Source: a virus (taxonomy: Duplodnaviria; Heunggongvirae; Uroviricota; Caudoviricetes). From it: a stretch of DNA of 64,000 nucleotides. Where the stretch lies: the IMG/VR virus record IMGVR_UViG_2609460125_000009. One strand, given 5' to 3'. Numbering within the stretch: the stretch's first letter is position 1; the number at the start of each line of letters is the position of its first letter. The notes beneath the pieces are model-generated. The model worked only from the letters and a program-made list of their open reading frames with translations, had not been told where the DNA came from and searched no databases. Of this stretch, positions 1-64,000 are shown piece after piece. Made by a program: the position numbers and the translations under genes.

Positions 1-1
1 T

Positions 2-301
2 ATCGAACAGAAAACTCTCGAAACTCGTCAGGTTGTCGAGTTTGAATTGTCCAGTGTGTTCGATTTGATGGGGGTGCAACTGCCGTATCGTCAGATCATT
101 AAAAACACCTGCCCGTGGAAATACCGAGGGCCAGAATGCGGCTATACCGGTCCATATTTCGACAAAAATAACCAGCAGACGTCTATGTCTGGTGCGGATT
201 ACTGCACAAAACGTTATGACGCCTGTAATGCGCGTCGGAATTATTTTGCCGACGGTGTGATCCATTTTGGCGGATTTATTGGAGCTACGCGGTATGGGTA
301 A
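2..301 (+). CDS. minor tail protein L-like, C-terminal part (5' end lies outside the window)
   Basis: Frame is open from the window edge to TAA at 299-301. Cys-rich C-terminus (TCPWKYRGPECGY...C...C) is typical of lambda gpL-like tail-tip proteins, and it is followed by K-, I- and J-like genes. Confidence 0.7.
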   Translation: MEQKTLETRQVVEFELSSVFDLMGVQLPYRQIIKNTCPWKYRGPECGYTGPYFDKNNQQTSMSGADYCTKRYDACNARRNYFADGVIHFGGFIGATRYG

Positions 302-1091
302 TAAAGCAATCCCTGAGCTTGGCTCTGACGTTATGCAGCAAATCTATCTCTGCGCCATAAATCGCTACCCTAATGAAGCGTGTGGCTTTCTGGTTAGAAC
401 TAATGGCGACAAATATCGCTTTATGGAAGCGCGGAATGTTTCGGAGAACCCGCAGAACACTTTTGTAATGCACGTTGACGACATTATGGCGGCAGAGGAT
501 GCGGGTGATGTTATCGCAATCTGGCATTCACATACTGATGAATCAGCAGAAGCATCTGATGCCGATCGTGCAGGCTGCGAAGCGACGGAAGTTCCGTGGA
601 TGATTCTGGCTATTCGCAAGAATGTTGAGGGAGATGCCCCTTTCCATTTTAGCGAGATGAATGTGATCACACCTGATGGTTTCGAAATGCCATACCTGGG
701 CAGACCGTATGTATTTGGCGTATTCGATTGCTGGATGTTGTGTCGGGACTATTTGAAGCGTGAGTTTAACGTCGAACTAAACCCGAACGCACACCTGCAT
801 ATTCCATCGTGGTACACCGGCGATAACGACATTCTCGATCAGAACTACCGTAACGAGGGATTGGTGCGTCTTGCGCCCGGAACAGAGCCTCAACGTGGGG
901 ACATCTTCTTTATCCAATACGGGAAAATGCCTGACCACTGCGCGGTTTATATCGGCGATGGAATGATTCTTCATCACCAGATCGACCGCCTAAGTTGTCG
1001 TGCTTATTACGGCGGGATGTATCAGAAACATACGACGCATCACTTGCGTCACAGAGACTTGCTCAAGGGAGATGAGACGTGTCTGAGTTAG
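294..1091 (+). CDS. tail assembly protein K-like (MPN/JAMM metalloprotease domain plus NlpC/P60 domain)
   Basis: ATG at 294 overlaps the stop of the upstream gene (ATGGGTAA). N-terminal HSHTD metal-binding motif; C-terminal Cys/His region (DCW...HCAVYIG...H) consistent with NlpC/P60; position between L-like and I-like genes. Confidence 0.8.
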   Translation: MGNKAIPELGSDVMQQIYLCAINRYPNEACGFLVRTNGDKYRFMEARNVSENPQNTFVMHVDDIMAAEDAGDVIAIWHSHTDESAEASDADRAGCEATEVPWMILAIRKNVEGDAPFHFSEMNVITPDGFEMPYLGRPYVFGVFDCWMLCRDYLKREFNVELNPNAHLHIPSWYTGDNDILDQNYRNEGLVRLAPGTEPQRGDIFFIQYGKMPDHCAVYIGDGMILHHQIDRLSCRAYYGGMYQKHTTHHLRHRDLLKGDETCLS

Positions 1092-1669
1092 TTCATGTGC
1101 AGCTTGGCGGCCCTATGGCCAAACATTTTGGCCGCCACTGGCATCTAAAGGTGCGTAATACAAAACAGGCTCTGGATTTAATTGAGGCCAACAAGCCTGG
1201 GTTTAAAGCATGGATGAAGCGCAATATCAAAACCTATGACAGATACCACATCCAGATCACCAATAAACAGGGCCACAAGTGGTCTGTGGACGAGAGTGAA
1301 TATCAGATGATGGGGCAGTCTGACAATATTGCAAAAATCCGCATTACCCCTGTTCCGCGAGGAAGTGGTGGATCTGCTTTTGGATGGTTTCAGACGGTTG
1401 TTGGAGCAGTATTAATGGTTGCCTCGATATGGGTGCCCGCTCTTGCGCCTCTCGGTTTGTCACTGATGATGGGCGGTATAGCACAAATCATATCTCCGCA
1501 AGCCACTAACGAAAGTGTGAGGCAGGCGGATAACTCGAACTCTTATTACTTTGATGGACCTCAAAACACAACAAACCAGGGGAACCCTGTACAGCTTATC
1601 TATGGCGAGGAAATTTTAGTTGGCTCACAGGTCGTGAGTTCTTCTATCACCATCGACCAGCTTATGTAA
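1079..1669 (+). CDS. tail assembly protein I-like
   Basis: GTG start overlapping the end of the K-like gene; about 196 aa with a hydrophobic C-terminal half; synteny K-I-J as in lambda. Confidence 0.6.
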   Translation: MSELVHVQLGGPMAKHFGRHWHLKVRNTKQALDLIEANKPGFKAWMKRNIKTYDRYHIQITNKQGHKWSVDESEYQMMGQSDNIAKIRITPVPRGSGGSAFGWFQTVVGAVLMVASIWVPALAPLGLSLMMGGIAQIISPQATNESVRQADNSNSYYFDGPQNTTNQGNPVQLIYGEEILVGSQVVSSSITIDQLM

Positions 1670-1680
1670 TCAAGGATTTT

Positions 1681-4600
1681 TTGGACATGGAACAGTTCAA
1701 GAAGAAAAAATTACCGCTTCTTATTGCCGGTGCTGGTGGCAAGAAAAGTAAAAGCTCCAGCCGTACCCCGGTTGAAGCTGATGATACTGTCAATTCTCGT
1801 GCTATGGCAGCCATCCTCGACCTTCTTGGCGAGGGGGTTATCGGTGGCCTGGTAAATGGCGCAAAGTCGATCTTCATCGACGATTTACCGATCTTGAATG
1901 AAGATGGCTCTTCCAACTTCAGCGGTATTACATGGGATTTTCGTGACGGCTCACAAGATCAGACGCCAATGGCTGGTTTTGATTTTGTCGAAACGCCTAA
2001 GTCCGTAAATATTCAGCTTAAAAAAACACACGACGTTACGGTTTCAATCGATAACGATGAAGCTGATCGCGTTCGTGTCATCATGAAATTCCCCTCTTTA
2101 CGTAGCGTTGATAAAAGCTCTGGCGATACAAATGGCACTACGGTGAAGTACAAATTCCAGATCGCCAACGCAGACGCAACATTTTCTGATGTAGTGGCAG
2201 AAGGTGAGAAAAGCGTTGATATCACGCTAACGGCAAAGAAAACCGGCGTGTATTACCGTAGCTATGAGCTGAAACTGCCTAAGCCTGGTCGTGCATACAA
2301 GGTTAGGGTGATTCGTCTTACAGATGATAATAGTAGCCAGTACCTCTACAACGACACATGGGTTGATTCCATCGGTGAGATTGTCGACACGCCAATGAAC
2401 TACCCTAACTCTGCTCTTGTTGGCTTGAAGGTCAATTCAGAGCAGTTTGGTAGCACAATGCCTTCCCGTTCGTATTTGGTGCGCGGTATCAAAATCCGAG
2501 TACCGTCAAACTACAACGAATACACCAATACTTATGTCGGCGTATGGGACGGTACTTTTAAGCTGTTGTCTTCTTCAAACCCTGCGTGGATTCTCTACGA
2601 TTTGCTTACCAATACTCGGTATGGTCTTGGGCAATTTGTGTCGGAATCCATGATTGACCTCGGCCAGCTCTACCAGATTGGTCGATATTGTGACGAAGAG
2701 GTCGATGATGGCTTTGGGGGTAAAGAGAAACGCTTTGCAATCAATACGCAGATCACCAGTCGACAAGACGCATACCGATTAATTCAGGATATTGCCGGTG
2801 CATTCCGCGGCATGGTGTTTTGGGCTGGTGGCATGGTTAACATCATGCAGGATAGCCCATCAGATCCGGTAATGATGTTTACCAACTCCAACGTCAAAGA
2901 TGGACTGTTTACCTATAAAGGTTCTGCGCGTAAAGATCGCCCATCCGTTGCGCTCGTAACCTACAACAACAAGGAGGACGGTTATAAGCAAAACATCGAA
3001 TACGTTGAAGATCAGGACGCAATGCGCCGTTATGGTGAGCGTAAAACAGAAGTCGTAGCATTTGGATGTACAAGCCGAGGCCAGGCTCACCGAGTTGGTT
3101 TGTGGCTTTTGTATACCGCCAGAATGGAGTCGGATGTAATTACATTTACTGCCGGCTTAGACGCCTCATTTCTGATGCCTGGTGAAACCGTTCTGATTCA
3201 GAACAAATATCGTGCAGGTAAACGTAACTCCGGTCGAATTGTGGAGTTTACCAAAAACAGCATCACTCTCGATGCGCCTGTGTCGTTAGCTAAAAGTGGC
3301 AGCTTTATTCGGATATTGAATCAGGAAGGCAAAATCGTTGAACGCGATGTTCTTGAAACTGGCGAAAACATAACAAAGGTTACGTTTTCAAAAGCCCTGT
3401 CGTCAGCGGAAACGCCTGTTTTGAACGGTGTCTGGACAATTACAGAACCAGATCTCGAACCTATGCGCGTTCGCATCGTTAACATCGCGCAGGGGGAAAC
3501 GCCGGGTAGCTTTGACATCACCGCTGTTGAGAACAATCCGTCTAAATATGAGGCAATCGACAATGGCGCAACGCTGATCCCGCAGAATACGACGGTATTG
3601 GACCCAACTTACTCCAAGCCATCTAATCTGCAAATCACTGAAGGGACTTATCTCTCAAGCCCGGGCAACCTGTCAGTAAAACTGACTGCAACATGGGAAG
3701 GAAAATCTCCAGAGTATTGGATCAGTTGGCGACGTTCTGATGAAAACAATGTATCGAACTGGCAATCGGCGCGTGTAACCGAAGAGCAATACGAAATCGT
3801 TAATGTCGCGGAGAATGGACACTACGACTTCCAACTGTATGCGGTTTCATTCAACGGTAAAAAAACAGAGATTATCAGTACCGTTTATCAGGTGTTGGGC
3901 ACAATGACACCGCCGGATGCCCCAACGTCATTAACGGCCGTTGGAGACTATCGTAATGTGATACTGAATTGGGTTAATCCAGATTCGGTAGACCTTGATC
4001 ACATTAATGTTTACGCATCCCAGACCAACAATCTGGATACGGCGAAACTGATCGCAGAGTCTGCAAGCACCACCTTTACACATGCTGGTCTTGGGGATAG
4101 CGAAACGTGGTATTACTGGGTTCGAGCATCGAACAAGCGAGGTATGTTAAGCCCTCCGAACTCAAACTTGGGTACAGAGGCGACAACTCGCGATGTACTG
4201 TCGTTCCTGGCTGGCAAAATTACATCTTCCGAGCTTGGTCAGGCTCTGCTTGAGGACATCAACAGCAAAGCCTCTCAAGAAGCAGTTGACGAGTTAAATG
4301 AGCATATCAACCAGAGCGTCGAATCTTTGGAGGGGGCGGTAAACGACGTTAAGGAAGATATAGCTGAATTAGATAAGCAGTTCAGCGATAACCTCGCGGA
4401 TTTTGAAATAAAATTCAACGAGCGTAGCGATGCTTTGGAGAGCGCGCAAACCGAGCTTAAAGGTGAGGTTTCGGCAACGATCGACAAGGTCAATGAAGCG
4501 TTTGAAAAAATTGATGCTACTGATGCTGCAATTGTTGAAATCGAAAACACCGTATCTGAACACGATAAAGCTCTCGCTAATACAGTCGAGGCAATAAAGG

Positions 4601-6411
4601 CTGCAAGAGATGAAGCGGCGGCTCTTATTGCTAAGGAAAGCGAGGCTCGTGTTGAAGGCGATGCTGCAAACGCTAAACAACTGGAAGTGTTGCAGTCAAC
4701 GGTAGAGGAAAGCTCCGCTGCCGTTGAAGAAATGAAAAAGACGGTTGCAGAGGTCGATCGTGCCAGTGCAGAACTGACTACGAACATTGAGGCGTTAGCC
4801 AAAACAAATATTGACCTGGCTCTTCGTCAAGATGAAGACCAGCACAAGCAGATGGTCAATAACGCGAAGATCGCAACAACACAGAAAACCTTTGCTGATG
4901 ATATGTCTGCAATGGCCACGAAGGTTGAGGAAATTCGCGTAGAAATTGGCGAAGACATTAAGGCCAGTATTCTGGAAGAGTCCACCGCTCGTGCCGATGG
5001 CGATGAAGCGTTGGCAAAGCGTGTCACTCAGCTGCAATCTAAGTTTGAAGGAGATATCAGCGCGGCGATTAGTACAGAGCAGGAGGCTCGCACATCTGCC
5101 GATGAAGCTCTGACGACACAGATCACTCAGCTTGAGTCGAAAGTAAGCAACGATATCGTCGCAGCTATTAAGGAAGAGCAAGAAGCCCGAGCAACGGAAG
5201 ATTCGGCTCTGGCAAGCCAGATCACCCAACTTCAGGCAAAGGTTGATGATGATATTTCTGCTGCAATACGTAGTGAGCAGGAGGCCCGAGCAAGCGGGGA
5301 CTCTGCGTTAGCCAAACAAATAAACCAGCTTCAGTCAAAGGTTGACGGTGATATATCCGCGGCCATCACTCAGGAGCAGGAGGCCAGAGCAAGTGCTGAC
5401 CAGGCGCTCTCACGAGAAATTAACAGCCTGCGAGCACAAACCGGAACTGATATTGCCGCAGCGGTTGCTGTAGAGACAAAAGCAAGGACTGATGCCGATA
5501 GTGCATTGTCTACCCAGATTACGTCTCTTACAGCAAAAGCTAATGATCTCGAGGCGTCTCTTGCCAGAGAAACAACGGCTCGTGCAGATGGTGATACCGC
5601 TTTAACAAAAGAGGTTTCAAGTTTAAAAGCACAGACAGCGAAAGATATTAGTGCGGCCGTTGCAGTTGAAACGCAGGCTCGAACTGATGCTGACTCGGCG
5701 TTGTCGTCTCAGATCACCAAGCTGACCTCTCAATACAAAGAGGATATTAAAGCGGCTGTAGCAACCGAAACGAAAACGCGTACAGAGCAAGATGCTGCAT
5801 TGGCGACTCAAATCACAAACTTAGAGTCTCAAACGGCAGCCAACATTTCCGCGGCGGTAACAACTGAAACGACAGCGAGAACGCAGGCAGATAATGCTCT
5901 GAGTGGGCGAATCGATACTCTGAAAGCAGAGGTGGATGGAAATACCGCGACAATTCAACAGCAGGCAACAGCTATTGCTGATACCAACAAAAAAGTGTCA
6001 ACCGCGTGGACGTTGAAAATGGAAACTTCAACGAGCGGAGGGCAGAAGTATGTTGCCGGTATTGCGCTTGGTATTGACACCACTGGGCTATCTCAGTTTT
6101 TGGTTCAGGCGGACAGGTTTGGTTTGGTCAACTCTGTTAACGGGAAGATCACAACGCCATTTGTTATCGAAAACAGTATCGCCTATATGAATGGAGCGTA
6201 TATCAAGGATGGCACAATCACCAATGCAAAAGTAGGCGATCTGCAATCTACCAATTTTGTTAGCGGTAGATCTGGATGGCGGTTCGGCAAAAATGGAACG
6301 CTTGAGATCAACGGTAATAGCGGGGGTAATGGGCGACTGGTCATAAATGGTCAGCGGATTGACGTTTATGACGATAACAACGTCCTACGAGTAAGAATTG
6401 GCCTTCTGTAA
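1681..6411 (+). CDS. tail tip / central fibre protein, lambda gpJ-like host specificity protein with a long coiled-coil repeat insert
   Basis: 1576-aa ORF directly after the I-like gene; large N-terminal region, then about 1 kb of heptad-like tandem repeats, then a C-terminal distal domain. Confidence 0.85.
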   Translation: MDMEQFKKKKLPLLIAGAGGKKSKSSSRTPVEADDTVNSRAMAAILDLLGEGVIGGLVNGAKSIFIDDLPILNEDGSSNFSGITWDFRDGSQDQTPMAGFDFVETPKSVNIQLKKTHDVTVSIDNDEADRVRVIMKFPSLRSVDKSSGDTNGTTVKYKFQIANADATFSDVVAEGEKSVDITLTAKKTGVYYRSYELKLPKPGRAYKVRVIRLTDDNSSQYLYNDTWVDSIGEIVDTPMNYPNSALVGLKVNSEQFGSTMPSRSYLVRGIKIRVPSNYNEYTNTYVGVWDGTFKLLSSSNPAWILYDLLTNTRYGLGQFVSESMIDLGQLYQIGRYCDEEVDDGFGGKEKRFAINTQITSRQDAYRLIQDIAGAFRGMVFWAGGMVNIMQDSPSDPVMMFTNSNVKDGLFTYKGSARKDRPSVALVTYNNKEDGYKQNIEYVEDQDAMRRYGERKTEVVAFGCTSRGQAHRVGLWLLYTARMESDVITFTAGLDASFLMPGETVLIQNKYRAGKRNSGRIVEFTKNSITLDAPVSLAKSGSFIRILNQEGKIVERDVLETGENITKVTFSKALSSAETPVLNGVWTITEPDLEPMRVRIVNIAQGETPGSFDITAVENNPSKYEAIDNGATLIPQNTTVLDPTYSKPSNLQITEGTYLSSPGNLSVKLTATWEGKSPEYWISWRRSDENNVSNWQSARVTEEQYEIVNVAENGHYDFQLYAVSFNGKKTEIISTVYQVLGTMTPPDAPTSLTAVGDYRNVILNWVNPDSVDLDHINVYASQTNNLDTAKLIAESASTTFTHAGLGDSETWYYWVRASNKRGMLSPPNSNLGTEATTRDVLSFLAGKITSSELGQALLEDINSKASQEAVDELNEHINQSVESLEGAVNDVKEDIAELDKQFSDNLADFEIKFNERSDALESAQTELKGEVSATIDKVNEAFEKIDATDAAIVEIENTVSEHDKALANTVEAIKAARDEAAALIAKESEARVEGDAANAKQLEVLQSTVEESSAAVEEMKKTVAEVDRASAELTTNIEALAKTNIDLALRQDEDQHKQMVNNAKIATTQKTFADDMSAMATKVEEIRVEIGEDIKASILEESTARADGDEALAKRVTQLQSKFEGDISAAISTEQEARTSADEALTTQITQLESKVSNDIVAAIKEEQEARATEDSALASQITQLQAKVDDDISAAIRSEQEARASGDSALAKQINQLQSKVDGDISAAITQEQEARASADQALSREINSLRAQTGTDIAAAVAVETKARTDADSALSTQITSLTAKANDLEASLARETTARADGDTALTKEVSSLKAQTAKDISAAVAVETQARTDADSALSSQITKLTSQYKEDIKAAVATETKTRTEQDAALATQITNLESQTAANISAAVTTETTARTQADNALSGRIDTLKAEVDGNTATIQQQATAIADTNKKVSTAWTLKMETSTSGGQKYVAGIALGIDTTGLSQFLVQADRFGLVNSVNGKITTPFVIENSIAYMNGAYIKDGTITNAKVGDLQSTNFVSGRSGWRFGKNGTLEINGNSGGNGRLVINGQRIDVYDDNNVLRVRIGLL
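4981..5940 (+). repeat. in-frame tandem repeats of about 99 nt (33 aa) coding a coiled coil (EQEARxxADxALxxQIxxLxxKVxxDISAAI) inside the J-like gene
   Basis: Roughly ten recognisable repeat units are visible in the translation and in the nucleotide sequence. Confidence 0.7.
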
Positions 6412-6503
6412 TGTAGAAAAAAATATTTATATCGGTAAAAATAAGTAGGTACATACTTAGTGGTGGGCAAGGATAGCCCACCAAATCAAGGAGCATATTC
6501 AAC

Positions 6504-9500
6504 ATGTGGTACAGGGAAGGTACTATCACATTTACACAGGGCAGCAATACTCTGGTTGGGGCAGGGACAGCCTGGAACGTAACAGCTAATGGTGTGTTGC
6601 CGGGGATGATCGTCATTGGCCCCGACAATAAGCTGTATGAGATCAAGCGCGTAACCAGTGATACGAACATTGTTCTCTCAGAACCTTATACCGGCGAAAC
6701 TCAGTCTGAAGTTCCGTGCCGAATCATTACGACCTATGAAGGCGACTTAACACAGTTTAGCGCGCGCTTTACAGCACTAATGTCGCGTATGTCGGCTGAT
6801 TCCAAGTCCATGCGCAGTTGGTTGACTGCTCTGGATGAGGTGACAATCGAGCGTGAAGACGGTACAGAAGTGACCGTTAAGCCGCTAATGCAGATCGTCA
6901 ACGAGCACAACGAAAACGTTGAGTGGTATAAAAATAACACTGACGCGATTGATGCTGCTGGCGACAAAGCTCGTGAGGCGGCGGCCAGTGCTGCCGCAGC
7001 AGCAGAAAGCGCCAATATCGCTGGAGAAAAAGCCTCTCAAGCGTCTCAAAGTGCATCCGCTGCAGAGTCCTCAAAAAGCGCGGCGGCCACAAGTGCCGGT
7101 GCCGCGAAAACGTCTGAAACGAATGCTGCAGCGTCACAAAAATCTGCAGCCACTTCTGCATCCACCGCGACCACGAAGGCGTCAGAAGCTGCCACCTCAG
7201 CCCGGGATGCGGCGGCCTCAAAAGAGGCAGCGAAATCATCAGAAACGAGCGCAGCCTCGAGCGCCAGTAATGCCGCTTCCTCGGCAACGGCGGCAGGAAA
7301 TTCCGCGAAGGCGGCAAAAACGTCCGAGACGAACGCCAGGTCTTCTGAAACGGCAGCGGGACAGAGCGCCTCGGCTGCGGCAGGCTCAAAAACAGCGGCT
7401 GCGTCGTCTGCCAGTGCCGCGTCAACAAGTGCCGGGCAGGCCTCAGCCAGTGCCACCGCCGCCGGAAAATCGGCAGAAAGTGCCGCATCGTCTGCTTCAA
7501 CAGCCACAACGAAGGCTGGCGAAGCCACTGAACAGGCCAGCGCAGCAGCGAGGTCTGCTTCCGCAGCGAAGACATCCGAAACGAACGCGAAAGCGTCGGA
7601 AACCCGTGCAGAATCCTCAAAAACGGCAGCCGCATCGTCCGCCAGTTCGGCAGCGTCATCGGCATCATCTGCGTCTGCTTCAAAAGATGAGGCGACCAGA
7701 CAGGCGTCAGCAGCGAAGGGCAGCGCCACGACGGCATCCACGAAAGCAACAGAGGCGGCAGGCAGTGCGACGGCAGCATCTCAGAGCAAAACTGCTGCTG
7801 AATCCGCTGCGACCCGTGCGGAAGCTGCTGCTGATCGTGCTGAAGAGATTGCCGGTGCAGTTGCGATGGAAGACGCAAGCCTTACAACTAAAGGTGTTGT
7901 GAAACTTAGCAGTGCTGTCGACAGCACCAGTGAATCGCTGGCCGCAACGCCAAAAGCAGTTAAAGTAGTCAATGACAATGCGAACAGCAGGGTGCCATCT
8001 AACCGAAAAATTAACGGGAAAGCACTGACTGCGGATATCACATTAACGCCGAAAGATATTGGTACTTTAAATTCAATAACGATGTCTTTCTCTGGCGGGG
8101 CCGGGTGGTTCAAACTGGCTACTGTTACAATGCCACAAGCGAGTTCCATCGTTTACATCGCATTGATTGGTGGCGCTGGTTACAACGTCGGCTCCCCACA
8201 TCAGGCAGGCATTTCAGAACTGGTTCTACGAGCAGGCAATGGAAACCCCAAAGGGATTACAGGTGCTTTGTGGAAGCGTACAGCTGTCGGATTAACGAAT
8301 TTCGCCTGGATCAACACATCCGGCGATACATATGATATTTACGTTGAGATTGGCAATTATGCGACTCGTGTAAATATCCATTGGGATTGTACTGCAAATG
8401 CGACAGTTTCTATTTATACATCGCCAACATATTCAGCTAGTAAGCCTTCCAGCGTTACCGATGGTGTTGTTTATACGATGTATAGCACACATCAGAAACC
8501 GACGCCGTTAGATATTGGAGCACTGCCAACAACCGGAGGAACAGTTTCAGGTCCGTTGTCTGTTACTGGTGGGATCACCGGAACATTAAATGGTAATGCA
8601 AGTACAGCAACGAAATTGCAGACGGCAAGATCTATCGGTGGAGTTGGTTTCGACGGTTCTGCAAATATCAACCTTCCAGGTGTAAATACTACGGGTAATC
8701 AGAACACCACTGGTAATGCTGCAACTGCTACAAAACTTCAGACGGCAAGAACTATCGGCGGCGTGAGCTTTGATGGTACTGCGAATATTAATTTGCCAGG
8801 TGTTAATACGACTGGTAATCAGAATACAACGGGCAACGCGGCTACTGCTACGAAGTTGCAGACTGCGCGTACTATCAATGGGGTGTCGTTTGACGGCTCG
8901 GCAAATATTTCCTTGTCGCCAGCAAATATAGGTTGCCCGGCATCTCCTACTGGTTGGTTAACTACAGGAAGTAATGGCGGAGCAATAACAACAGCACAGT
9001 TAGTGACGTTATTGCAAAATAATGGAGCATTTAACACAAAGTCATGGATTGCTCGATGTGCTTGGGCCTATGCCAATAGTGCAACCATACCAAATAGTGA
9101 AACTGGTTGTGGCGTTATTCCATTGGCAGGAGCTGTTATAGAGGTATTTAATAACGGTAGTAGCTCAAACAATTATACGATCCGTATAACAACGGCCACA
9201 ACGACGAGTGTCTCTGGTGCTCTCACTAATGCGGAGTTTATCTATGTATTTAATGGCACAGATTATTCTCCGGGATGGCGAAGAGTATATAACACGAAAA
9301 ACAAACCAACAGCCTCTGATGTCGGTGCATTACCTCTTACCGGTGGTACATTATCTGGAGGTTTGACATCTTCTGGCGAGATCATTTCAAAATATGCAAA
9401 TGGTTTCCGCATTGCTTACGGTAGCTTTGGGTTCTTTATCCGTAATGATGGATCGAACACATATTTCATGCTAACAGCATCAGGAGACACATTAGGTTCA

Positions 9501-10661
9501 TGGAACGGTTTGCGACCAATTACAATTAATAATACCAGCGGTGCTGTATCAATTGGTAATGGACTAAATGTGACTGGTGGCGTAAATGGTAGTTTGAACG
9601 GTAATGCTTCAACAGCTACGAAGTTGCAAACAGCGAGAAACATCAATGGTGTTAAGTTTGATGGCTCAGGCGATATCAACATTAATACATTGGTATCTCG
9701 TGGCCGAGTTACGGCGTTAAGCGGCTCTACTCAAGGCACTGCTGGCATTCAAATGTACGAGGCGTACAACAATAGCTACCCGACCACGTATGGCAACGTA
9801 TTGCACATGAAAGGTGCGAGTGCTGCTGGTGAGGGCGAGTTGCTTATTGGCTGGAGTGGTACGAGCGGTGCACATGCGCCAGTTTTCATTCGCTCACGAA
9901 GAGATACCACAGATGCGGCATGGTCAGCGTGGGCGCAGGTATATACTGCTAAGGATTCAATCCCTGGTGTGAATACAACCGGTAATCAGAATACTACTGG
10001 TAATGCCGCAACAGCCACAAAATTGCAGACAGCAAGGAAAATTGCTGGTGTGGCGTTTGATGGCTCTGCCGATATTACTTTGACTGCGGCTAACCTTAAT
10101 GCTTATACGAAAACAGAGGTAACAAACCTTCTAAGTTCCTATGCAAGCAGATCATCACTGACAGGCTATAGTGGCAACCTGGATATTATTGCTGAAACAC
10201 TGGTTGTCAAATCAGGCGGTAGTGGAGGGTTTGCTATATGGGATATTGGCACAACTACTAGCGGTGCCAATATGTACATTGATCCAAACCCTGGTATCAA
10301 TACAGTTTGGCGTTCAACATCTTCAAGGCGCTATAAAAAGGATATTGAAACATTACAAGATCGATATGCTGATGAACTTTTGTCATTAAGACCTGTTTGG
10401 TATCGTTCAATTTGTCGAGGTGACCGAAAGGATTGGGGGTATTACGGCCTTATTGCTGAAGAGGTTGGTGAGATTGCCCCGCAATATGTCCATTGGCGTG
10501 AACCAACAAATAATGATTCTCCAGAAGATATTTCCTCAAATGGTATGGTCGCTGAAGGGGTGATGTATGAGCGTTTGGTTGTACCACTCATTCATCATAT
10601 TCAGCAATTGACCAAAAGGGTTGAGGAGCTTGAAACGAAGTTAAATTCACCTAAAGAATAA
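6504..10661 (+). CDS. side tail fibre protein with Ala/Ser-rich stalk, fibre repeats and C-terminal S74-type intramolecular chaperone domain
   Basis: 1385-aa ORF with RBS AAGGAG upstream; repeated GNASTATKLQTAR units (lambda Stf-like fibre repeat); C-terminal SSRRYKKDIETL...LRPVWYRS...GLIAEEV region resembles the self-cleaving chaperone of endosialidase-type fibres. Confidence 0.85.
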   Translation: MWYREGTITFTQGSNTLVGAGTAWNVTANGVLPGMIVIGPDNKLYEIKRVTSDTNIVLSEPYTGETQSEVPCRIITTYEGDLTQFSARFTALMSRMSADSKSMRSWLTALDEVTIEREDGTEVTVKPLMQIVNEHNENVEWYKNNTDAIDAAGDKAREAAASAAAAAESANIAGEKASQASQSASAAESSKSAAATSAGAAKTSETNAAASQKSAATSASTATTKASEAATSARDAAASKEAAKSSETSAASSASNAASSATAAGNSAKAAKTSETNARSSETAAGQSASAAAGSKTAAASSASAASTSAGQASASATAAGKSAESAASSASTATTKAGEATEQASAAARSASAAKTSETNAKASETRAESSKTAAASSASSAASSASSASASKDEATRQASAAKGSATTASTKATEAAGSATAASQSKTAAESAATRAEAAADRAEEIAGAVAMEDASLTTKGVVKLSSAVDSTSESLAATPKAVKVVNDNANSRVPSNRKINGKALTADITLTPKDIGTLNSITMSFSGGAGWFKLATVTMPQASSIVYIALIGGAGYNVGSPHQAGISELVLRAGNGNPKGITGALWKRTAVGLTNFAWINTSGDTYDIYVEIGNYATRVNIHWDCTANATVSIYTSPTYSASKPSSVTDGVVYTMYSTHQKPTPLDIGALPTTGGTVSGPLSVTGGITGTLNGNASTATKLQTARSIGGVGFDGSANINLPGVNTTGNQNTTGNAATATKLQTARTIGGVSFDGTANINLPGVNTTGNQNTTGNAATATKLQTARTINGVSFDGSANISLSPANIGCPASPTGWLTTGSNGGAITTAQLVTLLQNNGAFNTKSWIARCAWAYANSATIPNSETGCGVIPLAGAVIEVFNNGSSSNNYTIRITTATTTSVSGALTNAEFIYVFNGTDYSPGWRRVYNTKNKPTASDVGALPLTGGTLSGGLTSSGEIISKYANGFRIAYGSFGFFIRNDGSNTYFMLTASGDTLGSWNGLRPITINNTSGAVSIGNGLNVTGGVNGSLNGNASTATKLQTARNINGVKFDGSGDININTLVSRGRVTALSGSTQGTAGIQMYEAYNNSYPTTYGNVLHMKGASAAGEGELLIGWSGTSGAHAPVFIRSRRDTTDAAWSAWAQVYTAKDSIPGVNTTGNQNTTGNAATATKLQTARKIAGVAFDGSADITLTAANLNAYTKTEVTNLLSSYASRSSLTGYSGNLDIIAETLVVKSGGSGGFAIWDIGTTTSGANMYIDPNPGINTVWRSTSSRRYKKDIETLQDRYADELLSLRPVWYRSICRGDRKDWGYYGLIAEEVGEIAPQYVHWREPTNNDSPEDISSNGMVAEGVMYERLVVPLIHHIQQLTKRVEELETKLNSPKE
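6950..7830 (+). repeat. low-complexity Ala/Ser/Thr-rich coding region of the tail fibre gene
   Basis: Compositionally biased GC-rich stretch that creates long spurious ORFs in all other frames. Confidence 0.7.
8590..8925 (+). repeat. tandem 120-nt (40-aa) fibre repeats (PGVNTTGNQNTTGNAATATKLQTAR...)
   Basis: Near-identical units begin near 8677 and 8797; a further diverged copy lies near 9961-10080. Confidence 0.7.
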
Positions 10662-10721
10662 ACAACTTCAATCGGGGCTGGAACTAAACCAGCCCCTGCT
10701 TAAAAGTATAAGGATATATTT

Positions 10722-10976
10722 ATGAGCTATGGTGCACAGGTATGGTCGCCATCAAGACAGGAGATGGTCGATGCGTTGGCCCCTGTTTATTACCTCGATT
10801 ATTTTACTCCCTCTGGTTCTGGAAGTAGAACATATGAGGTTGAGGCGGGATTGGGAATCGACTATTACATAATGGACGTAACCAATGGGAAATACACAAG
10901 TCTTACGGTTTCTGGAAATACCATTTCATGGTCTGGAGCTAGTGGCAATTTAAACATATTGGTTTTTCAAAAATAA
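10722..10976 (+). CDS. hypothetical protein (tail-fibre-associated position)
   Basis: 84-aa ORF directly downstream of the fibre gene; stop overlaps the next start. Confidence 0.4.
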   Translation: MSYGAQVWSPSRQEMVDALAPVYYLDYFTPSGSGSRTYEVEAGLGIDYYIMDVTNGKYTSLTVSGNTISWSGASGNLNILVFQK

Positions 10977-11584
10977 TGTACGGAAGCAAGATATATCGAT
11001 CTGACGGGAAGGTCTGGATGTCTCCTTCTTTGTCTCCTATCGTCTTTCAGAGAAAGCAGGTTGTTTCTTTGTCTGGCGGGACAGAGTTTAACACCCAAAT
11101 ATCTCCAGATCGTTCACCGATGATTTTTGTTGCCTATTCGAAAGCTGTTTCATTAATAGCCAACAGAATAGTGCGTAACAACCAGGTGATTTACAGTTTC
11201 GGAGGTCAGGGTAGCGACTCTAGTGCCACGATATACGTATTTTCGAAAGGTATAGCCAAAAAAGAAACTTGGGGCATGAGTTTTTTCAATGCACAAGGGG
11301 AGGAAATCTATAATACGGCAAATATCCCACTTTCATTTACCTTTCTTAATAATACGGAGTGGAACAGCTCTGGAGGGCATGTTTTTGATTACCCACCAGC
11401 GATAATCCCAACATATGCGAATGTGTTCGCTGTTCCAGTACCGGGCGGAGCCATGACAATGGTTTATGGATATGCGGCATATGGAAATACTGTTAGCTCG
11501 ATATTCGTAAACCAACTTAATGGCGGCCATAGTTTTAGCGTAAATGGCAGAGTACCGGTAATAAATAGAAATCTGTATAACTGA
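10976..11584 (+). CDS. hypothetical protein, possibly fibre-associated or receptor-binding accessory
   Basis: 202-aa ORF translationally coupled to the preceding ORF; no recognisable motif. Confidence 0.45.
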   Translation: MYGSKIYRSDGKVWMSPSLSPIVFQRKQVVSLSGGTEFNTQISPDRSPMIFVAYSKAVSLIANRIVRNNQVIYSFGGQGSDSSATIYVFSKGIAKKETWGMSFFNAQGEEIYNTANIPLSFTFLNNTEWNSSGGHVFDYPPAIIPTYANVFAVPVPGGAMTMVYGYAAYGNTVSSIFVNQLNGGHSFSVNGRVPVINRNLYN

Positions 11585-11591
11585 TGAGTAA

Positions 11592-11825
11592 ATGATGAAA
11601 AGATTATTTCTAACAATAGCTGTTGTTCTCTCTCTTACTGGCTGCCAGAAATTGCCGACACCTATATGTTACGGTGAGGCTATCATTGGTGGACAGGAGA
11701 CAGTCATACCCATATATGCTGTTAAAAAAGTGAACGACTATACCTTATACAAAGCGGGTAGCATCTATAACTGGCGATGGGTAGGAGTAGGTGCTTTCTC
11801 ATCAGTCCGTTGCAATGTTGAATGA
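11592..11825 (+). CDS. small lipoprotein (candidate Cor/Llp-like superinfection exclusion protein)
   Basis: Signal peptide with lipobox LTGC (MMKRLFLTIAVVLSLTGC); 77 aa; sits between fibre genes and the lysis cassette. Confidence 0.5.
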   Translation: MMKRLFLTIAVVLSLTGCQKLPTPICYGEAIIGGQETVIPIYAVKKVNDYTLYKAGSIYNWRWVGVGAFSSVRCNVE

Positions 11826-11906
11826 TAAGTAAGTACACACCTACAACAAGAAGGTGAAATGTGATATAAATCCGCCATCCCGATTTGACTTTTCATGGAG
11901 GAAAAC

Positions 11907-12230
11907 ATGTCGAACGAGATGGCGGGCGTTACAACAGAGCAAGTTGAGCGTATTGCCGCGATCGTTGCTCGGGAGGTTGTTGGCAAATTAGGTAAAGAGC
12001 TACGTGAAGAAATTGGCCAGGAGGTCAATGATCAGCTGAAAACCTACTTTGGTGATATGACCCCGGCGCAACATAGTATTCAACACTCCAACCTGGACAA
12101 ACTCCTTAACCGGTTAGATTCCATCTCCAGTGGGTTCTTTGGCGGCATTGTTTCTAAAATAACGTCGTTCATTATTACTGCACTGCTTTTGGGGTTAGCC
12201 GCGTATGGCGTAAAAAATGGACTGCAATAA
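11907..12230 (+). CDS. membrane protein with single C-terminal transmembrane helix (holin-like position)
   Basis: ATG at 11907 preceded by GGAGGA; one C-terminal hydrophobic helix (ITSFIITALLLGLAAYGV); directly upstream of the endolysin-like gene. Confidence 0.4.
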   Translation: MSNEMAGVTTEQVERIAAIVAREVVGKLGKELREEIGQEVNDQLKTYFGDMTPAQHSIQHSNLDKLLNRLDSISSGFFGGIVSKITSFIITALLLGLAAYGVKNGLQ

Positions 12231-12243
12231 CAGGAGATCAAGG

Positions 12244-12936
12244 ATGAAGACTCCGAGAGGCATTCGTAATAATAACCCCGGTAATCTTGATAAAGGATCA
12301 CCGTGGCAAGGTCTGGTTGCGAATCCAGACGAACCGCGCTTTTGCACGTTTAAAGACCCTGTTTGGGGGATTCGTGCGCTGGCGGTGACTCTAATTACCT
12401 ACCACGACAAACGTCGCGCAAAAGACGGCTCAAGTATCGATACCATTCGTGAAGTTATTGAACGTTGGGCACCGCCGAATGAAAACAACACTGACGCCTA
12501 CATTAATGAGGTGTCTAAAGCCGTTGGTGTAACCGCAGACATGATCATCGATCTGCATGATTACGACATCCTTCGACCTTTGGTTGAGGCAATCATTCGC
12601 CACGAGAATGGTCGAGGTCCACTAAAAACGCTGAACACCTGGTATGCGGCAGAAGTTATTGAAGAAGGTCTGCGTCGAGCTGGCGTCGTTAAGCCGGTGA
12701 AAACCGTGAAGGCTGTTCCTGTAACTAAAGAAACCGCAGGCGCAACTGTCACAGCAGGTATTGGTCTGGCGCAGCTTGCCGATGTTATGCCGCAGGTTTC
12801 CGCTGCTATGGATAAAGCACAAGGTCATATCTCTAGCGGGGATACAGTACGCATCATCTTCGGTATTGCCACTATTTTTGTGGCCGGATTCATTGCCTGG
12901 TCGCAGGTAAGAAGACACCAGAAAGGGATGGTCTAA
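12244..12936 (+). CDS. putative endolysin / cell-wall hydrolase with C-terminal membrane anchor
   Basis: RBS AGGAG before the ATG; N-terminal GIRNNNPGNL motif; C-terminal hydrophobic helix (IIFGIATIFVAGFIAW); located between the holin-like ORF and the spanin-like ORFs. Enzymatic class not resolved. Confidence 0.4.
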   Translation: MKTPRGIRNNNPGNLDKGSPWQGLVANPDEPRFCTFKDPVWGIRALAVTLITYHDKRRAKDGSSIDTIREVIERWAPPNENNTDAYINEVSKAVGVTADMIIDLHDYDILRPLVEAIIRHENGRGPLKTLNTWYAAEVIEEGLRRAGVVKPVKTVKAVPVTKETAGATVTAGIGLAQLADVMPQVSAAMDKAQGHISSGDTVRIIFGIATIFVAGFIAWSQVRRHQKGMV

Positions 12937-12937
12937 T

Positions 12938-13189
12938 ATGCTAGGCAGCCTGATGACAAAGCTAAAAGTTGCTTTGATTACGCTGGCTGCCGTTCTTTTC
13001 GTTCTTGTCGGCGCTTACACGATGGGCGGAAATGCGGCGCGACGAGCAATGGAAGAGAAGGCAAAACAGGAAGACAGAAAACGACTTCAAAACACAGTGA
13101 AAGTGGTGAATGAGACGAGCAGTAAAATACGTCAGAAAGATGCTTCTGCCGTTCATCGTGAGTTGTATGATAAGTGGGTGCGTCATTAA
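12938..13189 (+). CDS. Rz-like inner-membrane spanin component
   Basis: N-terminal transmembrane helix followed by a charged coiled-coil region; overlapped by an out-of-frame lipoprotein ORF. Confidence 0.5.
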   Translation: MLGSLMTKLKVALITLAAVLFVLVGAYTMGGNAARRAMEEKAKQEDRKRLQNTVKVVNETSSKIRQKDASAVHRELYDKWVRH

Positions 13190-13325
13190 ACCACAAACAG
13201 CCAGCGTGTTGTTCTGCGATGGGGCTGAGCCTATCTATATCAGCAATAATGATGTAATGACTGAAGAAACCGAACGCCAAATCCTTTTTCACAATACGAT
13301 GGGAGAGAGGGTTTGTGGTTGGTGA
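13110..13325 (+). CDS. Rz1-like outer-membrane lipoprotein spanin component
   Basis: Begins inside the Rz-like gene in another frame; lipobox ISGC; small, with Pro and Cys residues in the mature part. Confidence 0.45.
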   Translation: MRRAVKYVRKMLLPFIVSCMISGCVIKPQTASVLFCDGAEPIYISNNDVMTEETERQILFHNTMGERVCGW

Positions 13326-13335
13326 TGTCGAAGTT

Positions 13336-13357
13336 CCCCTCAAATGAGGGGAACACA
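13336..13357. terminator. hairpin between convergent genes
   Basis: Perfect palindrome GTTCCCCTC-AAAT-GAGGGGAAC between the + strand spanin stop and the - strand toxin stop; no clean T tract. Confidence 0.35.
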
Positions 13358-13879
13358 TTATTCTTCGAACAATTTTTCGATAGATTTTGTAGGATAGAAC
13401 AAAGAACGCTCGTTGTTACCAACCAGCTGGATAAAGCCTAAACTTTTATAAAACGCCTTGGCTTTGTCATTTAACGCCTCAACGAAAAGTCCATGAATGC
13501 CTACAGCAAGAGATGCATTGTACACAACGCGCATTGCATGTGTTACAAGCATTGAGCCAAATCCTTGACCTTGAAGGGACTTGTCCAAAGCCAGCCTACC
13601 CAAAGTAACACTTGGAACATTCCGATAAGGAACCTTCTTTTGTTTGCTTCTTGAAGGTAAGGACTCCTTTTCAAAACAACTACCTGACAAAGTGTAATAT
13701 CCTAACACTTTTGGCCTTTCTTCTTGAGTGCAAAGCACATAAGCACGAAGAATTTTTCCCTCATGCTGCCTTTTTAAGTGGTTGGCTAAAAAGGCGTTTA
13801 GTGACTCTTCGCCGCAATCAAAACCGTTTAGATCATAATCTTTCTCTCCAGAGAAAATCTCTATCGTTGTATTGCTCAC
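13358..13879 (-). CDS. GNAT-family acetyltransferase toxin (TacT/KacT-like)
   Basis: 173 aa with GNAT acetyl-CoA fold motifs (QGQGFG...); immediately downstream of a DUF1778-type small ORF on the same strand. Confidence 0.75.
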   Translation of the reverse strand: MSNTTIEIFSGEKDYDLNGFDCGEESLNAFLANHLKRQHEGKILRAYVLCTQEERPKVLGYYTLSGSCFEKESLPSRSKQKKVPYRNVPSVTLGRLALDKSLQGQGFGSMLVTHAMRVVYNASLAVGIHGLFVEALNDKAKAFYKSLGFIQLVGNNERSLFYPTKSIEKLFEE

Positions 13880-13886
13880 GAGTAAA

Positions 13887-14156
13887 CTACTCCATGCTTT
13901 TCAGACGATCAGCAGCTCGTTTCAGCTTGTCGTTCGGTGCCGGAGGATTGCTTATAGCGTCCATAACCAGATTCCAGGATTCTTCATTCAGAACTAGTCT
14001 ACGGTGTTGCTCTATAACTTTCACGGCACGTTCAGATGCACTGCTAACCATAAACTGAGTAATGCTCTGGTTAGACATTGCGGCAGCTTCCTCGATGATG
14101 CTTTTATCGTCATCGGTTAATCTCAAATCGATGCGCTGCTTTTTTAGTGCTGACAT
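13887..14156 (-). CDS. DUF1778-family antitoxin (TacA/KacA-like)
   Basis: ATG at 14156 with AGGAGG upstream; product MSALKKQRIDLRLTDDDKSIIEEAA... is the typical N-terminus of DUF1778 antitoxins; ends 8 bp before the toxin start. Confidence 0.75.
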   Translation of the reverse strand: MSALKKQRIDLRLTDDDKSIIEEAAAMSNQSITQFMVSSASERAVKVIEQHRRLVLNEESWNLVMDAISNPPAPNDKLKRAADRLKSME

Positions 14157-14474
14157 GTATTCCTCCTGATGGCCGTGATGTAGGAAGGCCATCAATCTCC
14201 TCTGTTCAAACTGAGTTTTCGACTCAAAAATTACTTTAAAAGGCTATAGCCCATTACGTGTGCATTATCAAATTGTGTACGGCATAACACCGTACTTGTA
14301 ATATAGAGGTCATTGTTACTTTTTTCAACAGACAAATACAAGCTATGATTGCCAATTGTTAATCACAACCTACCATTTAACCTTTACACCGCAGCCGTAG
14401 GCATTTAGGCTATATCACATATAAGAAAACAAGTTGTTTCAGACGATAATTATATACGCAAAGGGAACTCTCCA

Positions 14475-15143
14475 ATGACCAAGATCTTTGTGGTTGGCGG
14501 CACAAAGGGCGGGCCTGGCAAATCCACCCTTGCCCAGCAAATTGCCGTTTGCCTTAAAGTCAAAAAGAAGAAGAAGGTTTATATCACTGATATAGATATT
14601 CAGCGCACGACAACAAGCTGGTGTGAAGACCGTCGACAGAACGAAGACCTTGAGCTGATTCCTTTTGCATACGTTCAGGATGACATCATTAAGCACCTAA
14701 AATCGCTTCAGGGTAGAGCTGAGTATGTAGTGGTAGATGCTGGTGGCTTCGACTCCGAAATTCAGCGACAAGCGATGCTGATGGCTGACGTTATCATTAT
14801 CCCGCTGCGTCCTAAGCGTCGTGATTTGAAATCTTTACGTGACATCGATCCTATTATCGACAATGTTCGCAATGTAAACGATAAAGTGAAGGTCCGCGCG
14901 GTCATGAACCAGTGCCCGGCTTTGCCATCACAAGTGTCTCGCATTCTGGCGGCTAAAGAGATTGTTGAGACGTTTGGAATCGAGTCTGCGCCAGTCAATC
15001 TGTATAACCGCAACGTCTATGATGATGCGGAAGAGTCTGGTCGTTCTATCTTTGAAATGACCGGTAGCGAGCGCGACAAAAAGGCGGAAGCCGAGTTTGA
15101 AGAATTTGTAGATTATCTGTTGAGTCTGGAGGAAGAAGAATAA
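14475..15143 (+). CDS. parA: ParA-family partition ATPase (small type Ib)
   Basis: Deviant Walker A GGTKGGPGKST near the N-terminus; 222 aa; followed by an overlapping small ORF. Confidence 0.85.
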   Translation: MTKIFVVGGTKGGPGKSTLAQQIAVCLKVKKKKKVYITDIDIQRTTTSWCEDRRQNEDLELIPFAYVQDDIIKHLKSLQGRAEYVVVDAGGFDSEIQRQAMLMADVIIIPLRPKRRDLKSLRDIDPIIDNVRNVNDKVKVRAVMNQCPALPSQVSRILAAKEIVETFGIESAPVNLYNRNVYDDAEESGRSIFEMTGSERDKKAEAEFEEFVDYLLSLEEEE

Positions 15144-15502
15144 TGTCCATGAAAATGGGTGACCTAGCAAAGCGCAAAGAGCCTGATGCACCGGCTAAGA
15201 ACACAACTCCTTTGCGCCAACCAGTCAGACCACAGGGACGCCCGACTCGTGGCAAAGAGAAAATTAAAAGCCGCACAATGTCACTGGAGGACGAATACTT
15301 CGAACTGCTGGAGATGATGAAGTTCATCCCTCGCTTCGAGAAGTTCACTCGTTCTGACGTGATTCGAGCAGCCATTTTCCATCTGGCAGAGAAGTCACCG
15401 CAGGAAATCGAGGACATCGTGAAATTGAATGAGGCGATCACCGCTGCCGATGTCACGATGCGTACCGATGAAATCAAACGAGAGTTGATGAAGAAAGGTT
15501 AA
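15143..15502 (+). CDS. ParG/ParB-like small centromere-binding protein (ribbon-helix-helix)
   Basis: Start overlaps the parA stop (TAATG); basic N-terminus and a C-terminal RHH-like segment. Confidence 0.55.
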   Translation: MSMKMGDLAKRKEPDAPAKNTTPLRQPVRPQGRPTRGKEKIKSRTMSLEDEYFELLEMMKFIPRFEKFTRSDVIRAAIFHLAEKSPQEIEDIVKLNEAITAADVTMRTDEIKRELMKKG

Positions 15503-15507
15503 AAATC

Positions 15508-15538
15508 ATGCATTGGCGCGTACATTGCGCCAATGCAT
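15508..15538. terminator. perfect 12-bp inverted repeat (ATGCATTGGCGC-N7-GCGCCAATGCAT) between convergent genes
   Basis: Lies between the parG-like stop and the - strand GIY-YIG gene stop; T-rich on the - strand side. Could also be a protein-binding site. Confidence 0.4.
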
Positions 15539-15554
15539 AACTACAGTGTCAGCT

Positions 15555-16322
15555 TTATGCCGCGCTAACACTATGTTCAGTCCTAACCACCCCAACCTTC
15601 ACAAAAGGGCTACCGTAGCTTGGTGGCTTCTTGATTAATTTGCCTACATACAGTTTTCTAATATGCTCATCGGCTATTCTGCCAACAAATTCATAACGTT
15701 TTGTGTCGGGGCCAAGAGCTATATCCCTTGTAAAGTACTGCTGAGAACCGGCTTTGACCCAGCATTCAATCTGATAAACTTCCATTATCAGCCCACCATA
15801 TGTAGCGTAGGCATATTTGAGATTCTCGTCTCTTGGAACCTTTGCCCATACGCCACGCGTAGCTTCATATAATGCCAGAGCGGACATTCCTGACTTGTAG
15901 GTGCTGTTTAGCAGGAAGGCAAGACCGGCGTGCTCAGGAGCAATTTCAGTTTCCTCTTGCAGCACTAAGTGATGGTAGGCGTCCAGTGATATTCTGCCCA
16001 TCATGGAACCACTTCCTCGTACCTTATTCGTAAGCTCTCCGACCCCCATAAGGTCGATGCATGTCGCCTCAACAAGTTTGGCTGTGGTTTCATCCATACC
16101 ATGACGAAGTATATCTATGCCTAATTTTTTATTAGCCAAAAGTTCTTTGATCCGCATGGATTTGGGAGAGTCATCGGGATACTTGATGTGATCGAGACAA
16201 CGAGTCGATTTGCCTTTTCCTATGTAAAACGGTCTTTTCATCTTGTCTTCTGTATCATAGAGACAGTAAACATAGTATTTAGCCTTATCCAATGATCTCG
16301 CGTATACCGATAAATCGTCCAT
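15555..16322 (-). CDS. GIY-YIG nuclease-domain protein (T5orf172-like) with uncharacterised C-terminal domain
   Basis: N-terminal YYVYCLYD...PFYIGKGK...R...H matches the GIY-YIG core; the remaining ~170 aa have no motif I recognise. Confidence 0.6.
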   Translation of the reverse strand: MDDLSVYARSLDKAKYYVYCLYDTEDKMKRPFYIGKGKSTRCLDHIKYPDDSPKSMRIKELLANKKLGIDILRHGMDETTAKLVEATCIDLMGVGELTNKVRGSGSMMGRISLDAYHHLVLQEETEIAPEHAGLAFLLNSTYKSGMSALALYEATRGVWAKVPRDENLKYAYATYGGLIMEVYQIECWVKAGSQQYFTRDIALGPDTKRYEFVGRIADEHIRKLYVGKLIKKPPSYGSPFVKVGVVRTEHSVSAA

Positions 16323-16432
16323 TATTGCATCTCTTTGCTACTGACTAATGCGTTCTATTTTACACATAAGTTTTTAATCAATTTAACAGGCTCAAAGTGT
16401 AGAGCTTCTGGGCGTCTAAGACGACAAGTTAT

Positions 16433-16489
16433 GCCTGCTTCTGTATATATAAATAATAAGTAACTTATTAAATATATACGGAAGCAGGT
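16433..16489. repeat. large palindromic element, copy 1 (GCCTGCTTCTGTATATAT-loop-ATATATACGGAAGCAGG)
   Basis: 18-bp arms with one wobble position flank an AT-rich palindromic loop; followed by TCTTTT. The same arms recur at 63797-63855. Confidence 0.6.
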
Positions 16490-16595
16490 CTTTTAAAAGA
16501 CACCACCAGAACAACTCCCTTCCGTTTCCACTTCCAAAAACTGCCACCAGTCGCTATCATCCGCTCATTGTGATAAGTAAGTAACTACCTACCAG

Positions 16596-17345
16596 GTGAG
16601 CCACATGAGCCAAATCTTTTTCGATACCATCGACAACGACCAGTACGACTTCATGACAGAGTGGAATACCGCTGTTATGGACAAGTGGGTCGCTGAAAAC
16701 ATTGGTTTGTCGCGCTGTAAAGACGAGGCTGAACTCTTCGAGACGAAGTGGTTTGATTACCGCGACATGCATCCTCTCATGGCCACCTGTCTTTTTACGG
16801 AGGCATACAAACGTCAGTACTCAAATATCATGCTGACGCACGGTCGCGAACACTTTGAAACAGCTCCGTTCACCACCGGGTTAAAACGCCTGCCTTATCA
16901 GGAGTTGTCGACTGCCAATAAAACGTCGCTATGGAAAGCACGCCAGTTTGCGGATCGCTATTGCTGCTCATACGACTACTTTATCTCCACCGTTCTTTCC
17001 GCAGCTGCACGACGGCTGTGGGACAAGCTGCCGCGCCCACAGCATTTGTGGCAGCCAGAGCTGATTGAGATATTCGAAGAGAAATTAGCCAGACGCGCAA
17101 CAACCCGTCTGGATGACTCTCTCGTTAGCTTTAAGCATATGGGAGACATGCAGTTCAACCCGATTCAGGAAAGCTATTTTGAGTGGATTCTGGAGCGTTT
17201 ACGCACCATCCCCCGCAGCAAGCGCATACGCGCAATTTTCTCCGCTATCTGGCTAATGGAAATCGTTCCAGAGCGCCTTATTTCCGCCCACTTTCCAGAA
17301 GAACTGGAAGAAGCACGGCGGTTTATTGATCCCCTATCTAATTAA
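16596..17345 (+). CDS. hypothetical protein
   Basis: 249-aa ORF in the replication-gene operon; no motif recognised. Confidence 0.5.
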   Translation: MSHMSQIFFDTIDNDQYDFMTEWNTAVMDKWVAENIGLSRCKDEAELFETKWFDYRDMHPLMATCLFTEAYKRQYSNIMLTHGREHFETAPFTTGLKRLPYQELSTANKTSLWKARQFADRYCCSYDYFISTVLSAAARRLWDKLPRPQHLWQPELIEIFEEKLARRATTRLDDSLVSFKHMGDMQFNPIQESYFEWILERLRTIPRSKRIRAIFSAIWLMEIVPERLISAHFPEELEEARRFIDPLSN

Positions 17346-17388
17346 CTAATACTAGAAAACAATTTGTTTAAAAAACAAAGGAAAGCAC

Positions 17389-18729
17389 ATGACCGAACTT
17401 TGCCATACAGGACGCGGGCTGTCCGAAGAGTTTGATGAAGATTTTCAGAACAGATTGACGGCCTATTTTTGTCGTGATCACGAGTTTCTTACTCGTGCTG
17501 GAGATCTGGTTGTACCTAGCCAATTTGCCAATGCGGCCAATGCCATATTGGTTAATATGGTTTCGGGCTATTACCGTATGTACAAGAGCGCGCCCTCTTC
17601 ATCTGCGATTCTGGATATGCTTAAGCGTGCGAAACGCGATAAGACTATCCGTGAGGAACTATTCGCCGATGTTGTTGCTGCGTTTAAGCGCATCCTTGCA
17701 GAAAAATTGTCTGATACCTCGTACATGGTTGACCAGGTATCAACCTTCGCAAAAAGCGTAGCGTTTGATGATGCTCTGATTAAGGCTGCTGAACTGAAAG
17801 AGAAGGGCGACTTTCAGGGGGCGATGGCAATCATGGCCAAGGTTCAGCAGATTGGATCGAACGAAGCGACCGGAATCTATGACTACTACACCTCCGCAAG
17901 TGAGCGATTGAAAGCGCGTGAATATGAGGCTTCAGAGGAGTATGTGCCAAACAGCATTACAACTGGACTCCCTCTGCTCGATAGGTTGCTGTACCAAAAA
18001 GGCTGGGCGAAGCGTGAAATGGTGCTCTTCATGGGGTTCGCTAAATCCGGTAAATCGACCGCAATGGGTGAGTTTTCCATAAACGCAACGCTTGCTGGCT
18101 ACAATGTTCTGTATCTCTCGCTGGAGGTTCACACCACCATTTTATCCGACCGTTTTGATGCAAGATTGTCGGAGACAGAAATGTCCAAGCTGGTGGAACG
18201 GCGCGATGAGGTTCATCGTAAGTTGGCAGAGTTGGGAGCCACGAAGGGGATTGGTAGTTTGTGGGTTGTTGAGCGTCCGTCAGGAAGTATGTCACCGGCA
18301 GATCTGGACCGTATGCTTAACAGCATGAAAGCCAATGGCATGGTGCCTGACATGGTTGTTGTCGACTACGCAGATTTGATGCGTGCCAGTTATGACCTTC
18401 GTGATGATCGCGCCAACATTCGTAGTATCTACACCGATTTACGTGCTCTTTATGACAAGCATAACGTTGCTGGGATCACGGCATCGCAGACAAACCGTGA
18501 AGGTGGCGCGTCAGAAGTTGCCACAATGATGCACGCTGCCGACAATATCGAAAAAGTACGTATTGCTGACCTGGTAATAACGATCAACAAAACCGAAGAA
18601 GAAGAAGCGAAAGGAGAGGCTCGTCTCTACTTTGCTGGTTCACGTAACCAGCAGGGAGGGATCAGCATTCGCGTTAAACAAAACCTCGAACAAATGCGCT
18701 TCATTGAGCGAATCTTAGACGTTACCTAA
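17389..18729 (+). CDS. DnaB-like replicative DNA helicase
   Basis: Conserved leader AAAGGAAAGCACATG; Walker A GFAKSGKST in a RecA-like C-terminal domain; LDRLL...GW motif typical of DnaB-family helicases. Confidence 0.8.
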   Translation: MTELCHTGRGLSEEFDEDFQNRLTAYFCRDHEFLTRAGDLVVPSQFANAANAILVNMVSGYYRMYKSAPSSSAILDMLKRAKRDKTIREELFADVVAAFKRILAEKLSDTSYMVDQVSTFAKSVAFDDALIKAAELKEKGDFQGAMAIMAKVQQIGSNEATGIYDYYTSASERLKAREYEASEEYVPNSITTGLPLLDRLLYQKGWAKREMVLFMGFAKSGKSTAMGEFSINATLAGYNVLYLSLEVHTTILSDRFDARLSETEMSKLVERRDEVHRKLAELGATKGIGSLWVVERPSGSMSPADLDRMLNSMKANGMVPDMVVVDYADLMRASYDLRDDRANIRSIYTDLRALYDKHNVAGITASQTNREGGASEVATMMHAADNIEKVRIADLVITINKTEEEEAKGEARLYFAGSRNQQGGISIRVKQNLEQMRFIERILDVT

Positions 18730-18810
18730 AAAATAAGCGTGGAGAACACCTCCACGCTTGATTCATTGGTGAAACAACTTTTCTTTTGCCAAACCACAAA
18801 AGAAAAACAC

Positions 18811-19992
18811 ATGAGCCTTTATGTTATATCAACATTTAGGTTGGTCACAATATTGCCTGTTAAAAGTGGAATTATCGTGAGCGAGCTGAAAGAGCTAATT
18901 ACCGAATTAGATTTTGAACAATGGTTGGATACTGAAGGTATCGTTTATCGACGTGGAGGCGTGAGTACTCGCGGTCGTGAAGTGAATATCAAGGAGTGTC
19001 CGGTATGTGGCAGCTCCAACTGGAAGGTATATTTCAATCTGACCAGTGGCGTCGGTAAATGCTTCGCTGGTGATCATCCCGAAGAGATTCAGTTCAATAA
19101 GCTGGTCTTCCTCAAGCACTACAGCGGCAAATCACGACGACAGTTCGAGGAATATGTGCAGAACGCCCTTCTTTCCCAGGGGTGGGCACCAAAGAAAGAA
19201 GAGATAGTGCTTGCAAGCACAGTCGAGTTAGAGGGACCACTTGCACTCCCTCGTCATTACGAACTTCCTATAGATGGCCGTCTTCCAGACTATCTGGTTG
19301 AACGAAACATATCGCCTGAAATGGCAAAGTATTTTGACCTACGATACTGCGTCGAAGGCAAGCACGCTTATGTAGATCCGTATACAGATCAGGTTAAAGG
19401 ACAGATATTCGATATGCGAATACTGATACCGGTTTACGATCTGGATGGGGTAATGAAGACATTTCAGGGGCGAGACATTACCGGTACAGCTGAACGTCGC
19501 TACCTCTTTCCTATGCAGCTTCCAGCTTCAGGTAAGTTTCTCTACAACGGCCATAATGCGGTCGGCAAACAGACTGTAGTTGTCTGTGAGGGGGCGTTCG
19601 ATGTTATGGGAGTTAAACGAGCTATTTTTGATGAAGAAACATTACGTGATTACGTGGAACCGATAGGAACGTTCGGGATGCATCTATCTGGTAACACCAC
19701 TCAGGATGCAGAAGATCAGTTGGGCGCGTTCCTGACGCTCAAGGCGCGTGGATTACGTAATGTGATCATGATGTGGGATAGTGAAAAGCAAGCTATACGC
19801 AACACTATGGCCGCAGCCAGGCGACTGACCAGTATTGGTCTTAATGTCAAAGTAGCATGTTTGGGCGAGGAAGGACTCGACCCAGGCGATGCAACGCCAG
19901 AACAAATTATCAAAGCCTATTATCGGGCAAAACCGTATACCAAACAGTTGGAGTTGCAAAGCAAGGTTTTGGGCATTAAGGCGCTATCGTAA
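18811..19992 (+). CDS. DNA primase (zinc ribbon plus TOPRIM)
   Basis: Start chosen at the ATG preceded by the conserved leader AAAGAAAAACACATG (the ORF is open from 18739); CPVCGSS...C..GDH zinc-binding region; TOPRIM-like VVVCEGAFDVMG and MMWDSE. Confidence 0.7.
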   Translation: MSLYVISTFRLVTILPVKSGIIVSELKELITELDFEQWLDTEGIVYRRGGVSTRGREVNIKECPVCGSSNWKVYFNLTSGVGKCFAGDHPEEIQFNKLVFLKHYSGKSRRQFEEYVQNALLSQGWAPKKEEIVLASTVELEGPLALPRHYELPIDGRLPDYLVERNISPEMAKYFDLRYCVEGKHAYVDPYTDQVKGQIFDMRILIPVYDLDGVMKTFQGRDITGTAERRYLFPMQLPASGKFLYNGHNAVGKQTVVVCEGAFDVMGVKRAIFDEETLRDYVEPIGTFGMHLSGNTTQDAEDQLGAFLTLKARGLRNVIMMWDSEKQAIRNTMAAARRLTSIGLNVKVACLGEEGLDPGDATPEQIIKAYYRAKPYTKQLELQSKVLGIKALS

Positions 19993-20067
19993 CAAGTGCC
20001 GCTAAAATAAGTAGATGATTACTTATCTTTCTGTAAGAATACTTTCATCTGTTAGCTAGGAGTTGGT

Positions 20068-28063: not shown

Positions 28064-30172
28064 ATGTCTAAAAAACGTTCCATCAAAGAGGTTCAGGACT
28101 TCCGTGACAGTGTAAAACGAGTAGTCGCTCTCCTTTCAGGTAAAAACATCCCTGTTGCAGAACGAGGGGACGACGCTTATGTACGCTATAACGATGATGG
28201 AGAGCCAATTCTCGTAAACATCCCATCAATCCCGGATAACGCAACACCGGCATTGATGAATGCTGTGCGCGGATTTCTCGATCATGAGGTTGCTCACATT
28301 TTGTTTACCGATATTCGTGTGTCCAACAAAATGAGAGAAAAAGGACGCGTTCCTTCCTGGTCGCTATGGAATGCCTTAGAAGACGTGTTCATCGAGCGAA
28401 AAATGGGTCAGGTCTTTAACGGAACAAGACGTAATCTGATGGCAACTCAGCGCCTTATAATCGAAAAAGTCTTTAAACCAAAGGCTTCAGAGGCTATTGC
28501 TTATTGTGGCAAAGATCAGCGCGCGCTTTTTCTAAACTTCTTTCTCTGTCCGGTTGTAAGAGCCTGGGATGGCCAAGCACCGTTCGTAGATTTCATGGAT
28601 GAATATTGGCCTGTCATTGAGAAACCAATTTCATTATTAAAAGAACATGGTATCGATGTGGCCGTGCGTAACATGTCTTGCACCGAGGATTGTGTAAAGG
28701 TGGCTGCGACCATAGCTAAGATCCTCAAAGACACTGAAAGTGAAAGCAAAGGTAAGGAGTCAGCTCCGGGAAAAACTTCCGATCCTTCAGACGCTGACCA
28801 GACGGATGCCTCTGGAGAAAACAATGAAGACAACGAAGATCATGAGACACCCTCAGCGTTAGATAATCACAAATCTATCAAATCAGAATCACACAGTAAG
28901 CACAAACATGATAATAACGACGGTGATGATTCAGATAATTCTGAATCATCAGAAACAATATTCGATGATACAGAAAATGATAAAGAGGTATCAGATTCTG
29001 ATGCTTCTGATAACGCGGTGTCAGAATCATTTACCGCTGACCACGAAAAAAGAAAAACGACAGAAGACGGCTCTTCAGATATCCCAACTCCGTCAAAAAT
29101 GAGTCTGGAAGAGGCTTTAGAGGAGCTGGATAGCATAGAAGATGAAGTCGGAGGCATGACAGAAGATGCTCTATCCGAAACGATTAAAAGCGAGTTAACA
29201 GAAACCTCGAAAAGCGAATACAGGCCATACAATCGCTCATACGACTTCATCGGCTCGATTGATCAGGCAGAAGCCCATATCAAACGGCTTATTAAAACAT
29301 TCTCCGATATTGATTTAGGAGGATATCCAATCAGCCGCTATCGCATCGTTCCTGAAGGCAACCAGCTCTTCGACAAATATATTGAAAAGCATCTTTCGTC
29401 AGGTGTTTCGTCGACGCTGGCAAAAGACCTGGAGCGAGCAATAGCAAGCAGAAACAGAGTTCAGTTTATACCGGGCCAGCGTCGGGGGCGCATTCATGGT
29501 TCTAGTATCTACAGATTAGCAATGAATGATGATCGCGTGTTTCGTAAAAAAGAAGAATCTAAAGCCGTTAACGCCTGTGTTCAGCAAGTGATTGATTTAT
29601 CAGGTTCAATGAGTGGTATAACGATACAATTGGCTCTTGCAAGTGCATATACCATCGCCGATGCCCTTGATCGAATAAATGTTCCCAACATTATCACCGG
29701 CTTCACTACATTTGGTAGTCATATGGCGGCAGGAGAACTTAAGGCTGTCAAGTATGAGTTCTCTCGCTTTGAATCTTTAATGCTACCTATCATCAAAAAT
29801 TGGAATGAAAAGGTAAATTCTCGCGAAGTTCGCTCACGTATGGGGTGCGTAGGCTACACATTCCCACTTCTTAATAACGTGGATGGTGAAAGCATAGCCA
29901 GCCTTGCATCGTTATTTTCCGGTCGCATGGAGGACAGGAAGATCATGCTTGTTCTGAGTGATGGCGCGCCGTGGGCTGTTGGGAGAGGTTTTGACGCTCA
30001 TTTGCGTTCGGTTGCGAAGCAAATTGAAACGCAGACTGACATTGATTTGATGGCAATTGGCATCATGACTGACGCACCGGAGAGATTATACTCAAATCAT
30101 GCCCTGGTAACGAGCGTTGATAGTCTTGGTTCATCTGTAGTTACTGAACTATCTCGTATCATTTTAAAGTGA
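28064..30172 (+). CDS. von Willebrand factor A domain protein (CobT-like), with acidic central region
   Basis: C-terminal MIDAS motif DLSGSMSG; very acidic Asp/Glu/Ser-rich middle; N-terminal DHEVAH motif; followed by a MoxR/CobS-like AAA+ gene. Confidence 0.75.
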   Translation: MSKKRSIKEVQDFRDSVKRVVALLSGKNIPVAERGDDAYVRYNDDGEPILVNIPSIPDNATPALMNAVRGFLDHEVAHILFTDIRVSNKMREKGRVPSWSLWNALEDVFIERKMGQVFNGTRRNLMATQRLIIEKVFKPKASEAIAYCGKDQRALFLNFFLCPVVRAWDGQAPFVDFMDEYWPVIEKPISLLKEHGIDVAVRNMSCTEDCVKVAATIAKILKDTESESKGKESAPGKTSDPSDADQTDASGENNEDNEDHETPSALDNHKSIKSESHSKHKHDNNDGDDSDNSESSETIFDDTENDKEVSDSDASDNAVSESFTADHEKRKTTEDGSSDIPTPSKMSLEEALEELDSIEDEVGGMTEDALSETIKSELTETSKSEYRPYNRSYDFIGSIDQAEAHIKRLIKTFSDIDLGGYPISRYRIVPEGNQLFDKYIEKHLSSGVSSTLAKDLERAIASRNRVQFIPGQRRGRIHGSSIYRLAMNDDRVFRKKEESKAVNACVQQVIDLSGSMSGITIQLALASAYTIADALDRINVPNIITGFTTFGSHMAAGELKAVKYEFSRFESLMLPIIKNWNEKVNSREVRSRMGCVGYTFPLLNNVDGESIASLASLFSGRMEDRKIMLVLSDGAPWAVGRGFDAHLRSVAKQIETQTDIDLMAIGIMTDAPERLYSNHALVTSVDSLGSSVVTELSRIILK

Positions 30173-30267
30173 ACAAAACAGCCTTAACGATAAGTAACCA
30201 CTTACGATAGATAATGATATATTTATATAAGAAGTTGAACGCTCATTAGAAAACAAAGGAAAAACGC

Positions 30268-31503
30268 ATGACTACTACTGCACTGCAAAATGAAAACAAT
30301 CCTTCTGATTACCTTGTTTGCAAGTGGTGCGGAAAATCATTTCACTATTTTAAGTCCCATGTTGCCAATGGTAATTGCGAGGGCATTCCTGAGTCAGTAA
30401 AAGATGCCGATCCTGACACCGTACTGAAAATGTACACAACACAGTTTCCAGATGAGCCAACGCTATCGAAAAAGGCACTTGATGCAATTCAAGCTAAACG
30501 TGCCGAGCAAAAAAGCGAAATGGCCAAATCATCTGGCGTGACCAGTAGCCCAGGCTACACAGGCACAGTTGAGTACAAGACAGATCTGGTCGCAGCTCAC
30601 GAACTGCTAAATGTAACGGTGAAAGAACTCGGAACAAAACGTGGGACGCCGCTCATGGTTAGCGTCAACGTCAATACGCCGTTTCCAGAGTTCGTTCCAG
30701 AAGTGAAGAAGGGATACGTATATGGCGACTTCGAACTGATCAAAGACATTTTCATGATGCTTGAACTTGGCATACCTGGCTATTTGTGGGGTCATGCAGG
30801 AACAGGCAAATCGTCATTGCCTACACAACTATGTGCTTTGCTCAATCGTCCGTTGATCCGTGCCCAACATACAGCATCAATGGAAGAGGCACATGTTACG
30901 GGGCAAATTCTGGCGCGTGATGGCTCTACGTATTTCGAGCCTGGCTTGCTTGCGCTCGCAATGAAGCATGGCTGGGTTTACCTCGCGGATGAATACGACT
31001 TTGCGTTTCCACAAATTCTTGGCGTGTATCAGCCAGTGCTGGAAGGTGAAGCGTTAGTCATCAAAGAGGCGACTCCAGAATGGCGTCGCATTACTCCGCA
31101 TGAACGGTTTGCTTTCATTGGCACTGGCAACACGAACGGATCTGGTGATGAAACCGGCTTGTACCAGGGTACAAACATCCAGAACGCCGCGAACTTTTCG
31201 CGTTTTGGCATCGTTTCGAATGTGAAATACATGAGCAAAGAGGCAGAGATCAACATGTTGATAAATGCCGGTATCGTGGATGAATACGCAGAAAAGATGG
31301 TTAAGTTTGCCGGTATCGTTCGCGATGGATACGAAGAACACCTTATCAGTCAGCCAATTGGCCCTCGTGAACTTTTGTTGTCGGCCAAGATTGGAATGAT
31401 GCGAGGCGACTTTGTGACAGGTATTGAGCGTTCTTTCATTAACAAACTCCCTTCAGCTTCTGCACAAGCGGCTCGTGAAGTTGTTCAAAAAATATTTGGT
31501 TGA
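30268..31503 (+). CDS. AAA+ ATPase of the MoxR/CobS type with N-terminal Cys-rich extension
   Basis: Conserved leader AAAGGAAAAACGCATG; Walker A GHAGTGKSS, Walker B LADEYD; N-terminal CKWCG...H...C cluster. Confidence 0.8.
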   Translation: MTTTALQNENNPSDYLVCKWCGKSFHYFKSHVANGNCEGIPESVKDADPDTVLKMYTTQFPDEPTLSKKALDAIQAKRAEQKSEMAKSSGVTSSPGYTGTVEYKTDLVAAHELLNVTVKELGTKRGTPLMVSVNVNTPFPEFVPEVKKGYVYGDFELIKDIFMMLELGIPGYLWGHAGTGKSSLPTQLCALLNRPLIRAQHTASMEEAHVTGQILARDGSTYFEPGLLALAMKHGWVYLADEYDFAFPQILGVYQPVLEGEALVIKEATPEWRRITPHERFAFIGTGNTNGSGDETGLYQGTNIQNAANFSRFGIVSNVKYMSKEAEINMLINAGIVDEYAEKMVKFAGIVRDGYEEHLISQPIGPRELLLSAKIGMMRGDFVTGIERSFINKLPSASAQAAREVVQKIFG

Positions 31504-31709
31504 TCGTGCGTAAAGGATGTTTCGGCTCTCTTATCGCTGCTTCTGAAACTGGTAAGGCTTGTCTGGTGTGTCCAGACAAGCCCGATTGTCACCAATCAGC
31601 AAAAGAAGTTGCGATTTCGATGCATGGGAAGTTCGTAGGCTTCCCAAATGACAAAATCAAAAAAACCAGAAAGGTAAAAACACATGAAGGCACTGATGGT
31701 TCGAACTGA
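31500..31709 (+). CDS. hypothetical small Cys-rich protein
   Basis: 69-aa ORF overlapping the end of the AAA+ gene and the start of the polymerase gene; coding status uncertain. Confidence 0.25.
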   Translation: MIVRKGCFGSLIAASETGKACLVCPDKPDCHQSAKEVAISMHGKFVGFPNDKIKKTRKVKTHEGTDGSN

Positions 31710-34700
31710 CTTCTCACTTGGGGAGTCGGCTTTAAAAGCAGAAAACGCGGTGAAGATTGCCAGAGAAGCTGGCTACACCGCTGTAATTTCAGCAGATAGC
31801 ATGAATATTGCGAGCGTTATTCCACTACAACGTGCCGCTGGTGACGACATGGCGGTTATTTGTGGTGTGAAACTAAACATCGTTGATGATCCCACATACG
31901 AGCACCGGGCTAAACTTGCTAAAGAGTCTAAGGGATGTATGGAATCATTGGAGCGAGGACGTAACTACTCGTTTACCGCTCTAATTAAAAATGAGAAAGG
32001 ATATCGCGACATCTGCGAACTAATGACGGCGGCCAACACACGAGAACAGTTCTACTTTGTACCGCGTCTCTCGCTCGAACAGTTGGTTTCTACATATGCC
32101 AAAGGCAACATCATCCTGCTTACTTCCGACATCGGTAGCGTGTTCCAACGCAACGATTTTGCAAAAATCATAAGCACACTGATTACAGCGGGTGGAAAAG
32201 ACAACTTCTATAGTGTGGTTTATCCGCACCCTACCCCATTCTACGACCAGATTAACGTCCGGGCGATGAAAGTCGCCAGCGCATTGAAAATAGAGCCAGT
32301 GGCGTTCTATCCCGCTTATTACGAATCGATCGACGATGCAGACATTAAAGACATTGCGCACATGGTTACGAACAACATAAAAATCGACCAGCCGCATCGT
32401 CTGCGTATCCCCCACCAGCGAGATAACGCCATCAATGGTCGTCGCCATCTCCTTGAGGCGCTTAAAGCCTTCTCCGTTCGCATGGATGTGCCGGTAACAG
32501 CTGCAATGGCCTCAACAACGCAGGACTCCATTATCGATGCCTGCACATGGCGCTGGCATGAATTGCCACCAGCACTGCCCAAGATGGCAGACGACGAACC
32601 TGCAACGCTGATGAAACTGGCTGTTGCAGGGCTGCGTAAACGTCTTACCACAAAAGAGTTTGGATACACACCACCTGCTTCTGAGAACAGGGTTTATGTT
32701 GAGCGGCTAAAGTACGAAATGGACACGCTGACTCGCCTGGGATTCTGTGGTTACTTCCTGATGGTACGCGATCTGATGAATCACAGCCGTGAAACTGGCA
32801 TTCCTGTCGGGCCTGGTCGTGGTTCCTCTGCCGGTTCTCTGGTGGCGTGGTGCATAGGCATAACCAACGTCGACCCAATCCGTCACGGTCTTCTGTTTGA
32901 GCGTTTCATCAACCCTGAGCGTCTCGACTTGCCGGATGCTGACTTGGACTTCAGCCAGGCACGTCGCCATGAGGTGATCGAGTATCTGAATGAACGCTAC
33001 GGCGAAGATTACGTTGCAGGCATTCCGAACTTCACCTATCTGGGCGCGGCATCTGCGCTGCGTGACACTGCACGTATTTACGGTGTCGATGCTGCGGATA
33101 TGGCGGTATCCAAAGAGTTCAAGAATATGGAGGACGACAGCCTGTCTCTGGAAGAGCTGCGCGAGCAACTGGCCAGCCTGGACAAATACGCCACGAAAAA
33201 CCCGGAAGCGTTCAAAGCGGCGTGTAAGCTGCAAAGCCTGATGCGTGGTTTTGGTCGTCACGCTGCGGGGATGATCGTCGCTGGCGTTCCATTAGTAGAG
33301 CGCACGCCCGTCGAGCTGCGTGGCAATGCTCGATGTATTGCGTTCGATAAACGTTACTGCGAGGCGATGGGGCTGATTAAGTTGGACGTTCTCGGTCTGG
33401 CAACACTCGATCTTCTGGATAGCGCGAAACGCTACATCAAAGAGAGTACCGGTGAAGACATCAATCTCGACGCTATCCCACTGGACGATCGCAAGGTTCT
33501 GGATGGGTTCGCTGCAGGGTACACGCAGGGCGTATTCCAGCTGGAGTCCGGCCCCATGCGTAAGCTGCTTAAAGATCTGGGCGGTGGCATCGAGCCAATG
33601 AGTTTCAAAACCGTTGTCGCAACTACCGCCCTCTTCCGACCGGGACCGATTCAATCCGGCATGTTGGATGACTATGTTTCCGTTGCGAAAGGATTTATGA
33701 CGCCTACATCACTACATCCTGTCTTGGATGAACTGACCTCTGAAACAAATGGAGTGATTCTCTATCAGGAACAAACGATGAACGCAACAAGGCTTCTTGC
33801 TGGTTTCACAATGGCCGAGGCGGATGGTGTGCGTTCAGCAATCGGTAAGAAGAACATGGAAAAGATGAGGAGCATGGGTGAGAAATTTGTCATTCAGGCT
33901 CAAGCTGGGTGGATCGACGTAGAGCTTGAAAATGGCGCAATACAACGGATTCATCGCGCAGAACATTTTAAATGCGAGGACGGTACTCTGAGGACAGTTG
34001 AAGAGGCGTTGGAGCATGGAGTGAAGCTGCCAATGCCAGTTGTGCGCGTTACAACGTCACATCCAGGTCTGTCTGAGACGAAGGCAAAAGAGATATGGAC
34101 TGCATTTGAGAAAAACGGAGCCTATCAGTTCAATAAATCACACTCCGTTGCTTATTCTTTAATCAGTTATCAGTCTATGTGGCTAAAGACGCACTACCCT
34201 GCTGAGTTCTTCGCAGCTGCGCTCACCATTCTGGGCGAGGATAAGCATCAGGGGCTGGTGAAGGATGCGCTGACCTATGGCATTCGCGTATTGCCACCAG
34301 ACGTTAATGTGTCATCTAACCGAATTGAGATCCGCACACTCGAAGACGGCAGTCAGGCACTGTATGCGCCATTCTCTGCTGTGAAAGGCTGTTCTGAAAA
34401 TGGTTGTCAGGCAATTATGCGTGCGCGTGAGAAAGTTGGTGGCAAATTCGAGTCAGTGGCACAATTCGATGAAGCGGTCGAGAAGCGTGCATGTAACAGT
34501 CGTGTACGCGAGTCGCTTCATAAAGTAGGGGCTTTTGCGTCAATTGAGCCAGGCAGTCTGCCAGCAACTGATCCTGAACGACTGCGCGACCAGGCTGAGC
34601 TGATGGGCAATCTCATCATTGACGCTGTTAAAGCATCACGTCCGTTCGAAATGAATCCTAAGCGTTCTGCCGAAATCAACGTACTCATGACACGTATGGC

Positions 34701-35202
34701 GGCTGAAATGGGCTTGGGTGAGGAGTTGATACGCCCGACTATTGGTATTAAACCCAAAATCATGATCATTCTGGACAATGCGAACGGCAATGACGCTCGT
34801 ACCGGCTACTTCATGGAGAACGGATACGACGACTTTAAGGCAAAACTACTGACAGTTGGAGATCTGCGCATGGGCGATCTTTATGTCACGGGTGTTTGTA
34901 AGAAGGTTAAGGACAAAGAGAAAGACTATACCAAAGACGAGATAGGCCAGTTCACAGACTTTATGCGGGAAGAAATTAATCTTGTACGACCAACCTACAT
35001 TTTGACGTGTGGTAGTCGTTCAACCGCACTATTTAACAATAAGAGTAAACCATCAGATCTGATTGGTCGTAAGGAGTACTTCCCAGAGCTTGATGCAACC
35101 GTCTTCTACGGATTTAACCCGAATATCCTGTACTTCCGACCGGAAGAAGGAGAGCGACTGGAGGCCATTCTGGCTGATATCGCGGAGACAATAAATAAGT
35201 AA
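31684..35202 (+). CDS. dnaE: DNA polymerase III alpha-subunit-like replicative polymerase (DnaE family)
   Basis: Conserved leader AAAGGTAAAAACACATG; polymerase core motifs GRGSSAGSLVAWCIGIT and LPDADLDF; N-terminal PHP-like region with the usual histidines substituted (VRTDFS). Confidence 0.9.
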   Translation: MKALMVRTDFSLGESALKAENAVKIAREAGYTAVISADSMNIASVIPLQRAAGDDMAVICGVKLNIVDDPTYEHRAKLAKESKGCMESLERGRNYSFTALIKNEKGYRDICELMTAANTREQFYFVPRLSLEQLVSTYAKGNIILLTSDIGSVFQRNDFAKIISTLITAGGKDNFYSVVYPHPTPFYDQINVRAMKVASALKIEPVAFYPAYYESIDDADIKDIAHMVTNNIKIDQPHRLRIPHQRDNAINGRRHLLEALKAFSVRMDVPVTAAMASTTQDSIIDACTWRWHELPPALPKMADDEPATLMKLAVAGLRKRLTTKEFGYTPPASENRVYVERLKYEMDTLTRLGFCGYFLMVRDLMNHSRETGIPVGPGRGSSAGSLVAWCIGITNVDPIRHGLLFERFINPERLDLPDADLDFSQARRHEVIEYLNERYGEDYVAGIPNFTYLGAASALRDTARIYGVDAADMAVSKEFKNMEDDSLSLEELREQLASLDKYATKNPEAFKAACKLQSLMRGFGRHAAGMIVAGVPLVERTPVELRGNARCIAFDKRYCEAMGLIKLDVLGLATLDLLDSAKRYIKESTGEDINLDAIPLDDRKVLDGFAAGYTQGVFQLESGPMRKLLKDLGGGIEPMSFKTVVATTALFRPGPIQSGMLDDYVSVAKGFMTPTSLHPVLDELTSETNGVILYQEQTMNATRLLAGFTMAEADGVRSAIGKKNMEKMRSMGEKFVIQAQAGWIDVELENGAIQRIHRAEHFKCEDGTLRTVEEALEHGVKLPMPVVRVTTSHPGLSETKAKEIWTAFEKNGAYQFNKSHSVAYSLISYQSMWLKTHYPAEFFAAALTILGEDKHQGLVKDALTYGIRVLPPDVNVSSNRIEIRTLEDGSQALYAPFSAVKGCSENGCQAIMRAREKVGGKFESVAQFDEAVEKRACNSRVRESLHKVGAFASIEPGSLPATDPERLRDQAELMGNLIIDAVKASRPFEMNPKRSAEINVLMTRMAAEMGLGEELIRPTIGIKPKIMIILDNANGNDARTGYFMENGYDDFKAKLLTVGDLRMGDLYVTGVCKKVKDKEKDYTKDEIGQFTDFMREEINLVRPTYILTCGSRSTALFNNKSKPSDLIGRKEYFPELDATVFYGFNPNILYFRPEEGERLEAILADIAETINK

Positions 35203-35208
35203 TAAAGA

Positions 35209-35235
35209 AAACCCGCCTGTTGGCGGGTTTATAAA
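35209..35235. terminator. bidirectional rho-independent terminator
   Basis: ACCCGCC-TGTT-GGCGGGT flanked by A-rich sequence upstream and T-rich sequence downstream; sits between dnaE (+) and cspA (-). Confidence 0.75.
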
Positions 35236-35505
35236 GAATTATGGCGCTTGTTGAGGAAGTCACTCCTCTTACGCACTTTGTTTTGCCATGCCGGCAGTTA
35301 GCTTCTGCCTTTGACTATTCATGCGGCAACCCCGCATTTCGCCACAATGGGCAATTCACTTTTATGGAATAAACTGGCCGTTGTGTCGATTTAATTAGCA
35401 TGGCCTTACCATGCTAATTTATTCAACTTGTACAATCCTACAAATCTATCCACTCAGGCTTACACCGTCTTCGTTATTGTAGAAATGAGGATCATCAGCG
35501 TTGAA

Positions 35506-35721
35506 TCAGCTTAGAGCAACGACATTTGCTGCTGCTGGGCCTTTAGCCCCATTCTCGATAGAGAATTCGACCTGCTGGCCTTCTTCCAAAGTGCGGAAAT
35601 TATTACTCTGAATTGCCGAAAAATGTACAAAAACATCTTTACTGCCATCAGCAGGAGAAATAAAGCCAAAGCCTTTATCAGAGTTAAACCATTTTACTAA
35701 ACCAGTCATTTTATTAGACAT
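35506..35721 (-). CDS. cspA: cold-shock protein, CspA family
   Basis: [21 protein letters not shown]...DVFVHFSAI matches the cold-shock domain RNP motifs; ATG at 35721 has an AAGGT RBS, although the ORF is open further upstream. Confidence 0.85.
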
Positions 35722-36050
35722 AGATATTACCTTCTTAATTTTGTGAGCCACATAGTGCGGCGAGAATTTGATCTGTATAGATTGGGACTTACTTAGGCAC
35801 TTAAGGAGGAGACTCACGAAGAAGGGAAATCAGAAGATAACACTGAACTGAGACTGCTTTACTAAAACTGCTTACATAAGGTCTGTCTTGCAAACCAACG
35901 ATGCTATTAACGCATACCCCTTCTTTTCATGCAACCTTTATTTTTCAAAGATAACTAATTTTTGTCACCATTGGTTTAGTAAACGTTAACGAACCAGACG
36001 ATGCCAGACACCTTTACAGAGAACAGATGCCCGCCAATTGGCGGGCATCA

Positions 36051-36650
36051 TTATGCGCATTTCGCAATATCTTTGCGGCGTTTAATCAGTTTCTCCGCAA
36101 TTTGCTCTATTTCGTTGAAATCTTTCGAGACGCTGTTTCGAAGCGCCAGATTCCATTTACTCAAAGTTCGGGCATTTTGGACAATTTGATCGCCCTCTTT
36201 AAGTCGTCCGTTATTCATGAGCCATTCAGCCACATCAGCCCAATCCCAGAGAGGAGACTGGCCTTTTATGCGTTGTACAGGGCAAGGGAAGTCGCCGCTT
36301 CCGCGCTTACCGTCTTTGAGCAACGCCACTGCCTGGCGAGACAGGTCTGTCAGTTCCGCGATATCGCTTAAGCCCACAAGAGCCGAGTCGACGGATTCAA
36401 CAATTGCACCGATACCGGCTGATTCAATATTGTCGACCGCAGATGCGATAGCTGCATCAAGTGATTGTGCTTCGCGGTCAAATTCTACATAGACGGAGTT
36501 TCCATATGCGCAAATTAGCGCATCGTCACAGCCGTTTTGGTACAGCGCGTCTTCCAGTCCTTCCGTCTCATACGATACGCCTGAGAGCGTCAGAGTGAAG
36601 TTATAAAGCGCCATAGTTTTCCTTTGAAGATAGTTGGACAGTTTCTGCAA
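36051..36650 (-). CDS. putative DNA-binding protein with C-terminal AlpA/excisionase-like HTH
   Basis: C-terminal LSRQAVALL...FPCP...WDWADVAEWL resembles the AlpA/Xis-type HTH; N-terminal domain unassigned; start may instead be the internal Met at 36614. Confidence 0.45.
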   Translation of the reverse strand: MQKLSNYLQRKTMALYNFTLTLSGVSYETEGLEDALYQNGCDDALICAYGNSVYVEFDREAQSLDAAIASAVDNIESAGIGAIVESVDSALVGLSDIAELTDLSRQAVALLKDGKRGSGDFPCPVQRIKGQSPLWDWADVAEWLMNNGRLKEGDQIVQNARTLSKWNLALRNSVSKDFNEIEQIAEKLIKRRKDIAKCA

Positions 36651-36674
36651 AAGGCGGCTAATGCCGCCTTGAAA

Positions 36675-36899
36675 TCATTTACAACGATCAACCATTCGTT
36701 TGATCTGTTTGGCATGGTTTTCGGGATTACCCGGAGTCGACCATACGCTCATTTGGTGAGTTTTGTGTTCACCTTCTGGATTACCGCATCGCAGTCTGCA
36801 AAAACAATGTGCAGCACCACCAGCAGCTACCCAGATCCAGCCTTTACTTAATGCATAGTCAATGGCTGCTTGAATATGCTTATTCGGATGTTGCTTCAT
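36675..36899 (-). CDS. hypothetical small Cys/His-containing protein
   Basis: 74-aa ORF immediately upstream of, and co-oriented with, the HTH protein. Confidence 0.4.
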   Translation of the reverse strand: MKQHPNKHIQAAIDYALSKGWIWVAAGGAAHCFCRLRCGNPEGEHKTHQMSVWSTPGNPENHAKQIKRMVDRCK

Positions 36900-37153
36900 T
36901 CGCCTCCGATAATAGTATTCTATTCACAGTGTTGACATCTGTCAACGGCGACTGAATTTCATCCGTTCATGCCACACCACCATCCATCTCATGTATGTGA
37001 CCTAAAGATGGTCAGCACAGCTTACCAAAATAAGACAACTAATTATCTTCGGTGATCTCAATATCTTCCCCTGAACAAAGTTGACATGACGCCATAAACC
37101 CGTTCTCTGTTTGATATAATTGATACAGATTTTATAAGTAGGAACCTATTAGA

Positions 37154-37585
37154 GTGAACACTGATATTTTTTCTAAAATCATGGCCGATCTGGAGTTCGA
37201 CCGCGACAACCTTGAGGAAGTATGGCGTAAACAGCCACGGCTTTTAATGGAGTATGGGTCAAAACTAGCGCAGGCAGATCGAGATGTCGCAGAGGCAAAA
37301 CTTAACCTTGAAGCTGTTGAAGCAAAGCTATACGACACAGAGCGTAAGAACTTGAGTATGAACGGCATTAAGTTCAACGAGTCTGTACTGGACGCTAAGG
37401 TTAAAACAAACCCACAGTATCTGTCTAAACGGCAGAAGTTGGATGAAGCACGGCACATCGCAGACATATACAAACATGCTGTCGCCGCCTTTTCGCATCG
37501 CCGAGACATGATCGTTCAGGCGTCAAAGATGGCCATCGTTGAATTAGAGCGATTAGGCTCTGAACGCTTTATTACTCCCCGTTGA
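37154..37585 (+). CDS. hypothetical coiled-coil protein (recombination/replication accessory position)
   Basis: 143-aa ORF with GTG start after a TTGATA...TATAAG promoter-like sequence; directly upstream of the SSB-like gene. Confidence 0.45.
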   Translation: MNTDIFSKIMADLEFDRDNLEEVWRKQPRLLMEYGSKLAQADRDVAEAKLNLEAVEAKLYDTERKNLSMNGIKFNESVLDAKVKTNPQYLSKRQKLDEARHIADIYKHAVAAFSHRRDMIVQASKMAIVELERLGSERFITPR

Positions 37586-37702
37586 TTTTTGATAGATAAT
37601 AAGTAAGTACTGATCTATCATTTAACAGCTCGAAAGAGCCACGAATGAACGAAAGCCCAACGCGCATAGCGCCATCGGCCAAATCACAACAAGGAGAAAC
37701 AC

Positions 37703-38731
37703 ATGTCTAAGACATTACTTGATTTGCTTAACAAAACTCGTGAAGACATTGCCGCCAAACGTGGCAACAACGTTGATCTGACTCGCTTAAAAGACGGCGT
37801 CAACTATATCCGCATCTTCCCGAATAAAGACGACCCAAACGGTAAGTTCTTCCAGACTTTCGGTATGCACTACGTTAAGTATCAGAACGAGGAAGGTAAA
37901 GAAGCAACCAACGCTTATATTTGTGAGCAACATACTCACGGTCGCGCTTGTCAGCTATGCGAAATGGTGATGGAAGGTCGCGCTCGTCACAAGGGTAACA
38001 AAGCAATGGAAGAACGCATCGGTCAAATGCGTGCCACTCCTCGCTACCTGGTCAACGGCATTCTTTCTGCTCGTGAGGATTTCGCAGATGCTGAGAAATG
38101 CCAGTTAATCGAGCTGCCGTCTACTGTATTCGATGATATCTGCAAAGCAATCACCGAAGACATCGCTGATGATATCGGCAATCCACTGAGCAAAGAGGAA
38201 GGCTACGCATTCCTGATTAAACGTACTGGCTCTGGTCGCGATACCAAATATGACGTCTCGCCTAAGCGTAAAGTCTACAAAGGCGATATCGAAGATAAAT
38301 TCTGGAACACCCAGCATGATCTGATCGCATACGCAAATCAGGCTGATGAAACTCGTCTTCTGTCGACAGTTCGCACTATGGGTCGTCTGATTGGCATCGC
38401 TGCACCAACTGCCGCAGCATCTGCACCAGCAATTTCCTCAACCGCGAAAACATCGGCTGCGGCACTACCTGGATTTGGCTCTGTCACTGGTCATACAGAA
38501 GGAGCGACGGCTGTAGCAACCGCGCACACACCGGCTTCTGAACCAACCAGTCTGGTTGATGAAGAAATCCTCCGTGCCGTTGAAACTGAATTTAAACCAG
38601 AGGCAAGTTCCGCTGCCGTTGCCGTATCAGTCAAAGAGTCTGAAGCAGTCGCAGCGACATCTGTAGCAACCGCATCTGCGACGGAAGATGAAGGTCTGGA
38701 TGACCTACTGAGAGAGCTGGACTCTCTGTAA
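37703..38731 (+). CDS. single-stranded DNA-binding protein (phage gp32-like), with acidic C-terminal tail
   Basis: Conserved leader AAGGAGAAACACATG; Cys/His cluster CEQHTHGRACQLCEM compatible with a zinc-binding ssDNA-binding core; Ala/Ser-rich linker and acidic terminus EDEGLDDLLRELDSL. Confidence 0.55.
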   Translation: MSKTLLDLLNKTREDIAAKRGNNVDLTRLKDGVNYIRIFPNKDDPNGKFFQTFGMHYVKYQNEEGKEATNAYICEQHTHGRACQLCEMVMEGRARHKGNKAMEERIGQMRATPRYLVNGILSAREDFADAEKCQLIELPSTVFDDICKAITEDIADDIGNPLSKEEGYAFLIKRTGSGRDTKYDVSPKRKVYKGDIEDKFWNTQHDLIAYANQADETRLLSTVRTMGRLIGIAAPTAAASAPAISSTAKTSAAALPGFGSVTGHTEGATAVATAHTPASEPTSLVDEEILRAVETEFKPEASSAAVAVSVKESEAVAATSVATASATEDEGLDDLLRELDSL

Positions 38732-38740
38732 TCCCATTAC

Positions 38741-39736
38741 GTGACCAGTAAGGCGTCTACGGACGCCTTACTTTTTGGAAGGAATGTACCGGTGAATTAT
38801 CTCTTCGTAGATGGCAATAGCCTGGGTTATTACCACCAACAATCTGACAAATTGCACAACGGCGAAATGGAAGTACAGGCTGCTTTCGGCTTTGTTAAGA
38901 ACGTCCGTCGTTATGCCTCCATCCTCCATGCCCGACCTATGATTCTTTGGGATGGATTTAGTGACAAGCGTCGCGACTTTTACCCGGACTACAAAGCAAA
39001 TCGCGACGACGATCCTGATATGAAAAAGATGAAGGAAGGCTTTGCTATCCAGAAGCCATACATCCTCAAAATGATGACCGCGCTTGGAGTTACCCAACTC
39101 ATTGCAAAAGATGCAGAAGCGGATGATCTGGCCGGGCTGCTGGTATCCCGCATGGCACCGCAGCCAACCGTTGAACACATCTATCTGTTAACAGGCGATA
39201 GCGACTGGCTTCAGTTAGTTCGTGAAAACGTAAGCTGGGTAAGCCTGCGTGAAGACGCCAAAAACAAGCAGGTTAATTTTGAGCAATTTGCGGAGCTGAC
39301 AGGATTCGCTACTCCTCGCGCATTTTTGGAAGCAAAAGCATTACAAGGCGATAAATCGGACAACATTAGCGGTGTTGGTGGCATTGGTGCTGGCGGTGCG
39401 AAAGAGCTGCTGCATGAATGGGGAAGTGTCGCAACGATGGTACGCGGCATCAACGACGGCTCAATCGTGGTTGACAAAGGACGCCATAAGACCGCCTTCA
39501 ACAAACTAGCGAAGAATGCCTTCAACGAGAAAACAGGCTGTCGAATGCTCGAAGCGTTCAAGAGAAACATCACGCTAATGAACCTGATTGAGACGAAGTT
39601 TCCGCCTACCGAAATCGAAACAATCAAAGGCAATCGTGACGTGAAAGCATTCGAGCAACTGTGCTACGAGCTGAATTTCCGTTCGTTCCTTGAAGACCTT
39701 GAAGTGTTTGTTCTTCCATTCGAAAGGTATTGCTAA
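38741..39736 (+). CDS. 5'-3' exonuclease / flap endonuclease (FEN family)
   Basis: Motifs FVDGNSL, AEADDLAG, LLTGDSDWLQLV and helix-3-turn-helix GVGGIGAGGAKELL. Confidence 0.85.
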   Translation: MTSKASTDALLFGRNVPVNYLFVDGNSLGYYHQQSDKLHNGEMEVQAAFGFVKNVRRYASILHARPMILWDGFSDKRRDFYPDYKANRDDDPDMKKMKEGFAIQKPYILKMMTALGVTQLIAKDAEADDLAGLLVSRMAPQPTVEHIYLLTGDSDWLQLVRENVSWVSLREDAKNKQVNFEQFAELTGFATPRAFLEAKALQGDKSDNISGVGGIGAGGAKELLHEWGSVATMVRGINDGSIVVDKGRHKTAFNKLAKNAFNEKTGCRMLEAFKRNITLMNLIETKFPPTEIETIKGNRDVKAFEQLCYELNFRSFLEDLEVFVLPFERYC

Positions 39737-40002
39737 TGCTTAAATCGATTATTAATGGCGCTACAACCACCCCCACCCAACTGGCAAAAGAGATTGTCTT
39801 TTATCACGGTGAGTACGCTGTCATCGCACTGCCGTCAATTCTAGGCGCTGCCGGAATGAAAGCGACAGATCGCGAGTTTGGATTAGTCAGCGAGCAGGTC
39901 GTAAAAATCCTCGCTCGTGTATCCAGACTCCTTAACCACGATGCGATTGTATTCGACGAATCCGCCGCTTTAAAACGAATCAACGAAACAAAAGGAGCCT
40001 GA
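39736..40002 (+). CDS. hypothetical protein
   Basis: ATG overlaps the FEN stop (TAATG); 88 aa. Confidence 0.4.
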   Translation: MLKSIINGATTTPTQLAKEIVFYHGEYAVIALPSILGAAGMKATDREFGLVSEQVVKILARVSRLLNHDAIVFDESAALKRINETKGA

Positions 40003-40004
40003 TC

Positions 40005-42344
40005 ATGGCAAAAGGAAAATCCGCACTGGCACTTGCTCTGAAAAAGAAAATCGGTAGCAACGACGAAATTCAGAAAGTAACTCATTGGATTGACACAGGC
40101 TTTCCTCCGTTAAACAAAGCTATTTCCGGTCGTTACGATGGCGGTTTCCCATGTGGTCGTATCGTAGAAGTATTCGGGCCACCAAGCGCGGGGAAATGTG
40201 TTACCGCAGACACCATGCTGCTGACGGAGCGTGGAATGGTAACAGTGAAAGAGTTGTTTGAGATTGAAGGGTACAAAGCGACATGCACTACTCGCGATGT
40301 AGAGCATAACGTTGGACTCATCAATGAAAATGGCGTGATAGAGAAGACCTCACACCTGACATGGAACAACCGTCGCAAATTCAAGCGTATTAAGCTGGCA
40401 TCAGGCGGTTATATCGAGGCTACGTTCCGTCACCCAATCCGTGTGGTTGACGACTTAGGTAATGTCGTCTGGCGACATGCTGAAAAAATCAGTGTAGGCG
40501 ACACGATTCCTTCAATGGTTGGCACACATCAATTCGGCGATCAGCACCTGGATGCCAATATCGCAAAACTGATGGGCTATTTAATTGCTGACGGATACGT
40601 GGCCTCTGAAAATTCAGTGAATTTTTCTAACACAGATCCTTTCATCAAGGATGAGTACTACCGCCTCATTTCGCTGGTATCAGACAAGATGCCAGTTACG
40701 AGAAAACATAACGGCTCGGAAGACCATGTGCTGTTTAGCAAAGAGGTGCGTTCGCTGCTTTTTAAAGAATATGGTCTGGAGTATGAGAAAGCTGCTGGCA
40801 AGCAGGTTCCGTTGAGTGTGCGTCGCGCCAATAGCGAGGCTCAAATTGCATTCCTTCGCGGCTACTTTGAGCTGGAATGCCACGTCAATGATGGTCGCTG
40901 CATTGAGGTTGTGAGCGCGAGTGGGCTGCTGCTACAGCAAATTCGCCTCATGCTCCTGAATCTGGGGATTACGTCAACTATCTCTGAAAAACACGTCGCG
41001 GGTTATGAAAATACATATTACCGGCTGTCATTCAGTGGCTCTAATTACGACCTTTTTCTGTCAACGATTGGTTTCGAATCTCCGGCACGTTTATCAGTGG
41101 CAACCAAACGGGACATTGGTTTTGACCGCACTTACTCAGGCTATGTTCCGCACATCAGCGGCTTAGTGAAATCACTCTACGAGTCGCTCACCAAGACCAC
41201 CCGTGAAGACTACGCTCTGGTAGACCACGTTATTGGCCGCGGCGATCGTGTCGGAATAGACAAACTGCGAGAAATCTATGTCTCCTTCATTGGCAGAAAG
41301 AATCGTTTTAACGAGCATCTGTTTGCACAACTGGCAGCGGTAATTGGCTCTAACTTGTTCTACGACGAAGTCGTGGCTATTGAGGAAGGTGAAGCACCAA
41401 CGTTCGACGTAGCGATGCCGGAAACACACTCTTTCTGGTCTAACGGGATTATCAGCCACAACACATTCCTTGCAACAGCAGCGATGATCTCCGCTCAAAA
41501 ACAAGATGGTCTGGCGGTATTCCTCGATCATGAAAACAGTTTTGACGTTGGCCTGGCTGTAGCCAATGGCCTGAACGCAGATGAGGATGACGGTCAGTGG
41601 GTATACAAGCAGCCAGATACCTTCGAAGACTCTGTAGAGTTGATCGGCACAATACTTAAATTGGTTCGTGATGAAGAGCTTATCCCCGAATCAGCACCTA
41701 TCTGTATCGTGGCTGACTCTCTTGCGTCTATGGTTCCGAACTCCAAAGCCGAGAAGTTCGAAAAGATGGCTGAAGGCACAGCCAAAGACAAAGATCAGCT
41801 AAACATGAACGACAATACGGCACTGGCTCGTGCGACGAGTGCGAACTTCCCTACTCTGGCTTTGTGGGCACGCAAATACAACGCCTGCATCATCTTCTTG
41901 AATCAGGTTCGCACAAAAATCGGTGTAATGTTTGGCGACCCTACTACGTCGCCAGGTGGAGATTCACCGAAGTTCTACGCTTCTGTACGTATCCGTCTTG
42001 GTGCATCGGTGATGAAGGATGGTAAAGAGAAGATCGGCCAGGACGTAGGCGCAGAATGCATCAAAAACAAAGTTGCACCACCGTATGGCAAATGCACCTG
42101 GAAATTCTACTTCGATCCTACTCGTGGCCTCGACGTTATCGAGTCGCTCGTCGAGTACATGCTGGAAGAAGGATACCTGCCAAAGAACGCCAGCGGTCGA
42201 GTAGAAATTGGTGACAAGAAATACACCAAATCACAGATCGTCGAGATGTATCGGGAGAAGCCACTAGCTGAAATCATTGCGGCTTTACAGGCAATCGACG
42301 ACCGGAGATCAAAAGACAATCCCACCGAGTCAGTAGAAGAGTAA
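40005..42344 (+). CDS. RecA-family recombinase precursor containing an intein in the Walker A motif
   Basis: N-extein ends GPPSAGK, C-extein begins TFLATAA, so splicing restores GPPSAGKTFLA; the C-extein carries RecA-like core motifs. Confidence 0.85.
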   Translation: MAKGKSALALALKKKIGSNDEIQKVTHWIDTGFPPLNKAISGRYDGGFPCGRIVEVFGPPSAGKCVTADTMLLTERGMVTVKELFEIEGYKATCTTRDVEHNVGLINENGVIEKTSHLTWNNRRKFKRIKLASGGYIEATFRHPIRVVDDLGNVVWRHAEKISVGDTIPSMVGTHQFGDQHLDANIAKLMGYLIADGYVASENSVNFSNTDPFIKDEYYRLISLVSDKMPVTRKHNGSEDHVLFSKEVRSLLFKEYGLEYEKAAGKQVPLSVRRANSEAQIAFLRGYFELECHVNDGRCIEVVSASGLLLQQIRLMLLNLGITSTISEKHVAGYENTYYRLSFSGSNYDLFLSTIGFESPARLSVATKRDIGFDRTYSGYVPHISGLVKSLYESLTKTTREDYALVDHVIGRGDRVGIDKLREIYVSFIGRKNRFNEHLFAQLAAVIGSNLFYDEVVAIEEGEAPTFDVAMPETHSFWSNGIISHNTFLATAAMISAQKQDGLAVFLDHENSFDVGLAVANGLNADEDDGQWVYKQPDTFEDSVELIGTILKLVRDEELIPESAPICIVADSLASMVPNSKAEKFEKMAEGTAKDKDQLNMNDNTALARATSANFPTLALWARKYNACIIFLNQVRTKIGVMFGDPTTSPGGDSPKFYASVRIRLGASVMKDGKEKIGQDVGAECIKNKVAPPYGKCTWKFYFDPTRGLDVIESLVEYMLEEGYLPKNASGRVEIGDKKYTKSQIVEMYREKPLAEIIAALQAIDDRRSKDNPTESVEE
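40197..41462 (+). mobile_element. intein with LAGLIDADG homing-endonuclease domain (422 aa) inside the recombinase gene
   Basis: Begins with Cys (CVTADTMLL, intein block A), ends with His-Asn before the extein Thr; internal LMGYLIADGY and FLRGYFELE motifs. Confidence 0.8.
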
Positions 42345-42348
42345 ACAC

Positions 42349-42374
42349 AAGGCGTCCACAGGACGCCTTTTTTA
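42349..42374 (+). terminator. rho-independent terminator
   Basis: GGCGTCC-ACA-GGACGCC followed by TTTTTT after the recombinase stop. Confidence 0.8.
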
Positions 42375-42437
42375 TCTCTTGAAAATATATAAGTGCTTAC
42401 TTATCATTTTTCACATAACAACCACATAGGAAAACAC

Positions 42438-42638
42438 ATGATCAAAATCTATCTATTGGCAGTAGCCACAGGCCTTTCAGTGGCTCTCATCTACGGATTA
42501 CTGGTTCCGTCGCTGATTTCTGCAAAGAGTGATTTGGCCGTCATGCTTGGAGTTCTCGTTGGTTTTGGCGCTCCAGTAATCGGTCTTATTGGTGGTCGTA
42601 AGTTTATTAACTCATTAATCAAAGCAAAGGGGAAATAA
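42438..42638 (+). CDS. small membrane protein (two predicted transmembrane helices)
   Basis: Conserved leader GGAAAACACATG; 66 aa, hydrophobic; directly upstream of the SPFH gene. Confidence 0.45.
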   Translation: MIKIYLLAVATGLSVALIYGLLVPSLISAKSDLAVMLGVLVGFGAPVIGLIGGRKFINSLIKAKGK

Positions 42639-42641
42639 GTA

Positions 42642-43472
42642 ATGAAGAAAGGTTTACTTGCAGTTGCTCTGGCGGCTATTTGCACAATGGGTCTTACTGG
42701 CTGTGATCGCGTGGAGCCTGGATACGTTGGCATCAAAGTAAACAAATTAGGTGAAGACAAAGGGATTGGTGAAGTGGTTGGCGTTGGTCGCCAATGGACA
42801 GGTCTTAACACCGAACTTTACGTATTCCCGACCTTCAAACAAATGAAGACCTACGACGAACCGTTCACATTCCAGATGAGTGACGGTACTGCTATTGGTC
42901 ACAAAATTGGCGTTGCGTATCTGGTTAATCGTGACAAGGTAACGACGGTGTTCCAGACCTATCGCAAAGGCGTAGACGATATCACCGAATCAGATCTGCG
43001 TCAGAAAATTGCCGACTCTCTAAACCGTTTGGCCAGCCGTATGACCACTGACTCATTTATCGACGGTGGTAAGGCACAATTGCTGGACAACGCACTGAAA
43101 GATATTCAGAAAGAGATGTCTCCGGTTGGTATTGAGGTACTGAGCCTGTCATGGGTTGGAAAGCCTGATTACCCAAAAACCGTCATTGAATCTATTAACG
43201 CCAAAGTAACGGCTAACCAGCGTACTCTGCAACGTCAGCAGGAAGTTGAACAGCGTAAAGCTGAGGCGAATATGCTACGTGAACAGGCTAATGGTGAAGC
43301 TGATGCTATCCGTGCTCGTGCGCAAGCAGAAGCAGACGCCATTCGTCTGCGCGGTGAAGCTCTGCGTCAAAACCCGAACGTTATGGAACTGGAAGCCATC
43401 AATAAATGGAATGGCCAGTTACCGCAGTACATGACTCAAGGGGCTAACACTCCTTTCATTACAGTGAAATAA
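42642..43472 (+). CDS. SPFH / band-7 (stomatin-prohibitin-like) lipoprotein
   Basis: Signal peptide with lipobox LTGC; SPFH-like core followed by an Ala/Glu/Arg-rich coiled coil (EADAIRARAQAEADAIRLRGEAL). Confidence 0.7.
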   Translation: MKKGLLAVALAAICTMGLTGCDRVEPGYVGIKVNKLGEDKGIGEVVGVGRQWTGLNTELYVFPTFKQMKTYDEPFTFQMSDGTAIGHKIGVAYLVNRDKVTTVFQTYRKGVDDITESDLRQKIADSLNRLASRMTTDSFIDGGKAQLLDNALKDIQKEMSPVGIEVLSLSWVGKPDYPKTVIESINAKVTANQRTLQRQQEVEQRKAEANMLREQANGEADAIRARAQAEADAIRLRGEALRQNPNVMELEAINKWNGQLPQYMTQGANTPFITVK

Positions 43473-43487
43473 CTCCCCTAAAAAGTT

Positions 43488-43514
43488 CAGGCGTCCAGTT
43501 GGACGCCTTTTTTA
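43488..43514 (+). terminator. rho-independent terminator
   Basis: GGCGTCC-AGTT-GGACGCC followed by TTTTTT; same stem sequence as the terminator at 42349. Confidence 0.8.
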
Positions 43515-43563
43515 TCGCAATTATCTTATTAAGAAAACAATTTGTTTAAAAGGATAAGAAAAC

Positions 43564-43989
43564 ATGACAGCTATTAAGAAACTCTACGATGCCGCAAACG
43601 TGGCTCTGGATGTTATTGATGATGAAGTAGCAAAAGGCTTTCCTGAACCTGATTGGGCGCATCAGCTACGAAACGCTATCGCAGAAATGACCCCACCAGA
43701 TCCAACCCCCGACGAGACAGACTGGCAGCGATTCATCCGTATGTACGCTCAGGAAATAGGTCCAACGCCAACGGCAGAGCAAGCAATGCTGCTGAAATAC
43801 TTCAAAGAGGCGGGGGAGGATTTACCAATTGATGACTCAGCATATTGGTTCCACTGCGCATGGCGTAAGTATGACGTGATATTCACACAAGGCATGGGGA
43901 GCAAAGATATGGTTGTGTGGCATCTACTCCATATAGACACAGCCGTTGACAGAGTTATTGAACAGTTTTTCCCTAAACAAGAAGATTGA
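43564..43989 (+). CDS. hypothetical protein
   Basis: Conserved leader AAAACAATTTGTTTAAAAGGATAAGAAAACATG; 141 aa. Confidence 0.5.
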   Translation: MTAIKKLYDAANVALDVIDDEVAKGFPEPDWAHQLRNAIAEMTPPDPTPDETDWQRFIRMYAQEIGPTPTAEQAMLLKYFKEAGEDLPIDDSAYWFHCAWRKYDVIFTQGMGSKDMVVWHLLHIDTAVDRVIEQFFPKQED

Positions 43990-44044
43990 TCGCCTATTCA
44001 TAACTACCAAAATAAGTAAACACTAACCACAAAAGGAAAAACAC

Positions 44045-44320
44045 ATGAGAGTTTTAGTTCGAATCGTTACCAGCACTGTCTATGACGCATTTCCGCTTTT
44101 TATCGTCAAAGCCGATGGCCTTAACGACGAAGAAACTGACGCGCTGATCCAGCGTACTCTTGTTGAATATACAGGTCATGACGCTGATTCAGTGATGGTT
44201 GATGATGATGGTGTTTGTTGGCATAACGGCAACTGTTGGTACGTAGAAGAGACTCAACAAATCAGTGATGAAGATGCCGCACATCTTGAGCGTATTTTAA
44301 GCATCAGCACTTTTGAGTGA
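44045..44320 (+). CDS. hypothetical acidic protein
   Basis: Conserved leader AAAGGAAAAACACATG; 91 aa. Confidence 0.5.
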   Translation: MRVLVRIVTSTVYDAFPLFIVKADGLNDEETDALIQRTLVEYTGHDADSVMVDDDGVCWHNGNCWYVEETQQISDEDAAHLERILSISTFE

Positions 44321-44360
44321 GTTTACAGTAAAATTTATATAAGTTAGTATCTACCTATCA

Positions 44361-44540
44361 TGAAGATTTTTATTGAATACTTGTTACTCATCGTTTCAAT
44401 AGCTTTTGTCATCGACTGCATTTTCACCGGTGTCATTCGTAAAGTCTTTTCCCCGGTGAACGACGTAGTCATAAACGCTTTGGCTATCGTGCTCGTATTT
44501 AATTCAGCATTTGATGTAATCAAAGAGGTGGCAGCATGAA
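44361..44540 (+). CDS. small membrane protein (59 aa)
   Basis: ATG follows a copy of the dispersed palindromic motif; hydrophobic; stop overlaps the next start (ATGA); below the ORF-track length cut-off. Confidence 0.3.
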
Positions 44541-44871
44541 GGCCATCCCATTCACTCTGTTGTTCCTTTCCTCGATCGTTGTGGCCGACACCACTGTTTA
44601 TCAGTGTGAAATGTCTGTAGCCGACGTTAAGAATGGCGCTCTTACCGACGTCATAAAAGCACCATATGGAGCGATGGTCGTAGACAGCGGCGACCAGTTC
44701 TATGTTGTGCGTGACGATCGAGTGTTGTCATCCCCATATCTCACAAACCGTAATGGCAAATTAACCGGCGTCGGAGAAGACCACTTCGTATACAACAAAT
44801 ACAAGGGCTTCTATGGCGTTCACGCTTCTCAGCAAAGCTACCTTTTCGATGACTGCAAGGAGGTTGGATAA
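44536..44871 (+). CDS. hypothetical secreted protein
   Basis: N-terminal signal-peptide-like segment MKAIPFTLLFLSSIVVA; 111 aa. Confidence 0.45.
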   Translation: MKAIPFTLLFLSSIVVADTTVYQCEMSVADVKNGALTDVIKAPYGAMVVDSGDQFYVVRDDRVLSSPYLTNRNGKLTGVGEDHFVYNKYKGFYGVHASQQSYLFDDCKEVG

Positions 44872-45083
44872 TGGCATTAACACTGGCAGGTCTGGAAATC
44901 GAGAAAACAAGCGGCTACTGGCGTGCTAAGGGTTTCAAGCAGCCTGGCATTCTTGAGCGTCTGGAACGTGAAGATGGGTATATCGTCCACCAGCGGCGTG
45001 AATGGCGTATGTACGATCCAGAAACAGGAAAACTGACTACAAAAGCCGGAACACTTTGGGGCCTGTTGAAGAAAATACACTAA
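44871..45083 (+). CDS. hypothetical protein
   Basis: 70-aa ORF whose start overlaps the previous stop. Confidence 0.4.
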   Translation: MALTLAGLEIEKTSGYWRAKGFKQPGILERLEREDGYIVHQRREWRMYDPETGKLTTKAGTLWGLLKKIH

Positions 45084-45093
45084 TAGCACCAAC

Positions 45094-45573
45094 CACTGCG
45101 GTGAGTAGCCAGCTCACCGCATTCGTATCAGCTCATTATCCACTGTGGTCTGCAGTCCTCTCTTCCTACATATCTGCTAACCACTGTAGCGAGTAGACAG
45201 CCTTTCATTCGCATCAAACAACCACTATGGTGAGTATTGGAGTGAGATGTACAGCGGGTATCCACTATGGTGAGTAAGCCTTTGCTGTTTTCAGTGGATA
45301 TCCACTCGCCACAGTGGATACGCTCAAAGATGAGGGCGACAACAACCACTATAGACAGTAAATTTTCCAAGATACCCAGTGACCACTAACCTCGCAGCCC
45401 TTGTTTCATCAGTGTTAGTGATCACTAACATTTGATTCAGTATTTGCATTCTACTGCCTACAGTGGTTATCAACAGATAACGATACTCACTATAGTGGAT
45501 AGCGAATTACAGATATAAGTAAGGCTCACTACAGTGGATAGTGAGCCTTACTACTAACTACAGTGGTTGGGCT
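45094..45573. repeat. iteron-like repeat cluster (about 12 copies of CCACTrTGG / CTAyAGTGG cores in both orientations)
   Basis: Examples: ccactgtggtctg 45140, aaccactatggtgagta 45221 and 45261, cactatagtggatagcg 45488, ctacagtggata 45528; lies at the 3' side of the initiator gene. Confidence 0.6.
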
Positions 45574-46627
45574 ATTTGCGAGTCTTTGCCTTGCGCAACT
45601 CTTCGAGAAGCGCCAGTTCTTCTTTACTCAACATGACCATTTTGCCTTCTTTTTCGTCAGGCACAACGTCGATAATGTCATCTTGATTCTCATCTGGGAG
45701 GCTATATTCCGTCTCATCATTATCGATTTTTGTTGATATTTGTGCCTGGCGTAACTTTGGCCGCCTATAGTGGATGACGAAGTAGACCGAGTTTCCGCGC
45801 TTAACTTCCGTGTAATCGAGATATCCTATCTCTCGCAGCTGTTCCATAGCCTTTCTTACCGTCGCATTCTGAGTAATAGTGCGACTTGTCAGATTAAGTC
45901 TGGCGCGTAAACGGGCTAGTGATATTGGTGCCGGATCAGGCGGCAAACTTTCAATAAAAGTATAAAGCGCCTGAGCGGATTCTTTTCTTGAGAGTTCGTT
46001 TATAGCCCGGAGTTGCAGAAGAACCTTTTTGTCGAACTGGTAGAGTTCGAAAATCTTGGGATCTGCTTTCAGTTCGACCGTATCGTGCTTGACACTATAT
46101 TTTGCCGTTTGCACAAGATGCGTTACGTAAAACTCATCAGAGCCTTTGCTACGGAACGAGATGGTATTTGTGGCAATACGGCTTAGCGAACTGTCCAGGC
46201 GTTTGCGTAACTTCGCTGATGACCTGGCGGTCGGAATGCCACACAGCCTTACAAACTCAACGAACGGCAACGTGACAGTATCGCCAACGACCTTGTGTTT
46301 GGCAAACGCGTGGATTATTCCCACCCACGTTTTAAAGTCGTTATCCATATCAAGCCGAAGGCCAGAGATCCTTATGTCTTCGTACCCTTCGGCTTTTGCC
46401 AGAGACAGCTGTTTGAGTTCAGCAGAGGCATCCATAGAGACCATTTGCCCCTTTCTTCCTCTGGATGTCGATTTCAGCGTCGGAACGAAGAGGCCCAGAC
46501 GCATCAAAGCAACAGGCTGAACAGTGTTATTAGTGTTAGGAACCAACGTAACAACTTCGCCTGTCTTTTTATCTGTTTCTGAAAATGCTTCAACGATCGC
46601 TATGTTTTTATTGCCGTTTTCGCTCAT
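45572..46627 (-). CDS. replication initiator protein (RepA/Rep_3-like, iteron-binding)
   Basis: 351-aa minus-strand ORF flanked on both sides by 21-bp-spaced direct repeats; charged C-terminus; assignment rests mainly on context and overall resemblance to plasmid RepA-type initiators. Confidence 0.55.
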
Positions 46628-46672
46628 TCCAAATGTCTCTTGTTATTCGACGGCTTTGGTGGCCTTTGCTGA

Positions 46673-47300
46673 TTACAGTGGATAGTAGCACTCATCACAG
46701 CGGTTATCCTACCGTCTATAGTGGTTTTTCTCCTCTCTATAGTGGTTGCTTTGCTCCCTATAGTGGATTATTCGCTCTCTATAGTGGATATCGATCATGT
46801 CTGAAGGCAGATGGCGCAACGGTTTGAGGTGGGCGGGGATCTTATTGGGTCTTTATGGGTCTCTTTGGTTCTCTTTGTGATCTGAATTACTGGATCGGGC
46901 CTGTGGATAAAAATCAGAGGATTTCAAGAACAGGTAACTCTACTCTTCTGTGGATATTTAAGGACATAAGAATCATGACTAAGAGTAGAGTTTAAAATAT
47001 ATCTATGTATATCAGTATGTTAATGAAGAATTAAGTCATTAAGTTATCCATAAAAGACAATGTGCTCTACTCTCTACAGTGGATATATACAGCTCTCCAG
47101 AGTGGTTGTTTTACTCTTCATAGCGGTTATTCAGCTCTCTACAGAGGTTTCTTTGCTCTCCATAGTGGATGGCAACACCCTTTCAGACCAGTAACCGCAA
47201 CGGCTAGAGGCGATCGGGGATCTCTTTGGATCTTCTATTTGATCTTACTTGGGATCTCTTATTTGGATCTATCCAGTGGATAACTGGGATAAGTAAAACA
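46673..47300. promoter_or_regulatory. candidate origin of replication: two iteron arrays, DnaA boxes, AT-rich block and GATC clusters
   Basis: Direct repeats CTCTATAGTGGwT at 46714, 46735, 46756, 46777 and at 47072, 47095, 47116, 47137, 47158 (21-22 bp spacing); perfect DnaA box TGTGGATAA at 46902-46910 and 8/9 matches near 46950 and 47044; AT-rich 46920-47060; five GATC in 47216-47270. Confidence 0.6.
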
Positions 47301-47370
47301 GGCAAATGCAGATTAAGGTATGCCTAATGAGTTATCGTAGCATCGGCCAATAACTACTGAAAAAACGATT

Positions 47371-48015
47371 ATGGATCTAAAACGCACGCGCTGGGTTCGT
47401 CGTCTTGAGGACGGCTCCTACACTATCGAATCAAATTCCAACCTGAATAAGCAGAAGTTACTTTGTGATATCTGCGGTATAGCGGCGAAGTGCCCGATCT
47501 ACGAAACCAGAATTAAACTTGATAAGGCTGGTGTGAACTTTCATTTGAATAGTTGTATCAGGTACGTTCCATTGCTCGCATTTCGTAAACCGATCATCGG
47601 ATTGGATGCGCCCTACTTCAACACACTCCGTTCAGGAGTAACGTGGCGAGATCGTTTATCACCAGACAAACTGATTTGCCTTGTATCCGCAGATACAGGA
47701 AAAATCATTCGTTTTGGGAAAGTAGACAAGGTTTACTCAGGCCCAGTTGACGAGATGTTGCGGAAACACAGCCGGTTTAATCACCTCTGCATGGGTGGTG
47801 AGAAAATAGAGAAGGTTGAAGAAGTGATCCGCAAATCCTACGGACACTTCCTGACCAAAGATAGCCTGCTCACTGCAATCTACATCAGACATGTAAAACG
47901 TGAGTTCGACCTTGAATACCATAGCGAAGAAGAACTGAACCTTGTCGATCCACGTCCTAAAGCTGGCGTCATAAGCATAAATGCAGCGCGTAAAAAGCCC
48001 ACTGACGCGCTGTAA
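47371..48015 (+). CDS. hypothetical protein adjacent to the origin
   Basis: 214-aa ORF; no motif recognised. Confidence 0.5.
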   Translation: MDLKRTRWVRRLEDGSYTIESNSNLNKQKLLCDICGIAAKCPIYETRIKLDKAGVNFHLNSCIRYVPLLAFRKPIIGLDAPYFNTLRSGVTWRDRLSPDKLICLVSADTGKIIRFGKVDKVYSGPVDEMLRKHSRFNHLCMGGEKIEKVEEVIRKSYGHFLTKDSLLTAIYIRHVKREFDLEYHSEEELNLVDPRPKAGVISINAARKKPTDAL

Positions 48016-48269
48016 CCCTCCAGATCGTATATTGGCGTAGATAGAATCTACGCCCCCTCAAAATAGCTCTCATAGCGTTCTACAGTGATCCAGTCTTATT
48101 TTTAGTCATACAGACAAGCAAAGTTGCGCCACGATAAATAGGTATATACTTACTTATAAATTTTGTATATTAAGGCGCTCGTTTCATTCCTAACATACCG
48201 TTATGCATAGTTGTTTACCTCCTCATTGCTCTTAGAATTTGTATCAAAATAACCACAAAGGAAAAACAC

Positions 48270-49355
48270 ATGACTTTGCCATACGGCGTCATTTCTGACT
48301 GCCACTACCACAAATGGGATGCGTTCTCCACGACGAACGCTGAGGGGCTTAACTCCAGACTTGAAATACAGTTGGAAGCAACGAAAGAAGCAGCCATCGC
48401 CATGAAGAAGGCCGGTTGTACGTACATGTTGGTTGCCGGTGATACATTTCACGTCCGAGGAACTGTGTCCCCTTCTGTTTTGCATTACGTAACTGAAACG
48501 TACAAGTGGATTATCAACGAGCTTGATCTGACAGTAGTAATGCTGGCCGGTAATCACGATCTTGAAACCAACGATTCAGTATATAGCGCCAACGCAGCAG
48601 CATCGCTGAGTTCTATCGGCGTGGTAATCGTATGTGGCAAGTGCCCACACTCAATAAAAATTGGTGATGTGACTGTCCACCTGATTAGCTGGCGTAACAA
48701 TCATGCGGAGCTTATCAGCGATCTGAAAGCATTACGTAAGAGCGTAGAAGGTGACAATCATGACGTTGTTATCCATACATCCATTAACAAAGCCATTCCA
48801 ACAATGCCTGACGTCGGTATCGATGCGCAGGAGTTAAAGGATATCGGCTTTCGTCTCGTGCTTAGTGGGCATTACCACAACCACAAAGAGGTCATTCCTG
48901 GAGTTATCAGTGTCGGTGCACTGACTCATCAAAATTGGGGAGATGTTGGATCTCTGGCTGGCTACATGATCGTAAACCCGGACGGCAGTTTCAGTCACTA
49001 CGAAACCAGTGCGCCTAAATTCATTAACCTGGAAGATGATGTTGCTGATGACCAAATTCGCGGCAACTACGTGCGTTTCCGCGCCGTAATTGAGAACGAT
49101 GAAGAAGGCATTAAGTACCAGAACATCCTCAAAACAATGGGTGCAAAAGGTGTCGTGTGCAACTTCATCCGTAAGTCATCAATGATGGAAGGGACAGCCA
49201 GCACAACTGAAACCAGCAAAATCGATAGCCTGGGAGAGTCGGTATCTGCTTATTGCAAGATTGTCCACGATACTGACGGCGGATTTGATCTGAGCAAATT
49301 GGATATTTTGTGTCAGGAAATCCTCACCGAAGCGGAGAGTTCGGAGGCTGTGTGA
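48270..49355 (+). CDS. sbcD: SbcD/Mre11-like nuclease subunit (calcineurin-like phosphoesterase)
   Basis: Conserved leader AAAGGAAAAACACATG; phosphoesterase motifs DCHYH, GDTFH, GNHD, GHYH. Confidence 0.85.
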   Translation: MTLPYGVISDCHYHKWDAFSTTNAEGLNSRLEIQLEATKEAAIAMKKAGCTYMLVAGDTFHVRGTVSPSVLHYVTETYKWIINELDLTVVMLAGNHDLETNDSVYSANAAASLSSIGVVIVCGKCPHSIKIGDVTVHLISWRNNHAELISDLKALRKSVEGDNHDVVIHTSINKAIPTMPDVGIDAQELKDIGFRLVLSGHYHNHKEVIPGVISVGALTHQNWGDVGSLAGYMIVNPDGSFSHYETSAPKFINLEDDVADDQIRGNYVRFRAVIENDEEGIKYQNILKTMGAKGVVCNFIRKSSMMEGTASTTETSKIDSLGESVSAYCKIVHDTDGGFDLSKLDILCQEILTEAESSEAV

Positions 49356-49584
49356 AGCAAAGTCGTTATGGGAGCTTTCGAGACTTTGCCATCACGATGA
49401 AAAGACTTGAACGAGGCCAGACGGTGATGTTTCACAAGCCCTACCCGCCACAAGGAAATCCCGTAGCGTTTTATCTTGGAAGGTTAACAAGAAAAGGCGT
49501 ATTGAGACGCAGATCCTTCCCGGCGCATACGGAGTTCAGATTGAAAGAAGGCCAAAAGCTAACACACGGTATCAGAGGTGTTAT

Positions 49585-51501
49585 ATGAAGTTTTTAAAGC
49601 TCCAGGTTGAGAATTTTATGGCTATCGCCAGCGCGGAGGTCGAGTTAGATCAGCGTGGTTTAGTGCTCATTCAGGGTGTTAATAGTGATGATAGTTCCGC
49701 ATCAAGTAATGGCTCTGGAAAGTCAACTCTAATGAATAGCCTGATGTGGTGTCTTTATGGCGAAACAGCTCATGGTGTGAAGGGTGACGATGTGTTGTCT
49801 ACCGACCATGAAAAGAACTGTCGTGTTGCAGTAACCATCGAGGATGAAGGCAAGAGATACGCAATCATTCGTCACCGTAAACACAAAGAGTTCAAAAATC
49901 GTCTTATCGTTCGTGGTGAAGATGGCGATATGACGAAAGGCAAAGATGCGCTGACGCAGGAGTTCGTCGAGCGTCTGATCGGTGCATCTAAAGAGGTTTT
50001 CATGGCTTCCATCTATGCGAGCCAAGAAGCTATGCCAGATTTACCTGGAATGTCCGACAAAAACCTCAAAACCATCGTAGAAGAAGCCGCTGGCGTTGAC
50101 AGACTGACACGCGCCTACGCTATTGCTCGTGAGCGAGCTAATGCAGCTGCCGCACGTATGGATGTGGTTAAAACCAAATTGGAGTCGACAATCTCGACCA
50201 TTGAGGCAACACAGTCAGAAATTGAGTCAGCGAAAGCCTCCTCTGAATCATGGGAGCAAGAGCGTTCTAAACGTTATGACGATGCCCTGGCTGGGCTGGC
50301 CAGTGCCGAAGTTGAGTTAACGGAAGTTGAACTTGAGATCCGCACTCTTCCCGAACAGATACGTGATACCGAGAAGGCAATCGAAAGTGAGCGCAAAAAG
50401 TTAGCCTCAAAAGAAGAACATGACGCCAAGTTGCTCAAAGTTCGTGGTGCGATAACTGATATTCGGGCAAGCATCAAAGCTACAGAAAATAGTCAGGCTG
50501 ATGCAATGAACCGCGCGCGTAATTTTAAGACCAAAGCAGAAGAGGTTGGTACTAAAGTGGGATCACCATGCCCTACTTGTGGCAAAGCCTACTGCGAAGA
50601 AGATCTATCAACGGTGAAGGAGAATTTCATTGAACAAGCACGTCAGGAAATTGGTCAGGCGAAGACACTTGCAGAGGCAATGGCTAAACACAAAACGAAT
50701 CTTGAGAAAGCGTTAAGCATTGAGTCTGCCCTTGTTAAAACGACACCTGATGTAACGGCTATCATTGCCCGGATTGAAGAGCTTACGAAACAACTCTCAT
50801 CTTTGCGTCATCGTGAGAAGGAGGTTGTTGCTATTGAGTCTCTTGTGACTCGTGCTCGTACTGAGGTCGATCGTATATCAAAAGAGATTAATCCGTTTAT
50901 TGCTCTTATCGCCAGACACGAAGATAACCTGGTATCCAGTAAGTCTACCTTCAAGTCCTTAAAAGATGAGTTGAAGGCTATTCAGGAACAAACGTTGCTA
51001 TTGGAAAAAGCTCGTCAGGTCTACTCTCCTGCCGGGGTGCGTTCTCATATTTTGACGTCTGTTACGCCTTTCCTGAATACACGCACTGCCGAGTATCTCA
51101 ATACGTTGTCTGACGGGAATATTACTGCTGAGTGGTCGACGATGGATGTCACTAAAAAAGGTGAGTATCGCGACAAATTCAACATTAGTGTGCAGAAGAA
51201 AGGTTCAAGTAAGTCGTTCCAAACCCTCTCTGGTGGTGAGAAGCGGAAGGTTCGCATTGCGTGTTCTTTGGCATTGCAGGATCTGGTTAGTAACCGGGCG
51301 AGTAAAAACATCGATTTGTTTATCGGCGACGAAATTGACGATGCACTCGATACAGCCGGTCTTGAACGCCTCATGGGTATTCTGGAGTCCAAAGCTCGCG
51401 AGCGAGGTACTGTGCTGATTATCTCCCATAAAGAGATGAAGTCGTGGTTCCGGGAAACTATTACGCTGGAAGTTAAAGAGGGGCGCAGCTATGTCGTTTA
51501 A
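49585..51501 (+). CDS. sbcC: SbcC/Rad50-like ATPase
   Basis: Walker A NGSGKST, long coiled coil with central zinc hook CPTCG, ABC signature LSGGEKRK, Walker B LFIGDEID. Confidence 0.85.
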   Translation: MKFLKLQVENFMAIASAEVELDQRGLVLIQGVNSDDSSASSNGSGKSTLMNSLMWCLYGETAHGVKGDDVLSTDHEKNCRVAVTIEDEGKRYAIIRHRKHKEFKNRLIVRGEDGDMTKGKDALTQEFVERLIGASKEVFMASIYASQEAMPDLPGMSDKNLKTIVEEAAGVDRLTRAYAIARERANAAAARMDVVKTKLESTISTIEATQSEIESAKASSESWEQERSKRYDDALAGLASAEVELTEVELEIRTLPEQIRDTEKAIESERKKLASKEEHDAKLLKVRGAITDIRASIKATENSQADAMNRARNFKTKAEEVGTKVGSPCPTCGKAYCEEDLSTVKENFIEQARQEIGQAKTLAEAMAKHKTNLEKALSIESALVKTTPDVTAIIARIEELTKQLSSLRHREKEVVAIESLVTRARTEVDRISKEINPFIALIARHEDNLVSSKSTFKSLKDELKAIQEQTLLLEKARQVYSPAGVRSHILTSVTPFLNTRTAEYLNTLSDGNITAEWSTMDVTKKGEYRDKFNISVQKKGSSKSFQTLSGGEKRKVRIACSLALQDLVSNRASKNIDLFIGDEIDDALDTAGLERLMGILESKARERGTVLIISHKEMKSWFRETITLEVKEGRSYVV

Positions 51502-52234
51502 ATTAAGCCGCTCGCAGTTTTTGCAGGTATTTGCAGTGATGCAGTCGATAAAACTGATCAATGGGCATACTTCCAATGGTGCGGCTCCACGTATTCTGTG
51601 GGGCAGCAACAATATTGACGGAGTACAATTCGCCGCGTTGCTTGGTCTAATATCCGAGACGCCATTGATGCAAAGTTTGAAATCACTACCACCTGGATGT
51701 ATTGCGCCGATCCTGATTAATCCTTTTGTTGAGGGGGGATATCTTCCCAACGTCGGGCCTGGGTTTATCGCAACCCATGAAACTGAAGATCTTAACATTG
51801 ATAGCGAAGGGTTCTTTGGGGCAATGGATGCGCATCTCTGTATGGCTTTCACGAACCTTATTCGACTTGCCAATAAGCGGGTGGATAGTTTGGCATCGCC
51901 AGGTGATGCTTTTACTGGTTTCCTTATCCAAAGGAGGGATAAAAAGTACAGTGCGGACAAACTACAGTTTGTTGGTAAGTATGGAGAAATGGTAGAAATC
52001 GAACTTCAGCTCCCTCATGTTTTAGCAAACGATAGTGCAGACAGTCGGAGGCTGTTGGGCATCATGCGTCATTTCATAGCAAGTGGCGTTAAACATGCCG
52101 TAGATAAACGTGTCACGCAGGAAAATGAGTATTCAGACTTTGCAAACTATCCCCAACCAACGTTGCAAACGGCAATAGTAGCCAATTCGTTGGAGGCGAG
52201 ATTATTGGAAAACCCTCTATGGGGAACATGGTAA
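51491..52234 (+). CDS. hypothetical protein (possible sliding-clamp-like accessory, speculative)
   Basis: 247-aa ORF overlapping the sbcC stop; N-terminus MSFKLSRSQFLQVFAVMQSIKL loosely recalls the T4 gp45 N-terminus, and it sits beside the gp46/47-like pair. Confidence 0.5.
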   Translation: MSFKLSRSQFLQVFAVMQSIKLINGHTSNGAAPRILWGSNNIDGVQFAALLGLISETPLMQSLKSLPPGCIAPILINPFVEGGYLPNVGPGFIATHETEDLNIDSEGFFGAMDAHLCMAFTNLIRLANKRVDSLASPGDAFTGFLIQRRDKKYSADKLQFVGKYGEMVEIELQLPHVLANDSADSRRLLGIMRHFIASGVKHAVDKRVTQENEYSDFANYPQPTLQTAIVANSLEARLLENPLWGTW

Positions 52235-52243
52235 GGAGACTAT

Positions 52244-52813
52244 ATGAGTAAAAAAATCAGCGTAGTTGGTGTTGATCCCTCTATGAGCAACTTTGGGCTT
52301 GCTGTGGGCACTTTAGACCTTGAAACGGACGAACTTGAGATTCACGGCCTTACTCTTGTTGAGACTAAAGCGGGGAGTAACAAAAAGACCGTTCGTGTGA
52401 ACAGTGACGATCTGCGCCGTGCCAGTGAAATATGGCGTGTTGCGAAGCCAATCATTGATAAGGCGAATATGGTTTTTTGTGAACTACCGGTTGGGAGCCA
52501 AAACTCTCGTTCGCAGACGTCTTACGGTATTTGTATCGGTGTACTTGCGTGTGTGGATAAGCCATTGATCCAGGTCACTCCAAACGAAATCAAGCATTTT
52601 GTTGGCAATAAACTTACTACATCGAAAGAAGAGATTATCCAGTGGGCTACGAAAAAACACCCTAAAGCACCGTGGCTGCGTCGTAAGCAATCTGGACAGG
52701 ATGTTCTCGTGAACAAAAACGAACATTTGGCTGATGCGGTGGCTGCCATCCATACCGGTATGCAAACAGATCAGTTTCGCCAGGTGCGCGATGTTCTCAA
52801 GTCTCTCATTTGA
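52244..52813 (+). CDS. RuvC-like Holliday junction resolvase
   Basis: N-terminal VVGVDPS...FGLAV and C-terminal HLADAVA motifs consistent with the RuvC catalytic acidic residues. Confidence 0.7.
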   Translation: MSKKISVVGVDPSMSNFGLAVGTLDLETDELEIHGLTLVETKAGSNKKTVRVNSDDLRRASEIWRVAKPIIDKANMVFCELPVGSQNSRSQTSYGICIGVLACVDKPLIQVTPNEIKHFVGNKLTTSKEEIIQWATKKHPKAPWLRRKQSGQDVLVNKNEHLADAVAAIHTGMQTDQFRQVRDVLKSLI

Positions 52814-52886
52814 TCTCATTGATAGGTAAGTGCTTATCTATTAACATGGGCCACTAAATATAGTGGCCCTCTTTATTTGGTGATAC

Positions 52887-55202
52887 ATGATAAGCATCGT
52901 AAAACGTAACGGCCAAACAGAGCCGTTATCCGAAGAAAAATACAACCGCGTCGTAATGTATGGCGTAGAAGGCATTCGTGGTGTAAGCGCATCCGCTGTA
53001 GCAATGGGAGCTGCGACCAGCATTTTTGATGGGATTACCACCAGCCAGTTGCATGAGGCTTTGGTTAAATCTGCCGCTGATTTGATCTCACCAGATGCAC
53101 CAAATTACTCGCAGGTGGCTGCCCGCCTGAACATTTTTAAAATCCGCAAAGATGCCTTCGGTCGTTACGACTATCCGAACTTCTACCAACACATTGTCAA
53201 GAACGTTAACAAGGGCGTTTATGACAAGGATTTGCTGACACATTATTCATTTGAAGAGATCGAAGAACTCGGCAATTACATTAAGCCTAAACGTGACGAT
53301 CTTTTTGGCTATGCAGCTACGGTGCAGTTGCAAAGCAAATACCTCGTTCAAAACCGTGTTACTGGTGAGATTCACGAAGGCCCGCAACATATCTATATGC
53401 TGGTGGGCATGTGTCTGTTCCAGAATTGGGAAGACGACTGCGCGGGCAAAACACGTATGGAGATGGTCAAAGGTTTCTATGACGTTACAAGTACGTTCAA
53501 GCTGTCTCTGCCCACACCAATCATGGCCGGCGTCCGTACTCCAACCCGTCAGTTCTCCAGTTGTGTGCTGATTGAGTCTGGCGATAGTCTGAAAGGGATT
53601 AGTGCAGCTTCAGCCGCAATTATCGACTACGTTTCACGTCGTGCTGGAATTGGTATTGGTTTTGGCCGTATCCGTGCGCTGGGCAGCGAGATCCGCAATG
53701 GTGAAGCCACCCATACCGGAGTTATTCCATTCCTGAAGCATTTCCAGACGGCTGTTAAATCTTGTTCGCAAGGTGGTGTTCGTGGTGGCGCAGCAACAGC
53801 GTTTTACCCGATCTGGCATCTTGAAGTTGAAAGTCTGCTGGTGGTGAAAAATAACCGTGGTATTGATGAAAACCGCGTTCGCCATCTTGATTACGGCGTC
53901 ATGAGTAACCGTCTAATGTACCGTCGACTCGTCAGAAGCGAGAACATCACTCTGTTCAGCCCGCATGATGTGCCTGATATGTACGAAGCCTTCTTCACAG
54001 ACCAGGATCTGTTTGAAAAGCTGTACCATAAATACGAAGCCGATGATTCAATTCGCAAGAAGTCAGTACCTGCCATTGAGCTGTTCTCATCTCTGATGCA
54101 GGAACGAGCGTCCACGGGCCGAATTTATATTGCGAACGTCGATCATATTAACGAGCATGGCGCTTTCATTCCTGCTCTTGCACCTGTTCGCCAGTCAAAC
54201 CTGTGCATGGAGATCACTCTACCCACTCGTCCACTGGCATTTACCGACGACCCGAACGGTGAGATCGCGCTATGCACTTTATCCGCTTTTAACCTCGGAG
54301 CCATCCGTTCACTGGAGTCCCTTAAAGAGGTGGCGTTCTATGCCGTTGCTGCACTGGATTCGTTACTGGATTATCAAGACTATCCGATGGAGGCAGCCGA
54401 AGTGCCTGCCAAAGCTCGTCGTAGCTTGGGAATTGGTGTAACCAACTTTGCTTATTACCTGGCAAAGAATGGCGTTCGTTATTCTGATACCGCTGGCAAT
54501 AAACTGGTGCATGAAACGTTCGAAGCTATCCAGTATTACCTTCTTGATGCCAGCTGCCGACTTGCTGAAGCAAAAGGTGAGTGTGACTGGTTTGAGCAGA
54601 CCAAGTACGCAATTGGTCAGTTGCCGATCGACCATTACCGTTCTTCATTAGACGAAAGTGGCGAAACCAACTTTGAGTTAAAGATGCCGTGGGAAGAACT
54701 GCGTGAACGTATTGCAAAATACGGCCTTCGCAACTCCACACTGACGGCACAAATGCCATGCGAGACTTCCAGCCAGATCACTAATTCCACCAACGGCATC
54801 GAACCGCCTCGTGGCCCGGTGTCGGTGAAATCTTCTAAGGACGGCATCGTTAAGATGGTCGTGCCTGAGTTTGAAAAACTGAAGGAACAGTATGAATACC
54901 TGTGGGATATGCCGGACAACCGCGGCTATCTGACAAAGGTGGCGATCATCCAGAAGTTCTTTGACCAGGCTATTTCAGCCAATACCAACTATGACCCTTC
55001 TCGCTTTGAAGGCGATAAAGTCCCAATGATGACGCTACTGTCAGATTTGCTTCTCGCCTACAAGATGGGAGTTAAAACGCTTTACTACCACAACACCAGA
55101 GATGGTGCAGGAAAGCGTGATGACGACGAAGCGCAGAATCCACTTACGCAAGCTGTAGCCGTCGAGCCAGAAGATGAGTGCGACGGAGCCTGCAAAATCT
55201 GA
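52887..55202 (+). CDS. nrdA: ribonucleoside-diphosphate reductase class Ia alpha subunit
   Basis: ATP-cone N-terminus; active-site region SNLCMEI; C-terminal Cys pair (ECDGACKI); collinear with E. coli NrdA as I recall it, with very high similarity. Confidence 0.95.
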   Translation: MISIVKRNGQTEPLSEEKYNRVVMYGVEGIRGVSASAVAMGAATSIFDGITTSQLHEALVKSAADLISPDAPNYSQVAARLNIFKIRKDAFGRYDYPNFYQHIVKNVNKGVYDKDLLTHYSFEEIEELGNYIKPKRDDLFGYAATVQLQSKYLVQNRVTGEIHEGPQHIYMLVGMCLFQNWEDDCAGKTRMEMVKGFYDVTSTFKLSLPTPIMAGVRTPTRQFSSCVLIESGDSLKGISAASAAIIDYVSRRAGIGIGFGRIRALGSEIRNGEATHTGVIPFLKHFQTAVKSCSQGGVRGGAATAFYPIWHLEVESLLVVKNNRGIDENRVRHLDYGVMSNRLMYRRLVRSENITLFSPHDVPDMYEAFFTDQDLFEKLYHKYEADDSIRKKSVPAIELFSSLMQERASTGRIYIANVDHINEHGAFIPALAPVRQSNLCMEITLPTRPLAFTDDPNGEIALCTLSAFNLGAIRSLESLKEVAFYAVAALDSLLDYQDYPMEAAEVPAKARRSLGIGVTNFAYYLAKNGVRYSDTAGNKLVHETFEAIQYYLLDASCRLAEAKGECDWFEQTKYAIGQLPIDHYRSSLDESGETNFELKMPWEELRERIAKYGLRNSTLTAQMPCETSSQITNSTNGIEPPRGPVSVKSSKDGIVKMVVPEFEKLKEQYEYLWDMPDNRGYLTKVAIIQKFFDQAISANTNYDPSRFEGDKVPMMTLLSDLLLAYKMGVKTLYYHNTRDGAGKRDDDEAQNPLTQAVAVEPEDECDGACKI

Positions 55203-55207
55203 CATAT

Positions 55208-55235
55208 GGTGGGGTATATCCCCACCTTATCTTTG
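55208..55235 (+). terminator. rho-independent terminator
   Basis: GGTGGGG-TATAT-CCCCACC followed by TTATCTTT after the nrdA stop. Confidence 0.65.
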
Positions 55236-55302
55236 ATTTGTAAGCCTTGTTTAAACACATAAGATAACAACTTGTTTAAACACATCAAAAAAGGAAAAAC
55301 AC

Positions 55303-56445
55303 ATGTCATATTCAACGTTCCGTTTGGGTGCTAATGATGCAACCAAAGAGCCTATGTTCCTCGGACAATCTGTCAACGTGGCACGTTACGATCAGCAAAA
55401 ATACCGTGATTTTGAAAAGTTGATTGAACGTCAATTGTCTTTCTTCTGGCGGCCGGAAGAAGTTGATATTTCGAGTGATCGTATCGACTTCAACACGAAG
55501 CTGCGGGACCACGAACGTCACATTTTTCTGAGCAATCTCCGTTATCAAACGTTACTCGATTCAGTTCAGGGACGTAGCCCAAATGCAACGCTTCTGCCGC
55601 TTATCTCTATTCCTGAACTGGAAACGTGGGTTGAAACATGGTCTTTCTCTGAGACTATCCATAGCCGCAGCTACACCCACATTATTCGTGGCATGGTGGA
55701 CGATCCGAGTATTGTTTTTGACGGTATTGTTACGGATGAAGAAATCATCAACCGAGCGATCAGTATCTCTGCTGAATATGACAGGCTTTATGGGATGACC
55801 TGCGAGCGCCAGTCGTTAGGTGAGAAAGAGTTTGAACGTCTGTACGTAAATGAATATGGCTGGGAGCCATACCCTTTGCACCGTCAGCTTTTCCGCACGT
55901 TGGTGTCCATTAATGCGCTTGAGGCGATCCGTTTCTATGTAAGTTTTGCATGTACGTTTGCCTTTGGCGAACGGAAGTTGCTTGAGGGTAACACCAAAAT
56001 TATGCGCTTTATTGCCCGTGATGAAGCTCTGCATTGCGAAGGAACTGAACGCATGATCCGCTTCATGCGTACCGGTCGCGAAGGCTTATTGTGGAAAGAG
56101 ATTGCTGCTGATGAAGAAAACGTCATTTACGACACCATGAAATCAGTCGCCGAACAAGAAATGAACTGGGCAGACTATCTCTTCAAAGACGGTTCGATGA
56201 TTGGTTTAAACGCGGATATTCTGAAGACCTATGTAAAATACCGCACCAATCTGGCTATGAATCGTCTTGGCCTGAAGGCTTTATTTCCAGAAGTTACCAC
56301 AGATCCGCTGGTCTGGATGAACAAGTGGTTGTTAACCGACACACTGCAAATTGCACCACAAGAGGCAGAGCAAAGCACATATCTGGTAGGTCAGATCGAT
56401 TCTACCGTGGATAAGGCTTCTCTAAGCCAGTTTGCAGACCTGTAA
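55303..56445 (+). CDS. nrdB: ribonucleoside-diphosphate reductase class Ia beta subunit
   Basis: Conserved leader AAAGGAAAAACACATG; collinear with E. coli NrdB as I recall it ([30 protein letters not shown] motifs). Confidence 0.9.
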
Positions 56446-56522
56446 ACCGATACAAAGCATTATGTGGCCTGGCAACGCTGGGCCACAATGGATCACAAGA
56501 ATTAAGAAGGAACAAAACTAGC

Positions 56523-57392
56523 ATGAACTTTACCAAACTGACTGACCACCTGAAACTTGCCACCGATCGTCTCATTGGATTTAAGCCAGAACCATATGAG
56601 TTGCATGAAGGTCATGGTGTAGCTACTGAAAGTATTTACAAGATGGTCGATCAGTTTCATGAACTCTTCCAGCATCCGAGACGCGTTATGCCGACACCAG
56701 AGCTGCTTCGTCTCCGTGCAAGCCTGATTCATGAAGAAGCTGTAGTGGAAGGTATTCCAGCCGCAATGAATGGGGATATTGAGCAACTGCTGGATGCAAT
56801 GGCCGACTTTTTATACGTTGGTGTTGGTACGATGGTCGCCATCAAAGGTGGTATTTCTACCGGCATGACCTATTACACGCAGGAACAGAGCATTGATCGC
56901 TTTATGCAGACAATTTTTGTGCCCGGTAACACTGTTTTCGATGATATGGCAATGCCATTTCAGGAAGCTCGTGAGGCGTCATGTATGCTCGAAGAGCTGG
57001 CAGATAAACTTGAGAAGAAGACTGTTAAGGATTCTGAGCTGATTCAGGAACTGCGCCGTGTAATGAACAAAATCTATGTGGCGTGCATGATGACTTATCG
57101 ACTGGCTGATTTCCTCGGTATCAATGTCGTCGAGCTGGTTGGCGAAATTCATCGGTCTAACATGACAAAATTATGGCCTGCTGATGTTGAGGAACGTCGC
57201 CAGGCTGTGGCCAACTGCAAATACGACTCTTCAGATCTGGGATTCCGCCATGCTGATGGCACCGATAAGATGATCGGTTTTCGAATTTCCGATGGAAAGA
57301 TTATGAAGTCTCCAACCTATAGTGATGTCGATTTATCCTCCTTTGTTGAGCAAGCTAAAGCCTCAGCAATGTACGGAATGATCAAAAAATAA
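56523..57392 (+). CDS. hypothetical protein, possibly an all-alpha NTP pyrophosphohydrolase (MazG / dimeric dUTPase-like)
   Basis: RBS AAGGAA; EExxE...D..E-type acidic motifs (LIHEEAVVEG...DIEQLLDAMADF); assignment tentative. Confidence 0.4.
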   Translation: MNFTKLTDHLKLATDRLIGFKPEPYELHEGHGVATESIYKMVDQFHELFQHPRRVMPTPELLRLRASLIHEEAVVEGIPAAMNGDIEQLLDAMADFLYVGVGTMVAIKGGISTGMTYYTQEQSIDRFMQTIFVPGNTVFDDMAMPFQEAREASCMLEELADKLEKKTVKDSELIQELRRVMNKIYVACMMTYRLADFLGINVVELVGEIHRSNMTKLWPADVEERRQAVANCKYDSSDLGFRHADGTDKMIGFRISDGKIMKSPTYSDVDLSSFVEQAKASAMYGMIKK

Positions 57393-57447
57393 TTGTAGGT
57401 AGTTATCTATCTGTGTATATTTAACATGCGTAATAAAACTCTGGAAT

Positions 57448-57476
57448 GACTATTCGTTTTGGTGGCCTATGGCCGC
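57448..57476 (+). terminator. rho-independent terminator
   Basis: TGGTGGCC-TAT-GGCCGCCA followed by TTTTTTT. Confidence 0.7.
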
Positions 57477-57562
57477 CATTTTTTTATCTGTCTGGTCTTG
57501 TTCTCTCAATGAATGTAAACTCACACGATGAATAAGTAATTACTTATCTTTGTGAGGTTTTT

Positions 57563-58666
57563 GTGTCACTCCTTTTGAATCGAGAGCATACGAACGGTCA
57601 GGTAACAAACGCATCGTATGCAAAAGTTATTGAGACGGTGCTTAAAAGCGGCGTGCAGGCTGATGATCGCACAGGCACTGGTACTTTAAGCACCTGCTAC
57701 GTTCCCTCTTACTACATGCTTACTGGTGGGACTGTGCCGCTTATTTCTGGAAAGGCGGTAAATCTTAAGCCACTGCTTGTCGAACTTGAGTGGTATCTGA
57801 AAGGCACGGGCAACATCCAATTTCTCAAGGATAACGGCGTTAAGATTTGGGATGCATGGGCCGATGAGAATGGCGATTTGGGGCCGGTTTACGGTAAGCA
57901 GTGGCGTCGATGGGAAGATACCCGCATCGTGAGCCATAGTGAATATCTGAGCAAGATCGATACTTTCCGTGAACGCGGGTACAAAGTCGAGGGATACCTG
58001 GGTATCAGTGAAGATCGCGTAGTGCTGTCCCGTGAAATCGATCAGCTACAGCGTATTGTCGATACACTGCGCACGAACCCCACCGATCGTCGCATCATGC
58101 TTAACGCATGGAACGTAGGCGAGCTTGAGGATATGAAACTGCCACCTTGCCACTTTGTCTTCTCTTTGTGGAGTCGTGAGCTTGATTTTGAAACCCGTTT
58201 AACGATGGCAACTGACATTGGTCTTCAACACAGTCGCCTCGGTTATGAGTCTATCTACACCAAGATGCTATACGATCTGGAGATGGACGGCAGTGTTACT
58301 GAAACTGAACTGGATGAACTTGGAATCCCCAAACGCATCCTCAACTCCTGCCTCGTACAGCGTAGCGTAGACACTTTTGTTGGTATGCCATTCAATATTG
58401 CTGGCTATGGCATTCTCACTCATTTTCTCGCGAAGATTACGGGTCACATGGCCGGTGCATTTGTACATTTTGGCTTTGACGTGCATTTGTACAACAACCA
58501 CATGGAAGGTGTGTGTGAGCTAATGAAACGACAGGCTCCAGAGCATTCAGATCCGGTCGTTATTTTCCCTCATGAATGGTCTGAGCTGGATGATTTCAAA
58601 TGGGACGATATTCTGATTCTTGGCTATGACCCTCTACCGTGGATCAAGGTTCCAGTGGCGGTGTGA
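57563..58666 (+). CDS. thyA: thymidylate synthase (ThyA-type) with two insertions
   Basis: GTG start after GAGG; motifs DRTGTGT, DLGPVYGKQWR, RRIMLNAWNVGEL, LPPCH, QRSVD...GMPFNIAGY, HLYNNH; about 100 aa longer than the E. coli enzyme because of two inserted segments. Confidence 0.85.
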   Translation: MSLLLNREHTNGQVTNASYAKVIETVLKSGVQADDRTGTGTLSTCYVPSYYMLTGGTVPLISGKAVNLKPLLVELEWYLKGTGNIQFLKDNGVKIWDAWADENGDLGPVYGKQWRRWEDTRIVSHSEYLSKIDTFRERGYKVEGYLGISEDRVVLSREIDQLQRIVDTLRTNPTDRRIMLNAWNVGELEDMKLPPCHFVFSLWSRELDFETRLTMATDIGLQHSRLGYESIYTKMLYDLEMDGSVTETELDELGIPKRILNSCLVQRSVDTFVGMPFNIAGYGILTHFLAKITGHMAGAFVHFGFDVHLYNNHMEGVCELMKRQAPEHSDPVVIFPHEWSELDDFKWDDILILGYDPLPWIKVPVAV

Positions 58667-58667
58667 T

Positions 58668-59081
58668 ATGGCAATAGGTATGTATGTCTTATGCGAAATT
58701 GAAGGTGTGCTGGCAAATACCAGCCATCGTAAATCTGTATCTGACGCGGATGCAGGCCAGCTCATTGCCGGTGATGAACTCATTTTCCCCACCAGCCGTA
58801 TGTTGCGTGGTTTTGCTCGCTCAGGGGCTGAAGTGGTGCTTATCAGTAGCCGCTCTGAAACTCTTGAAGCGCCCACTAAACGATGGTTGAAAGATTTTGG
58901 TGTTGATTACGACTGGCTTCATCTCGTACCGAATGGCGTCAGTTATGAGAAGCATATTAAGCGCACATTAGCGGAGCATAAAGGCGATCTGCTTATCGCT
59001 GCGCTGGTGCACGATCCTCGACTCCGTGCCGCTTTAGCTGACTCTCATCATAGACCGGTCATCTATGAGGTGAGCAAATGA
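58668..59081 (+). CDS. hypothetical protein (possibly a HAD-like small hydrolase)
   Basis: ATG directly after the thyA stop; weak resemblance to HAD motifs; stop overlaps the DHFR start. Confidence 0.35.
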   Translation: MAIGMYVLCEIEGVLANTSHRKSVSDADAGQLIAGDELIFPTSRMLRGFARSGAEVVLISSRSETLEAPTKRWLKDFGVDYDWLHLVPNGVSYEKHIKRTLAEHKGDLLIAALVHDPRLRAALADSHHRPVIYEVSK

Positions 59082-59554
59082 AGATGATAGCTGCTGTTGG
59101 CCGTAACTATGAGATCGGCATAGCGAACGAACTGCCCTGGCGTTGTTCTACCGATCTGAAGCTATTTAAGAGACTCACCAAAAACGCCACTGTCGTTATG
59201 GGGCGTAAAACGATGGAAAGTCTCAAACGCCCTCTTCCAGAGCGTCATAACCTCGTTTTGACGCGCTCTCATGGCTTTGTACCAAATGGATTCTACCCTG
59301 CTGGTGTGGATGATGTGTTGCGATTACCAGAGCCTGTGTGGGTGATTGGCGGGGAACAAATTTACTCGCTATTCATGCCGCATGTTGAAGAGATTTGGCT
59401 CTCCCACATCGGCGTTGATGTGCCAAACGCCGATGCATTCTTCCCGGCAAGCATGATGCGTAATTTAGGCTTTGTGCCTGTTGAAACAGTTTTTACCCAA
59501 CGAGCCAGCGAGGAAGAGCTTGGCTTTTCGCAGATCGTATACAGAAGGTCGTAA
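59078..59554 (+). CDS. folA: dihydrofolate reductase
   Basis: Motifs IAAVGRNYEIGIANELPW, VVMGRKTMESL and VIGGEQIY. Confidence 0.85.
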   Translation: MKMIAAVGRNYEIGIANELPWRCSTDLKLFKRLTKNATVVMGRKTMESLKRPLPERHNLVLTRSHGFVPNGFYPAGVDDVLRLPEPVWVIGGEQIYSLFMPHVEEIWLSHIGVDVPNADAFFPASMMRNLGFVPVETVFTQRASEEELGFSQIVYRRS

Positions 59555-60198
59555 TGGATTACCGGATTGGGATCACTGGTGCTCAGGGCAGTGGGAAAAC
59601 AACCCTGGCAAAATATATCGACAAACATTACGGAATCCCTTACGTGGATGCTGGTGTCGGAAGTTTGATGAGCCGACTCGGTGTTCGAGTAGGTGAGTCT
59701 ATGCCTCTATATGAGCGGCTTCAGATTCAAATGGAAATAGCAAAGCATATAGAGCTACTTACGCGTGGTGTTGAAGGCTTTGTTATCGATCGCACACCTG
59801 CTGATGTTATGGCCTACACGTTGGATTTGGTCGGCCATACCAATGAAGATCGATGTATTGAGTTAGCCCTCGATATCGAAAAGTTTTGCCACAAAACTGC
59901 TATTTCAAACTTTAACGCCATTGCTGGCTTACGCCCGGGAGTCGCTCTCTCAGAGCGAGATTACTTGCGATCACAACGAGCATCATTAGACCGTCTGTAT
60001 GTCGCTCGTATTGATGCGTTGATGTGCGGGGAACTGACAAAAATTCACCTGCATCCGCAAAGGGGGGATCTGCAAACCTTCGTCGTTTCCAACCGATATC
60101 GCACGGTTGAAGCAAGAGCCAGATCAGTGATGAGAATGCTAGATAACGCTGTAGAAAAGATAGAAAACCGGTTCTGTGGCCGAGTGACCGTTCATTAG
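59554..60198 (+). CDS. P-loop nucleotide kinase (dNMP kinase-like)
   Basis: Walker A GAQGSGKTT at the N-terminus; 214 aa; embedded in the nucleotide-metabolism operon. Confidence 0.55.
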   Translation: MDYRIGITGAQGSGKTTLAKYIDKHYGIPYVDAGVGSLMSRLGVRVGESMPLYERLQIQMEIAKHIELLTRGVEGFVIDRTPADVMAYTLDLVGHTNEDRCIELALDIEKFCHKTAISNFNAIAGLRPGVALSERDYLRSQRASLDRLYVARIDALMCGELTKIHLHPQRGDLQTFVVSNRYRTVEARARSVMRMLDNAVEKIENRFCGRVTVH

Positions 60199-60259
60199 AA
60201 ATTGTTCGCCTCTTCGACATTGCGACAATAAAACTCTCAAAATGGGTTAAGGATAAAAA

Positions 60260-60679
60260 ATGTTTAGTGAAATGTTGCTTGAAGATGAACTGGATCGGAA
60301 AACAACAGAGGCTTTGATTCGTGTAGCGGACGAACATTCCCGGTCTCTTATGAGCGATCGAGAGGCTCGTCTGGCTATTCGTGCCATATTCGAAACTGCG
60401 CAGGGGCTTGTTGGCGCACAAGTAGGTGAAGCCATTAACATCGCCATGTCTCAGTTCAGTGAAGGCAGTAAAAAGCCTCTGTTTCCTATGCATTTGATGC
60501 TGGCTGGTGGCACGGTGCTTTACGTCTCTGTTTGTCTGGATAGCAACCAAATCAACATTCTCAACACGGCGTCAGGTAAGTGGAAAGATCCGGTTGTCTG
60601 TGAAACCAGTGAAGAAACTTTGAAAAAAGCGGCTCAATTTGTACGTAGCGCACTACTTAAGGGCGCTAAGAAGTTGTAA
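60260..60679 (+). CDS. hypothetical protein
   Basis: 139-aa ORF with RBS AAGGA. Confidence 0.45.
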   Translation: MFSEMLLEDELDRKTTEALIRVADEHSRSLMSDREARLAIRAIFETAQGLVGAQVGEAINIAMSQFSEGSKKPLFPMHLMLAGGTVLYVSVCLDSNQINILNTASGKWKDPVVCETSEETLKKAAQFVRSALLKGAKKL

Positions 60680-60688
60680 GGAGTAGTA

Positions 60689-61483
60689 ATGGGACAACCG
60701 GTAGACATAACAGGTAAACGTTTTGGAAAGTTGGTTGCACTTAAATATTCCGGTATTTCAAACAAACAAGGGCGACTTTGGGATTGCATCTGCGATTGCG
60801 GCAACACCTGCCTGGTTAGTTACGGGAAGCTAAATCACGGGGCGACAATATCGTGTGGCTGTGTCTACAACGCACATCGCCGTAGCGTAAAGCCTCATGG
60901 TATGAGTAAAACGCCAATTTATCGTATATGGCTGGGTATGCGGGAACGATGTGAAAAACCAATCCATCACGCCTATAAGTGGTATGGCGGCCGAGGTATC
61001 AAAGTCTGCGAGCGGTGGCAAATATTTGAAAACTTTTATGCTGACATGGGAGAGCGACCAGAGGGGATGTCTCTTGATCGCAAAGATGTGAATGGTGACT
61101 ACGAACCTGAAAATTGCAGATGGGCGACTTTTGAAGAACAGGCCAATAACACGCGTTCAAACTTAATTTTGGAGCATAAGGGGGAAAAGCTGACTCTCTC
61201 ACAATGGGCTAAAAGAGCCGGGATTCAGACATCAACTCTTCACTATCGAATCAAGAAAGGGTGGCCATTAGATCGCGCGCTTAACGCCAGCGTCGACACG
61301 TATGCCAACCGAGATAGTAAGCGTCTGATCGAGTGTCGCGGCAGAACTCAGCGAATTACCGAATGGGCTAGAGAGGTTGGCTTGACTGCGACCATTATCT
61401 CGCAGCGAATTTTGAGGGGGTGGGATGTTGAAGCTGCCATCTTCACACCGTCCAAACGACCAGTAAAAGGAGATAAAAAGTGA
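60689..61483 (+). CDS. putative HNH-family endonuclease-like DNA-binding protein
   Basis: RBS AGGAG; Cys cluster CICDCGN...CGC and the segment YRIWLGMRERC...YGGRGIKVCERW...LDRKDVNGDYEPENCRWAT typical of phage free-standing HNH-type endonucleases. Confidence 0.45.
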   Translation: MGQPVDITGKRFGKLVALKYSGISNKQGRLWDCICDCGNTCLVSYGKLNHGATISCGCVYNAHRRSVKPHGMSKTPIYRIWLGMRERCEKPIHHAYKWYGGRGIKVCERWQIFENFYADMGERPEGMSLDRKDVNGDYEPENCRWATFEEQANNTRSNLILEHKGEKLTLSQWAKRAGIQTSTLHYRIKKGWPLDRALNASVDTYANRDSKRLIECRGRTQRITEWAREVGLTATIISQRILRGWDVEAAIFTPSKRPVKGDKK

Positions 61484-62028
61484 TTGCTACAGGGGTGGAC
61501 ATCGAATCAACAGGTCTTGATTTCCTCTCAGGCCATAAAATCATTGAAATCGCAATGGTGAAGTACGAAATTGAGACACAGACAATGGTTGATAGTTTTG
61601 TAATGCGGTTCAACCCGCGTCGCAGTATCGATCCGAAAGCGCAAGCGGTACACGGCATCAGTCTTGAAGATTTAGCCGCCGAGCCGTTACTAGCCGATCA
61701 CGCTTCATCTGTCGCTTCGTATCTCTCTTCTTCCGATATTTGGATAGCCCACAACGGCGAAGCGTTCGATATTCCGTTTATTAGGCATGAGCTGAAAAGT
61801 TACGGTTTTTCGCTTCCAGACATCCCATTGATTGACACTCTATTTTCCCTGTGGGCCACAGAAGACGGTAAACGTCCTCGCCTTGAAGAATTGGCCTTCT
61901 CTCTTGGCTTTATATACGATCATGCCAAAGCACATAGTGCCTTATATGACACAAACTTAATGATGCAATGCTTCTTTAAGGCACGTAATAAATACGGATT
62001 TTTTAAATTACCCTCTGAAATTGTGTAA
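61480..62028 (+). CDS. DnaQ-like 3'-5' exonuclease (DEDDh proofreading subunit)
   Basis: GTG start after AAGGAG; Exo I DIESTGL, Exo II HNGEAFDIPF, Exo III HSALYDT. Confidence 0.85.
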   Translation: MIATGVDIESTGLDFLSGHKIIEIAMVKYEIETQTMVDSFVMRFNPRRSIDPKAQAVHGISLEDLAAEPLLADHASSVASYLSSSDIWIAHNGEAFDIPFIRHELKSYGFSLPDIPLIDTLFSLWATEDGKRPRLEELAFSLGFIYDHAKAHSALYDTNLMMQCFFKARNKYGFFKLPSEIV

Positions 62029-62033
62029 AACAA

Positions 62034-62072
62034 AAGCCTGCTTTAAAGAGAGTTTGAAGCAGGCTTTCTTTT
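62034..62072 (+). terminator. rho-independent terminator
   Basis: AAGCCTGCTT-loop-AAGCAGGCTT followed by TCTTTT after the exonuclease stop. Confidence 0.65.
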
Positions 62073-62188
62073 AAAGAACAGTCGCCTTTCAATCATTTCC
62101 TGCCTGTATTTAATACTTTTCCGCCTGATAGGTTTAGTCAAAATGTAGCCATCGAAACGCAAATGTAACCAAGCAGAAGGAGACTTAC

Positions 62189-62998
62189 ATGAGTTCGGTT
62201 GAAAATGTAATGACAAATGATGATCTGGACGAGCTGACAGCCATGTTGCAATCACTTGATGAACCAGTAAAAAAAGCCGCACAGGTTGAAAATACTGATG
62301 ATATTGACGATCTGCTGCTCGGCCTCGATGCTGGCGTAGCCATGAGTTCTGATGATGTTGCCGAAGAACTGTTCAATGAAGAAAAAGCAGGTGATTTCAG
62401 CTCTGCTTTAAATGAGTTGGAGTTAGCGCATGAGCCTATAAACGTAATTAACGCTGAAAGTGTTGAAGCTGCCGAAAACGAGCCAGAACAATTGGGATTT
62501 ATTGAGGTTGAAGAGTATGTTGAGGTTAATGACGAATTAAAAGTTCAACAGTCAAATGATAGCAACACAAATAAAAAAGCGCGTACTGCAAGAGGTCCTC
62601 GTTTTACTTTAAGTGATAAAGATGATTCGTTTTTCAATAAAGCAGGCTTAGAAACAGATATTTTCTTAGACGCTTACGAAAACGCGCCTGTCAAAGCAAA
62701 GGATAAGATATTAAACCTTCTTAATTGGTTTAGCGGAGGTCCAGATATTAGTGTTTACACGGTAATTTCCATGAGACACCTTCTCACAGAAAAGAAGGCT
62801 ACAAGTAATAGTATTAAGATTGCTTTAATGAGCAATCCAGAAAAACCGTATCCGCTTAACACTGCGTCAACTCAGGCTGGGCAAATGATGGCTGTATTTC
62901 CAGCGACAGGAATTGCCGTTAGAGACGGTGGAAATCTAACATTGAACGAAGAATCACCGATCGTTAAGAAGTTTGTAGCGGAGTACACTATTGGATGA
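62189..62998 (+). CDS. hypothetical highly acidic protein
   Basis: RBS AGGAG; N-terminal 120 aa very rich in Asp/Glu. Confidence 0.5.
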   Translation: MSSVENVMTNDDLDELTAMLQSLDEPVKKAAQVENTDDIDDLLLGLDAGVAMSSDDVAEELFNEEKAGDFSSALNELELAHEPINVINAESVEAAENEPEQLGFIEVEEYVEVNDELKVQQSNDSNTNKKARTARGPRFTLSDKDDSFFNKAGLETDIFLDAYENAPVKAKDKILNLLNWFSGGPDISVYTVISMRHLLTEKKATSNSIKIALMSNPEKPYPLNTASTQAGQMMAVFPATGIAVRDGGNLTLNEESPIVKKFVAEYTIG

Positions 62999-63073
62999 CG
63001 TCCCCCTACTGAAAATAAAGCCCATAGAGAGCTTTATAGTGCTGGGTAAGCCAATCACATACCCAGCACCACA

Positions 63074-63122
63074 AAAACGCGCCAGAGAGCTTCTCGTTTG
63101 CATTTCTGGCGCGTTTTATTTG
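63074..63122 (+). terminator. rho-independent terminator
   Basis: AACGCGCCAGA-loop-TCTGGCGCGTT followed by TTATTT. Confidence 0.7.
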
Positions 63123-63181
63123 ATTGCCAGACATAAAATCAAATGCAAAAATAGGTAATCACTTACCTATCGAGAAAGAAG

Positions 63182-63775
63182 ATGATTGCAGCCGAAAAAA
63201 TCAAACAGCGAAAGCGCGACAACTCTCTTCGTGACCTCTGGAGAACACCTGACTGGCTGTTTTCTGCCATTCAACGTTATCTTGGAGTGACATTTGATGT
63301 TGACGTTGCCTGCAACAAGGACAATGCAAAGCTGCCTAATTTCATAGGCGTTGAGCGTGATGCTTTGAAATCTGAATGGGGACAGCCAGGTACAATTGCC
63401 TTCCTCAATCCACCCTACTCCAAAATCTCCCCCTGGATTGATGCGGCTATACGTGAGCAGGCTCGCGGAGTTACAACAGTGATGCTAATTCCTCAATCCC
63501 TCGATACAAAGTGGTATGAGCGTGCAACAGAGTGTGCGAATGAGACGATTATTCTGTCTGGTGGCCGCGTAGCGTTTGTCGAGCCTGACGTCAATTTGGG
63601 TCAGGTAGAAGTAAACATCAACCCCGGTGGCAGTATGCTCGTTGTTTTTCGAGGATTTTGTCAGGACGCTGGGCACTCTATAAGCAAGATCCCTTTGGAC
63701 GTCATGAAAAGTCTGGGAGGGTATGATCCTGCGAATGTGATCAGGAAAAAAAGACCATCAAAGAAGGCTGCTTAG
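63182..63775 (+). CDS. DNA N6-adenine methyltransferase (phage Dam-like family)
   Basis: Catalytic motif FLNPPYS (NPPY); 197 aa, consistent with small phage Dam-type methyltransferases. Confidence 0.8.
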   Translation: MIAAEKIKQRKRDNSLRDLWRTPDWLFSAIQRYLGVTFDVDVACNKDNAKLPNFIGVERDALKSEWGQPGTIAFLNPPYSKISPWIDAAIREQARGVTTVMLIPQSLDTKWYERATECANETIILSGGRVAFVEPDVNLGQVEVNINPGGSMLVVFRGFCQDAGHSISKIPLDVMKSLGGYDPANVIRKKRPSKKAA

Positions 63776-63796
63776 TTTGTTCTGGAGTCTGTAATT

Positions 63797-63855
63797 AGCC
63801 TGCTTCTGTATATATAAATAACTACATATTAATTATTAATATACGGAAGCAGGCT
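63797..63855. repeat. large palindromic element, copy 2 (same arms as 16433-16489)
   Basis: AGCCTGCTTCTGTATATAT-loop-ATACGGAAGCAGGCT followed by GTTTT; arms identical to copy 1, loop different. Confidence 0.6.
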
Positions 63856-63961
63856 GTTTTATATCAGAGACTCCCAGACCTGAACACCACTACAGAATCC
63901 ACTAGAACCCCTTCCCAGACGCTTTAAAATCGATTTTATGAACCACTTTAAGGAAACCAAC

Positions 63962-64000
63962 ATGTCATACCCGACTAATGTCGTTGCGCTCGTAGAGAGC
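63962..64000 (+). CDS. start of a further ORF running out of the window
   Basis: ATG preceded by AAGGAAACCAAC; only 13 codons visible. Confidence 0.3.
   Translation, partial: MSYPTNVVALVES

Follow-up and report, generated by a model that had tools for sequence, protein, structure and literature searches.

A LAGLIDADG intein in the ATP-binding loop of a RecA-family recombinase of SSU5/pLF82-like phage-plasmids

The 64,000-nt stretch of DNA analysed here (the window) is an SSU5/pLF82-like phage-plasmid of E. coli in which the gene for a RecA-family recombinase is interrupted, between Lys64 and the following Thr of the Walker A motif, by a 422-residue insert. Judged from its sequence and predicted structure, the insert is a class 1 intein with a two-motif, single-chain LAGLIDADG homing endonuclease, and very probably an element that both splices and homes; splicing, and the endonuclease as the agent of spread, are the parts of this explanation that we infer. 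In the proposed mechanism an 86.6-kDa precursor would be translated with its ATP-binding loop interrupted and would hence be inactive. An N-S acyl shift at Cys1 and attack by Thr+1 would generate a branched intermediate, from which cyclization of Asn422 would free the intein, yielding a recombinase of 39 kDa whose GPPSAGKT loop is whole, alongside a free intein of 47.5 kDa. Where intein-bearing and intein-free elements share a cell, the free intein would cut the uninterrupted P-loop coding sequence, and repair off the occupied copy would bring in the intein along with a small number of adjoining bases.

Results

An earlier note, made from the letters of this DNA, had read the gene as a RecA-family recombinase carrying a LAGLIDADG intein in its P-loop. 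Profile searches of the precursor agree, with PF00154 (RecA) at 125.5 bits against a gathering cut-off of 27 (E=3.4e-36), PF14528 (LAGLIDADG_3) at 63.4 bits against 22.5 over residues 279-356 (E=2.4e-17) and PF14890 (Intein_splicing) at 44.3 bits against 35.8 (E=2.1e-11); TIGR01445 (intein_Nterm) scores 35.5 bits against a cut-off of 24.5. Alignments of the C-extein to RecA proteins of known structure reach E values as low as 1e-27, in single-copy chains. Among the PHROGs, phrog_9666 covers residues 1-779 of the 779-residue precursor and phrog_97 is the UvsX-like recombinase. The equivalog for bacterial RecA (TIGR02012) reaches 132.5 bits, far below its cut-off of 325.3; together with the UvsX-like PHROG this makes the host protein a phage RecA-like recombinase and not a cellular RecA orthologue. 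The model for mycobacterial-type intein-containing RecA (NF007072) likewise failed, at 100.8 bits against a cut-off of 1024, its best-scoring stretch lying in the C-extein (residues 484-691).

The anatomy given in the earlier note, with a Cys start and a His-Asn end followed by Thr, holds residue for residue (Cys65, His485-Asn486 and Thr487 of the precursor; Table 1), as does its remark that the intein (422 residues) is larger than the protein that it interrupts (357 residues). Its masses of about 39 and 47 kDa match the computed 39.0 kDa for the spliced product and 47.5 kDa for the intein; for the precursor the frame is as described, but the computed mass is 86.6 kDa rather than 85 kDa. Removing the insert restores the Walker A sequence GPPSAGKT found in the empty alleles. 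The splice junction, K64/T, is a tryptic site, and the predicted junction peptide contains GPPSAGKTFLATAAM.

Table 1. Coordinates in the window of the precursor gene, its intein and the shared flanks. Residue numbers are those of the precursor unless given as intein numbering.
Feature	Position	Strand	Basis
Precursor ORF, 779 aa + stop: N-extein, intein and C-extein; RecA-family (UvsX-like) recombinase	40005..42344	+	ORF list, Pfam, PHROGs
N-extein, 64 aa, with the opening part of Walker A at its end	40005..40196	+	Adjoins C-extein in empty alleles L001 and L004
GPPSAGK, first part of Walker A, aa 58-64	40176-40196	+	Sequence
Shared flank, upstream half GCGGGGAAA; presumed co-converted tract or part of the endonuclease target	40188..40196	+	Occupied versus empty alleles
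Intein, 422 aa: Hint domain split by LAGLIDADG endonuclease domain, then helical region	40197..41462	+	Pfam, TIGR01445, model, empty alleles
Splicing block A, CVTADTMLLT	40197..40226	+	Sequence
Cys1 nucleophile (Cys65)	40197-40199	+	Sequence
Splicing block B, GGYIEATFRHPIRV, Thr76-x-x-His79 (intein numbering)	40404..40445	+	Read against intein block nomenclature
First LAGLIDADG motif, LMGYLIADG; Asp132 at position 8 (intein numbering)	40569..40595	+	Aligned to GYLIADG of TliVMA intein (7qsu/7qss)
Second LAGLIDADG motif, LRGYFELEC; Glu227 at position 8 (intein numbering)	40854..40880	+	Aligned to FLEGYFIGDG of PI-PkoII
Splicing blocks F (PTFDVAMPETHSF) and G (NGIISHN)	41397..41462	+	Sequence, family alignment
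Terminal His421-Asn422 of the intein (His485-Asn486)	41457-41462	+	Sequence
C-extein, 293 aa + stop, first residue Thr+1	41463..42344	+	Alignment to solved RecA structures
Thr+1 (Thr487), completing Walker A (GKT)	41463-41465	+	Sequence
Shared flank, downstream half ACATTCCT	41463..41470	+	Occupied versus empty alleles
Walker B-like ICIVADSLASM in C-extein	41700-41732	+	Sequence
FLNQVR in C-extein	41895-41912	+	Sequence

Comparison with related genomes, which the earlier note had proposed as a check, found many intein-less alleles, against the absence that the note had listed as refuting its reading. Relatives close to identity and more remote ones alike lack the insert: the recombinases of CMS-2020a (357 residues) and SSU5 (358 residues) are uninterrupted, and all 64 empty alleles (62 IMG/VR loci plus L001 and L004) are contiguous at the insertion site. 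The 21 occupied alleles, including that of the window, carry an insert of 422 residues at the identical codon. Because intein-free alleles read GPPSAGK/TFLATAAM without a break (the slash marks the insertion point throughout), both ends of the insert are placed to the exact codon, and the split of Walker A into GPPSAGK and TFLA is as the note had it. At the nucleotide level the empty site is GCAGGGAAA/ACGTTCCT in CMS-2020a (also written GTCCTCCAAGTGCAGGGAAA/ACGTTCCTTGCA), GCCGGTAAA/ACCTTTTTGGCA in SSU5 and GCTGGTAAA/ACCTTCCTGGCG in Klebsiella-type elements; joining the occupied flanks gives the healed site GCGGGGAAA/ACATTCCT (also written GCGGGGAAA/ACATTCCTTGCA). One empty site reads GCGGGGAAA/ACGTTCC, a candidate footprint of intein loss. 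An Rfam search in and near the recombinase gene returned no intron and no other RNA element. The G+C content of the intein (48.2%) is close to that of the exteins (46.9% and 49.0%) and the window (46.3%), so base composition shows no sign of foreign origin.

The residues that define splicing blocks A, B, F and G are established in the intein block nomenclature. Every occupied allele examined has the complete set (Cys1, Thr76-x-x-His79, Asp404, His411, His421-Asn422 and Thr+1), with blocks F and G following the pattern PTFDVxMPETHSFWSNGxISHN in the family alignment. The insert might nevertheless be taken as non-splicing, an effectively free LAGLIDADG endonuclease lodged in the pseudogene of a recombinase that has died or been put to another use. 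Most copies carry a PGAP name, 'LAGLIDADG family homing endonuclease' or 'hint domain-containing protein', in keeping with such a reading, and one copy tolerates an IS1-like insertion within the intein, which may mean that the recombinase is dispensable for plasmid maintenance. Against it, the insert keeps the reading frame and has ends that match the empty site exactly, and in all nine E. coli-type occupied alleles the full 779-codon frame is intact, with variable extein codons showing 37 silent changes and one replacement. Since frames and splicing residues are intact, we reject the non-splicing pseudogene as very improbable. The intact frames and an extein dN/dS of 0.01-0.02 argue that the host gene is still constrained, although much of this constraint may predate the arrival of the intein.

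A word-indexed protein search gave 13 matches, too few for a deep alignment, and the AF2 model of the intein was thus built from an alignment of 12 sequences; it has a pLDDT of 79.5 and a pTM of 0.84, with the last 15 residues below a pLDDT of 50. Its best structural match is the TliVMA intein (7qss, E 7e-19, TMq 0.68), and other full intein-endonucleases follow (1dq3, E 1.7e-16; 2cw7, E 5.6e-16). Foldseek matched the endonuclease fold to PI-PfuI, PI-PkoII, PI-SceI and I-DmoI, and the Hint fold is also recovered through mini-intein and Hedgehog Hint structures. TliVMA, PI-PfuI, PI-PkoII and PI-SceI share the two-domain Hint and LAGLIDADG architecture of the model but lie in different host genes and show only 10-21% sequence identity. 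The helical region beyond the endonuclease core spans intein residues ~284-385.

The occupied alleles bear the marks of horizontal spread. Copies of the intein from E. coli-, Klebsiella- and Enterobacter-type elements share 96.8-97.0% identity, and for the same pairs of lineages the exteins are 80-86% and the neighbouring genes 72-83% identical; dS is 0.09 in the intein versus 1.0 to saturated in the exteins. The silent-site flank GCGGGGAAA/ACATTCCT is present in 21 of 21 occupied alleles and in none of the 64 empty ones, the occupied alleles representing some three to four backgrounds, so that this identity stands for few independent events. In the E. coli-type lineage, occupied and empty alleles are distinguished by sites -103, -91, -7 and +3. 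Two occupied loci still have the local flank of empty type as far as -10, pointing to separate events with short tracts. The low dS of the intein and the shared flank thus argue that the intein has spread horizontally in recent times, with co-conversion, as expected of homing. These population signatures fit homing as the agent of spread, with cleavage itself the step that we infer; ordinary homologous recombination between co-resident elements would, without cleavage, leave similar patterns.

It could be argued that splicing has been kept while the endonuclease is dead, the intein persisting by vertical descent and passing between lineages only by general homologous recombination, in co-resident or co-infecting elements and with the phage-plasmid's own recombination genes. 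In one recombinant allele, L078, a single crossover falls within the intein, indicating that ordinary recombination acts at the locus, and position 9 of the second LAGLIDADG motif is Cys where Gly is usual, so that the sequence by itself does not tell whether the endonuclease is active. Both acidic catalytic positions, Asp132 and Glu227, are retained in alignment to solved intein-endonucleases, however, and a dN/dS of ~0.2 argues for continued selection on the endonuclease region, although this ratio derives from small counts (15-17 silent versus 10-11 replacement changes). Recombination through flanks of 80-86% identity would be inefficient, yet the intein has crossed between lineages with tracts of ~10 nt, the expected product of double-strand-break repair at the site. 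A dead endonuclease is thus unlikely, and an intein that homes as well as splices is the reading that we favour.

Of the 735 PLSDB records that have the recombinase locus, 248 carry the intein; among complete E. coli genomes with that locus the figure is 114 of 251. Occupied and empty alleles thus stand at roughly 1:2 to 1:1. The intein resides in phage-plasmids of E. coli, Klebsiella and Enterobacter. In a phage collection, members of the window's intein family lie inside a recombinase gene in four records, three SSU5-like phages and the Bacillus phage fHSPT3. On these records of one intein family, the remark in the earlier note that inteins are uncommon in phage recombinases is fair for sequenced phages but does not extend to this element family, in which between a third and a half of copies are occupied. 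Elements carrying the intein are viable phages: Cyrano produces virions (PMC9928086), and PhiR41_1 has K-12 as its host on record.

Discussion

The intein is common in the SSU5/pLF82-like plasmid family and apparently undescribed in the literature. Publications that mention inteins together with SSU5 and its like, phage-plasmids, pLF82, pHCM2 or pMT1 yielded no account of it, the co-mentions examined being unrelated references, and a search for intein together with UvsX gave nothing relevant. In 12 of the 34 passages of the Cyrano/LF82 paper that deal with Cyrano or RecA, the recombinase gene goes unremarked (PMC9928086). Some copies are already named 'intein-containing recombinase RecA' by the NCBI pipeline; the RefSeq name given to most of them, 'LAGLIDADG family homing endonuclease', conceals the element's recombinase gene.

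As the intein lies within the ATP-binding loop, the recombinase would be inactive until splicing. Conceivably, splicing is conditional, responding for example to redox state through Cys1, intein Cys30 and extein Cys50 or to DNA damage, or the intein serves as a recombination hotspot, but we regard these roles as improbable. Were splicing conditional, the recombination activity of the phage-plasmid would be turned on post-translationally at induction; a comparable regulatory role has reportedly been proposed for archaeal RadA and mycobacterial RecA and DnaB inteins. If instead the intein were a hotspot, the endonuclease and the conserved intein sequence would drive mosaicism among diverged, clinically relevant phage-plasmid lineages, as in the crossover of L078.

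Several known inteins invite comparison with that of the window. The archaeal RadA inteins of Pyrococcus horikoshii and Thermococcus sibiricus also occupy the P-loop of a RecA-family recombinase ATPase domain, and temperature-dependent conditional splicing has been demonstrated for them, but they are archaeal, chromosomal mini-inteins without an endonuclease domain (PMC5790916). Structurally, the Hint domain of our model finds a match in the Pho RadA intein (4e2t/4e2u), whereas sequence similarity is marginal (E 0.1). The founding RecA intein, PI-MtuI of M. tuberculosis (PMC5050341, PMC4760082), resembles the window intein in being of LAGLIDADG type in a bacterial-type RecA, and matches the fold of the model in the splicing domain only. 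Its insertion site differs, however: a 771-bp product was cloned for the N-extein, which is thus ~250 residues long, placing the intein far from Walker A (PMC11377839).

RecA inteins at the same site, with the arrangement G-x4-GK/C...HN/[TS], occur in fHSPT3 and in six metagenomic or MAG RecA proteins (P0004, P0006, P0007, P0012, P0013 and L089). Their hosts are others, namely a Herelleviridae phage, Anaerolineae and other bacteria, and where coverage is substantial they are 28-45% identical to the window intein (33% for fHSPT3, E 3e-54). None is near enough to be a recent donor. Close relatives of fHSPT3 match the query exteins only, indicating that its intein is polymorphic too. Judged by eye, the P0007 and P0013 inteins look endonuclease-degenerate or size-reduced.

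The classic P-loop intein site follows the invariant Lys of Walker A and precedes the nucleophilic Thr, as in mycobacteriophage TerL1-a (PMC5050341). Inteins of this class reside in other host proteins and are 20-34% identical to that of the window; those in Twort-like phage helicases are 31-34% identical over the full length, and distant relatives at GK/T or GK/S have hosts that, from flanking peptides alone, look AAA+/FtsH-, PhoH-, RuvB-, MutS- and RecD-type. Scanning species-representative genomes with one endonuclease-domain peptide pattern gave RecA hosts at 2 of 80 loci, which, as the pattern mostly returned distant inteins in other genes, is no census of RecA P-loop inteins. Taken by itself, the window intein is unremarkable and sits at a site of the most typical kind. 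The earlier note's description of the gene as a homing hot-spot was overstated, since a single site is used in the gene and it is the generic P-loop one (PMC5050341).

Occupied and empty alleles coexist and there is evidence that transfer across lineages has been recent and repeated, which would make the homing cycle of invasion, spread, decay and loss testable in E. coli. The value of this apparently active intein lies in its being a natural, genetically tractable system, in which some host elements carry resistance genes; SSU5-like elements of this kind have been described (PMC9600943, PMC3999498).

Anatomy of the insert and its host gene

The earlier note had described a LAGLIDADG intein splitting the Walker A motif of a RecA-family recombinase, and its figures for the ORF, the split of the motif, the ends of the insert and the insert and spliced sizes agree with our ORF search, translation and motif location (see table). 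As computed from the translation, the precursor of 86.6 kDa comprises an insert of 422 aa (47.5 kDa) and flanks, the N- and C-exteins, that together form a protein of 357 aa (39.0 kDa). Within the precursor ORF the Pfam models RecA (125.5 bits, in two stretches that flank the insert), LAGLIDADG_3 (63.4 bits) and Intein_splicing (44.3 bits, residues 73-486 of the precursor) all exceeded their gathering scores, and the NCBIfam model intein_Nterm exceeded its cut-off. The intein displays the full set of splicing blocks, namely Cys1, Thr76-x-x-His79, Asp404, His411 and His421-Asn422, with Thr at +1. Its endonuclease region aligns with the TliVMA intein and PI-PkoII, the structures of which have been solved, and these alignments place LAGLIDADG motif 1 at LMGYLIADG (Asp132, intein numbering) and motif 2 at LRGYFELEC (Glu227), the latter containing Cys where Gly is usual. 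An AlphaFold2 model of the intein, built on a 12-sequence alignment (pLDDT 79.5, pTM 0.84), had as its top matches in the PDB the intein-homing endonucleases TliVMA (7qss; E 7e-19, TMq 0.68), PI-PfuI, PI-PkoII and PI-SceI, with many mini-inteins ranked after them. The reported intein is real and was interpreted correctly; splicing and cleavage are predicted.

Features of the window discussed in the text
Feature	Position	Strand	Description
Precursor ORF	40005..42344	+	779 codons plus stop; single ORF found there (ORF search)
GPPSAGK	residues 58-64, nt 40176-40196	+	First part of Walker A (translation, motif location)
Cys65	from nt 40197	+	First residue of insert (translation)
His485-Asn486	ending nt 41462	+	Last residues of insert; Thr487 next (translation)
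90-codon ORF	39730-40002	+	Between exonuclease and recombinase genes
Four-tRNA cluster	24295-24992	+	Asn-GTT, Tyr-GTA, Thr-TGT, Ser-TGA
cspA thermoregulator	35481-35899	-	Full-length Rfam match

The exteins group with UvsX-like recombinases (PHROGs), and a single PHROG covers all 779 aa end to end, indicating that the protein is already present in public phage data. The C-extein aligns with RecA chains of solved structure. Two NCBIfam equivalogs were rejected, as the host protein scored well below the cut-offs for both bacterial RecA (132.5 bits versus 325.3) and the mycobacterial 'intein-containing recombinase RecA' (100.8 versus 1024). Constraint on the exteins is strong (dN/dS 0.01-0.02); in nine occupied (intein-bearing) E. 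coli-type alleles all reading frames are intact and the variable extein codons comprise 37 silent changes and 1 replacement.

Empty and occupied alleles

Phage CMS-2020a, whose neighbouring genes are 99% identical to those of the window, and SSU5 contain empty (intein-free) recombinase genes that are uninterrupted and encode 357 and 358 aa, respectively; both read GPPSAGK-TFLATAAM across the junction. The 422-aa insert occupies the identical codon boundary in Cyrano (the phage of pLF82), Klebsiella phage p4727 and an Enterobacter plasmid. A set of 80 IMG/VR loci, collected by a scan with the spliced protein, together with reference loci, contained 64 empty alleles, 20 occupied alleles (21 with the window; every insert 422 aa, at one site) and 1 truncated allele. 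Because empty and occupied alleles agree at the junction, the boundaries of the intein are fixed by comparison and not by motif alone.

In the truncated allele (L087, IMGVR_UViG_2724678972_000008, ~nt 2500-2515) the recombinase gene breaks off ~9 nt short of the point where the intein inserts, and ~2 kb upstream this locus contains sequence that resembles the tRNA region of the window (24.3-25.2 kb). The breakpoint of the rearrangement is so close to the presumed cleavage site that it could, in this single case, be a misrepaired cut. One empty IMG/VR allele reads GAAGTATTCGGGCCACCAAGCGCGGGGAAA before the junction and ACGTTCCTTGCA after it, its upstream flank being identical to that of occupied alleles and its downstream flank of the empty type; it would be the footprint of a lost intein or of recombination, or else a fully susceptible target.

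Signs of mobility

Compared with its counterparts in the Klebsiella or Enterobacter elements, the window's intein shows 96.8-97.0% identity, versus 80-86% for the N-extein, 83-84% for the C-extein, 80-83% for the exonuclease gene and 72-76% for the small upstream ORF. In the same pairs the exteins have a synonymous divergence of 1.0 to saturated, against 0.09 for the intein, and thus the host genes trace back to a common ancestor more than ten times older than that of the intein. A silent-site core, GCG GGG AAA before the junction and ACA TTC CT after it, is common to 21/21 occupied alleles, which represent few independent backgrounds, irrespective of the background, and occurs in 0/64 empty alleles, which vary at its wobble positions. 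Of the 19 upstream differences from the near-identical empty allele of CMS-2020a, 9 lie in the last 103 nt before the junction, and among the 9 occupied and 22 empty alleles of the E. coli-type lineage positions -103, -91, -7 and +3, in nt from the junction, separate occupied from empty alleles. Two occupied loci retain local empty-type sequence as far as -10, which implies that the intein inserted on separate occasions, with very short tracts of co-conversion. The divergence mismatch, common flank, clustering at the junction and separate events are the marks expected of endonuclease-initiated gene conversion. The dN/dS of the endonuclease region is ~0.2, a value based on small counts.

Homologous recombination without cleavage could mimic part of this pattern. 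Indeed L078 (IMGVR_UViG_2576861193_000004) is a simple recombinant allele, in which the N-extein plus ~280 nt at the start of the intein are E. coli-type, the remaining intein and C-extein are Enterobacter-type, and a single crossover lies at intein nt 280-352. The intein thus provides diverged lineages with a patch of homology.

Related inteins

An intein between the Walker A Lys and Thr occupies what is called the 'classic' P-loop position (PMC5050341). Archaeal RadA inteins likewise lie in the P-loop of a homologous recombinase but are mini-inteins (PMC5790916), whereas the Mycobacterium tuberculosis RecA intein occupies another site, ~250 residues in (PMC11377839); one survey tallied 56 bacterial RecA inteins and 9 RadA inteins (PMC4760082). 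In a large protein collection all hits, except partial E. coli copies, were 27-45% identical and in a RecA-family context (a RecA Pfam domain or a Walker A/extein flank of the same type), and those relatives that span a junction are inserted at the same P-loop site. Remoter relatives sit between GK and T or S of other P-loop ATPases, host classes being judged from flanking peptides only. The intein of Bacillus phage fHSPT3 is 33% identical and at the same site, and close relatives of this phage lack it. In Bacillus phages BSP36 and BSP38 (H248, H249) the match of the RecA region to the fHSPT3 precursor is divided into two segments, annotated 'putative RecA' and 'hypothetical protein', which suggests another interruption or split of the gene. 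The bacterial RecA of an Anaerolineae MAG (L089, DAOTTO010000406.1) has an intein inserted at the same P-loop site (45% identity); a second gap of ~159 codons in its RecA alignment, near residue ~228 (locus nt ~3183-3661), is possibly a second (mini) intein.

Distribution and genomic setting

In PLSDB the locus (the recombinase gene) was found in 735 plasmids and the intein in 248, with intein/locus counts of 123/231 in Escherichia, 71/273 in Klebsiella, 41/85 in Enterobacter and 1/40 in Salmonella; Yersinia contributed none of the PLSDB intein matches despite 63 records with the locus. Of 5,426 complete E. coli genomes 251 contain the locus, on plasmids in every case, and 114 of the 251 have the occupied form. 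RefSeq names copies variously 'LAGLIDADG family homing endonuclease', 'hint domain-containing protein' or 'recombinase RecA', and Enterobacter copies 'intein-containing recombinase RecA'. The intein is a member of a well-known kind, partly recognised already by automated annotation, and no paper describing the SSU5-family intein was found in the literature searched. Its interest is modest and lies in population-level sequence evidence that points to ongoing homing in a phage-plasmid family. This family is common and clinically relevant in E. coli, Klebsiella and Enterobacter and gives experimenters a convenient natural system.

Two other E. coli plasmids, NZ_CP075717.1 (H169; 162 kb) and CP057895.1 (H170; 70 kb), contain 46% and 19%, respectively, of the length of the intein DNA at 96-98% identity; these partial copies may be remnants or rearranged elements. 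In a further E. coli plasmid (L168, CP059946.1 60573-63217) the intein contains a 771-bp insertion with an 8-nt target duplication at intein nt ~424-431 (window ~40620-40627), where CP059946.1 has no annotated gene; from its terminal repeats and InsA-like ORF we take it to resemble IS1.

Escherichia phages PhiR41_1 and Cyrano (pLF82 phage-plasmid, E. coli LF82) share 96.7% identity with the region, and E. coli plasmid pEcoFMU073332c shares 99.7%. Elements bearing the intein are viable phages, as virions of Cyrano have been measured (PMC9928086). The neighbouring genes form an SSU5-like phage-plasmid replication/recombination module (DnaE, gp32-like SSB, 5'-3' exonuclease, SPFH protein, RepA and NrdAB), the most divergent gene of which between lineages is the 90-codon ORF (72-77% nucleotide identity versus 80-86% for adjoining genes). 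The phage-plasmid also carries a four-tRNA cluster. The cspA thermoregulator match scored 185.7 bits versus 78, and a cspG cold-shock gene is annotated in the corresponding region of the 99.7%-identical plasmid, indicating that a cold-shock gene and its RNA thermosensor are part of the element.

Follow-up and report, generated by a model that had tools for sequence, protein, structure and literature searches.

SPFH cages have lately emerged as a structural paradigm, represented by HflK/C, prohibitin, erlin, stomatin and flotillin; the first three of these cooperate with the quality-control machinery of membranes. Several SPFH genes are paired with a gene for a small membrane protein and, in the QmcA-YbbJ complex, the cage incorporates this partner (title of PDB entry 8z5g) and consists of 26 heterodimers (PMC13086221). 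[quoted passage not shown] As for SPFH proteins encoded by phages, their roles are, in the literature searched, a matter of speculation only (PMC10269572; PMC8540360), in keeping with a preliminary description of the locus presented here, which considered that no phage role was established. That literature yielded no experiments on phage SPFH lipoproteins of the present family. The one prophage SPFH protein encountered there for which experimental data exist was PM0222 from Pasteurella multocida, a 25-35 kDa prophage-encoded HflK/C-like protein that is present in OMVs and activates TLR1/2 (PMC9872710). Its deletion attenuates virulence (PMC9872710).

The gene pair described in this study originates from a plasmid-like E. 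coli phage and was analysed within a 64-kb window (the whole stretch of DNA under consideration). Its features are as follows.

42350-42376, + strand: left copy of a duplicated terminator, AGGCGTCC-ACA-GGACGCC-TTTTTTATC, based on terminator scan, repeat count and empty-site junction
42377-43516, + strand: accessory cassette of 1,140 bp (promoter, two genes and second terminator copy), the insertion/deletion unit
42379-42407, + strand: sigma-70-type promoter, TTGAAA-17 nt-TATCAT, 10/12 consensus match
42389-42404, no strand assigned: 16-bp near-palindrome ATAAGTGCTTACTTAT, overlapping the spacer and the -10 element
42438-42638, + strand: small-protein gene, ORF with ATG start, 66 aa, two-helix hairpin partner
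42642-43472, + strand: SPFH/band-7 lipoprotein gene, ORF of 276 aa
42642-42707, + strand: lipoprotein signal peptide (residues 1-20), lipobox LTGC and Asp22, read from the sequence
42708-43268, + strand: Band_7/SPFH domain, residues 23-209, Pfam match
43176-43370, + strand: long charged helix (residues 179-243, 65 residues), counterpart of the SPFH-cage wall helix CC1, AF2 model
43489-43516, + strand: right copy of the duplicated terminator, AGGCGTCC-AGTT-GGACGCC-TTTTTTATC, on the same three lines of evidence as the left copy

Both genes are carried by the + strand and separated by 3 nt. The ATG at 42438 is preceded by an AGGAAA ribosome-binding site. A GTG start at 42393, which would yield an 81-aa version of the small protein, is unlikely since it lies inside the conserved promoter and since the ribosome-binding site serves the ATG. 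Scanning detected rho-independent terminators at 42349-42369 and 43489-43508. The left terminator copy serves both as the terminator of an intein-containing recA gene and as the left boundary of the cassette, and the duplicated-terminator pattern occurred twice in the 64-kb window (0 occurrences expected).

The 276-aa protein is a true member of the SPFH family and shows the complete domain arrangement of its cage-forming members. Pfam family Band_7 (PF01145) matched it with 106.2 bits (gathering cut-off 23.6, E=2.6e-30) and PHROG 200 'lipoprotein' matched it end to end (E=3e-108). Its AF2 model (pLDDT 90.1) displayed an alpha/beta SPFH core (residues 21-176), a long helix (179-243) and a short one (245-255), after which comes a conserved C-terminal motif, K-W-[ND]-G-x-L-P. 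Within this motif, W256 was invariant in a 60-sequence alignment (A1), and W256, G258 and P261 were invariant in a 13-sequence alignment (A2). Foldseek aligned the model over its full length with HflK/C, prohibitin, erlin, stomatin, flotillin and QmcA (probability 1.00), the best match being HflK/HflC (7vhq, E=4e-14), and the alignment to cage-forming SPFH chains included the long helix. HflK/HflC was also the only PDB sequence match. The models for particular SPFH families scored below their cut-offs: 30.2 bits versus 134.4 for HflC (TIGR01932), 18.7 versus 159.4 for HflK (TIGR01933), 19.9 versus 27 for the flotillin C-terminal domain (PF15975) and 16 versus 700 for FloT (NF058507). The gene is under purifying selection (dN/dS of 0.01-0.03), and the fold together with this very strong constraint suggests that the protein assembles into a ring or cage. 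Homologues bear the labels 'lipoprotein', 'putative band 7 lipoprotein' and 'SPFH domain protein'. Others are named 'transposase fusion protein' or 'serine protease', apparently through propagated errors, as neither a transposase nor a protease domain was found.

The lipobox, L18-T19-G20-C21, fits the pattern [LVI][ASTVI][GAS]C and is followed at position +2 by Asp22, which under the E. coli Lol-avoidance rule predicts retention in the inner membrane. Cys21 was invariant in both alignments and C-D-R dominated at this position among the 120 closest homologues. Some lytic-phage homologues carried another +2 residue (Glu in the C-E-R of PVP-SE1, Tyr in the C-Y-E of S6), which limits the Asp+2 argument to the enterobacterial clade. 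Furthermore, about one third of the representatives of clusters at 50% identity had no lipobox recognisable by regular expression, and some of these showed an N-terminal hydrophobic helix instead.

The 66-aa protein was matched end to end by PHROG 1130 'membrane protein' (E=5e-25). It consists of two hydrophobic helices connected by the loop PSLISAKSD and ends with a basic tail of 13 residues. Over 20 members of the hairpin family, K/R against D/E residues numbered 23/1 at the N-terminus, 12/14 in the loop and 66/15 in the C-tail, a distribution that points to an N-in/C-in topology, with the loop predicted to be periplasmic. The loop motif P-x-[LM]-[IV]-S is conserved in the family. Positive selection on this fast-diverging partner was ruled out, its dN/dS of 0.13-0.22 denoting purifying selection. 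For one and the same pair of phages, dS amounted to 0.74 in the partner gene versus 0.016 in the SPFH gene; this discordance points to a recombination event whose breakpoint lies between the two.

The preliminary description had proposed a two-helix membrane protein of 66 aa upstream of a 276-aa SPFH-like lipoprotein with a long charged coiled coil, both expressed from their own promoter and terminator unit. All these elements were recovered: the small protein by its ORF, its PHROG 1130 match and its hydrophobic helices, the lipoprotein by Band_7, the LTGC lipobox, AF2 and Foldseek, the coiled coil by the 65-residue helix at 179-243, and the unit by the promoter at 42379-42407 and the terminator copies on either side. 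The same description had likened the pair to SPFH proteins accompanied by a small membrane partner. The coupling to a hairpin stood, but this hairpin is not the usual NfeD protein: the 66-aa sequence had no Pfam family at E<=0.1 (the sole listing was DUF1427, E=0.76) and no NCBIfam match, and it leaves no room for an OB-fold since two helices and a 13-residue tail use up all 66 residues. Judging from its sequence, the partner is a distinct hairpin family.

Of the 80 viral loci examined, most had a hairpin ORF immediately upstream of the SPFH gene. It was likewise found, or plausible, upstream in many of 80 genome loci, which came via the 13-sequence alignment and took in only relatives containing G[YNH]VGIKVN. 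Among these genome loci the hairpin-SPFH order spanned Enterobacterales, Caulobacter, Acidobacteria, Binataceae, Bacteroidota and CPR bacteria. The hairpin was also present in the lytic N4-like phage S6 (57 bits) and in the rV5-like phage PVP-SE1 (36 bits). No recognisable hairpin partner was seen in the LUZ24-like phage TL, and phiCbK displayed a different multi-helix neighbour.

Local HMM and alignment analysis further revealed covalent versions of the pair. The hairpin HMM matched, in register and with E<1e-3, the N-terminal ~55 residues of 13 long SPFH relatives (332-392 aa), as well as the close fusion P0021; it gave no match to the signal peptides of short SPFH forms. The cores of free-standing and fused hairpins aligned without gaps, with P24 and S28 invariant. 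Word-indexed searches with the 66-aa protein, either as a single sequence or as a 20-sequence profile, returned enterobacterial relatives only and no fusions. The fused relatives begin with the hairpin, continue with a basic linker and a hydrophobic segment, and reach the SPFH domain after a Cys; combined with the positive-inside charges, this order places the SPFH domain in the periplasm. The 66-aa protein is a fixed genomic partner, and many distant relatives carry it as an in-frame fusion with the SPFH protein. Both the SPFH identity and the hairpin partnership are held with high confidence, and the link between PHROG 200 and PHROG 1130, like their fusion, is absent from the annotations inspected.

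The pair is a discrete, dispensable accessory cassette. When a synthetic query from which the cassette had been deleted was compared with E. coli plasmid NZ_CP010144.1, it aligned as a single piece over 100% of its length with 98.7% identity. The empty-site junction of this plasmid was verified base by base and corresponded to an exact indel of 1,140 bp. Seven plasmid records covered at least 80% of the cassette-deleted query in one place, NZ_CP010144.1 being the one inspected. The cassette has the anatomy of a moron, with its own promoter and terminator and with presence or absence between collinear genomes. Its slot is a variable one: in the P1-like phages RCS47 and Ro157c2YLVW the SPFH pair stands in place of plp/upl, i.e. 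in the slot that holds the unrelated genes plp, upl and tciABC in reference P1. These P1 genes are non-essential by CRISPRi (PMC10695390). Identity of the pair with plp/upl was dismissed, plp of reference P1 being a 378-nt gene (125 aa) on the opposite strand. Neither of the two proteins, nor the two proteins encoded downstream, had a match in PADLOC-DB v2 at E<=0.1, and a known anti-phage defence system was rejected.

Relatives were present in 377 of 50,697 phage records, many of them lytic; among complete E. coli genomes, ~5% carried one as well. Among the matches listed, the hosts of the phage relatives were all Gram-negative. The carriers are phages of unrelated types, among them small lytic podophages whose genomes are tight. 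The pair occurred in lytic phages of Caulobacter, Stenotrophomonas and Rhodobacter, in Stx-converting phages and in free-living bacteria. Its position also recurred: in P1-like phages it occupies the slot of the C1-controlled ban operon (a repressor-controlled early operon), in the P2-like P88 it lies inside an early operon, and in lytic phages it is found among early or DNA-metabolism genes. The module had initially been taken as phage-encoded, and it is indeed phage-borne, but not phage-specific: a phage-only family was ruled out by distant chromosomal copies flanked by housekeeping genes, with 0 phage hallmarks among 140 neighbours.

The promoter was invariant among cassette alleles sharing only 63-82% coding nucleotide identity, and it was missing from the cassette-less empty site. 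The near-palindrome that overlaps it is not confined to the cassette. With up to 3 mismatches, its consensus ATAAGTAnTTACTTAT gave 32 strand matches in the window versus 1.7 expected. They correspond to ~16 distinct sites, every one of them intergenic although coding sequence makes up 90% of the window. Most sites are located 5-130 nt upstream of gene starts on the + strand, several of the downstream genes being DNA-metabolism genes, and one lies 33 nt upstream of an HTH repressor-like ORF (27115-27501). The palindrome is probably the operator of a phage regulator, as far as can be read from the sequence, although it could instead be an activator site or a promoter element. Since the promoter carries this recurrent intergenic motif, the pair is probably turned on with replication and nucleotide-metabolism genes early in the lytic cycle; overall, we regard early co-regulation with phage genes as slightly better than an even bet. 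Constitutive expression as a lysogenic-conversion gene appears unlikely because of the palindrome-bearing promoter, the early-operon placement in P1- and P2-like phages and the frequent presence of the pair in strictly lytic phages.

The reading that best accommodates these observations, with a probability of roughly 0.4, is that of a periplasm-facing, two-subunit SPFH cage that is expressed early and serves in membrane insulation or stabilisation, or in exclusion. The two cassette products would together, as subunits, build an SPFH scaffold at the inner membrane of the host, on its periplasmic side. The lipoprotein would be lipid-anchored in the outer leaflet of this membrane and would oligomerise into an HflK/C-like ring or cage by means of its long helix and of its W-x-G-x-x-P C-terminal tail. 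The hairpin would contribute what a lipid anchor does not offer, namely a membrane-spanning palisade with basic cytoplasmic tails, and its loop with the invariant Pro and Ser would probably dock on the membrane-proximal face of the SPFH domain. Expression would be switched on early in lytic development, together with replication and nucleotide-metabolism genes. In the most speculative step, the cage would fence off patches of the inner membrane, which would stay sealed and energised during replication and/or closed to the DNA of superinfecting phages.

These components do not carry the same weight. A periplasm-facing oligomer in the inner membrane is likely, and a protective or exclusion role of the pair is rather doubtful. 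No homology to known superinfection-exclusion proteins was detected in PHROGs or Pfam. Such proteins are usually fast-evolving and phage-specific; since the SPFH protein is extremely conserved, an exclusion role is disfavoured. Moreover, the cellular homologues surrounded by housekeeping genes point to a generic molecular function, and the family does not by itself imply exclusion. A broader version of the cage reading, which we regard as unlikely, would make the two-component cage (fused and possibly lipobox-processed in some lineages) an early, generic shield of the inner membrane used by phages of Gram-negative bacteria, either to keep out the genomes of competing phages and/or to counter host Abi effectors that disrupt membranes. 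It would account for the occurrence of PHROG 200, one of the most frequent accessory families of phages, in both lytic and temperate types.

Four other explanations were weighed against the cage reading. The one that survives best, improbable as it is, holds that the protein mimics HflK/C and that its cage encloses, or competes for, host FtsH, altering the turnover of membrane and regulatory proteins of phage or host; CII-like lysogeny regulators, LpxC and SecY would be candidate targets. HflK/HflC indeed provided the best sequence and structure matches and shares the predicted topology, i.e. an N-terminal anchor and a periplasmic SPFH domain. The quality-control partners of HflK/C, prohibitin and erlin also speak for this possibility, and two papers speculated similarly about phage SPFH proteins (PMC10269572; PMC8540360). 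Identity to HflK/C was however ~17%, no nearer than to prohibitin or erlin, and the NCBIfam HflC and HflK scores fell far under their cut-offs. In addition, the SPFH protein has its own dedicated partner, and the family is common in strictly lytic phages, which make no lysogeny decision.

According to a second explanation, which we hold to be rather improbable, the hairpin is a holin-like or pore-forming effector kept inactive by the SPFH cage, and its release would either determine when lysis occurs or set off abortive infection against rival phages. The small protein displays the hallmarks of class II holins (66 aa, two helices, N-in/C-in topology and basic C-tail), yet these features are generic and it matched no holin family in Pfam or PHROG, nor any PADLOC entry. 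SPFH proteins regulate channels elsewhere, as stomatin does with ASIC, and stomatin encloses aquaporin-1 (PDB 9zd2). The variable slot occupied by the accessory cassette, which in reference P1 holds TerB-like tci genes, would also suit an effector. On the other hand, covalent 1:1 fusions and chromosomal housekeeping contexts better fit a structural subunit. Of the three roles suggested in the preliminary description (membrane remodelling, superinfection exclusion and lysis timing), lysis timing is the least supported, because the pair lay outside lysis cassettes in every context inspected.

It is very unlikely that the pair is a host-derived housekeeping scaffold, travelling as a near-neutral or generally useful passenger that acts in membrane homeostasis and has no phage-specific target. 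Such a passenger would be consistent with the cellular homologues that share the two-gene layout amid housekeeping genes, with at least one natural cassette-less plasmid (six further records being candidates by query coverage) and with the mild outcome of SPFH deletions in P. aeruginosa (PMC13086221). It is harder to reconcile with an SPFH dN/dS of 0.01-0.03 within phage lineages, with retention in 377 phage genomes of unrelated types, tight small lytic podophages included, and with a conserved promoter that is wired into the motif network of the phage itself.

Least probable of all is a lysogenic-conversion or virulence lipoprotein, expressed from the prophage, exported in OMVs and acting on an animal host via TLR1/2: it has for it the PM0222 precedent of P. 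multocida (PMC9872710), a possible member of the subfamily, the moron-like anatomy with own promoter and terminator, and carriage by Stx-converting phages, but the pair also resides in lytic phages of environmental bacteria and in free-living bacteria, Asp+2 predicts retention in the inner membrane and the promoter bears the phage's own palindrome.

This locus offers a tractable SPFH subfamily that is predicted to be lipid-anchored and periplasm-facing, with a minimal partner of 66 aa instead of NfeD. Its small self-contained cassette, together with the empty sites (as controls) and the covalent fusions that occur in nature, lends itself well to studying the contents of an SPFH cage and the reason why phages carry one. 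Should the pair prove to be an exclusion or membrane-protection device, a function would be assigned to a very large phage family of 'unknown' proteins, with relevance to host range in phage therapy and to phage-plasmid ecology. Should it prove neutral, it would still be informative on auxiliary genes in phages.

Several known systems resemble the pair in part. T4 Imm and Spackle, T5 Llp, P22 SieA and HK97 gp15 are envelope-acting superinfection blockers that are dispensable for growth, several of them being early. Like the present pair, they are small inner-membrane or lipoprotein products of accessory genes; they are nevertheless related to it neither in sequence nor in fold, and none is an SPFH scaffold. 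PM0222 is a prophage-borne SPFH protein of similar size, likened here by description and not by sequence, but a role in OMVs and TLR1/2 activation would leave unexplained why lytic phages of environmental bacteria carry the pair. PHROG 200 and PHROG 1130 match the window proteins end to end, and are labelled only 'lipoprotein' and 'membrane protein'.

A two-gene operon with a small membrane partner is shared with the SPFH-NfeD pairs (QmcA-YbbJ, PDB 8z5g; YqiK-YqiJ; FloT-YuaF of B. subtilis; PH1511-PH1510 of Pyrococcus). In contrast to these, the 66-aa partner is devoid of an NfeD/OB-fold domain, and its gene is located upstream and is sometimes fused N-terminally. QmcA, furthermore, faces the cytoplasm, whereas a periplasmic orientation is predicted for the 276-aa protein. 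The E. coli HflK/HflC-FtsH complex (PDB 7vhq, 7wi3 and 9cz2) displays the same succession of SPFH core, long wall helix, short helix and C-terminal cap, as well as an N-terminal membrane anchor and an SPFH domain in the periplasm, the latter arrangement being predicted here. The phage system departs from it by a single SPFH gene instead of a K/C pair, by a predicted lipid anchor where HflK/C have a transmembrane helix, and by its dedicated 66-aa hairpin.

The 66-aa two-helix membrane protein and the 276-aa SPFH lipoprotein that the preliminary description placed at 42438-43472 are a real feature and were identified correctly, as ORFs, Pfam and PHROG matches, lipobox and dN/dS values attest. 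Both genes, hereafter the pair, lie in a 1,140-bp cassette (42377-43516) that, as was also proposed, forms a promoter-terminator unit of its own (terminator at 43489-43516):

42379-42407, inside the cassette: promoter TTGAAA-17-TATCAT
42438-42638, + strand: ORF of the 66-aa membrane protein (the hairpin)
42642-43472, + strand: ORF of the 276-aa SPFH protein, 3 nt after the 66-aa gene

The SPFH protein matched Pfam Band_7/SPFH over residues 23-209 (106 bits, E=2.6e-30, well over threshold) and PHROG 200 'lipoprotein' (E=3e-108). Its N-terminal lipoprotein signal peptide ends in L-T-G-C21 and is followed by Asp22; in E. coli lipoproteins, retention in the inner membrane is classically signalled by Asp at +2. 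Cys21 was invariant among relatives down to 30% identity in a 60-sequence alignment, where W256 was also invariant; a 13-sequence alignment added G258 and P261 to W256. The best-conserved parts were x-V-x-P-G-x-V-G-[IV]-K-V directly after the Cys, which ties the SPFH domain closely to its anchor, and the motif K-W-[ND]-G-x-L-P at the C-terminus. Purifying selection acts on both genes, given dN/dS values of 0.01-0.03 (SPFH) and 0.13-0.22 (hairpin). Annotations of homologues are widely wrong (phage-record matches H38, H65, H70 and H80; proteins P0023 and P0099): no protease or transposase domain was detectable behind the labels 'serine protease', 'transposase fusion protein' and 'putative transposase', and Asp+2 argues against the 'outer membrane lipoprotein' label in the enterobacterial clade.

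An AlphaFold2 model built with the 60-sequence alignment was confident (mean pLDDT 90.1). After a signal helix it shows the alpha/beta SPFH core (21-176), then a single 65-residue helix (179-243) and a short one (245-255), and it ends in a flexible tail. With Foldseek, cage-forming SPFH proteins of the PDB aligned to the whole model chain, namely HflK/HflC (7vhq, E=4e-14), prohibitin (E about 1e-13), erlin (about 6e-13), stomatin (about 6e-11), flotillin (about 2e-9) and QmcA-YbbJ (E=1.6e-7). Identity was 13-18% throughout, HflK was the sole PDB match detectable by sequence (E=0.007) and the protein scored far under the cut-offs of the HflK, HflC and FloT equivalog models; it thus constitutes a separate SPFH subfamily without a solved member.

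The hairpin matched PHROG 1130 'membrane protein' (E=5e-25) and no family in Pfam or NCBIfam. Two hydrophobic helices are linked by a short loop (PSLISAKSD) and followed by a basic tail. Absence of an OB-fold domain and of any family match ruled out NfeD. K/R versus D/E counts in 20 family members (N-terminus 23/1, loop 12/14, C-tail 66/15) indicate, by the positive-inside rule, an N-in/C-in hairpin with a periplasmic loop. At most of the 80 viral loci retrieved, a 66-78-aa two-helix ORF ended no more than a few bases from the start of the SPFH gene, and it was still present where tblastn failed to recognise the partner; the loop motif was kept (e.g. LLVPSLISAKSD, LLPNMISSNS, LLPRMISSDSS). An 8-sequence HMM also recognised the partner upstream of SPFH in the N4-like lytic phage S6 (gp044, 57 bits) and the rV5-like PVP-SE1 (gp116, 36 bits), and in Caulobacter, Acidobacteria, Binataceae, Hymenobacter and Chitinophagaceae the same layout occurred on the chromosome.

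Many of the distant relatives, 330-390 aa in length, were in-frame N-terminal fusions, ordered as hairpin, basic linker, hydrophobic segment, Cys and SPFH. The hairpin HMM matched the first ~55 residues of 13 long proteins in register (E<1e-3), plus the close fusion P0021, and none of the signal peptides of roughly 250 short forms from the same set. Fusions were read directly in genomic DNA from four unrelated lineages, including a Doudnabacteria MAG, and free and fused hairpins aligned without gaps in the core, Pro24 and Ser28 being invariant. Fusion and adjacency together make it very likely that the two proteins are physical 1:1 partners, and the order of the fusions combined with hairpin orientation predicts a periplasmic SPFH domain. 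About a third of cluster representatives had no lipobox recognisable by regular expression; in their place some carried a hydrophobic helix at the N-terminus, for which anchoring in the inner membrane is the only possible role. A lipobox-like Cys, now internal, was kept at the junction in proteins P0125, P0135, P0144, P0146, P0152, P0166, P0168, P0169, P0186 and P0191 and at loci L095, L103, L105 and L139; such fusions might be polyproteins with an internal signal-peptidase II site at which they are cut and lipidated, or an internal start might also be used. In P0130 the hairpin sits at the C-terminus instead.

Among 50%-identity cluster representatives, 2,816 were relatives of the SPFH protein at E<=1e-3, and 195 of them at E<=1e-30. 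Relatives were encoded on 411 IMG/VR contigs and in 283 of 5,426 complete E. coli genomes (198 places on plasmids, 101 on chromosomes), and 377 of 50,697 phage records gave a tblastn match at E<=1e-8, among them N4-like, LUZ24-like, rV5-like, FelixO1-like, phiCbK, crAss-like, Lak and Stx-converting phages. Flanking 18 distant chromosomal copies, the 140 neighbouring genes were ordinary housekeeping genes with no phage hallmark. Together with the phage spread, this marks the module as a cellular invention captured by phages of Gram-negative hosts, either repeatedly or once with subsequent spread.

The window region was 94-99.9% identical to E. coli phage-plasmids of about 100-114 kb and to the isolated phages CMS-2020a, PhiR41_1 and Cyrano; from recA-flank homology across 675 plasmids, the backbone was judged to belong to the group related to pHCM2 and Y. 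pestis pMT1. Cyrano annotations list UvsY, a gp32-like SSB, an exonuclease and RecA upstream of the pair, and small hypothetical proteins, a Cra-like protein and RepA downstream. The recA gene (40005-42344) encodes a 779-aa protein with an internal intein bearing a LAGLIDADG homing-endonuclease domain (Pfam RecA, Intein_splicing, LAGLIDADG_3); some related plasmids label it merely 'LAGLIDADG family homing endonuclease'. Terminators after recA (42350-42376) and after the SPFH gene (43489-43516) share a stem and tail, AGGCGTCC...GGACGCCTTTTTTATC, a pattern with just these two occurrences in 64 kb (0 expected). When the 1,140 bp between the terminator repeats were removed from the window sequence, the resulting query matched E. 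coli plasmid NZ_CP010144.1 in one piece over 100% of its length (98.7% identity). Seven plasmid records covered at least 80% of this query in one place; in NZ_CP010144.1, the one inspected, a single terminator is attached directly to the downstream flank. Junction and duplicated terminator define promoter, two genes and terminator copy as an insertion/deletion cassette that the replicon can lack. The next gene (43564-43989, DUF7238, E=5e-38) is retained in that plasmid; a 303-aa SPFH-DUF7238 chimera on one Logan contig (P0018) is probably a deletion or assembly artefact.

The same cassette, with hairpin present and SPFH 94-95% identical, occurred on ~108-kb contigs of Yersinia pestis NCTC5923 (L086) and Kluyvera sp. 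STS39-E and on 92-kb and 58-kb contigs of Kluyvera sichuanensis and Buttiauxella gaviniae (Kluyvera and Buttiauxella loci L083-L085), indicating that this phage-plasmid type crosses Enterobacterales genera. Compared with loci L047 (5797-6828) and L001 (9105-10136), the pair showed about 99.6% nucleotide identity in the SPFH gene but only 78% in the hairpin gene; against L047 or Cyrano, dS was about 0.02 and 0.74, respectively. This discordance points to recombination between the genes, with hairpin alleles exchanged and a mosaic boundary inside the cassette.

The promoter was identical in cassette alleles whose coding DNA was only 63-82% identical to the window, so conservation is higher in the promoter than in the genes behind it. 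The near-palindrome ATAAGTGCTTACTTAT lies within its spacer and -10 element. The 16-bp consensus ATAAGTAnTTACTTAT gave 32 strand hits in the window with at most 3 mismatches (1.7 expected), at about 16 sites (6441, 10708, 11825, 16453, 16573, 23529, 30190, 37134, 37599, 42389, 44012, 48138, 52822, 57532, 63151 and 63814; perfect at 57532). All 16 distinct sites were intergenic, though the window is 90% coding, and most lay 5-130 nt upstream of a + strand gene, including genes aligned with Cyrano uvsY, ssb, nrdA and thyX. A related 12-nt match occurred at 27534, 33 nt upstream of an HTH repressor-like ORF (27115-27501). We infer that the palindrome would be an operator, or promoter element, of a phage regulator, and that the cassette would be co-regulated with phage early and DNA-metabolism genes rather than constitutive in the prophage state.

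An inner-membrane complex of hairpin and SPFH protein, with the SPFH domain in the periplasm, is well supported. By analogy with every solved SPFH protein of like architecture, the pair would build a ring or cage: the lipoprotein would make wall and cap, and the hairpins would supply a transmembrane palisade and basic cytoplasmic tails, both absent from a lipid anchor. Literature on phage SPFH proteins, as far as it was searched, offers speculation only (PMC10269572; PMC8540360). Early co-regulation, envelope location, occurrence in lytic and temperate phages and dispensability lead us to the tentative view that the phage benefits from an inner membrane insulated or stabilised during its development; the pair might possibly also exclude superinfecting genomes. 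Rival readings are that it modulates FtsH, that the hairpin is a gated holin-like effector, that the pair is a near-neutral host-like passenger, or that the SPFH protein is a virulence lipoprotein like P. multocida PM0222 (PMC9872710). For specialists, finding SPFH proteins in phages is in itself no surprise, this kind of protein being known already; new are the form predicted to be lipid-anchored and to face the periplasm, the dedicated and sometimes fused hairpin partner and the probably regulated phage cassette. Family breadth and clean natural controls make the question of function directly testable.

The palindrome network resembles the operators of a phage-plasmid regulator, in a layout comparable to the dispersed C1 operators of P1. 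Placement of the pair in other phages points the same way, towards early co-regulation. In the P2-like P88 it forms part of the early operon, flanked by cox and the replication gene, and in the P1-like phages RCS47 and Ro157c2YLVW it lies between tRNAs and ban (slot loci L048:5784-6828 and, for Ro157c2YLVW, L168). In reference P1 (L169, 69.4-71.0 kb) the same slot belongs to the C1-controlled ban operon and is occupied by the unrelated accessory genes plp, upl and tciABC; the alternation of the pair with plp, upl and TerB-like tciABC marks a place where envelope- or stress-related accessory genes are swapped.

Follow-up and report, generated by a model that had tools for sequence, protein, structure and literature searches.

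How a phage genome might be replicated and maintained in its host as a plasmid is the question raised by a RepA-like gene lying among direct repeats in the window, by which the whole 64,000-nucleotide stretch of Caudoviricetes DNA analyzed here is meant (IMG/VR record IMGVR_UViG_2609460125_000009). An initial annotation had taken this combination of iteron origin and RepA-like gene to imply plasmid-like prophage replication, a reading supported by a Rep_3 initiator, a P1-like layout, plasmid carriage, and IncFIB typing. The region very probably serves an SSU5-like phage-plasmid as its replicon in the plasmid-prophage state, a theta-type replicon that is controlled by iterons and belongs to the RepFIB/P1 RepA family. 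Such a replicon, consisting of RepA and its binding repeats, is already known in kind from the P1/IncFIB family, and the use of IncFIB-type RepA replicons by SSU5-like phage-plasmids is already established; the less ordinary detail is an origin module in tandem duplicate (Table 1).

Table 1. Features of the replicon and of associated genes in the window
Feature	Coordinates	Strand	Basis
repA, 351-aa Rep_3-family initiator	45572..46627	-	Pfam, PHROG, homology
Downstream (incA-like) control array, 12 iterons	45089..45570	six per strand	Matrix scan
Iteron-like site within the repA coding sequence, score 13.1	45758..45777	+	Matrix scan
Proximal iteron array, 6 copies	46666..46791	+	Matrix scan
Proximal origin core with GC-rich spacer	46792..46917	-	DnaA box, heptamers, alignment
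Inter-module spacer with two 8/9 DnaA-like sites (46949, 47044)	46918..47066	.	Composition, duplex stability
Distal iteron array, 5 copies	47067..47172	+	Matrix scan
Distal origin core, closest to P1 oriR	47173..47299	-	GATC/DnaA pattern, alignment
Exchangeable replicon cassette (downstream iterons, repA, proximal module, spacer, distal iterons)	45102..47181	.	Shigella comparison
Small ParA ATPase, 222 aa, partition function	14475..15143	+	Pfam AAA_31/MipZ/CbiA/ParA, phrog_164
Putative phage-type N6-adenine methyltransferase	63182..63775	+	Pfam Dam PF05869 (E = 2.5e-38), phrog_111

The sequence comparisons identify the window as an SSU5-like phage-plasmid. The locus was 99.3% identical to that of Escherichia phage Cyrano and 83% identical to that of SSU5, with syntenic flanks, and the same replicon is carried by pMT1 of Yersinia pestis and pHCM2 of Salmonella Typhi. 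Matches to the region were present in 247 of 5,426 complete E. coli genomes, none of them chromosomal, and all 405 of the 405 matching places in these genomes were plasmid-borne. In PLSDB, pAMPD01 (99.9% identical), pMT1, and pHCM2 were typed as IncFIB by MOB-suite, as were the Citrobacter and E. coli AH04 relatives; IncFIB is also the type given to SSU5-supergroup phage-plasmids (PMC7969092). The copy number of Cyrano is about 5.5 per cell (PMC9928086). Because classic FIB replicons have different iterons, true incompatibility with the FIB replicons of F and pO157 seems doubtful.

The 351-aa protein, initially described as RepA-like, proved to be a RepA by several measures. Both Rep3_N (PF01051; E = 1.3e-10, 42.2 bits against a Pfam cutoff of 22.4) and Rep3_C (PF21205; 22.6 bits against a cutoff of 21.1) exceeded their thresholds, and the protein was assigned to phrog_775 (E = 7e-146). 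Its identity was 91% to the RepA of pMT1/SSU5, 69% to that of the two-module plasmids of Pantoea agglomerans, 61 to 65% to that of classic IncFIB plasmids (E of about 1e-111 to 1e-114), and 47.5% over 254 aa to that of P1/P7 (E = 1e-71). RepA and its two neighboring proteins had no match in NCBIfam, and a search of the RepA sequence against the PDB gave nothing at an E value of ≤1. In a sigma-70 promoter scan, seven sites were found against 4.7 expected, none of them both convincing and conserved for repA. One candidate lay in the proximal array (46794-46767, 9/12), and a stronger one was located in the AT-rich spacer (47023-46996, 10/12). Neither was conserved in the pMT1-type relatives, and we claim no promoter for repA. 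An Rfam search of positions 44500 to 47800 at an E value of ≤1 was empty, so control by an antisense RNA is not indicated.

The iterons were mapped with a weight matrix of 20 nt, derived solely from the 11 upstream copies, with a score of ≥10 counted as a hit. All 24 of the 24 matches in the 64-kb window fell within positions 45089 to 47172, and mononucleotide shuffles of the window yielded 0 to 4 matches (mean, about 1.8). These 20-bp repeats are presumptive RepA binding sites. The two upstream direct-repeat arrays and the dozen mixed-orientation copies on the 3′ side of the gene, all noted in the initial annotation, were recovered. The start-to-start spacings were 22, 21, 21, 21, and 21 bp in the proximal array, which stops 39 bp before the repA ATG, and 23, 21, 21, and 21 bp in the distal array. 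No distal iteron matches the CTATAGTGG core exactly, and relatives share most of the deviations, at the same positions. In the downstream array, the iterons at 45282, 45302, 45451, 45483, 45522, and 45551 have the orientation of the origin iterons, and those at 45089, 45136, 45177, 45218, 45258, and 45342 are inverted; the number of downstream iterons differs between relatives (12, 14, 16, and 9). The iteron-like site inside repA is shared, position included, by pMT1 and E. coli AH04, and its conservation may follow from that of the protein. In FIB replicons, the upstream iterons form the origin, the downstream iterons serve in control and handcuffing, and Rep is autoregulated (PMC11983097). 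The proximal array is presumed to be the repA operator and is possibly also an origin array.

The upstream region is organized as two tandem P1-oriR-like modules, about 380 bp apart, each consisting of a core of approximately 125 bp with one or more DnaA boxes, phased GATC-bearing heptamers, and a GC-rich spacer, followed by five or six iterons. It is read as a tandem pair because the stretch between the arrays holds a second, GATC-poor copy of the core, which the first reading of the sequence had missed. In this proximal core, GATC is kept in three of six phased heptamers (46842, 46883, and 46897), and the other three read AGAACC, AGACCC, and AGACCC. Its alignment scores were z = 14 to the distal core, 12 to the P1 core, and 11 to the classic FIB core. 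Short signatures had suggested a hybrid of a proximal FIB-like and a distal P1-like module; this idea was dropped, as the order seems to be reversed in Pantoea and the proximal core is no closer to FIB than to P1. The proposed perfect DnaA box, TTATCCACA, was found at 46902-46910 and is one of two in the 64 kb, whereas the two 8/9 matches counted originally became three (46949, 47044, and 47275); in total, 4 of the window's 18 DnaA matches with at most one mismatch fall in the 700-bp upstream region. The AT-rich block reported between the arrays was likewise found (71% A+T, against 54% window-wide) and is the least stable duplex of the region. Despite this, it is unlikely to be an essential unwinding element, because neither its sequence nor its A+T content is conserved among relatives, in which the spacer is 61 to 64% identical, i.e., at the neutral level, and 56 to 60% A+T.

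The distal core carries two DnaA-box positions in tandem, TTATCCCAG at 47284-47292 and TTATCCACT at 47275-47283, as well as a GC-rich spacer and six GATC sites within 58 bp (47212-47269; spacings of 7, 10, 12, 12, and 13). This GATC run, already likened to SeqA/Dam-controlled origins in the initial annotation, is the sole such stretch in the window (Poisson expectation, about 4e-4 per window), and its spacing of roughly one helical turn is that seen at Dam/SeqA-sequestered origins. The 127-bp core was alignable with that of P1 oriR at 64% identity (z = 28 relative to shuffles) and with a Klebsiella SSU5-like core at z = 34. Both TTATCCACA and TTATCCACT are kept as TTWTNCACA in relatives. Furthermore, of 15 family loci examined, 14 have a DnaA box followed by four to six close GATC sites upstream of repA; the remaining locus has the run of GATC sites, and the pattern used detected no box there. 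The oriC-type 13-mer pattern GATCTnTTnTTTT was no more frequent in the window than expected (23 matches; expectation, 30), and its single one-mismatch match in the 64 kb lies in the distal core, at 47253. IHF consensus matches in the region were single, and none was conserved.

Both modules are conserved at 80 to 90%, above a neutral level of about 65% taken from repA third codon positions and spacers (61 to 68%), and these alignments indicate that both are under purifying selection. The proximal iterons are 89 to 90% identical to those of the pMT1/pHCM2/SSU5 lineage, and the proximal core is 87 to 89% identical in four relatives and 83% identical in E. coli AH04; the corresponding values are 87% for the distal iterons and 80% for the distal core. 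A search of E. coli genomes for natural one-module variants revealed none, the partial coverages being record-start artifacts.

Comparison with the PhiR41-type Shigella sonnei plasmid p1538007_2 delimited the region as an exchangeable cassette. This plasmid is 97.5% identical to the window up to position 45101 and 95.3% identical from position 47182, and between these flanks it has another RepA (the same type in phage records is 48.8% identical) and other iterons, with the core GCTGTCAGC. The distal core is the only core in the Shigella plasmid, and the cassette is joined to the backbone at this core.

Beyond the replicon, the ParA and the Dam-family methylase that had been attributed to the element are both encoded in the window. 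The putative partner of ParA, at best a candidate for the ParG (a ribbon-helix-helix, centromere-binding protein) of the initial annotation, is the product of a 119-aa open reading frame (15143-15502); it has no Pfam match and belongs to phrog_5111, which lacks a functional annotation; in the Cyrano record, its product is labeled a RelE/ParE-like toxin. The hosts possess Dam themselves.

From homology with P1 oriR and RepFIB, we infer RepA binding, dependence on DnaA and Dam, and the site of initiation. RepA monomers would occupy an iteron array, host DnaA would bind its box on the outer side of the core, and the heptamer stretch between them would open so that DnaB could be loaded. The heptamers would have to be methylated by Dam, and SeqA would sequester the hemimethylated core after firing; the Dam dependence of P1 was reportedly described by Abeles and Austin in 1987 and that of the pColV-K30 REPI replicon by Gammie and Crosa in 1991. 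RepA bound to the proximal array would repress repA, and the 12 downstream iterons would titrate RepA and handcuff the origin, giving a low copy number. In our working model, the distal module would be the Dam/SeqA-sensitive origin proper, because it has six intact GATC sites and tandem DnaA-box positions and is the sole core in the sister plasmid. The proximal module would keep the role of repA operator together with a constrained, methylation-poor core, which may serve as a second or auxiliary initiation site.

Set against this working model are the better conservation of the proximal core (87 to 89% in most relatives, against 80%) and its possession of the sole perfect DnaA box of the upstream region, so the proximal module as the main origin fits at least as well. 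In its strict form, which we consider rather unlikely, the proximal module alone would be the origin, as in classic RepFIB, with its origin array abutting repA; the distal iterons would be an extra upstream array for copy control or handcuffing, and the distal core would be kept only as conserved phage backbone and as the joint at which replicons recombine. Indeed, no noncoding parts are better conserved than the proximal core and iterons (87 to 90% in most relatives), the module is placed relative to repA as in P1 and FIB, and the backbone gives way to the cassette precisely where the distal core meets the distal iterons. However, the distal core presumably works as the origin core in the PhiR41-type Shigella plasmid, where it stands alone, within a flank that is 95% identical overall; it retains its six GATC sites, both DnaA-box positions, and an identity of 80% against the neutral 65%; and it is correctly spaced from five phased iterons, whereas three of six GATC sites have been lost from the proximal core. 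In mutational work on the P1 core, these bases were reportedly critical.

Another reading, which is also unlikely, would make both modules independent functional origins, one Dam/SeqA sensitive and one largely insensitive to methylation, for different conditions, e.g., steady maintenance as opposed to establishment following infection, or growth in one host or another. The purifying selection on both modules agrees with it, as do the two-module plasmids of P. agglomerans, whose proximal core has four GATC sites and whose RepA is 69% identical, and the fact that the non-GATC heptamers have stayed non-GATC between lineages with about 80% identity. Operator or handcuffing roles could explain the same conservation, however, and P1 and classic FIB, all the characterized relatives examined, use one module. 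Part of the element's replication is independent of the locus, because the Cyrano annotation includes a helicase, a primase, and Pol III alpha. With these genes, and a ligase, elsewhere in the genome, prophage-state replication could in principle proceed by phage-type functions, with the locus a relic and its repeats out of use; this is highly improbable, since repA is intact and, among relatives, 94 to 95% identical at codon positions 1 and 2 against 65 to 66% at position 3, the iterons and cores are conserved beyond the neutral level, iteron specificity covaries with RepA type across cassettes, and pMT1 and large Pantoea plasmids are also maintained by the replicon.

A broader scenario is offered with considerable doubt. 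The tandem duplication of a P1-type module may be old and selectively maintained in the pMT1/pHCM2/SSU5/Cyrano replicon and related Pantoea plasmids, and its copies may have diverged in function, the distal one into a fully Dam/SeqA-responsive origin on the phage backbone and the proximal one into an operator-linked core that shed half its GATC sites and kept its heptamer phasing. The result would be two differently regulated initiation sites, with an initiator-agnostic core as the crossover point at which near-identical phage-plasmids swap the RepA/iteron cassette and thereby the incompatibility type. The double array may already have been described for pMT1.

The replicon accounts for the persistence of SSU5-like phages as low-copy plasmids of about 100 kb in E. 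coli, in Salmonella Typhi as pHCM2, and in Yersinia pestis as pMT1. Resistance genes are reported on some members of the group. The two-module origin offers a natural test case of how far a P1-type core needs Dam methylation, and the clean cassette swap at the origin core suggests a way in which phage-plasmids could switch incompatibility type. In addition, the downstream iteron array is a ready target for curing or incompatibility; in classic FIB replicons, this array is an effective target (PMC11983097).

Among known systems, P1 has its parts arranged as they are here: first the DnaA boxes, then five to six phased GATC heptamers, the GC-rich spacer, five iterons at 21 bp, repA, and finally a mixed-orientation control array downstream. 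The P1 record annotates the DnaA site, Dam sites 1 to 5, incC, and incA, which match the parts found here; the iterons of P1 incA lie in two orientations, as in the downstream array, and both elements are plasmid prophages maintained by the replicon. They differ in iteron sequence (CTCnCTAyAGTGGwT here and GATGTGTGCTGGAGGGA in P1), in the number of downstream iterons (12 here and 9 in P1), and in the doubling of the module here, with three GATC sites missing from the repA-proximal copy. Furthermore, RepA is 65 aa longer here, with N- and C-terminal extensions, and the partition genes are not adjacent to the replicon.

By identity, the closest characterized RepA proteins are those of the classic RepFIB/IncFIB replicons (F, P307, and pO157), in which upstream origin iterons and downstream control iterons likewise flank rep (PMC11983097). 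These replicons have one DnaA box followed by five GATC sites, and they differ in having their own iterons with a ATAAACTGTA core, in having a single upstream module, and in being borne on conjugative F-type plasmids rather than a phage. The pMT1/pHCM2/SSU5 group has the same replicon subtype and the same two-module upstream region, with iteron arrays whose distances to the ATG are within 2 bp of those here, six distal GATC sites, and the same three non-GATC proximal heptamers. In contrast, DNA identity to this group is about 80%, pMT1 has 14 downstream iterons rather than 12, the DnaA boxes are one base off (TTATTCACA and TTATACACA), and the inter-module spacer is not AT-rich. A further possible parallel is offered by R6K (alpha, gamma, and beta) and RK2 oriV (5+3+1 iterons), where more than one iteron cluster is located upstream of the initiator gene or around it, with divided roles in initiation and control; the initiator subfamilies and cores of these plasmids are unrelated to those of the present replicon, in which the whole core is doubled and not the iterons alone.

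Upstream of repA, two origin modules, each made up of a core (DnaA box, GATC heptamers, and GC-rich spacer) and its adjoining iteron array, were arranged in the order distal module, 149-bp spacer, proximal module, repA. The proximal heptamers were CGATCC, AGATCA, AGAACC, AGACCC, AGACCC, and AGATCC. The distal and proximal cores aligned with z = 14, and the 39-nt repeat D7 was 79% identical between them; because the cores are homologous to each other, the origin module is evidently present twice, in tandem, a duplication that the initial annotation had left unremarked. Two modules were also found in pMT1, pHCM2, SSU5, a Citrobacter plasmid, and E. coli AH04, with array-to-ATG positions agreeing within 2 bp, and in a Pantoea agglomerans plasmid (RepA 69% identical), in which 4 GATC were retained in the proximal core. 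One module only was present in P1, in classic FIB, and in the Klebsiella and PhiR41 types (the latter being Shigella SSU5-like plasmids). No description of conserved tandem modules or of cassette exchange at the core was found in the searchable literature, outside which the original pMT1 papers lie.

Features of the replicon and their identity between the lineage of the window and the pMT1/pHCM2/SSU5 lineage
Feature	Position	Strand	Composition	Identity
Downstream iteron array	45089-45570		12 copies, six per orientation	
Exchangeable cassette	45102-47181 (p1538007_2, L011: 1211-3000)		iterons through cra side, ~2.1 kb	
repA	45572-46627	minus	351 aa; sole gene in interval, repeats on both sides	
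repA third codon positions				65-66%
Intragenic iteron-like site	45758-45777		CCGCCTATAGTGGATGA; in repA coding sequence, near 3' end	
Proximal module	DnaA box 46910-46902		six phased heptamers, GC-rich spacer, 6 iterons	
Proximal iteron array	46666-46791		6 copies, spacing 22/21/21/21/21	89-90%
Proximal core				87-89% (AH04, 83%)
Inter-module spacer	46918-47066			61-64%
Distal module	DnaA-box positions 47292-47275		six GATC heptamers, GC-rich spacer, 5 iterons	
Distal iteron array	47067-47172		5 copies, spacing 23/21/21/21	87%
Distal core				80% (AH04, 75%)
ASCH-side spacer				67-68%

The RepA-like gene proposed earlier was borne out by Rep3_N and Rep3_C domains, both over the Pfam cut-offs, by a match to phrog_775 (E, 7e-146), and by identities of 91% to the pMT1/SSU5 RepA, 69% to a Pantoea plasmid RepA, 61 to 65% to classic IncFIB RepA, ~49 to 51% to Klebsiella-type and PhiR41-type SSU5-like elements, and 47.5% to P1/P7 RepA (E, 1e-71). 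Sequence searches with RepA gave no NCBIfam or PDB matches, and no conserved repA promoter was found. When both strands of the 64-kb window were scanned with a 20-nt iteron weight matrix trained on the 11 upstream copies only (score, at least 10), all 24 sites fell inside 45089-47172, which agrees with the upstream arrays and mixed-orientation 3' copies first described; shuffled windows gave 0 to 4 sites with the same matrix (mean, ~1.8). The intragenic site, present in the matching place in pMT1 and E. coli AH04, may be a genuine site for RepA or may just follow from conservation of the protein. The GATC cluster was likewise recovered, as six GATC within 58 bp (47212-47269), a stretch without a second example in the window (~4e-4 expected under a Poisson model), and the AT-rich block between the arrays was 71% A+T. 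The perfect DnaA box (46902-46910; the 64 kb contain one other) stood, and the accompanying 8/9 matches numbered three (46949, 47044, and 47275) rather than two.

Nine of the 24 iterons had a terminal AGTGGATA, the complement of which, TATCCACT, is a 7-8/9 match to the DnaA box and, at 45136, has the sequence of P1's second DnaA box. Directly 3' of the repA stop lay an imperfect 21-nt inverted repeat (45511-45559; 86% complementary, 7-nt loop, one iteron inside), which could form a terminator-like hairpin lacking a T-run.

Shigella sonnei p1538007_2, of the PhiR41 type, matched the window at 97.5% identity as far as 45101, just beyond the stop of a cra-like gene, and at 95.3% identity from 47182 on. 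Between these joints it carried another RepA (~49% identity) and other iterons, with core GCTGTCAGC, and it was typed rep_cluster_488, not IncFIB. The right-hand joint separated the distal core from the distal iterons, and this core is therefore part of the shared phage backbone; it was the sole core in p1538007_2. Klebsiella SSU5-like plasmids had the same boundary, at window position 47201.

With repA third codon positions as the neutral yardstick, both modules are, on this comparison of lineages, under purifying selection, because their identity exceeds that yardstick. The three heptamers of the proximal core that lack GATC lacked it in every relative as well. Most deviations of the distal iterons from the consensus were shared at the same positions by relatives, and these copies are therefore not being homogenized. 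The inter-module block was the least stable duplex in the window, but as it diverges at the neutral level and is only 56 to 60% A+T in relatives, an essential role in unwinding is unlikely.

By analogy with P1 and RepFIB (PMC4980987; PMC11983097), these directly observed parts, with their phasing, homology, and conservation, would be used as follows: RepA monomers would bind the iterons, DnaA would bind the box at the opposite end of the core, and the heptamer stretch would be the site of opening. Dam methylation would be needed, with the hemimethylated core sequestered by SeqA; the proximal array with RepA bound would repress repA, and the downstream array would handcuff origins and limit copy number. 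Dam dependence is reportedly described for P1 by Abeles and Austin (1987) and for the pColV-K30 REPI replicon by Gammie and Crosa (1991); the steps that these sources do not cover are background on such replicons. The assignment that we favor gives the role of Dam-sensitive origin to the distal module and makes the proximal one an operator with an auxiliary, methylation-poor core. The reverse assignment, with the proximal module as origin and the distal module as control, is a live alternative, to which the higher conservation of the proximal core and its perfect DnaA box lend weight.

The 2.4-kb region was 99.3% identical to Escherichia phage Cyrano (the E. coli LF82 phage-plasmid pLF82) and 83% identical to Salmonella phage SSU5. 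It matched 461 PLSDB plasmids (437 of them non-mobilizable) at up to 100% identity, including Yersinia pestis pMT1 and Salmonella Typhi pHCM2, and the MOB-suite type of near-identical plasmids, pMT1, and pHCM2 was IncFIB. Matches occurred in 247 of 5426 complete E. coli genomes, and all 405 places were plasmid-borne. Most SSU5-supergroup phage-plasmids are typed IncFIB (PMC7969092), and Cyrano is a virion-forming plasmid with ~5.5 copies (PMC9928086). The proposed plasmid-like prophage replication is supported. Because the replicon is of an IncFIB/P1-family plasmid-prophage type that is already catalogued, in a phage-plasmid group that is already known, novelty is low. A preprint posted on bioRxiv in 2026, [quoted passage not shown] names repA 41 times, as well as pHCM2 and pMT1, and may hold direct copy-number-control data on this replicon.

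Elsewhere in the element, the Dam-family methylase (63182-63775) and ParA (14475-15143) genes were recognized from sequence, and the 119-aa ParA partner had no recognizable family and no support for the label "ParG." Directly upstream of parA was a TacT/TacA-like GNAT-toxin/antitoxin pair (13358-14195; toxin Pfam, Acetyltransf_7/1; antitoxin Pfam, TacA1, E 9e-26), which would be a plasmid-addiction module. A RecA-like recombinase (40005-42344) was 779 aa (2340 nt) long both in the window and in Cyrano, against 358 aa (1077 nt) in SSU5; the long form, labeled "hint domain-containing protein" in RefSeq, points to insertion of an intein behind the Walker A motif. A conserved 214-aa gene (47371-48015), divergent from the origin and annotated "ASCH RNA-binding domain" in Cyrano, had no Pfam match, belonged to a function-unknown PHROG, and kept its place beside the origin core in every SSU5-like replicon type.

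Fifteen family loci were oriented by repA direction: this window, SSU5, pMT1, pHCM2, Citrobacter, E. coli AH04, Klebsiella SSU5-like, Shigella PhiR41-type, two Pantoea, Kosakonia, two classic FIB, Klebsiella FIB, and P1. Fourteen had, upstream of repA, a DnaA box followed within ~20 bp by a run of four to six close GATC; the 15th had the GATC run and no DnaA box by the pattern used. The ~125-bp origin cores were mutually alignable; z-scores of the window's distal core were 28 for the P1 core, 34 for that of the Klebsiella type, and 29 for that of the Shigella type. The downstream array comprised 12 copies in the window and 14, 16, and 9 in pMT1, E. coli AH04, and Pantoea, respectively, with units in the far half ~40 to 41 bp apart; this variation suggests that units have been gained and lost and that copy number is possibly tunable. 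The curated P1 record has the order DnaA-binding site, Dam sites 1 to 5, five incC iterons (with PrepA within), repA, and nine incA iterons, the last in two orientations, with the repA-nearest copies co-oriented with the origin iterons and the far copies inverted, as in the window.

Follow-up and report, generated by a model that had tools for sequence, protein, structure and literature searches.

A predicted insert-bearing thymidylate synthase in the nucleotide-supply module of an SSU5-like phage-plasmid

The 64,000-nucleotide stretch of viral DNA analysed here (the window) encodes a ThyA homologue with two inserted segments, set among other genes of nucleotide metabolism. Does this enzyme make ordinary dTMP or, as a first-pass annotation had offered as an alternative, does it act with a dedicated kinase and pyrophosphatase to make a modified pyrimidine? 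We consider it highly probable that an SSU5-like phage-plasmid encodes here the thymidylate branch of its replication and nucleotide-supply module, and we would expect ordinary thymine in the DNA of this element.

The island and its host element

The window shares 98.8% nucleotide identity with Escherichia phage Cyrano (OV696614) and 76% with Salmonella phage SSU5 (NC_018843), and the gene order is the same in both; the host element is thus an SSU5-like temperate phage-plasmid of the Escherichia phage Cyrano type. In our survey of 5,426 complete E. coli genomes, the island was found in 233 (4.3%), many of them of human and poultry origin, and 235 of the 237 places in which it occurs are plasmid-borne. 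All five open reading frames of the island lie where the first-pass annotation had put them, and they follow nrdA and nrdB on the same strand:

52887..55202, + strand: nrdA, class Ia ribonucleotide reductase large subunit, 771 aa (upstream context)
55303..56445, + strand: nrdB, ribonucleotide reductase small subunit, 380 aa (syntenic Cyrano and SSU5 annotation)
56523..57392, + strand: MazG-like all-alpha NTP pyrophosphohydrolase, candidate dUTPase, 289 aa (PRA-PH/MazG-type Pfam match)
57460..57485, + strand: terminator-like hairpin with T-run, downstream of the MazG-like gene and upstream of thyA (consensus match only)
57563..58666, + strand: thyA, predicted thymidylate synthase, 367 aa (PF00303, TIGR03284, fold and residues)
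58668..59081, + strand: HAD-like ORF with a degenerate catalytic motif, 137 aa (PHROG 5387, weak PNKP-phosphatase HAD match)
59078..59554, + strand: DHFR (frd), DfrA51 type, 158 aa (PF00186, NF047324)
59554..60198, + strand: P-loop kinase-like protein, candidate dTMP/dNMP kinase, 214 aa (AAA_28)

The syntenic counterparts of nrdA in Cyrano and SSU5 are annotated as NrdA-like NDP reductase large subunits. The thyA gene starts with a GTG codon preceded by a GAGG ribosome-binding site, the HAD-like ORF begins 1 nt past the thyA stop, and the DHFR ATG overlaps the HAD-like stop (ATGA). Because start and stop codons abut or overlap in this way, thyA, the HAD-like ORF, frd and the kinase gene are probably translated together. 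The surrounding module (RNR, DnaE, helicase, primase, ligase and SSB genes) is likewise co-oriented and tightly packed. The hairpin upstream of thyA has an 8 bp stem with 6 G-C pairs followed by TTTTTTT; terminator-like sites occur in the region at chance level (11 observed versus 11.2 in shuffles). In the Cyrano record, thyA is mislabelled as 'ThyX' and the kinase gene as 'ABC transporter ATP-binding protein'.

The ThyA homologue and its two insertions

The ThyA homologue matched Thymidylat_synt (PF00303, Pfam) with 266 bits and the thymidylate synthase equivalog TIGR03284 (NCBIfam) with 222.7 bits. The latter model has a cut-off of 108.35, which the hydroxymethylases SPO1 gp29 (58.2), T4 gp42 (30.6) and PaMx11 gp51 (53) all fail. 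The protein aligned to E. coli ThyA structures with an E-value of 7e-61 (HMMER), and the core of its structural model superposed on E. coli TS with a TM-score of 0.94 normalised to the E. coli chain, with 33% identity over the Foldseek alignment. It keeps R21, E58, W80, W83, Y94, R126, R127, C146, H147 and Q165, and also R166, S167, D169, N177, H207, Y209 and the C-terminal PVAV. At the five discriminating positions (W80, W83, H147, Q165 and the C-terminal P-V-A-V), the window protein is in the synthase state throughout. T4 gp42, SPO1 gp29 and PaMx11 gp51 all depart from E. coli ThyA at four of these positions, the exception being W80, which is kept in T4 gp42. Position 177 is Asn and not the Asp of dCMP hydroxymethylase, and a dCMP enzyme is therefore ruled out. 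Sequence and fold together argue strongly for an otherwise standard thymidylate synthase that would convert dUMP to dTMP.

The two insertions had been put at about 40 and 50 aa, close to their net lengths as counted in alignment gap columns:

57917..58027, + strand: ThyA insert 1 (119-155 of the protein; +34 aa net), after the QWRxW motif and before the IDQ helix
58172..58342, + strand: ThyA insert 2 (204-260 of the protein; +51 aa net), within the hairpin that joins the Cys146 strand to the Arg166 strand

The HMMER match to the E. coli ThyA structures is broken into three blocks, leaving insert 1 unaligned opposite E. coli residues 103-105 and insert 2 opposite residues 154-159, and in an alignment of 59 sequences the gaps of the 264-aa ThyAs at these sites span exactly 34 and 51 columns. 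We take the site of insert 1 to be the loop where eukaryotic TSs bear a short insertion, presumably a different site from that of the 50-aa Lactobacillus casei insert. The AlphaFold2 model of the protein has a mean pLDDT of 94, with blocks of at least 90 throughout both inserts. Insert 1 is modelled as a strand, two short helices and a beta-hairpin (pLDDT blocks 93-97), and insert 2 as three helices (209-225, 231-242 and 247-253; pLDDT blocks 95-98). No solved structure found with Foldseek spans the inserts (TM normalised to the query 0.65-0.69), while predicted structures of jumbo-phage TSs reach 0.80-0.87, compared with 0.68 for insert-free TSs.

Both inserts could be functionless loop expansions, neutral and tolerated, a reading that we regard as possible but unlikely. 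Both lie far from every catalytic residue in sequence, their lengths vary among metagenomic relatives, and in relatives of 47-62% overall identity they are 22-50% identical compared with 52-75% for the core. Against this, the inserts are confidently folded in the model, and both are coding and under purifying selection: relative to SSU5, pN is 0.023 and pS 0.60 for insert 1 (ratio ~0.04), and pN is 0.117 and pS 0.86 for insert 2 (ratio ~0.14), with synonymous sites close to saturation. Their lengths are also nearly constant across SSU5-like elements of seven genera (Escherichia, Salmonella, Klebsiella, Enterobacter, Providencia, Morganella and Xenorhabdus), and the ends of insert 2, an E..R start and an LD..(I/V)P(K/R)R end, are seen again in relatives from phages and metagenomes, including the jumbo-phage enzymes. 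In the model the inserts are folded surface modules, and our most plausible guess is that they offer a docking surface for partner proteins.

Neighbouring enzymes and trimethoprim

The possible NTP pyrophosphohydrolase of the first-pass annotation matched a PRA-PH/MazG-type Pfam model (35.6 bits, cut-off 21.3) and has sequence matches to DR2231 of Deinococcus radiodurans. Acidic metal-binding residues are invariant in its family, which comprises 68 clusters from SSU5-like elements only. The protein appears most like the dimeric dUTPases and is a candidate dUTPase; neither a trimeric dUTPase nor a dCMP deaminase is annotated between 15 and 87 kb of the Cyrano record. The description of the small ORF as HAD-like also holds. 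It matched PHROG 5387 (E 7e-89), scored 24.5 bits against the PNKP-phosphatase HAD domain, below the Pfam cut-off of 27.6, and aligned to the Pnkp1 phosphatase domain (E 2.3e-5) with EIEGVL opposite DLDGTL. Within the phage-plasmid clade, related proteins show E, A or T in place of the nucleophile, and most are without motif IV; DxDGT is present in distant relatives. Since the catalytic aspartates are lost, the protein is probably non-catalytic and no phosphatase.

The P-loop protein matched AAA_28 (38.3 bits, Pfam cut-off 27) and, weakly, the thymidylate kinase family PHROG 2107 (E 2.9e-10), and a profile search of the PDB returned P-loop matches as well as deoxyguanosine kinase over residues 1-128 (E 0.03). 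Walker A, D79-R80-T81 and several Arg residues are invariant in 23 relatives, and the family was found only on contigs of ~100-113 kb. These motifs and the position of the gene hint at a dTMP or dNMP kinase.

The DHFR, a match to DHFR_1 (PF00186, 119.6 bits, Pfam), passes the NCBIfam model NF047324 for DfrA51 (329.9 bits, cut-off 322) and is 88.6% identical to the SSU5 DHFR (AFL47010.1), the reference DfrA51 (Wang et al. 2025, PMC12217456). All four residues mutated in the DfrA51 study, A6, I13, D26 and S48 (PMC12217456), are present in the window protein, and RefSeq labels E. coli plasmid copies of the gene dfrA51. Judged by its sequence, the window gene is this already described trimethoprim-resistance gene, and AMR pipelines now call it dfrA51.

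In the pathway that we propose, NrdAB would supply deoxyribonucleoside diphosphates, the MazG-like protein may hydrolyse dUTP to dUMP, and ThyA would very probably convert dUMP and methylene-tetrahydrofolate to dTMP and dihydrofolate. The dihydrofolate would be recycled by DHFR; the SSU5 DfrA51 has been shown experimentally to be active in E. coli and to bind trimethoprim weakly (PMC12217456). The P-loop protein might then phosphorylate dTMP, or dNMPs generally. The argument from DHFR to ordinary dTMP synthesis is supported, and the module would be one of ordinary dTMP/dTTP supply, already annotated, in a common and well-sampled E. coli phage-plasmid.

We think it improbable that the thyA-frd pair is instead kept mainly for antifolate protection of the lysogen (lysogenic conversion, with trimethoprim tolerance) and not for dTTP supply to phage replication. 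When dfrA51 was expressed, the MIC of trimethoprim rose 128-fold both in BL21 (from 4 to 512 mg/L) and in TOP10 (from 2 to 256 mg/L), and DfrA51 bound trimethoprim with a Kd ~9-fold weaker than E. coli DHFR did (PMC12217456). The frequency of the island in E. coli, its human and poultry sources and the calls of the AMR pipelines fit such a role. However, resistance was demonstrated with expression vectors and not the native element, dfrA51 has no flanking mobile element and is deemed ancestral to the phage-plasmids by the authors (PMC12217456), and the gene is embedded in the co-oriented replication and nucleotide module. Strictly lytic phages, too, commonly encode trimethoprim-insensitive DHFRs (PMC12466917), so drug selection is not needed to explain insensitivity. 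Finally, thyA is interrupted by an IS in one plasmid copy among the complete E. coli genomes, and thyA is therefore dispensable in the plasmid state.

Modified pyrimidines and comparison with known systems

It is very improbable that the ThyA homologue hydroxymethylates pyrimidines, or substitutes them at position 5 in another way, and together with the pyrophosphatase and kinase feeds a modified pyrimidine into phage DNA, as happens in T4, SPO1, ViI or M6/PaMx11. Known dUMP hydroxymethylases do likewise exceed 264 aa (SPO1 gp29, 383; PaMx11 gp51, 348), the operon includes a P-loop protein, and PaMx11 gp62 is of MazG/PRA-PH type, with 26% identity to the MazG-like protein of the window over 100 aa (pairwise E 2e-4), a distant similarity. 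However, the synthase-state residues and the TIGR03284 score set the window ThyA apart from the three hydroxymethylases, and SPO1 gp29 and PaMx11 gp51 owe their extra length to a C-terminal extension, away from the insert sites. Hydroxymethylation yields no dihydrofolate, and the translationally coupled DHFR downstream, sensible only with dihydrofolate production, therefore speaks against a hydroxymethylase. The supposed dedicated kinase has only the P-loop in common with PaMx11 gp49 (22 aa, E 0.057), the MazG profile is unrelated to the T4 gp56 dCTPase, and the Cyrano annotation from 15 to 87 kb contains no glycosylase-fold, PLP, radical-SAM or glucosyltransferase genes, the partners in hypermodification. 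PaMx11 gp49 is the sole P-loop protein encoded in the hypermodification cluster of that phage. The literature searched yielded no base-composition analysis of virion DNA from SSU5-type phages. Of the original interpretation, the description of the island and the DHFR argument are supported, while the modified-pyrimidine alternative is not.

Thymidylate supply by this module has its nearest parallels in Cyrano and SSU5, where nrdA, nrdB, the pyrophosphohydrolase, thyA, the small ORF, DHFR and an AAA-family ATPase occur in identical order and orientation; the island proteins of SSU5 are 80-89% identical to those of the window, which differs from both phages by an additional HNH endonuclease gene directly downstream (60689-61483). 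The DHFR gene occupies the equivalent position to that of SSU5 DfrA51, although the window allele has diverged from it as given above and the resistance phenotype is known for the SSU5 allele from expression vectors. The MazG-like protein shares the all-alpha NTP pyrophosphohydrolase fold of DR2231 and the dimeric dUTPases (L. major 2YAY, C. jejuni 1W2Y and staphylococcal phage 5MYD) and carries their signatures, EExxE...D-type acidics and E-(V/I)-H-R-x-N-x-(S/T)-K, but differs from DR2231 by ~80 additional aa in its interior and by a C-terminal extension of ~70 aa that contains beta structure.

The hydroxymethylase systems (T4 gp42 with gp56 and gp1, SPO1 gp29, and the dU-hmt of PaMx11/M6/ViI with 5-HMUDK) resemble the island in having a ThyA-superfamily enzyme near RNR genes, in genomes that also encode a nucleotide pyrophosphatase and a P-loop protein. 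The window differs from them in its synthase-state ThyA and coupled DHFR, and their partner enzymes are unrelated, or related only at the superfamily level, to those of the window. Beyond the SSU5 group, the closest relatives of the window ThyA are jumbo-phage TSs (Erwinia Machina and Yoloswag, Cronobacter CR5, Salmonella SPFM phages, Goslar and Pseudomonas 201phi2-1), with 34-40% identity over 95-98% of the length; we found no biochemical characterisation of these enzymes in the literature searched. Their predicted structures match the inserts as well as the core, but some are longer (457-471 aa) and they belong to unrelated virulent-phage genomes. With E. coli ThyA (264 aa; PDB 1TYS, 2TSC), the window protein shares the fold and all residues related to substrate, folate and catalysis, and it differs in its 17-aa N-terminal extension and its two insertions.

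The island and its phage-plasmid

The island at 56523-60198 belongs to a compact series of co-oriented ORFs on the + strand (52.9-60.2 kb), and for the genes of the island itself Pfam, PHROGs and NCBIfam gave concordant assignments.

Features of the series, in order along the window
52887-55202, + strand, nrdA ORF
55303-56445, + strand, nrdB ORF
56523-57392, + strand, MazG/PRA-PH-type pyrophosphohydrolase, 289 aa
57460-57485, terminator-like hairpin in the 170 nt separating the MazG-like gene from thyA, TGGTGGCC-TAT-GGCCGCCA followed by T7 (consensus match only)
57563-58666, + strand, thyA, 367 aa, GTG start with GAGG 5 nt before it
58668-59081, + strand, HAD-like ORF, 137 aa
59078-59554, + strand, DHFR gene (frd), 158 aa
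59554-60198, + strand, P-loop protein (putative kinase), 214 aa

The stop and start codons of thyA, the HAD-like ORF, the DHFR gene and the kinase gene abut or overlap, and the predicted hairpin upstream of thyA suggests two transcription units. The region is 98.8% identical in nucleotide sequence to the Escherichia phage Cyrano (OV696614) and 76% to the Salmonella phage SSU5 (NC_018843), with a gene order identical to both. Over the window, the Cyrano record carries tail and lysis genes together with ParA, RepA, toxin-antitoxin pairs, an integrase and a repressor, which shows that the source element is an SSU5-type temperate phage-plasmid. Cyrano also has its own replication set, comprising DnaE, an epsilon-like exonuclease, a helicase, a primase, a ligase, SSB, UvsX/RecA and SbcCD. 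Two labels in the Cyrano record contradict our family searches: the ThyA-family gene at 13164-14267 is called 'ThyX Thymidylate synthase', and the P-loop kinase at 15155-15799 is called 'ABC transporter ATP-binding protein'.

The 3.7-kb island is present in 233 of 5,426 complete E. coli genomes, and all but two of its 237 places there are plasmid-borne, on plasmids of ~110 kb and mostly at 95-99% identity. In a near-identical copy on the E. coli EC7518 plasmid NZ_CP085184 (95627-100615), the match contains an IS3-like element, IS1203, and there are two thymidylate synthase annotations, so that thyA is apparently split in this copy and hence dispensable in the plasmid state.

Some neighbouring features were also recorded. 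An HNH homing-endonuclease-like ORF at 60689-61483 (PHROG 374, E 2e-78), absent from both Cyrano and SSU5, sits between an ORF at 60260-60679 and the epsilon-like exonuclease gene. The window matches Cyrano at 97.8% identity as far as 60684 and at 98.9% from 61850 onward. Beside the insertion (61482-61850), the 5' portion of the exonuclease gene reaches only 74-80%, a pattern that resembles homing with co-conversion of flanking sequence. ARAGORN found four tRNA genes at 24295-24992 (Asn, Tyr, Thr and Ser) where the Cyrano record has three (Asn, Thr and Ser), so the tRNA-Tyr is either extra in the window or was missed in that record. The sole DNA-modification gene seen near the island, at 63182-63775, encodes a phage-type N6-adenine DNA methyltransferase (TIGR01712, 113.9 bits, cut-off 97.05).

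Thymidylate synthase or hydroxymethylase

The first-pass annotation had weighed two roles for an insert-bearing ThyA flanked by nucleotide genes: ordinary dTMP synthesis, for which the DHFR was the argument, or the making of modified pyrimidines. We aligned the window ThyA with E. coli ThyA, whose residue numbers are used here, and with three hydroxymethylases of known or accepted function: the dCMP enzyme T4 gp42, the dUMP enzyme SPO1 gp29, and gp51 of PaMx11, a ThyA-superfamily protein of a thymidine-hypermodifying phage (listed in PMC5889632). At C146, R21, R126', R127', R166, S167, D169, N177, H207, Y209, E58 and Y94 the window protein is identical to E. coli ThyA, and the catalytic cysteine, the dUMP-binding residues, E58 and Y94 are invariant across 59 relatives. 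Cys146, Arg166, Ser167, Asp169, His207, Tyr209, Glu58 and Tyr94 are common to all five aligned proteins. The discriminating positions are those that go with folate binding, active-site closure and hydride transfer. Here none of the three hydroxymethylases keeps the E. coli W83, H147, Q165 or C-terminal P-V-A-(V/I), and W80 is also changed in SPO1 gp29 and PaMx11 gp51, whereas T4 gp42 keeps it. The window ThyA is synthase-like throughout (W, W, H and Q at W80, W83, H147 and Q165, with PVAV at the C-terminus). At N177 it has Asn, and not the Asp of the dCMP enzyme T4 gp42.

The profile scores divide these proteins in the same way. The window ThyA matches PF00303 at 266.4 bits (cut-off 24.3) and the TIGR03284 equivalog at 222.7 bits (cut-off 108.35). 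All three hydroxymethylases fall below the latter cut-off (58.2 bits for SPO1 gp29, 52.7 for PaMx11 gp51 and 30.6 for T4 gp42), and TIGR03284 thus separates synthases from hydroxymethylases. By Foldseek, the core of the window model superimposes on E. coli TS with an E-value of 1e-31 and a TM score of 0.94, normalised to E. coli TS.

We also looked for the partner genes of hypermodification, namely 5-HMUDK, a glycosylase-fold aGPT-Pplase, PLP or radical-SAM enzymes and glucosyltransferases (PMC5889632), and none is annotated within the inspected 15-87 kb of Cyrano. Tblastn searches with the window kinase, MazG-like and HAD-like proteins gave nothing significant against PaMx11 (15-59.9 kb) or T4 (14-34 kb), and the literature searched yielded no study of base composition for SSU5-type DNA. 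To our knowledge, reductive methylation is the sole ThyA-family reaction that yields dihydrofolate, and a functional DHFR coupled to thyA therefore fits that reaction. With the TS-specific residues all kept, the TIGR03284 score, a DfrA51-type DHFR coupled to thyA and no partner genes annotated in that part of Cyrano, we consider the predicted function of the island settled, at the level of sequence, in favour of ordinary dTMP synthesis; the modified-pyrimidine alternative was not borne out.

The ThyA inserts and their distribution

The two extra segments claimed for ThyA are real: HMMER blocks, alignment gaps and a folded model all confirm them. HMMER aligns the protein to E. coli ThyA chains in three blocks, leaving out residues 119-155 (insert 1, facing E. 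coli 103-105) and 204-260 (insert 2, facing E. coli 154-159), and in a 59-sequence alignment the 264-aa enzymes have 34 and 51 gap columns at the two sites. Both inserts are confidently folded in the AlphaFold2 model (mean pLDDT 94 for the whole protein). Insert 1, directly N-terminal of the IDQ helix, consists of a strand, two short helices and a beta-hairpin. Insert 2 forms three helices in the turn joining two strands, one beginning with the catalytic Cys (197-206) and one bearing the Arg-Ser-x-Asp motif (258-270). Compared to SSU5, pN is 0.023 in insert 1 and 0.117 in insert 2 while pS is 0.6-0.86; with so few non-synonymous differences despite synonymous sites close to saturation, both inserts are selected as protein.

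An intron or structured RNA is rejected as the source of the inserts: both keep the reading frame, fold and are selected as protein, and Rfam (52000-64000, E up to 1) returned no intron or other RNA element. Insert 1 was also compared with the 'small domain' insert of Lactobacillus casei TS, which we take to precede the GDLGxVYG motif, and this identity was dropped since the residue numbering of that enzyme puts the L. casei insert elsewhere. Pfam finds only Thymidylat_synt on ThyA, in two stretches and with no known domain within the inserts, and none of the solved TS structures found by Foldseek covers them. Nor are they described in the literature on SSU5 thymidylate synthase and phage TS insertions, as searched. 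Among close relatives insert 1 is mosaic: two of them (P0002 and P0004) are 56% identical to the window there and 90-95% in the flanking core, and a further cluster (P0003) is 94% identical within the insert. This mosaicism suggests that the surface may have undergone recombination or faster evolution.

Full-length relatives (350-378 aa) recovered by protein search lie on contigs of ~100-120 kb from Escherichia, Salmonella, Klebsiella, Enterobacter, Raoultella, Providencia, Morganella and Xenorhabdus, and metagenomes hold versions with shorter inserts. One metagenomic relative (P0054) is on a 292-kb contig that is phage-like, because it carries small unannotated ORFs, PhoH, an NAD-dependent DNA ligase and MazG. 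The next relatives among sequenced phages, at 34-40% identity, are in the jumbo phages Erwinia Machina, Cronobacter CR5, Salmonella SPFM and Goslar. BFVD models of jumbo-phage TSs (201phi2-1, Yoloswag and a 471-aa entry) give TM scores of 0.80-0.87 normalised to the query, above the 0.65-0.69 (same normalisation) of every insert-free solved TS, so the inserts are structurally matched in jumbo phages too. The ends of insert 2 carry recurring motifs: E..R follows the first strand, and LD..(I/V)P(K/R)R precedes the second.

Neighbouring proteins and comparison with known systems

The DHFR passes the DfrA51 model NF047324 (329.9 bits, cut-off 322) and is 88.6% identical to the SSU5 protein, the reference DfrA51; near-identical genes on E. 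coli plasmids carry the RefSeq label dfrA51. Expression of SSU5 DfrA51 in E. coli raised the trimethoprim MIC from 4 to 512 and from 2 to 256 mg/L, a rise seen with the SSU5 allele and in expression vectors only, and the enzyme binds trimethoprim ~nine-fold more weakly than E. coli DHFR does (PMC12217456). A6, I13, D26 and S48, which matter for resistance by mutagenesis (Wang et al. 2025, PMC12217456), are all present in the window protein (translation MKMIAAVGRNYEIGIANELPWRCSTDLKLF...TMES). The same authors found no mobile element near dfrA51 and hold the gene to be ancestral to these phage-plasmids (Wang et al. 2025, PMC12217456). The island that carries it is in ~4% of complete E. coli genomes and the gene is now reported by resistance pipelines; for resistance calling it is useful to know that dfrA51 is an ancestral phage housekeeping gene in a dTMP operon and not an acquired cassette.

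The MazG-like protein matches PF01503 at 35.6 bits (cut-off 21.3). Its E71, E76 and D95 are invariant among relatives and E72 and D91 almost so, and the acidic metal-binding residues together with an E-I-H-R-S-N-M-T-K motif are invariant in 30 of them. In PDB sequence searches it matches DR2231 of Deinococcus best (E 0.0016). We take DR2231 to be dUTP-specific, and the inspected part of the element (Cyrano 15-87 kb) has no annotation for another dUTPase or for a dCMP deaminase. From the DR2231 matches, the kept acidic residues and the lack of another annotated enzyme of this kind, we infer that its role is most likely the conversion of dUTP to dUMP. A relation to the T4 gp56 dCTPase was rejected (hhalign probability 0.2%, no profile similarity detected), and PaMx11 gp62 is similar at the superfamily level only.

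The P-loop protein has a Walker A motif (G9-x4-G-K15-T) and a D79-R80-T81 motif after the second strand, both invariant or almost so, as are R127, R139 and R142; this motif pattern is of the nucleoside/nucleotide monophosphate kinase type. PHROG 2107 'thymidylate kinase' matches residues 3-102 only (E 2.9e-10), and no Tmk chains are among the best PDB profile matches. Single-sequence and profile searches of the PDB gave essentially P-loop matches, with a weak deoxyguanosine-kinase match alone extending beyond it, and three database searches found family members on SSU5-like contigs only. Judged by its position among the genes, it may be a dTMP or dNMP kinase. PaMx11 gp49 (24218-24787, P-loop GTSGSGKS) adjoins the dU hydroxymethyltransferase and, as the only P-loop protein in the thymidine-hypermodification cluster, is probably a 5-hmdU DNA kinase misannotated as 'terminase small subunit'. 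The window kinase matches it over 22 aa of the P-loop (E 0.057), and no specific likeness to 5-HMUDK was found in this comparison.

The HAD-like ORF aligns to the Pnkp1 phosphatase domain with E-I-E-G-V opposite D-L-D-G-T, so that HAD motif I with its nucleophilic Asp is not found, and it scores 24.5 bits against Pfam HAD_PNKP, under the 27.6 cut-off. An exhaustive HMMER search recovered distant relatives with the canonical DxDGT; members of the phage-plasmid clade carry E, A or T in the nucleophile's place, and most of them lack acidic motif IV. Because Ala and Thr are incapable of acting as the nucleophile, this clade has probably given up phosphatase chemistry. The ORF has nevertheless kept its position between thyA and frd despite the degenerate motif, and it looks like a conserved pseudo-phosphatase. 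One could imagine ThyA, the dead HAD-like protein, DHFR and the kinase forming a physical 'metabolon' that channels dUMP to dTDP, with the inserts as docking surfaces and a similar arrangement in nucleus-forming and other jumbo phages, but we think this improbable.

The element and its genes are already in databases, and the DHFR is already in the experimental literature. The outcome for ordinary dTMP synthesis is mostly a clean negative for the alternative, in that a long ThyA alone is no ground to list SSU5-type phage-plasmids as base-modifying candidates. W80, W83, H147, Q165 and the C-terminal PVAV, with the TIGR03284 score, provide a quick synthase/hydroxymethylase discriminator for other scans. 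The insert-bearing synthase common to phage-plasmids and jumbo phages, and its decayed HAD-like partner, pose small questions for enzymologists. The extra length itself distinguishes the window ThyA from the hydroxymethylases: in SPO1 gp29 and PaMx11 gp51 it is a C-terminal extension, whereas in the window protein it is made up of two internal insertions.
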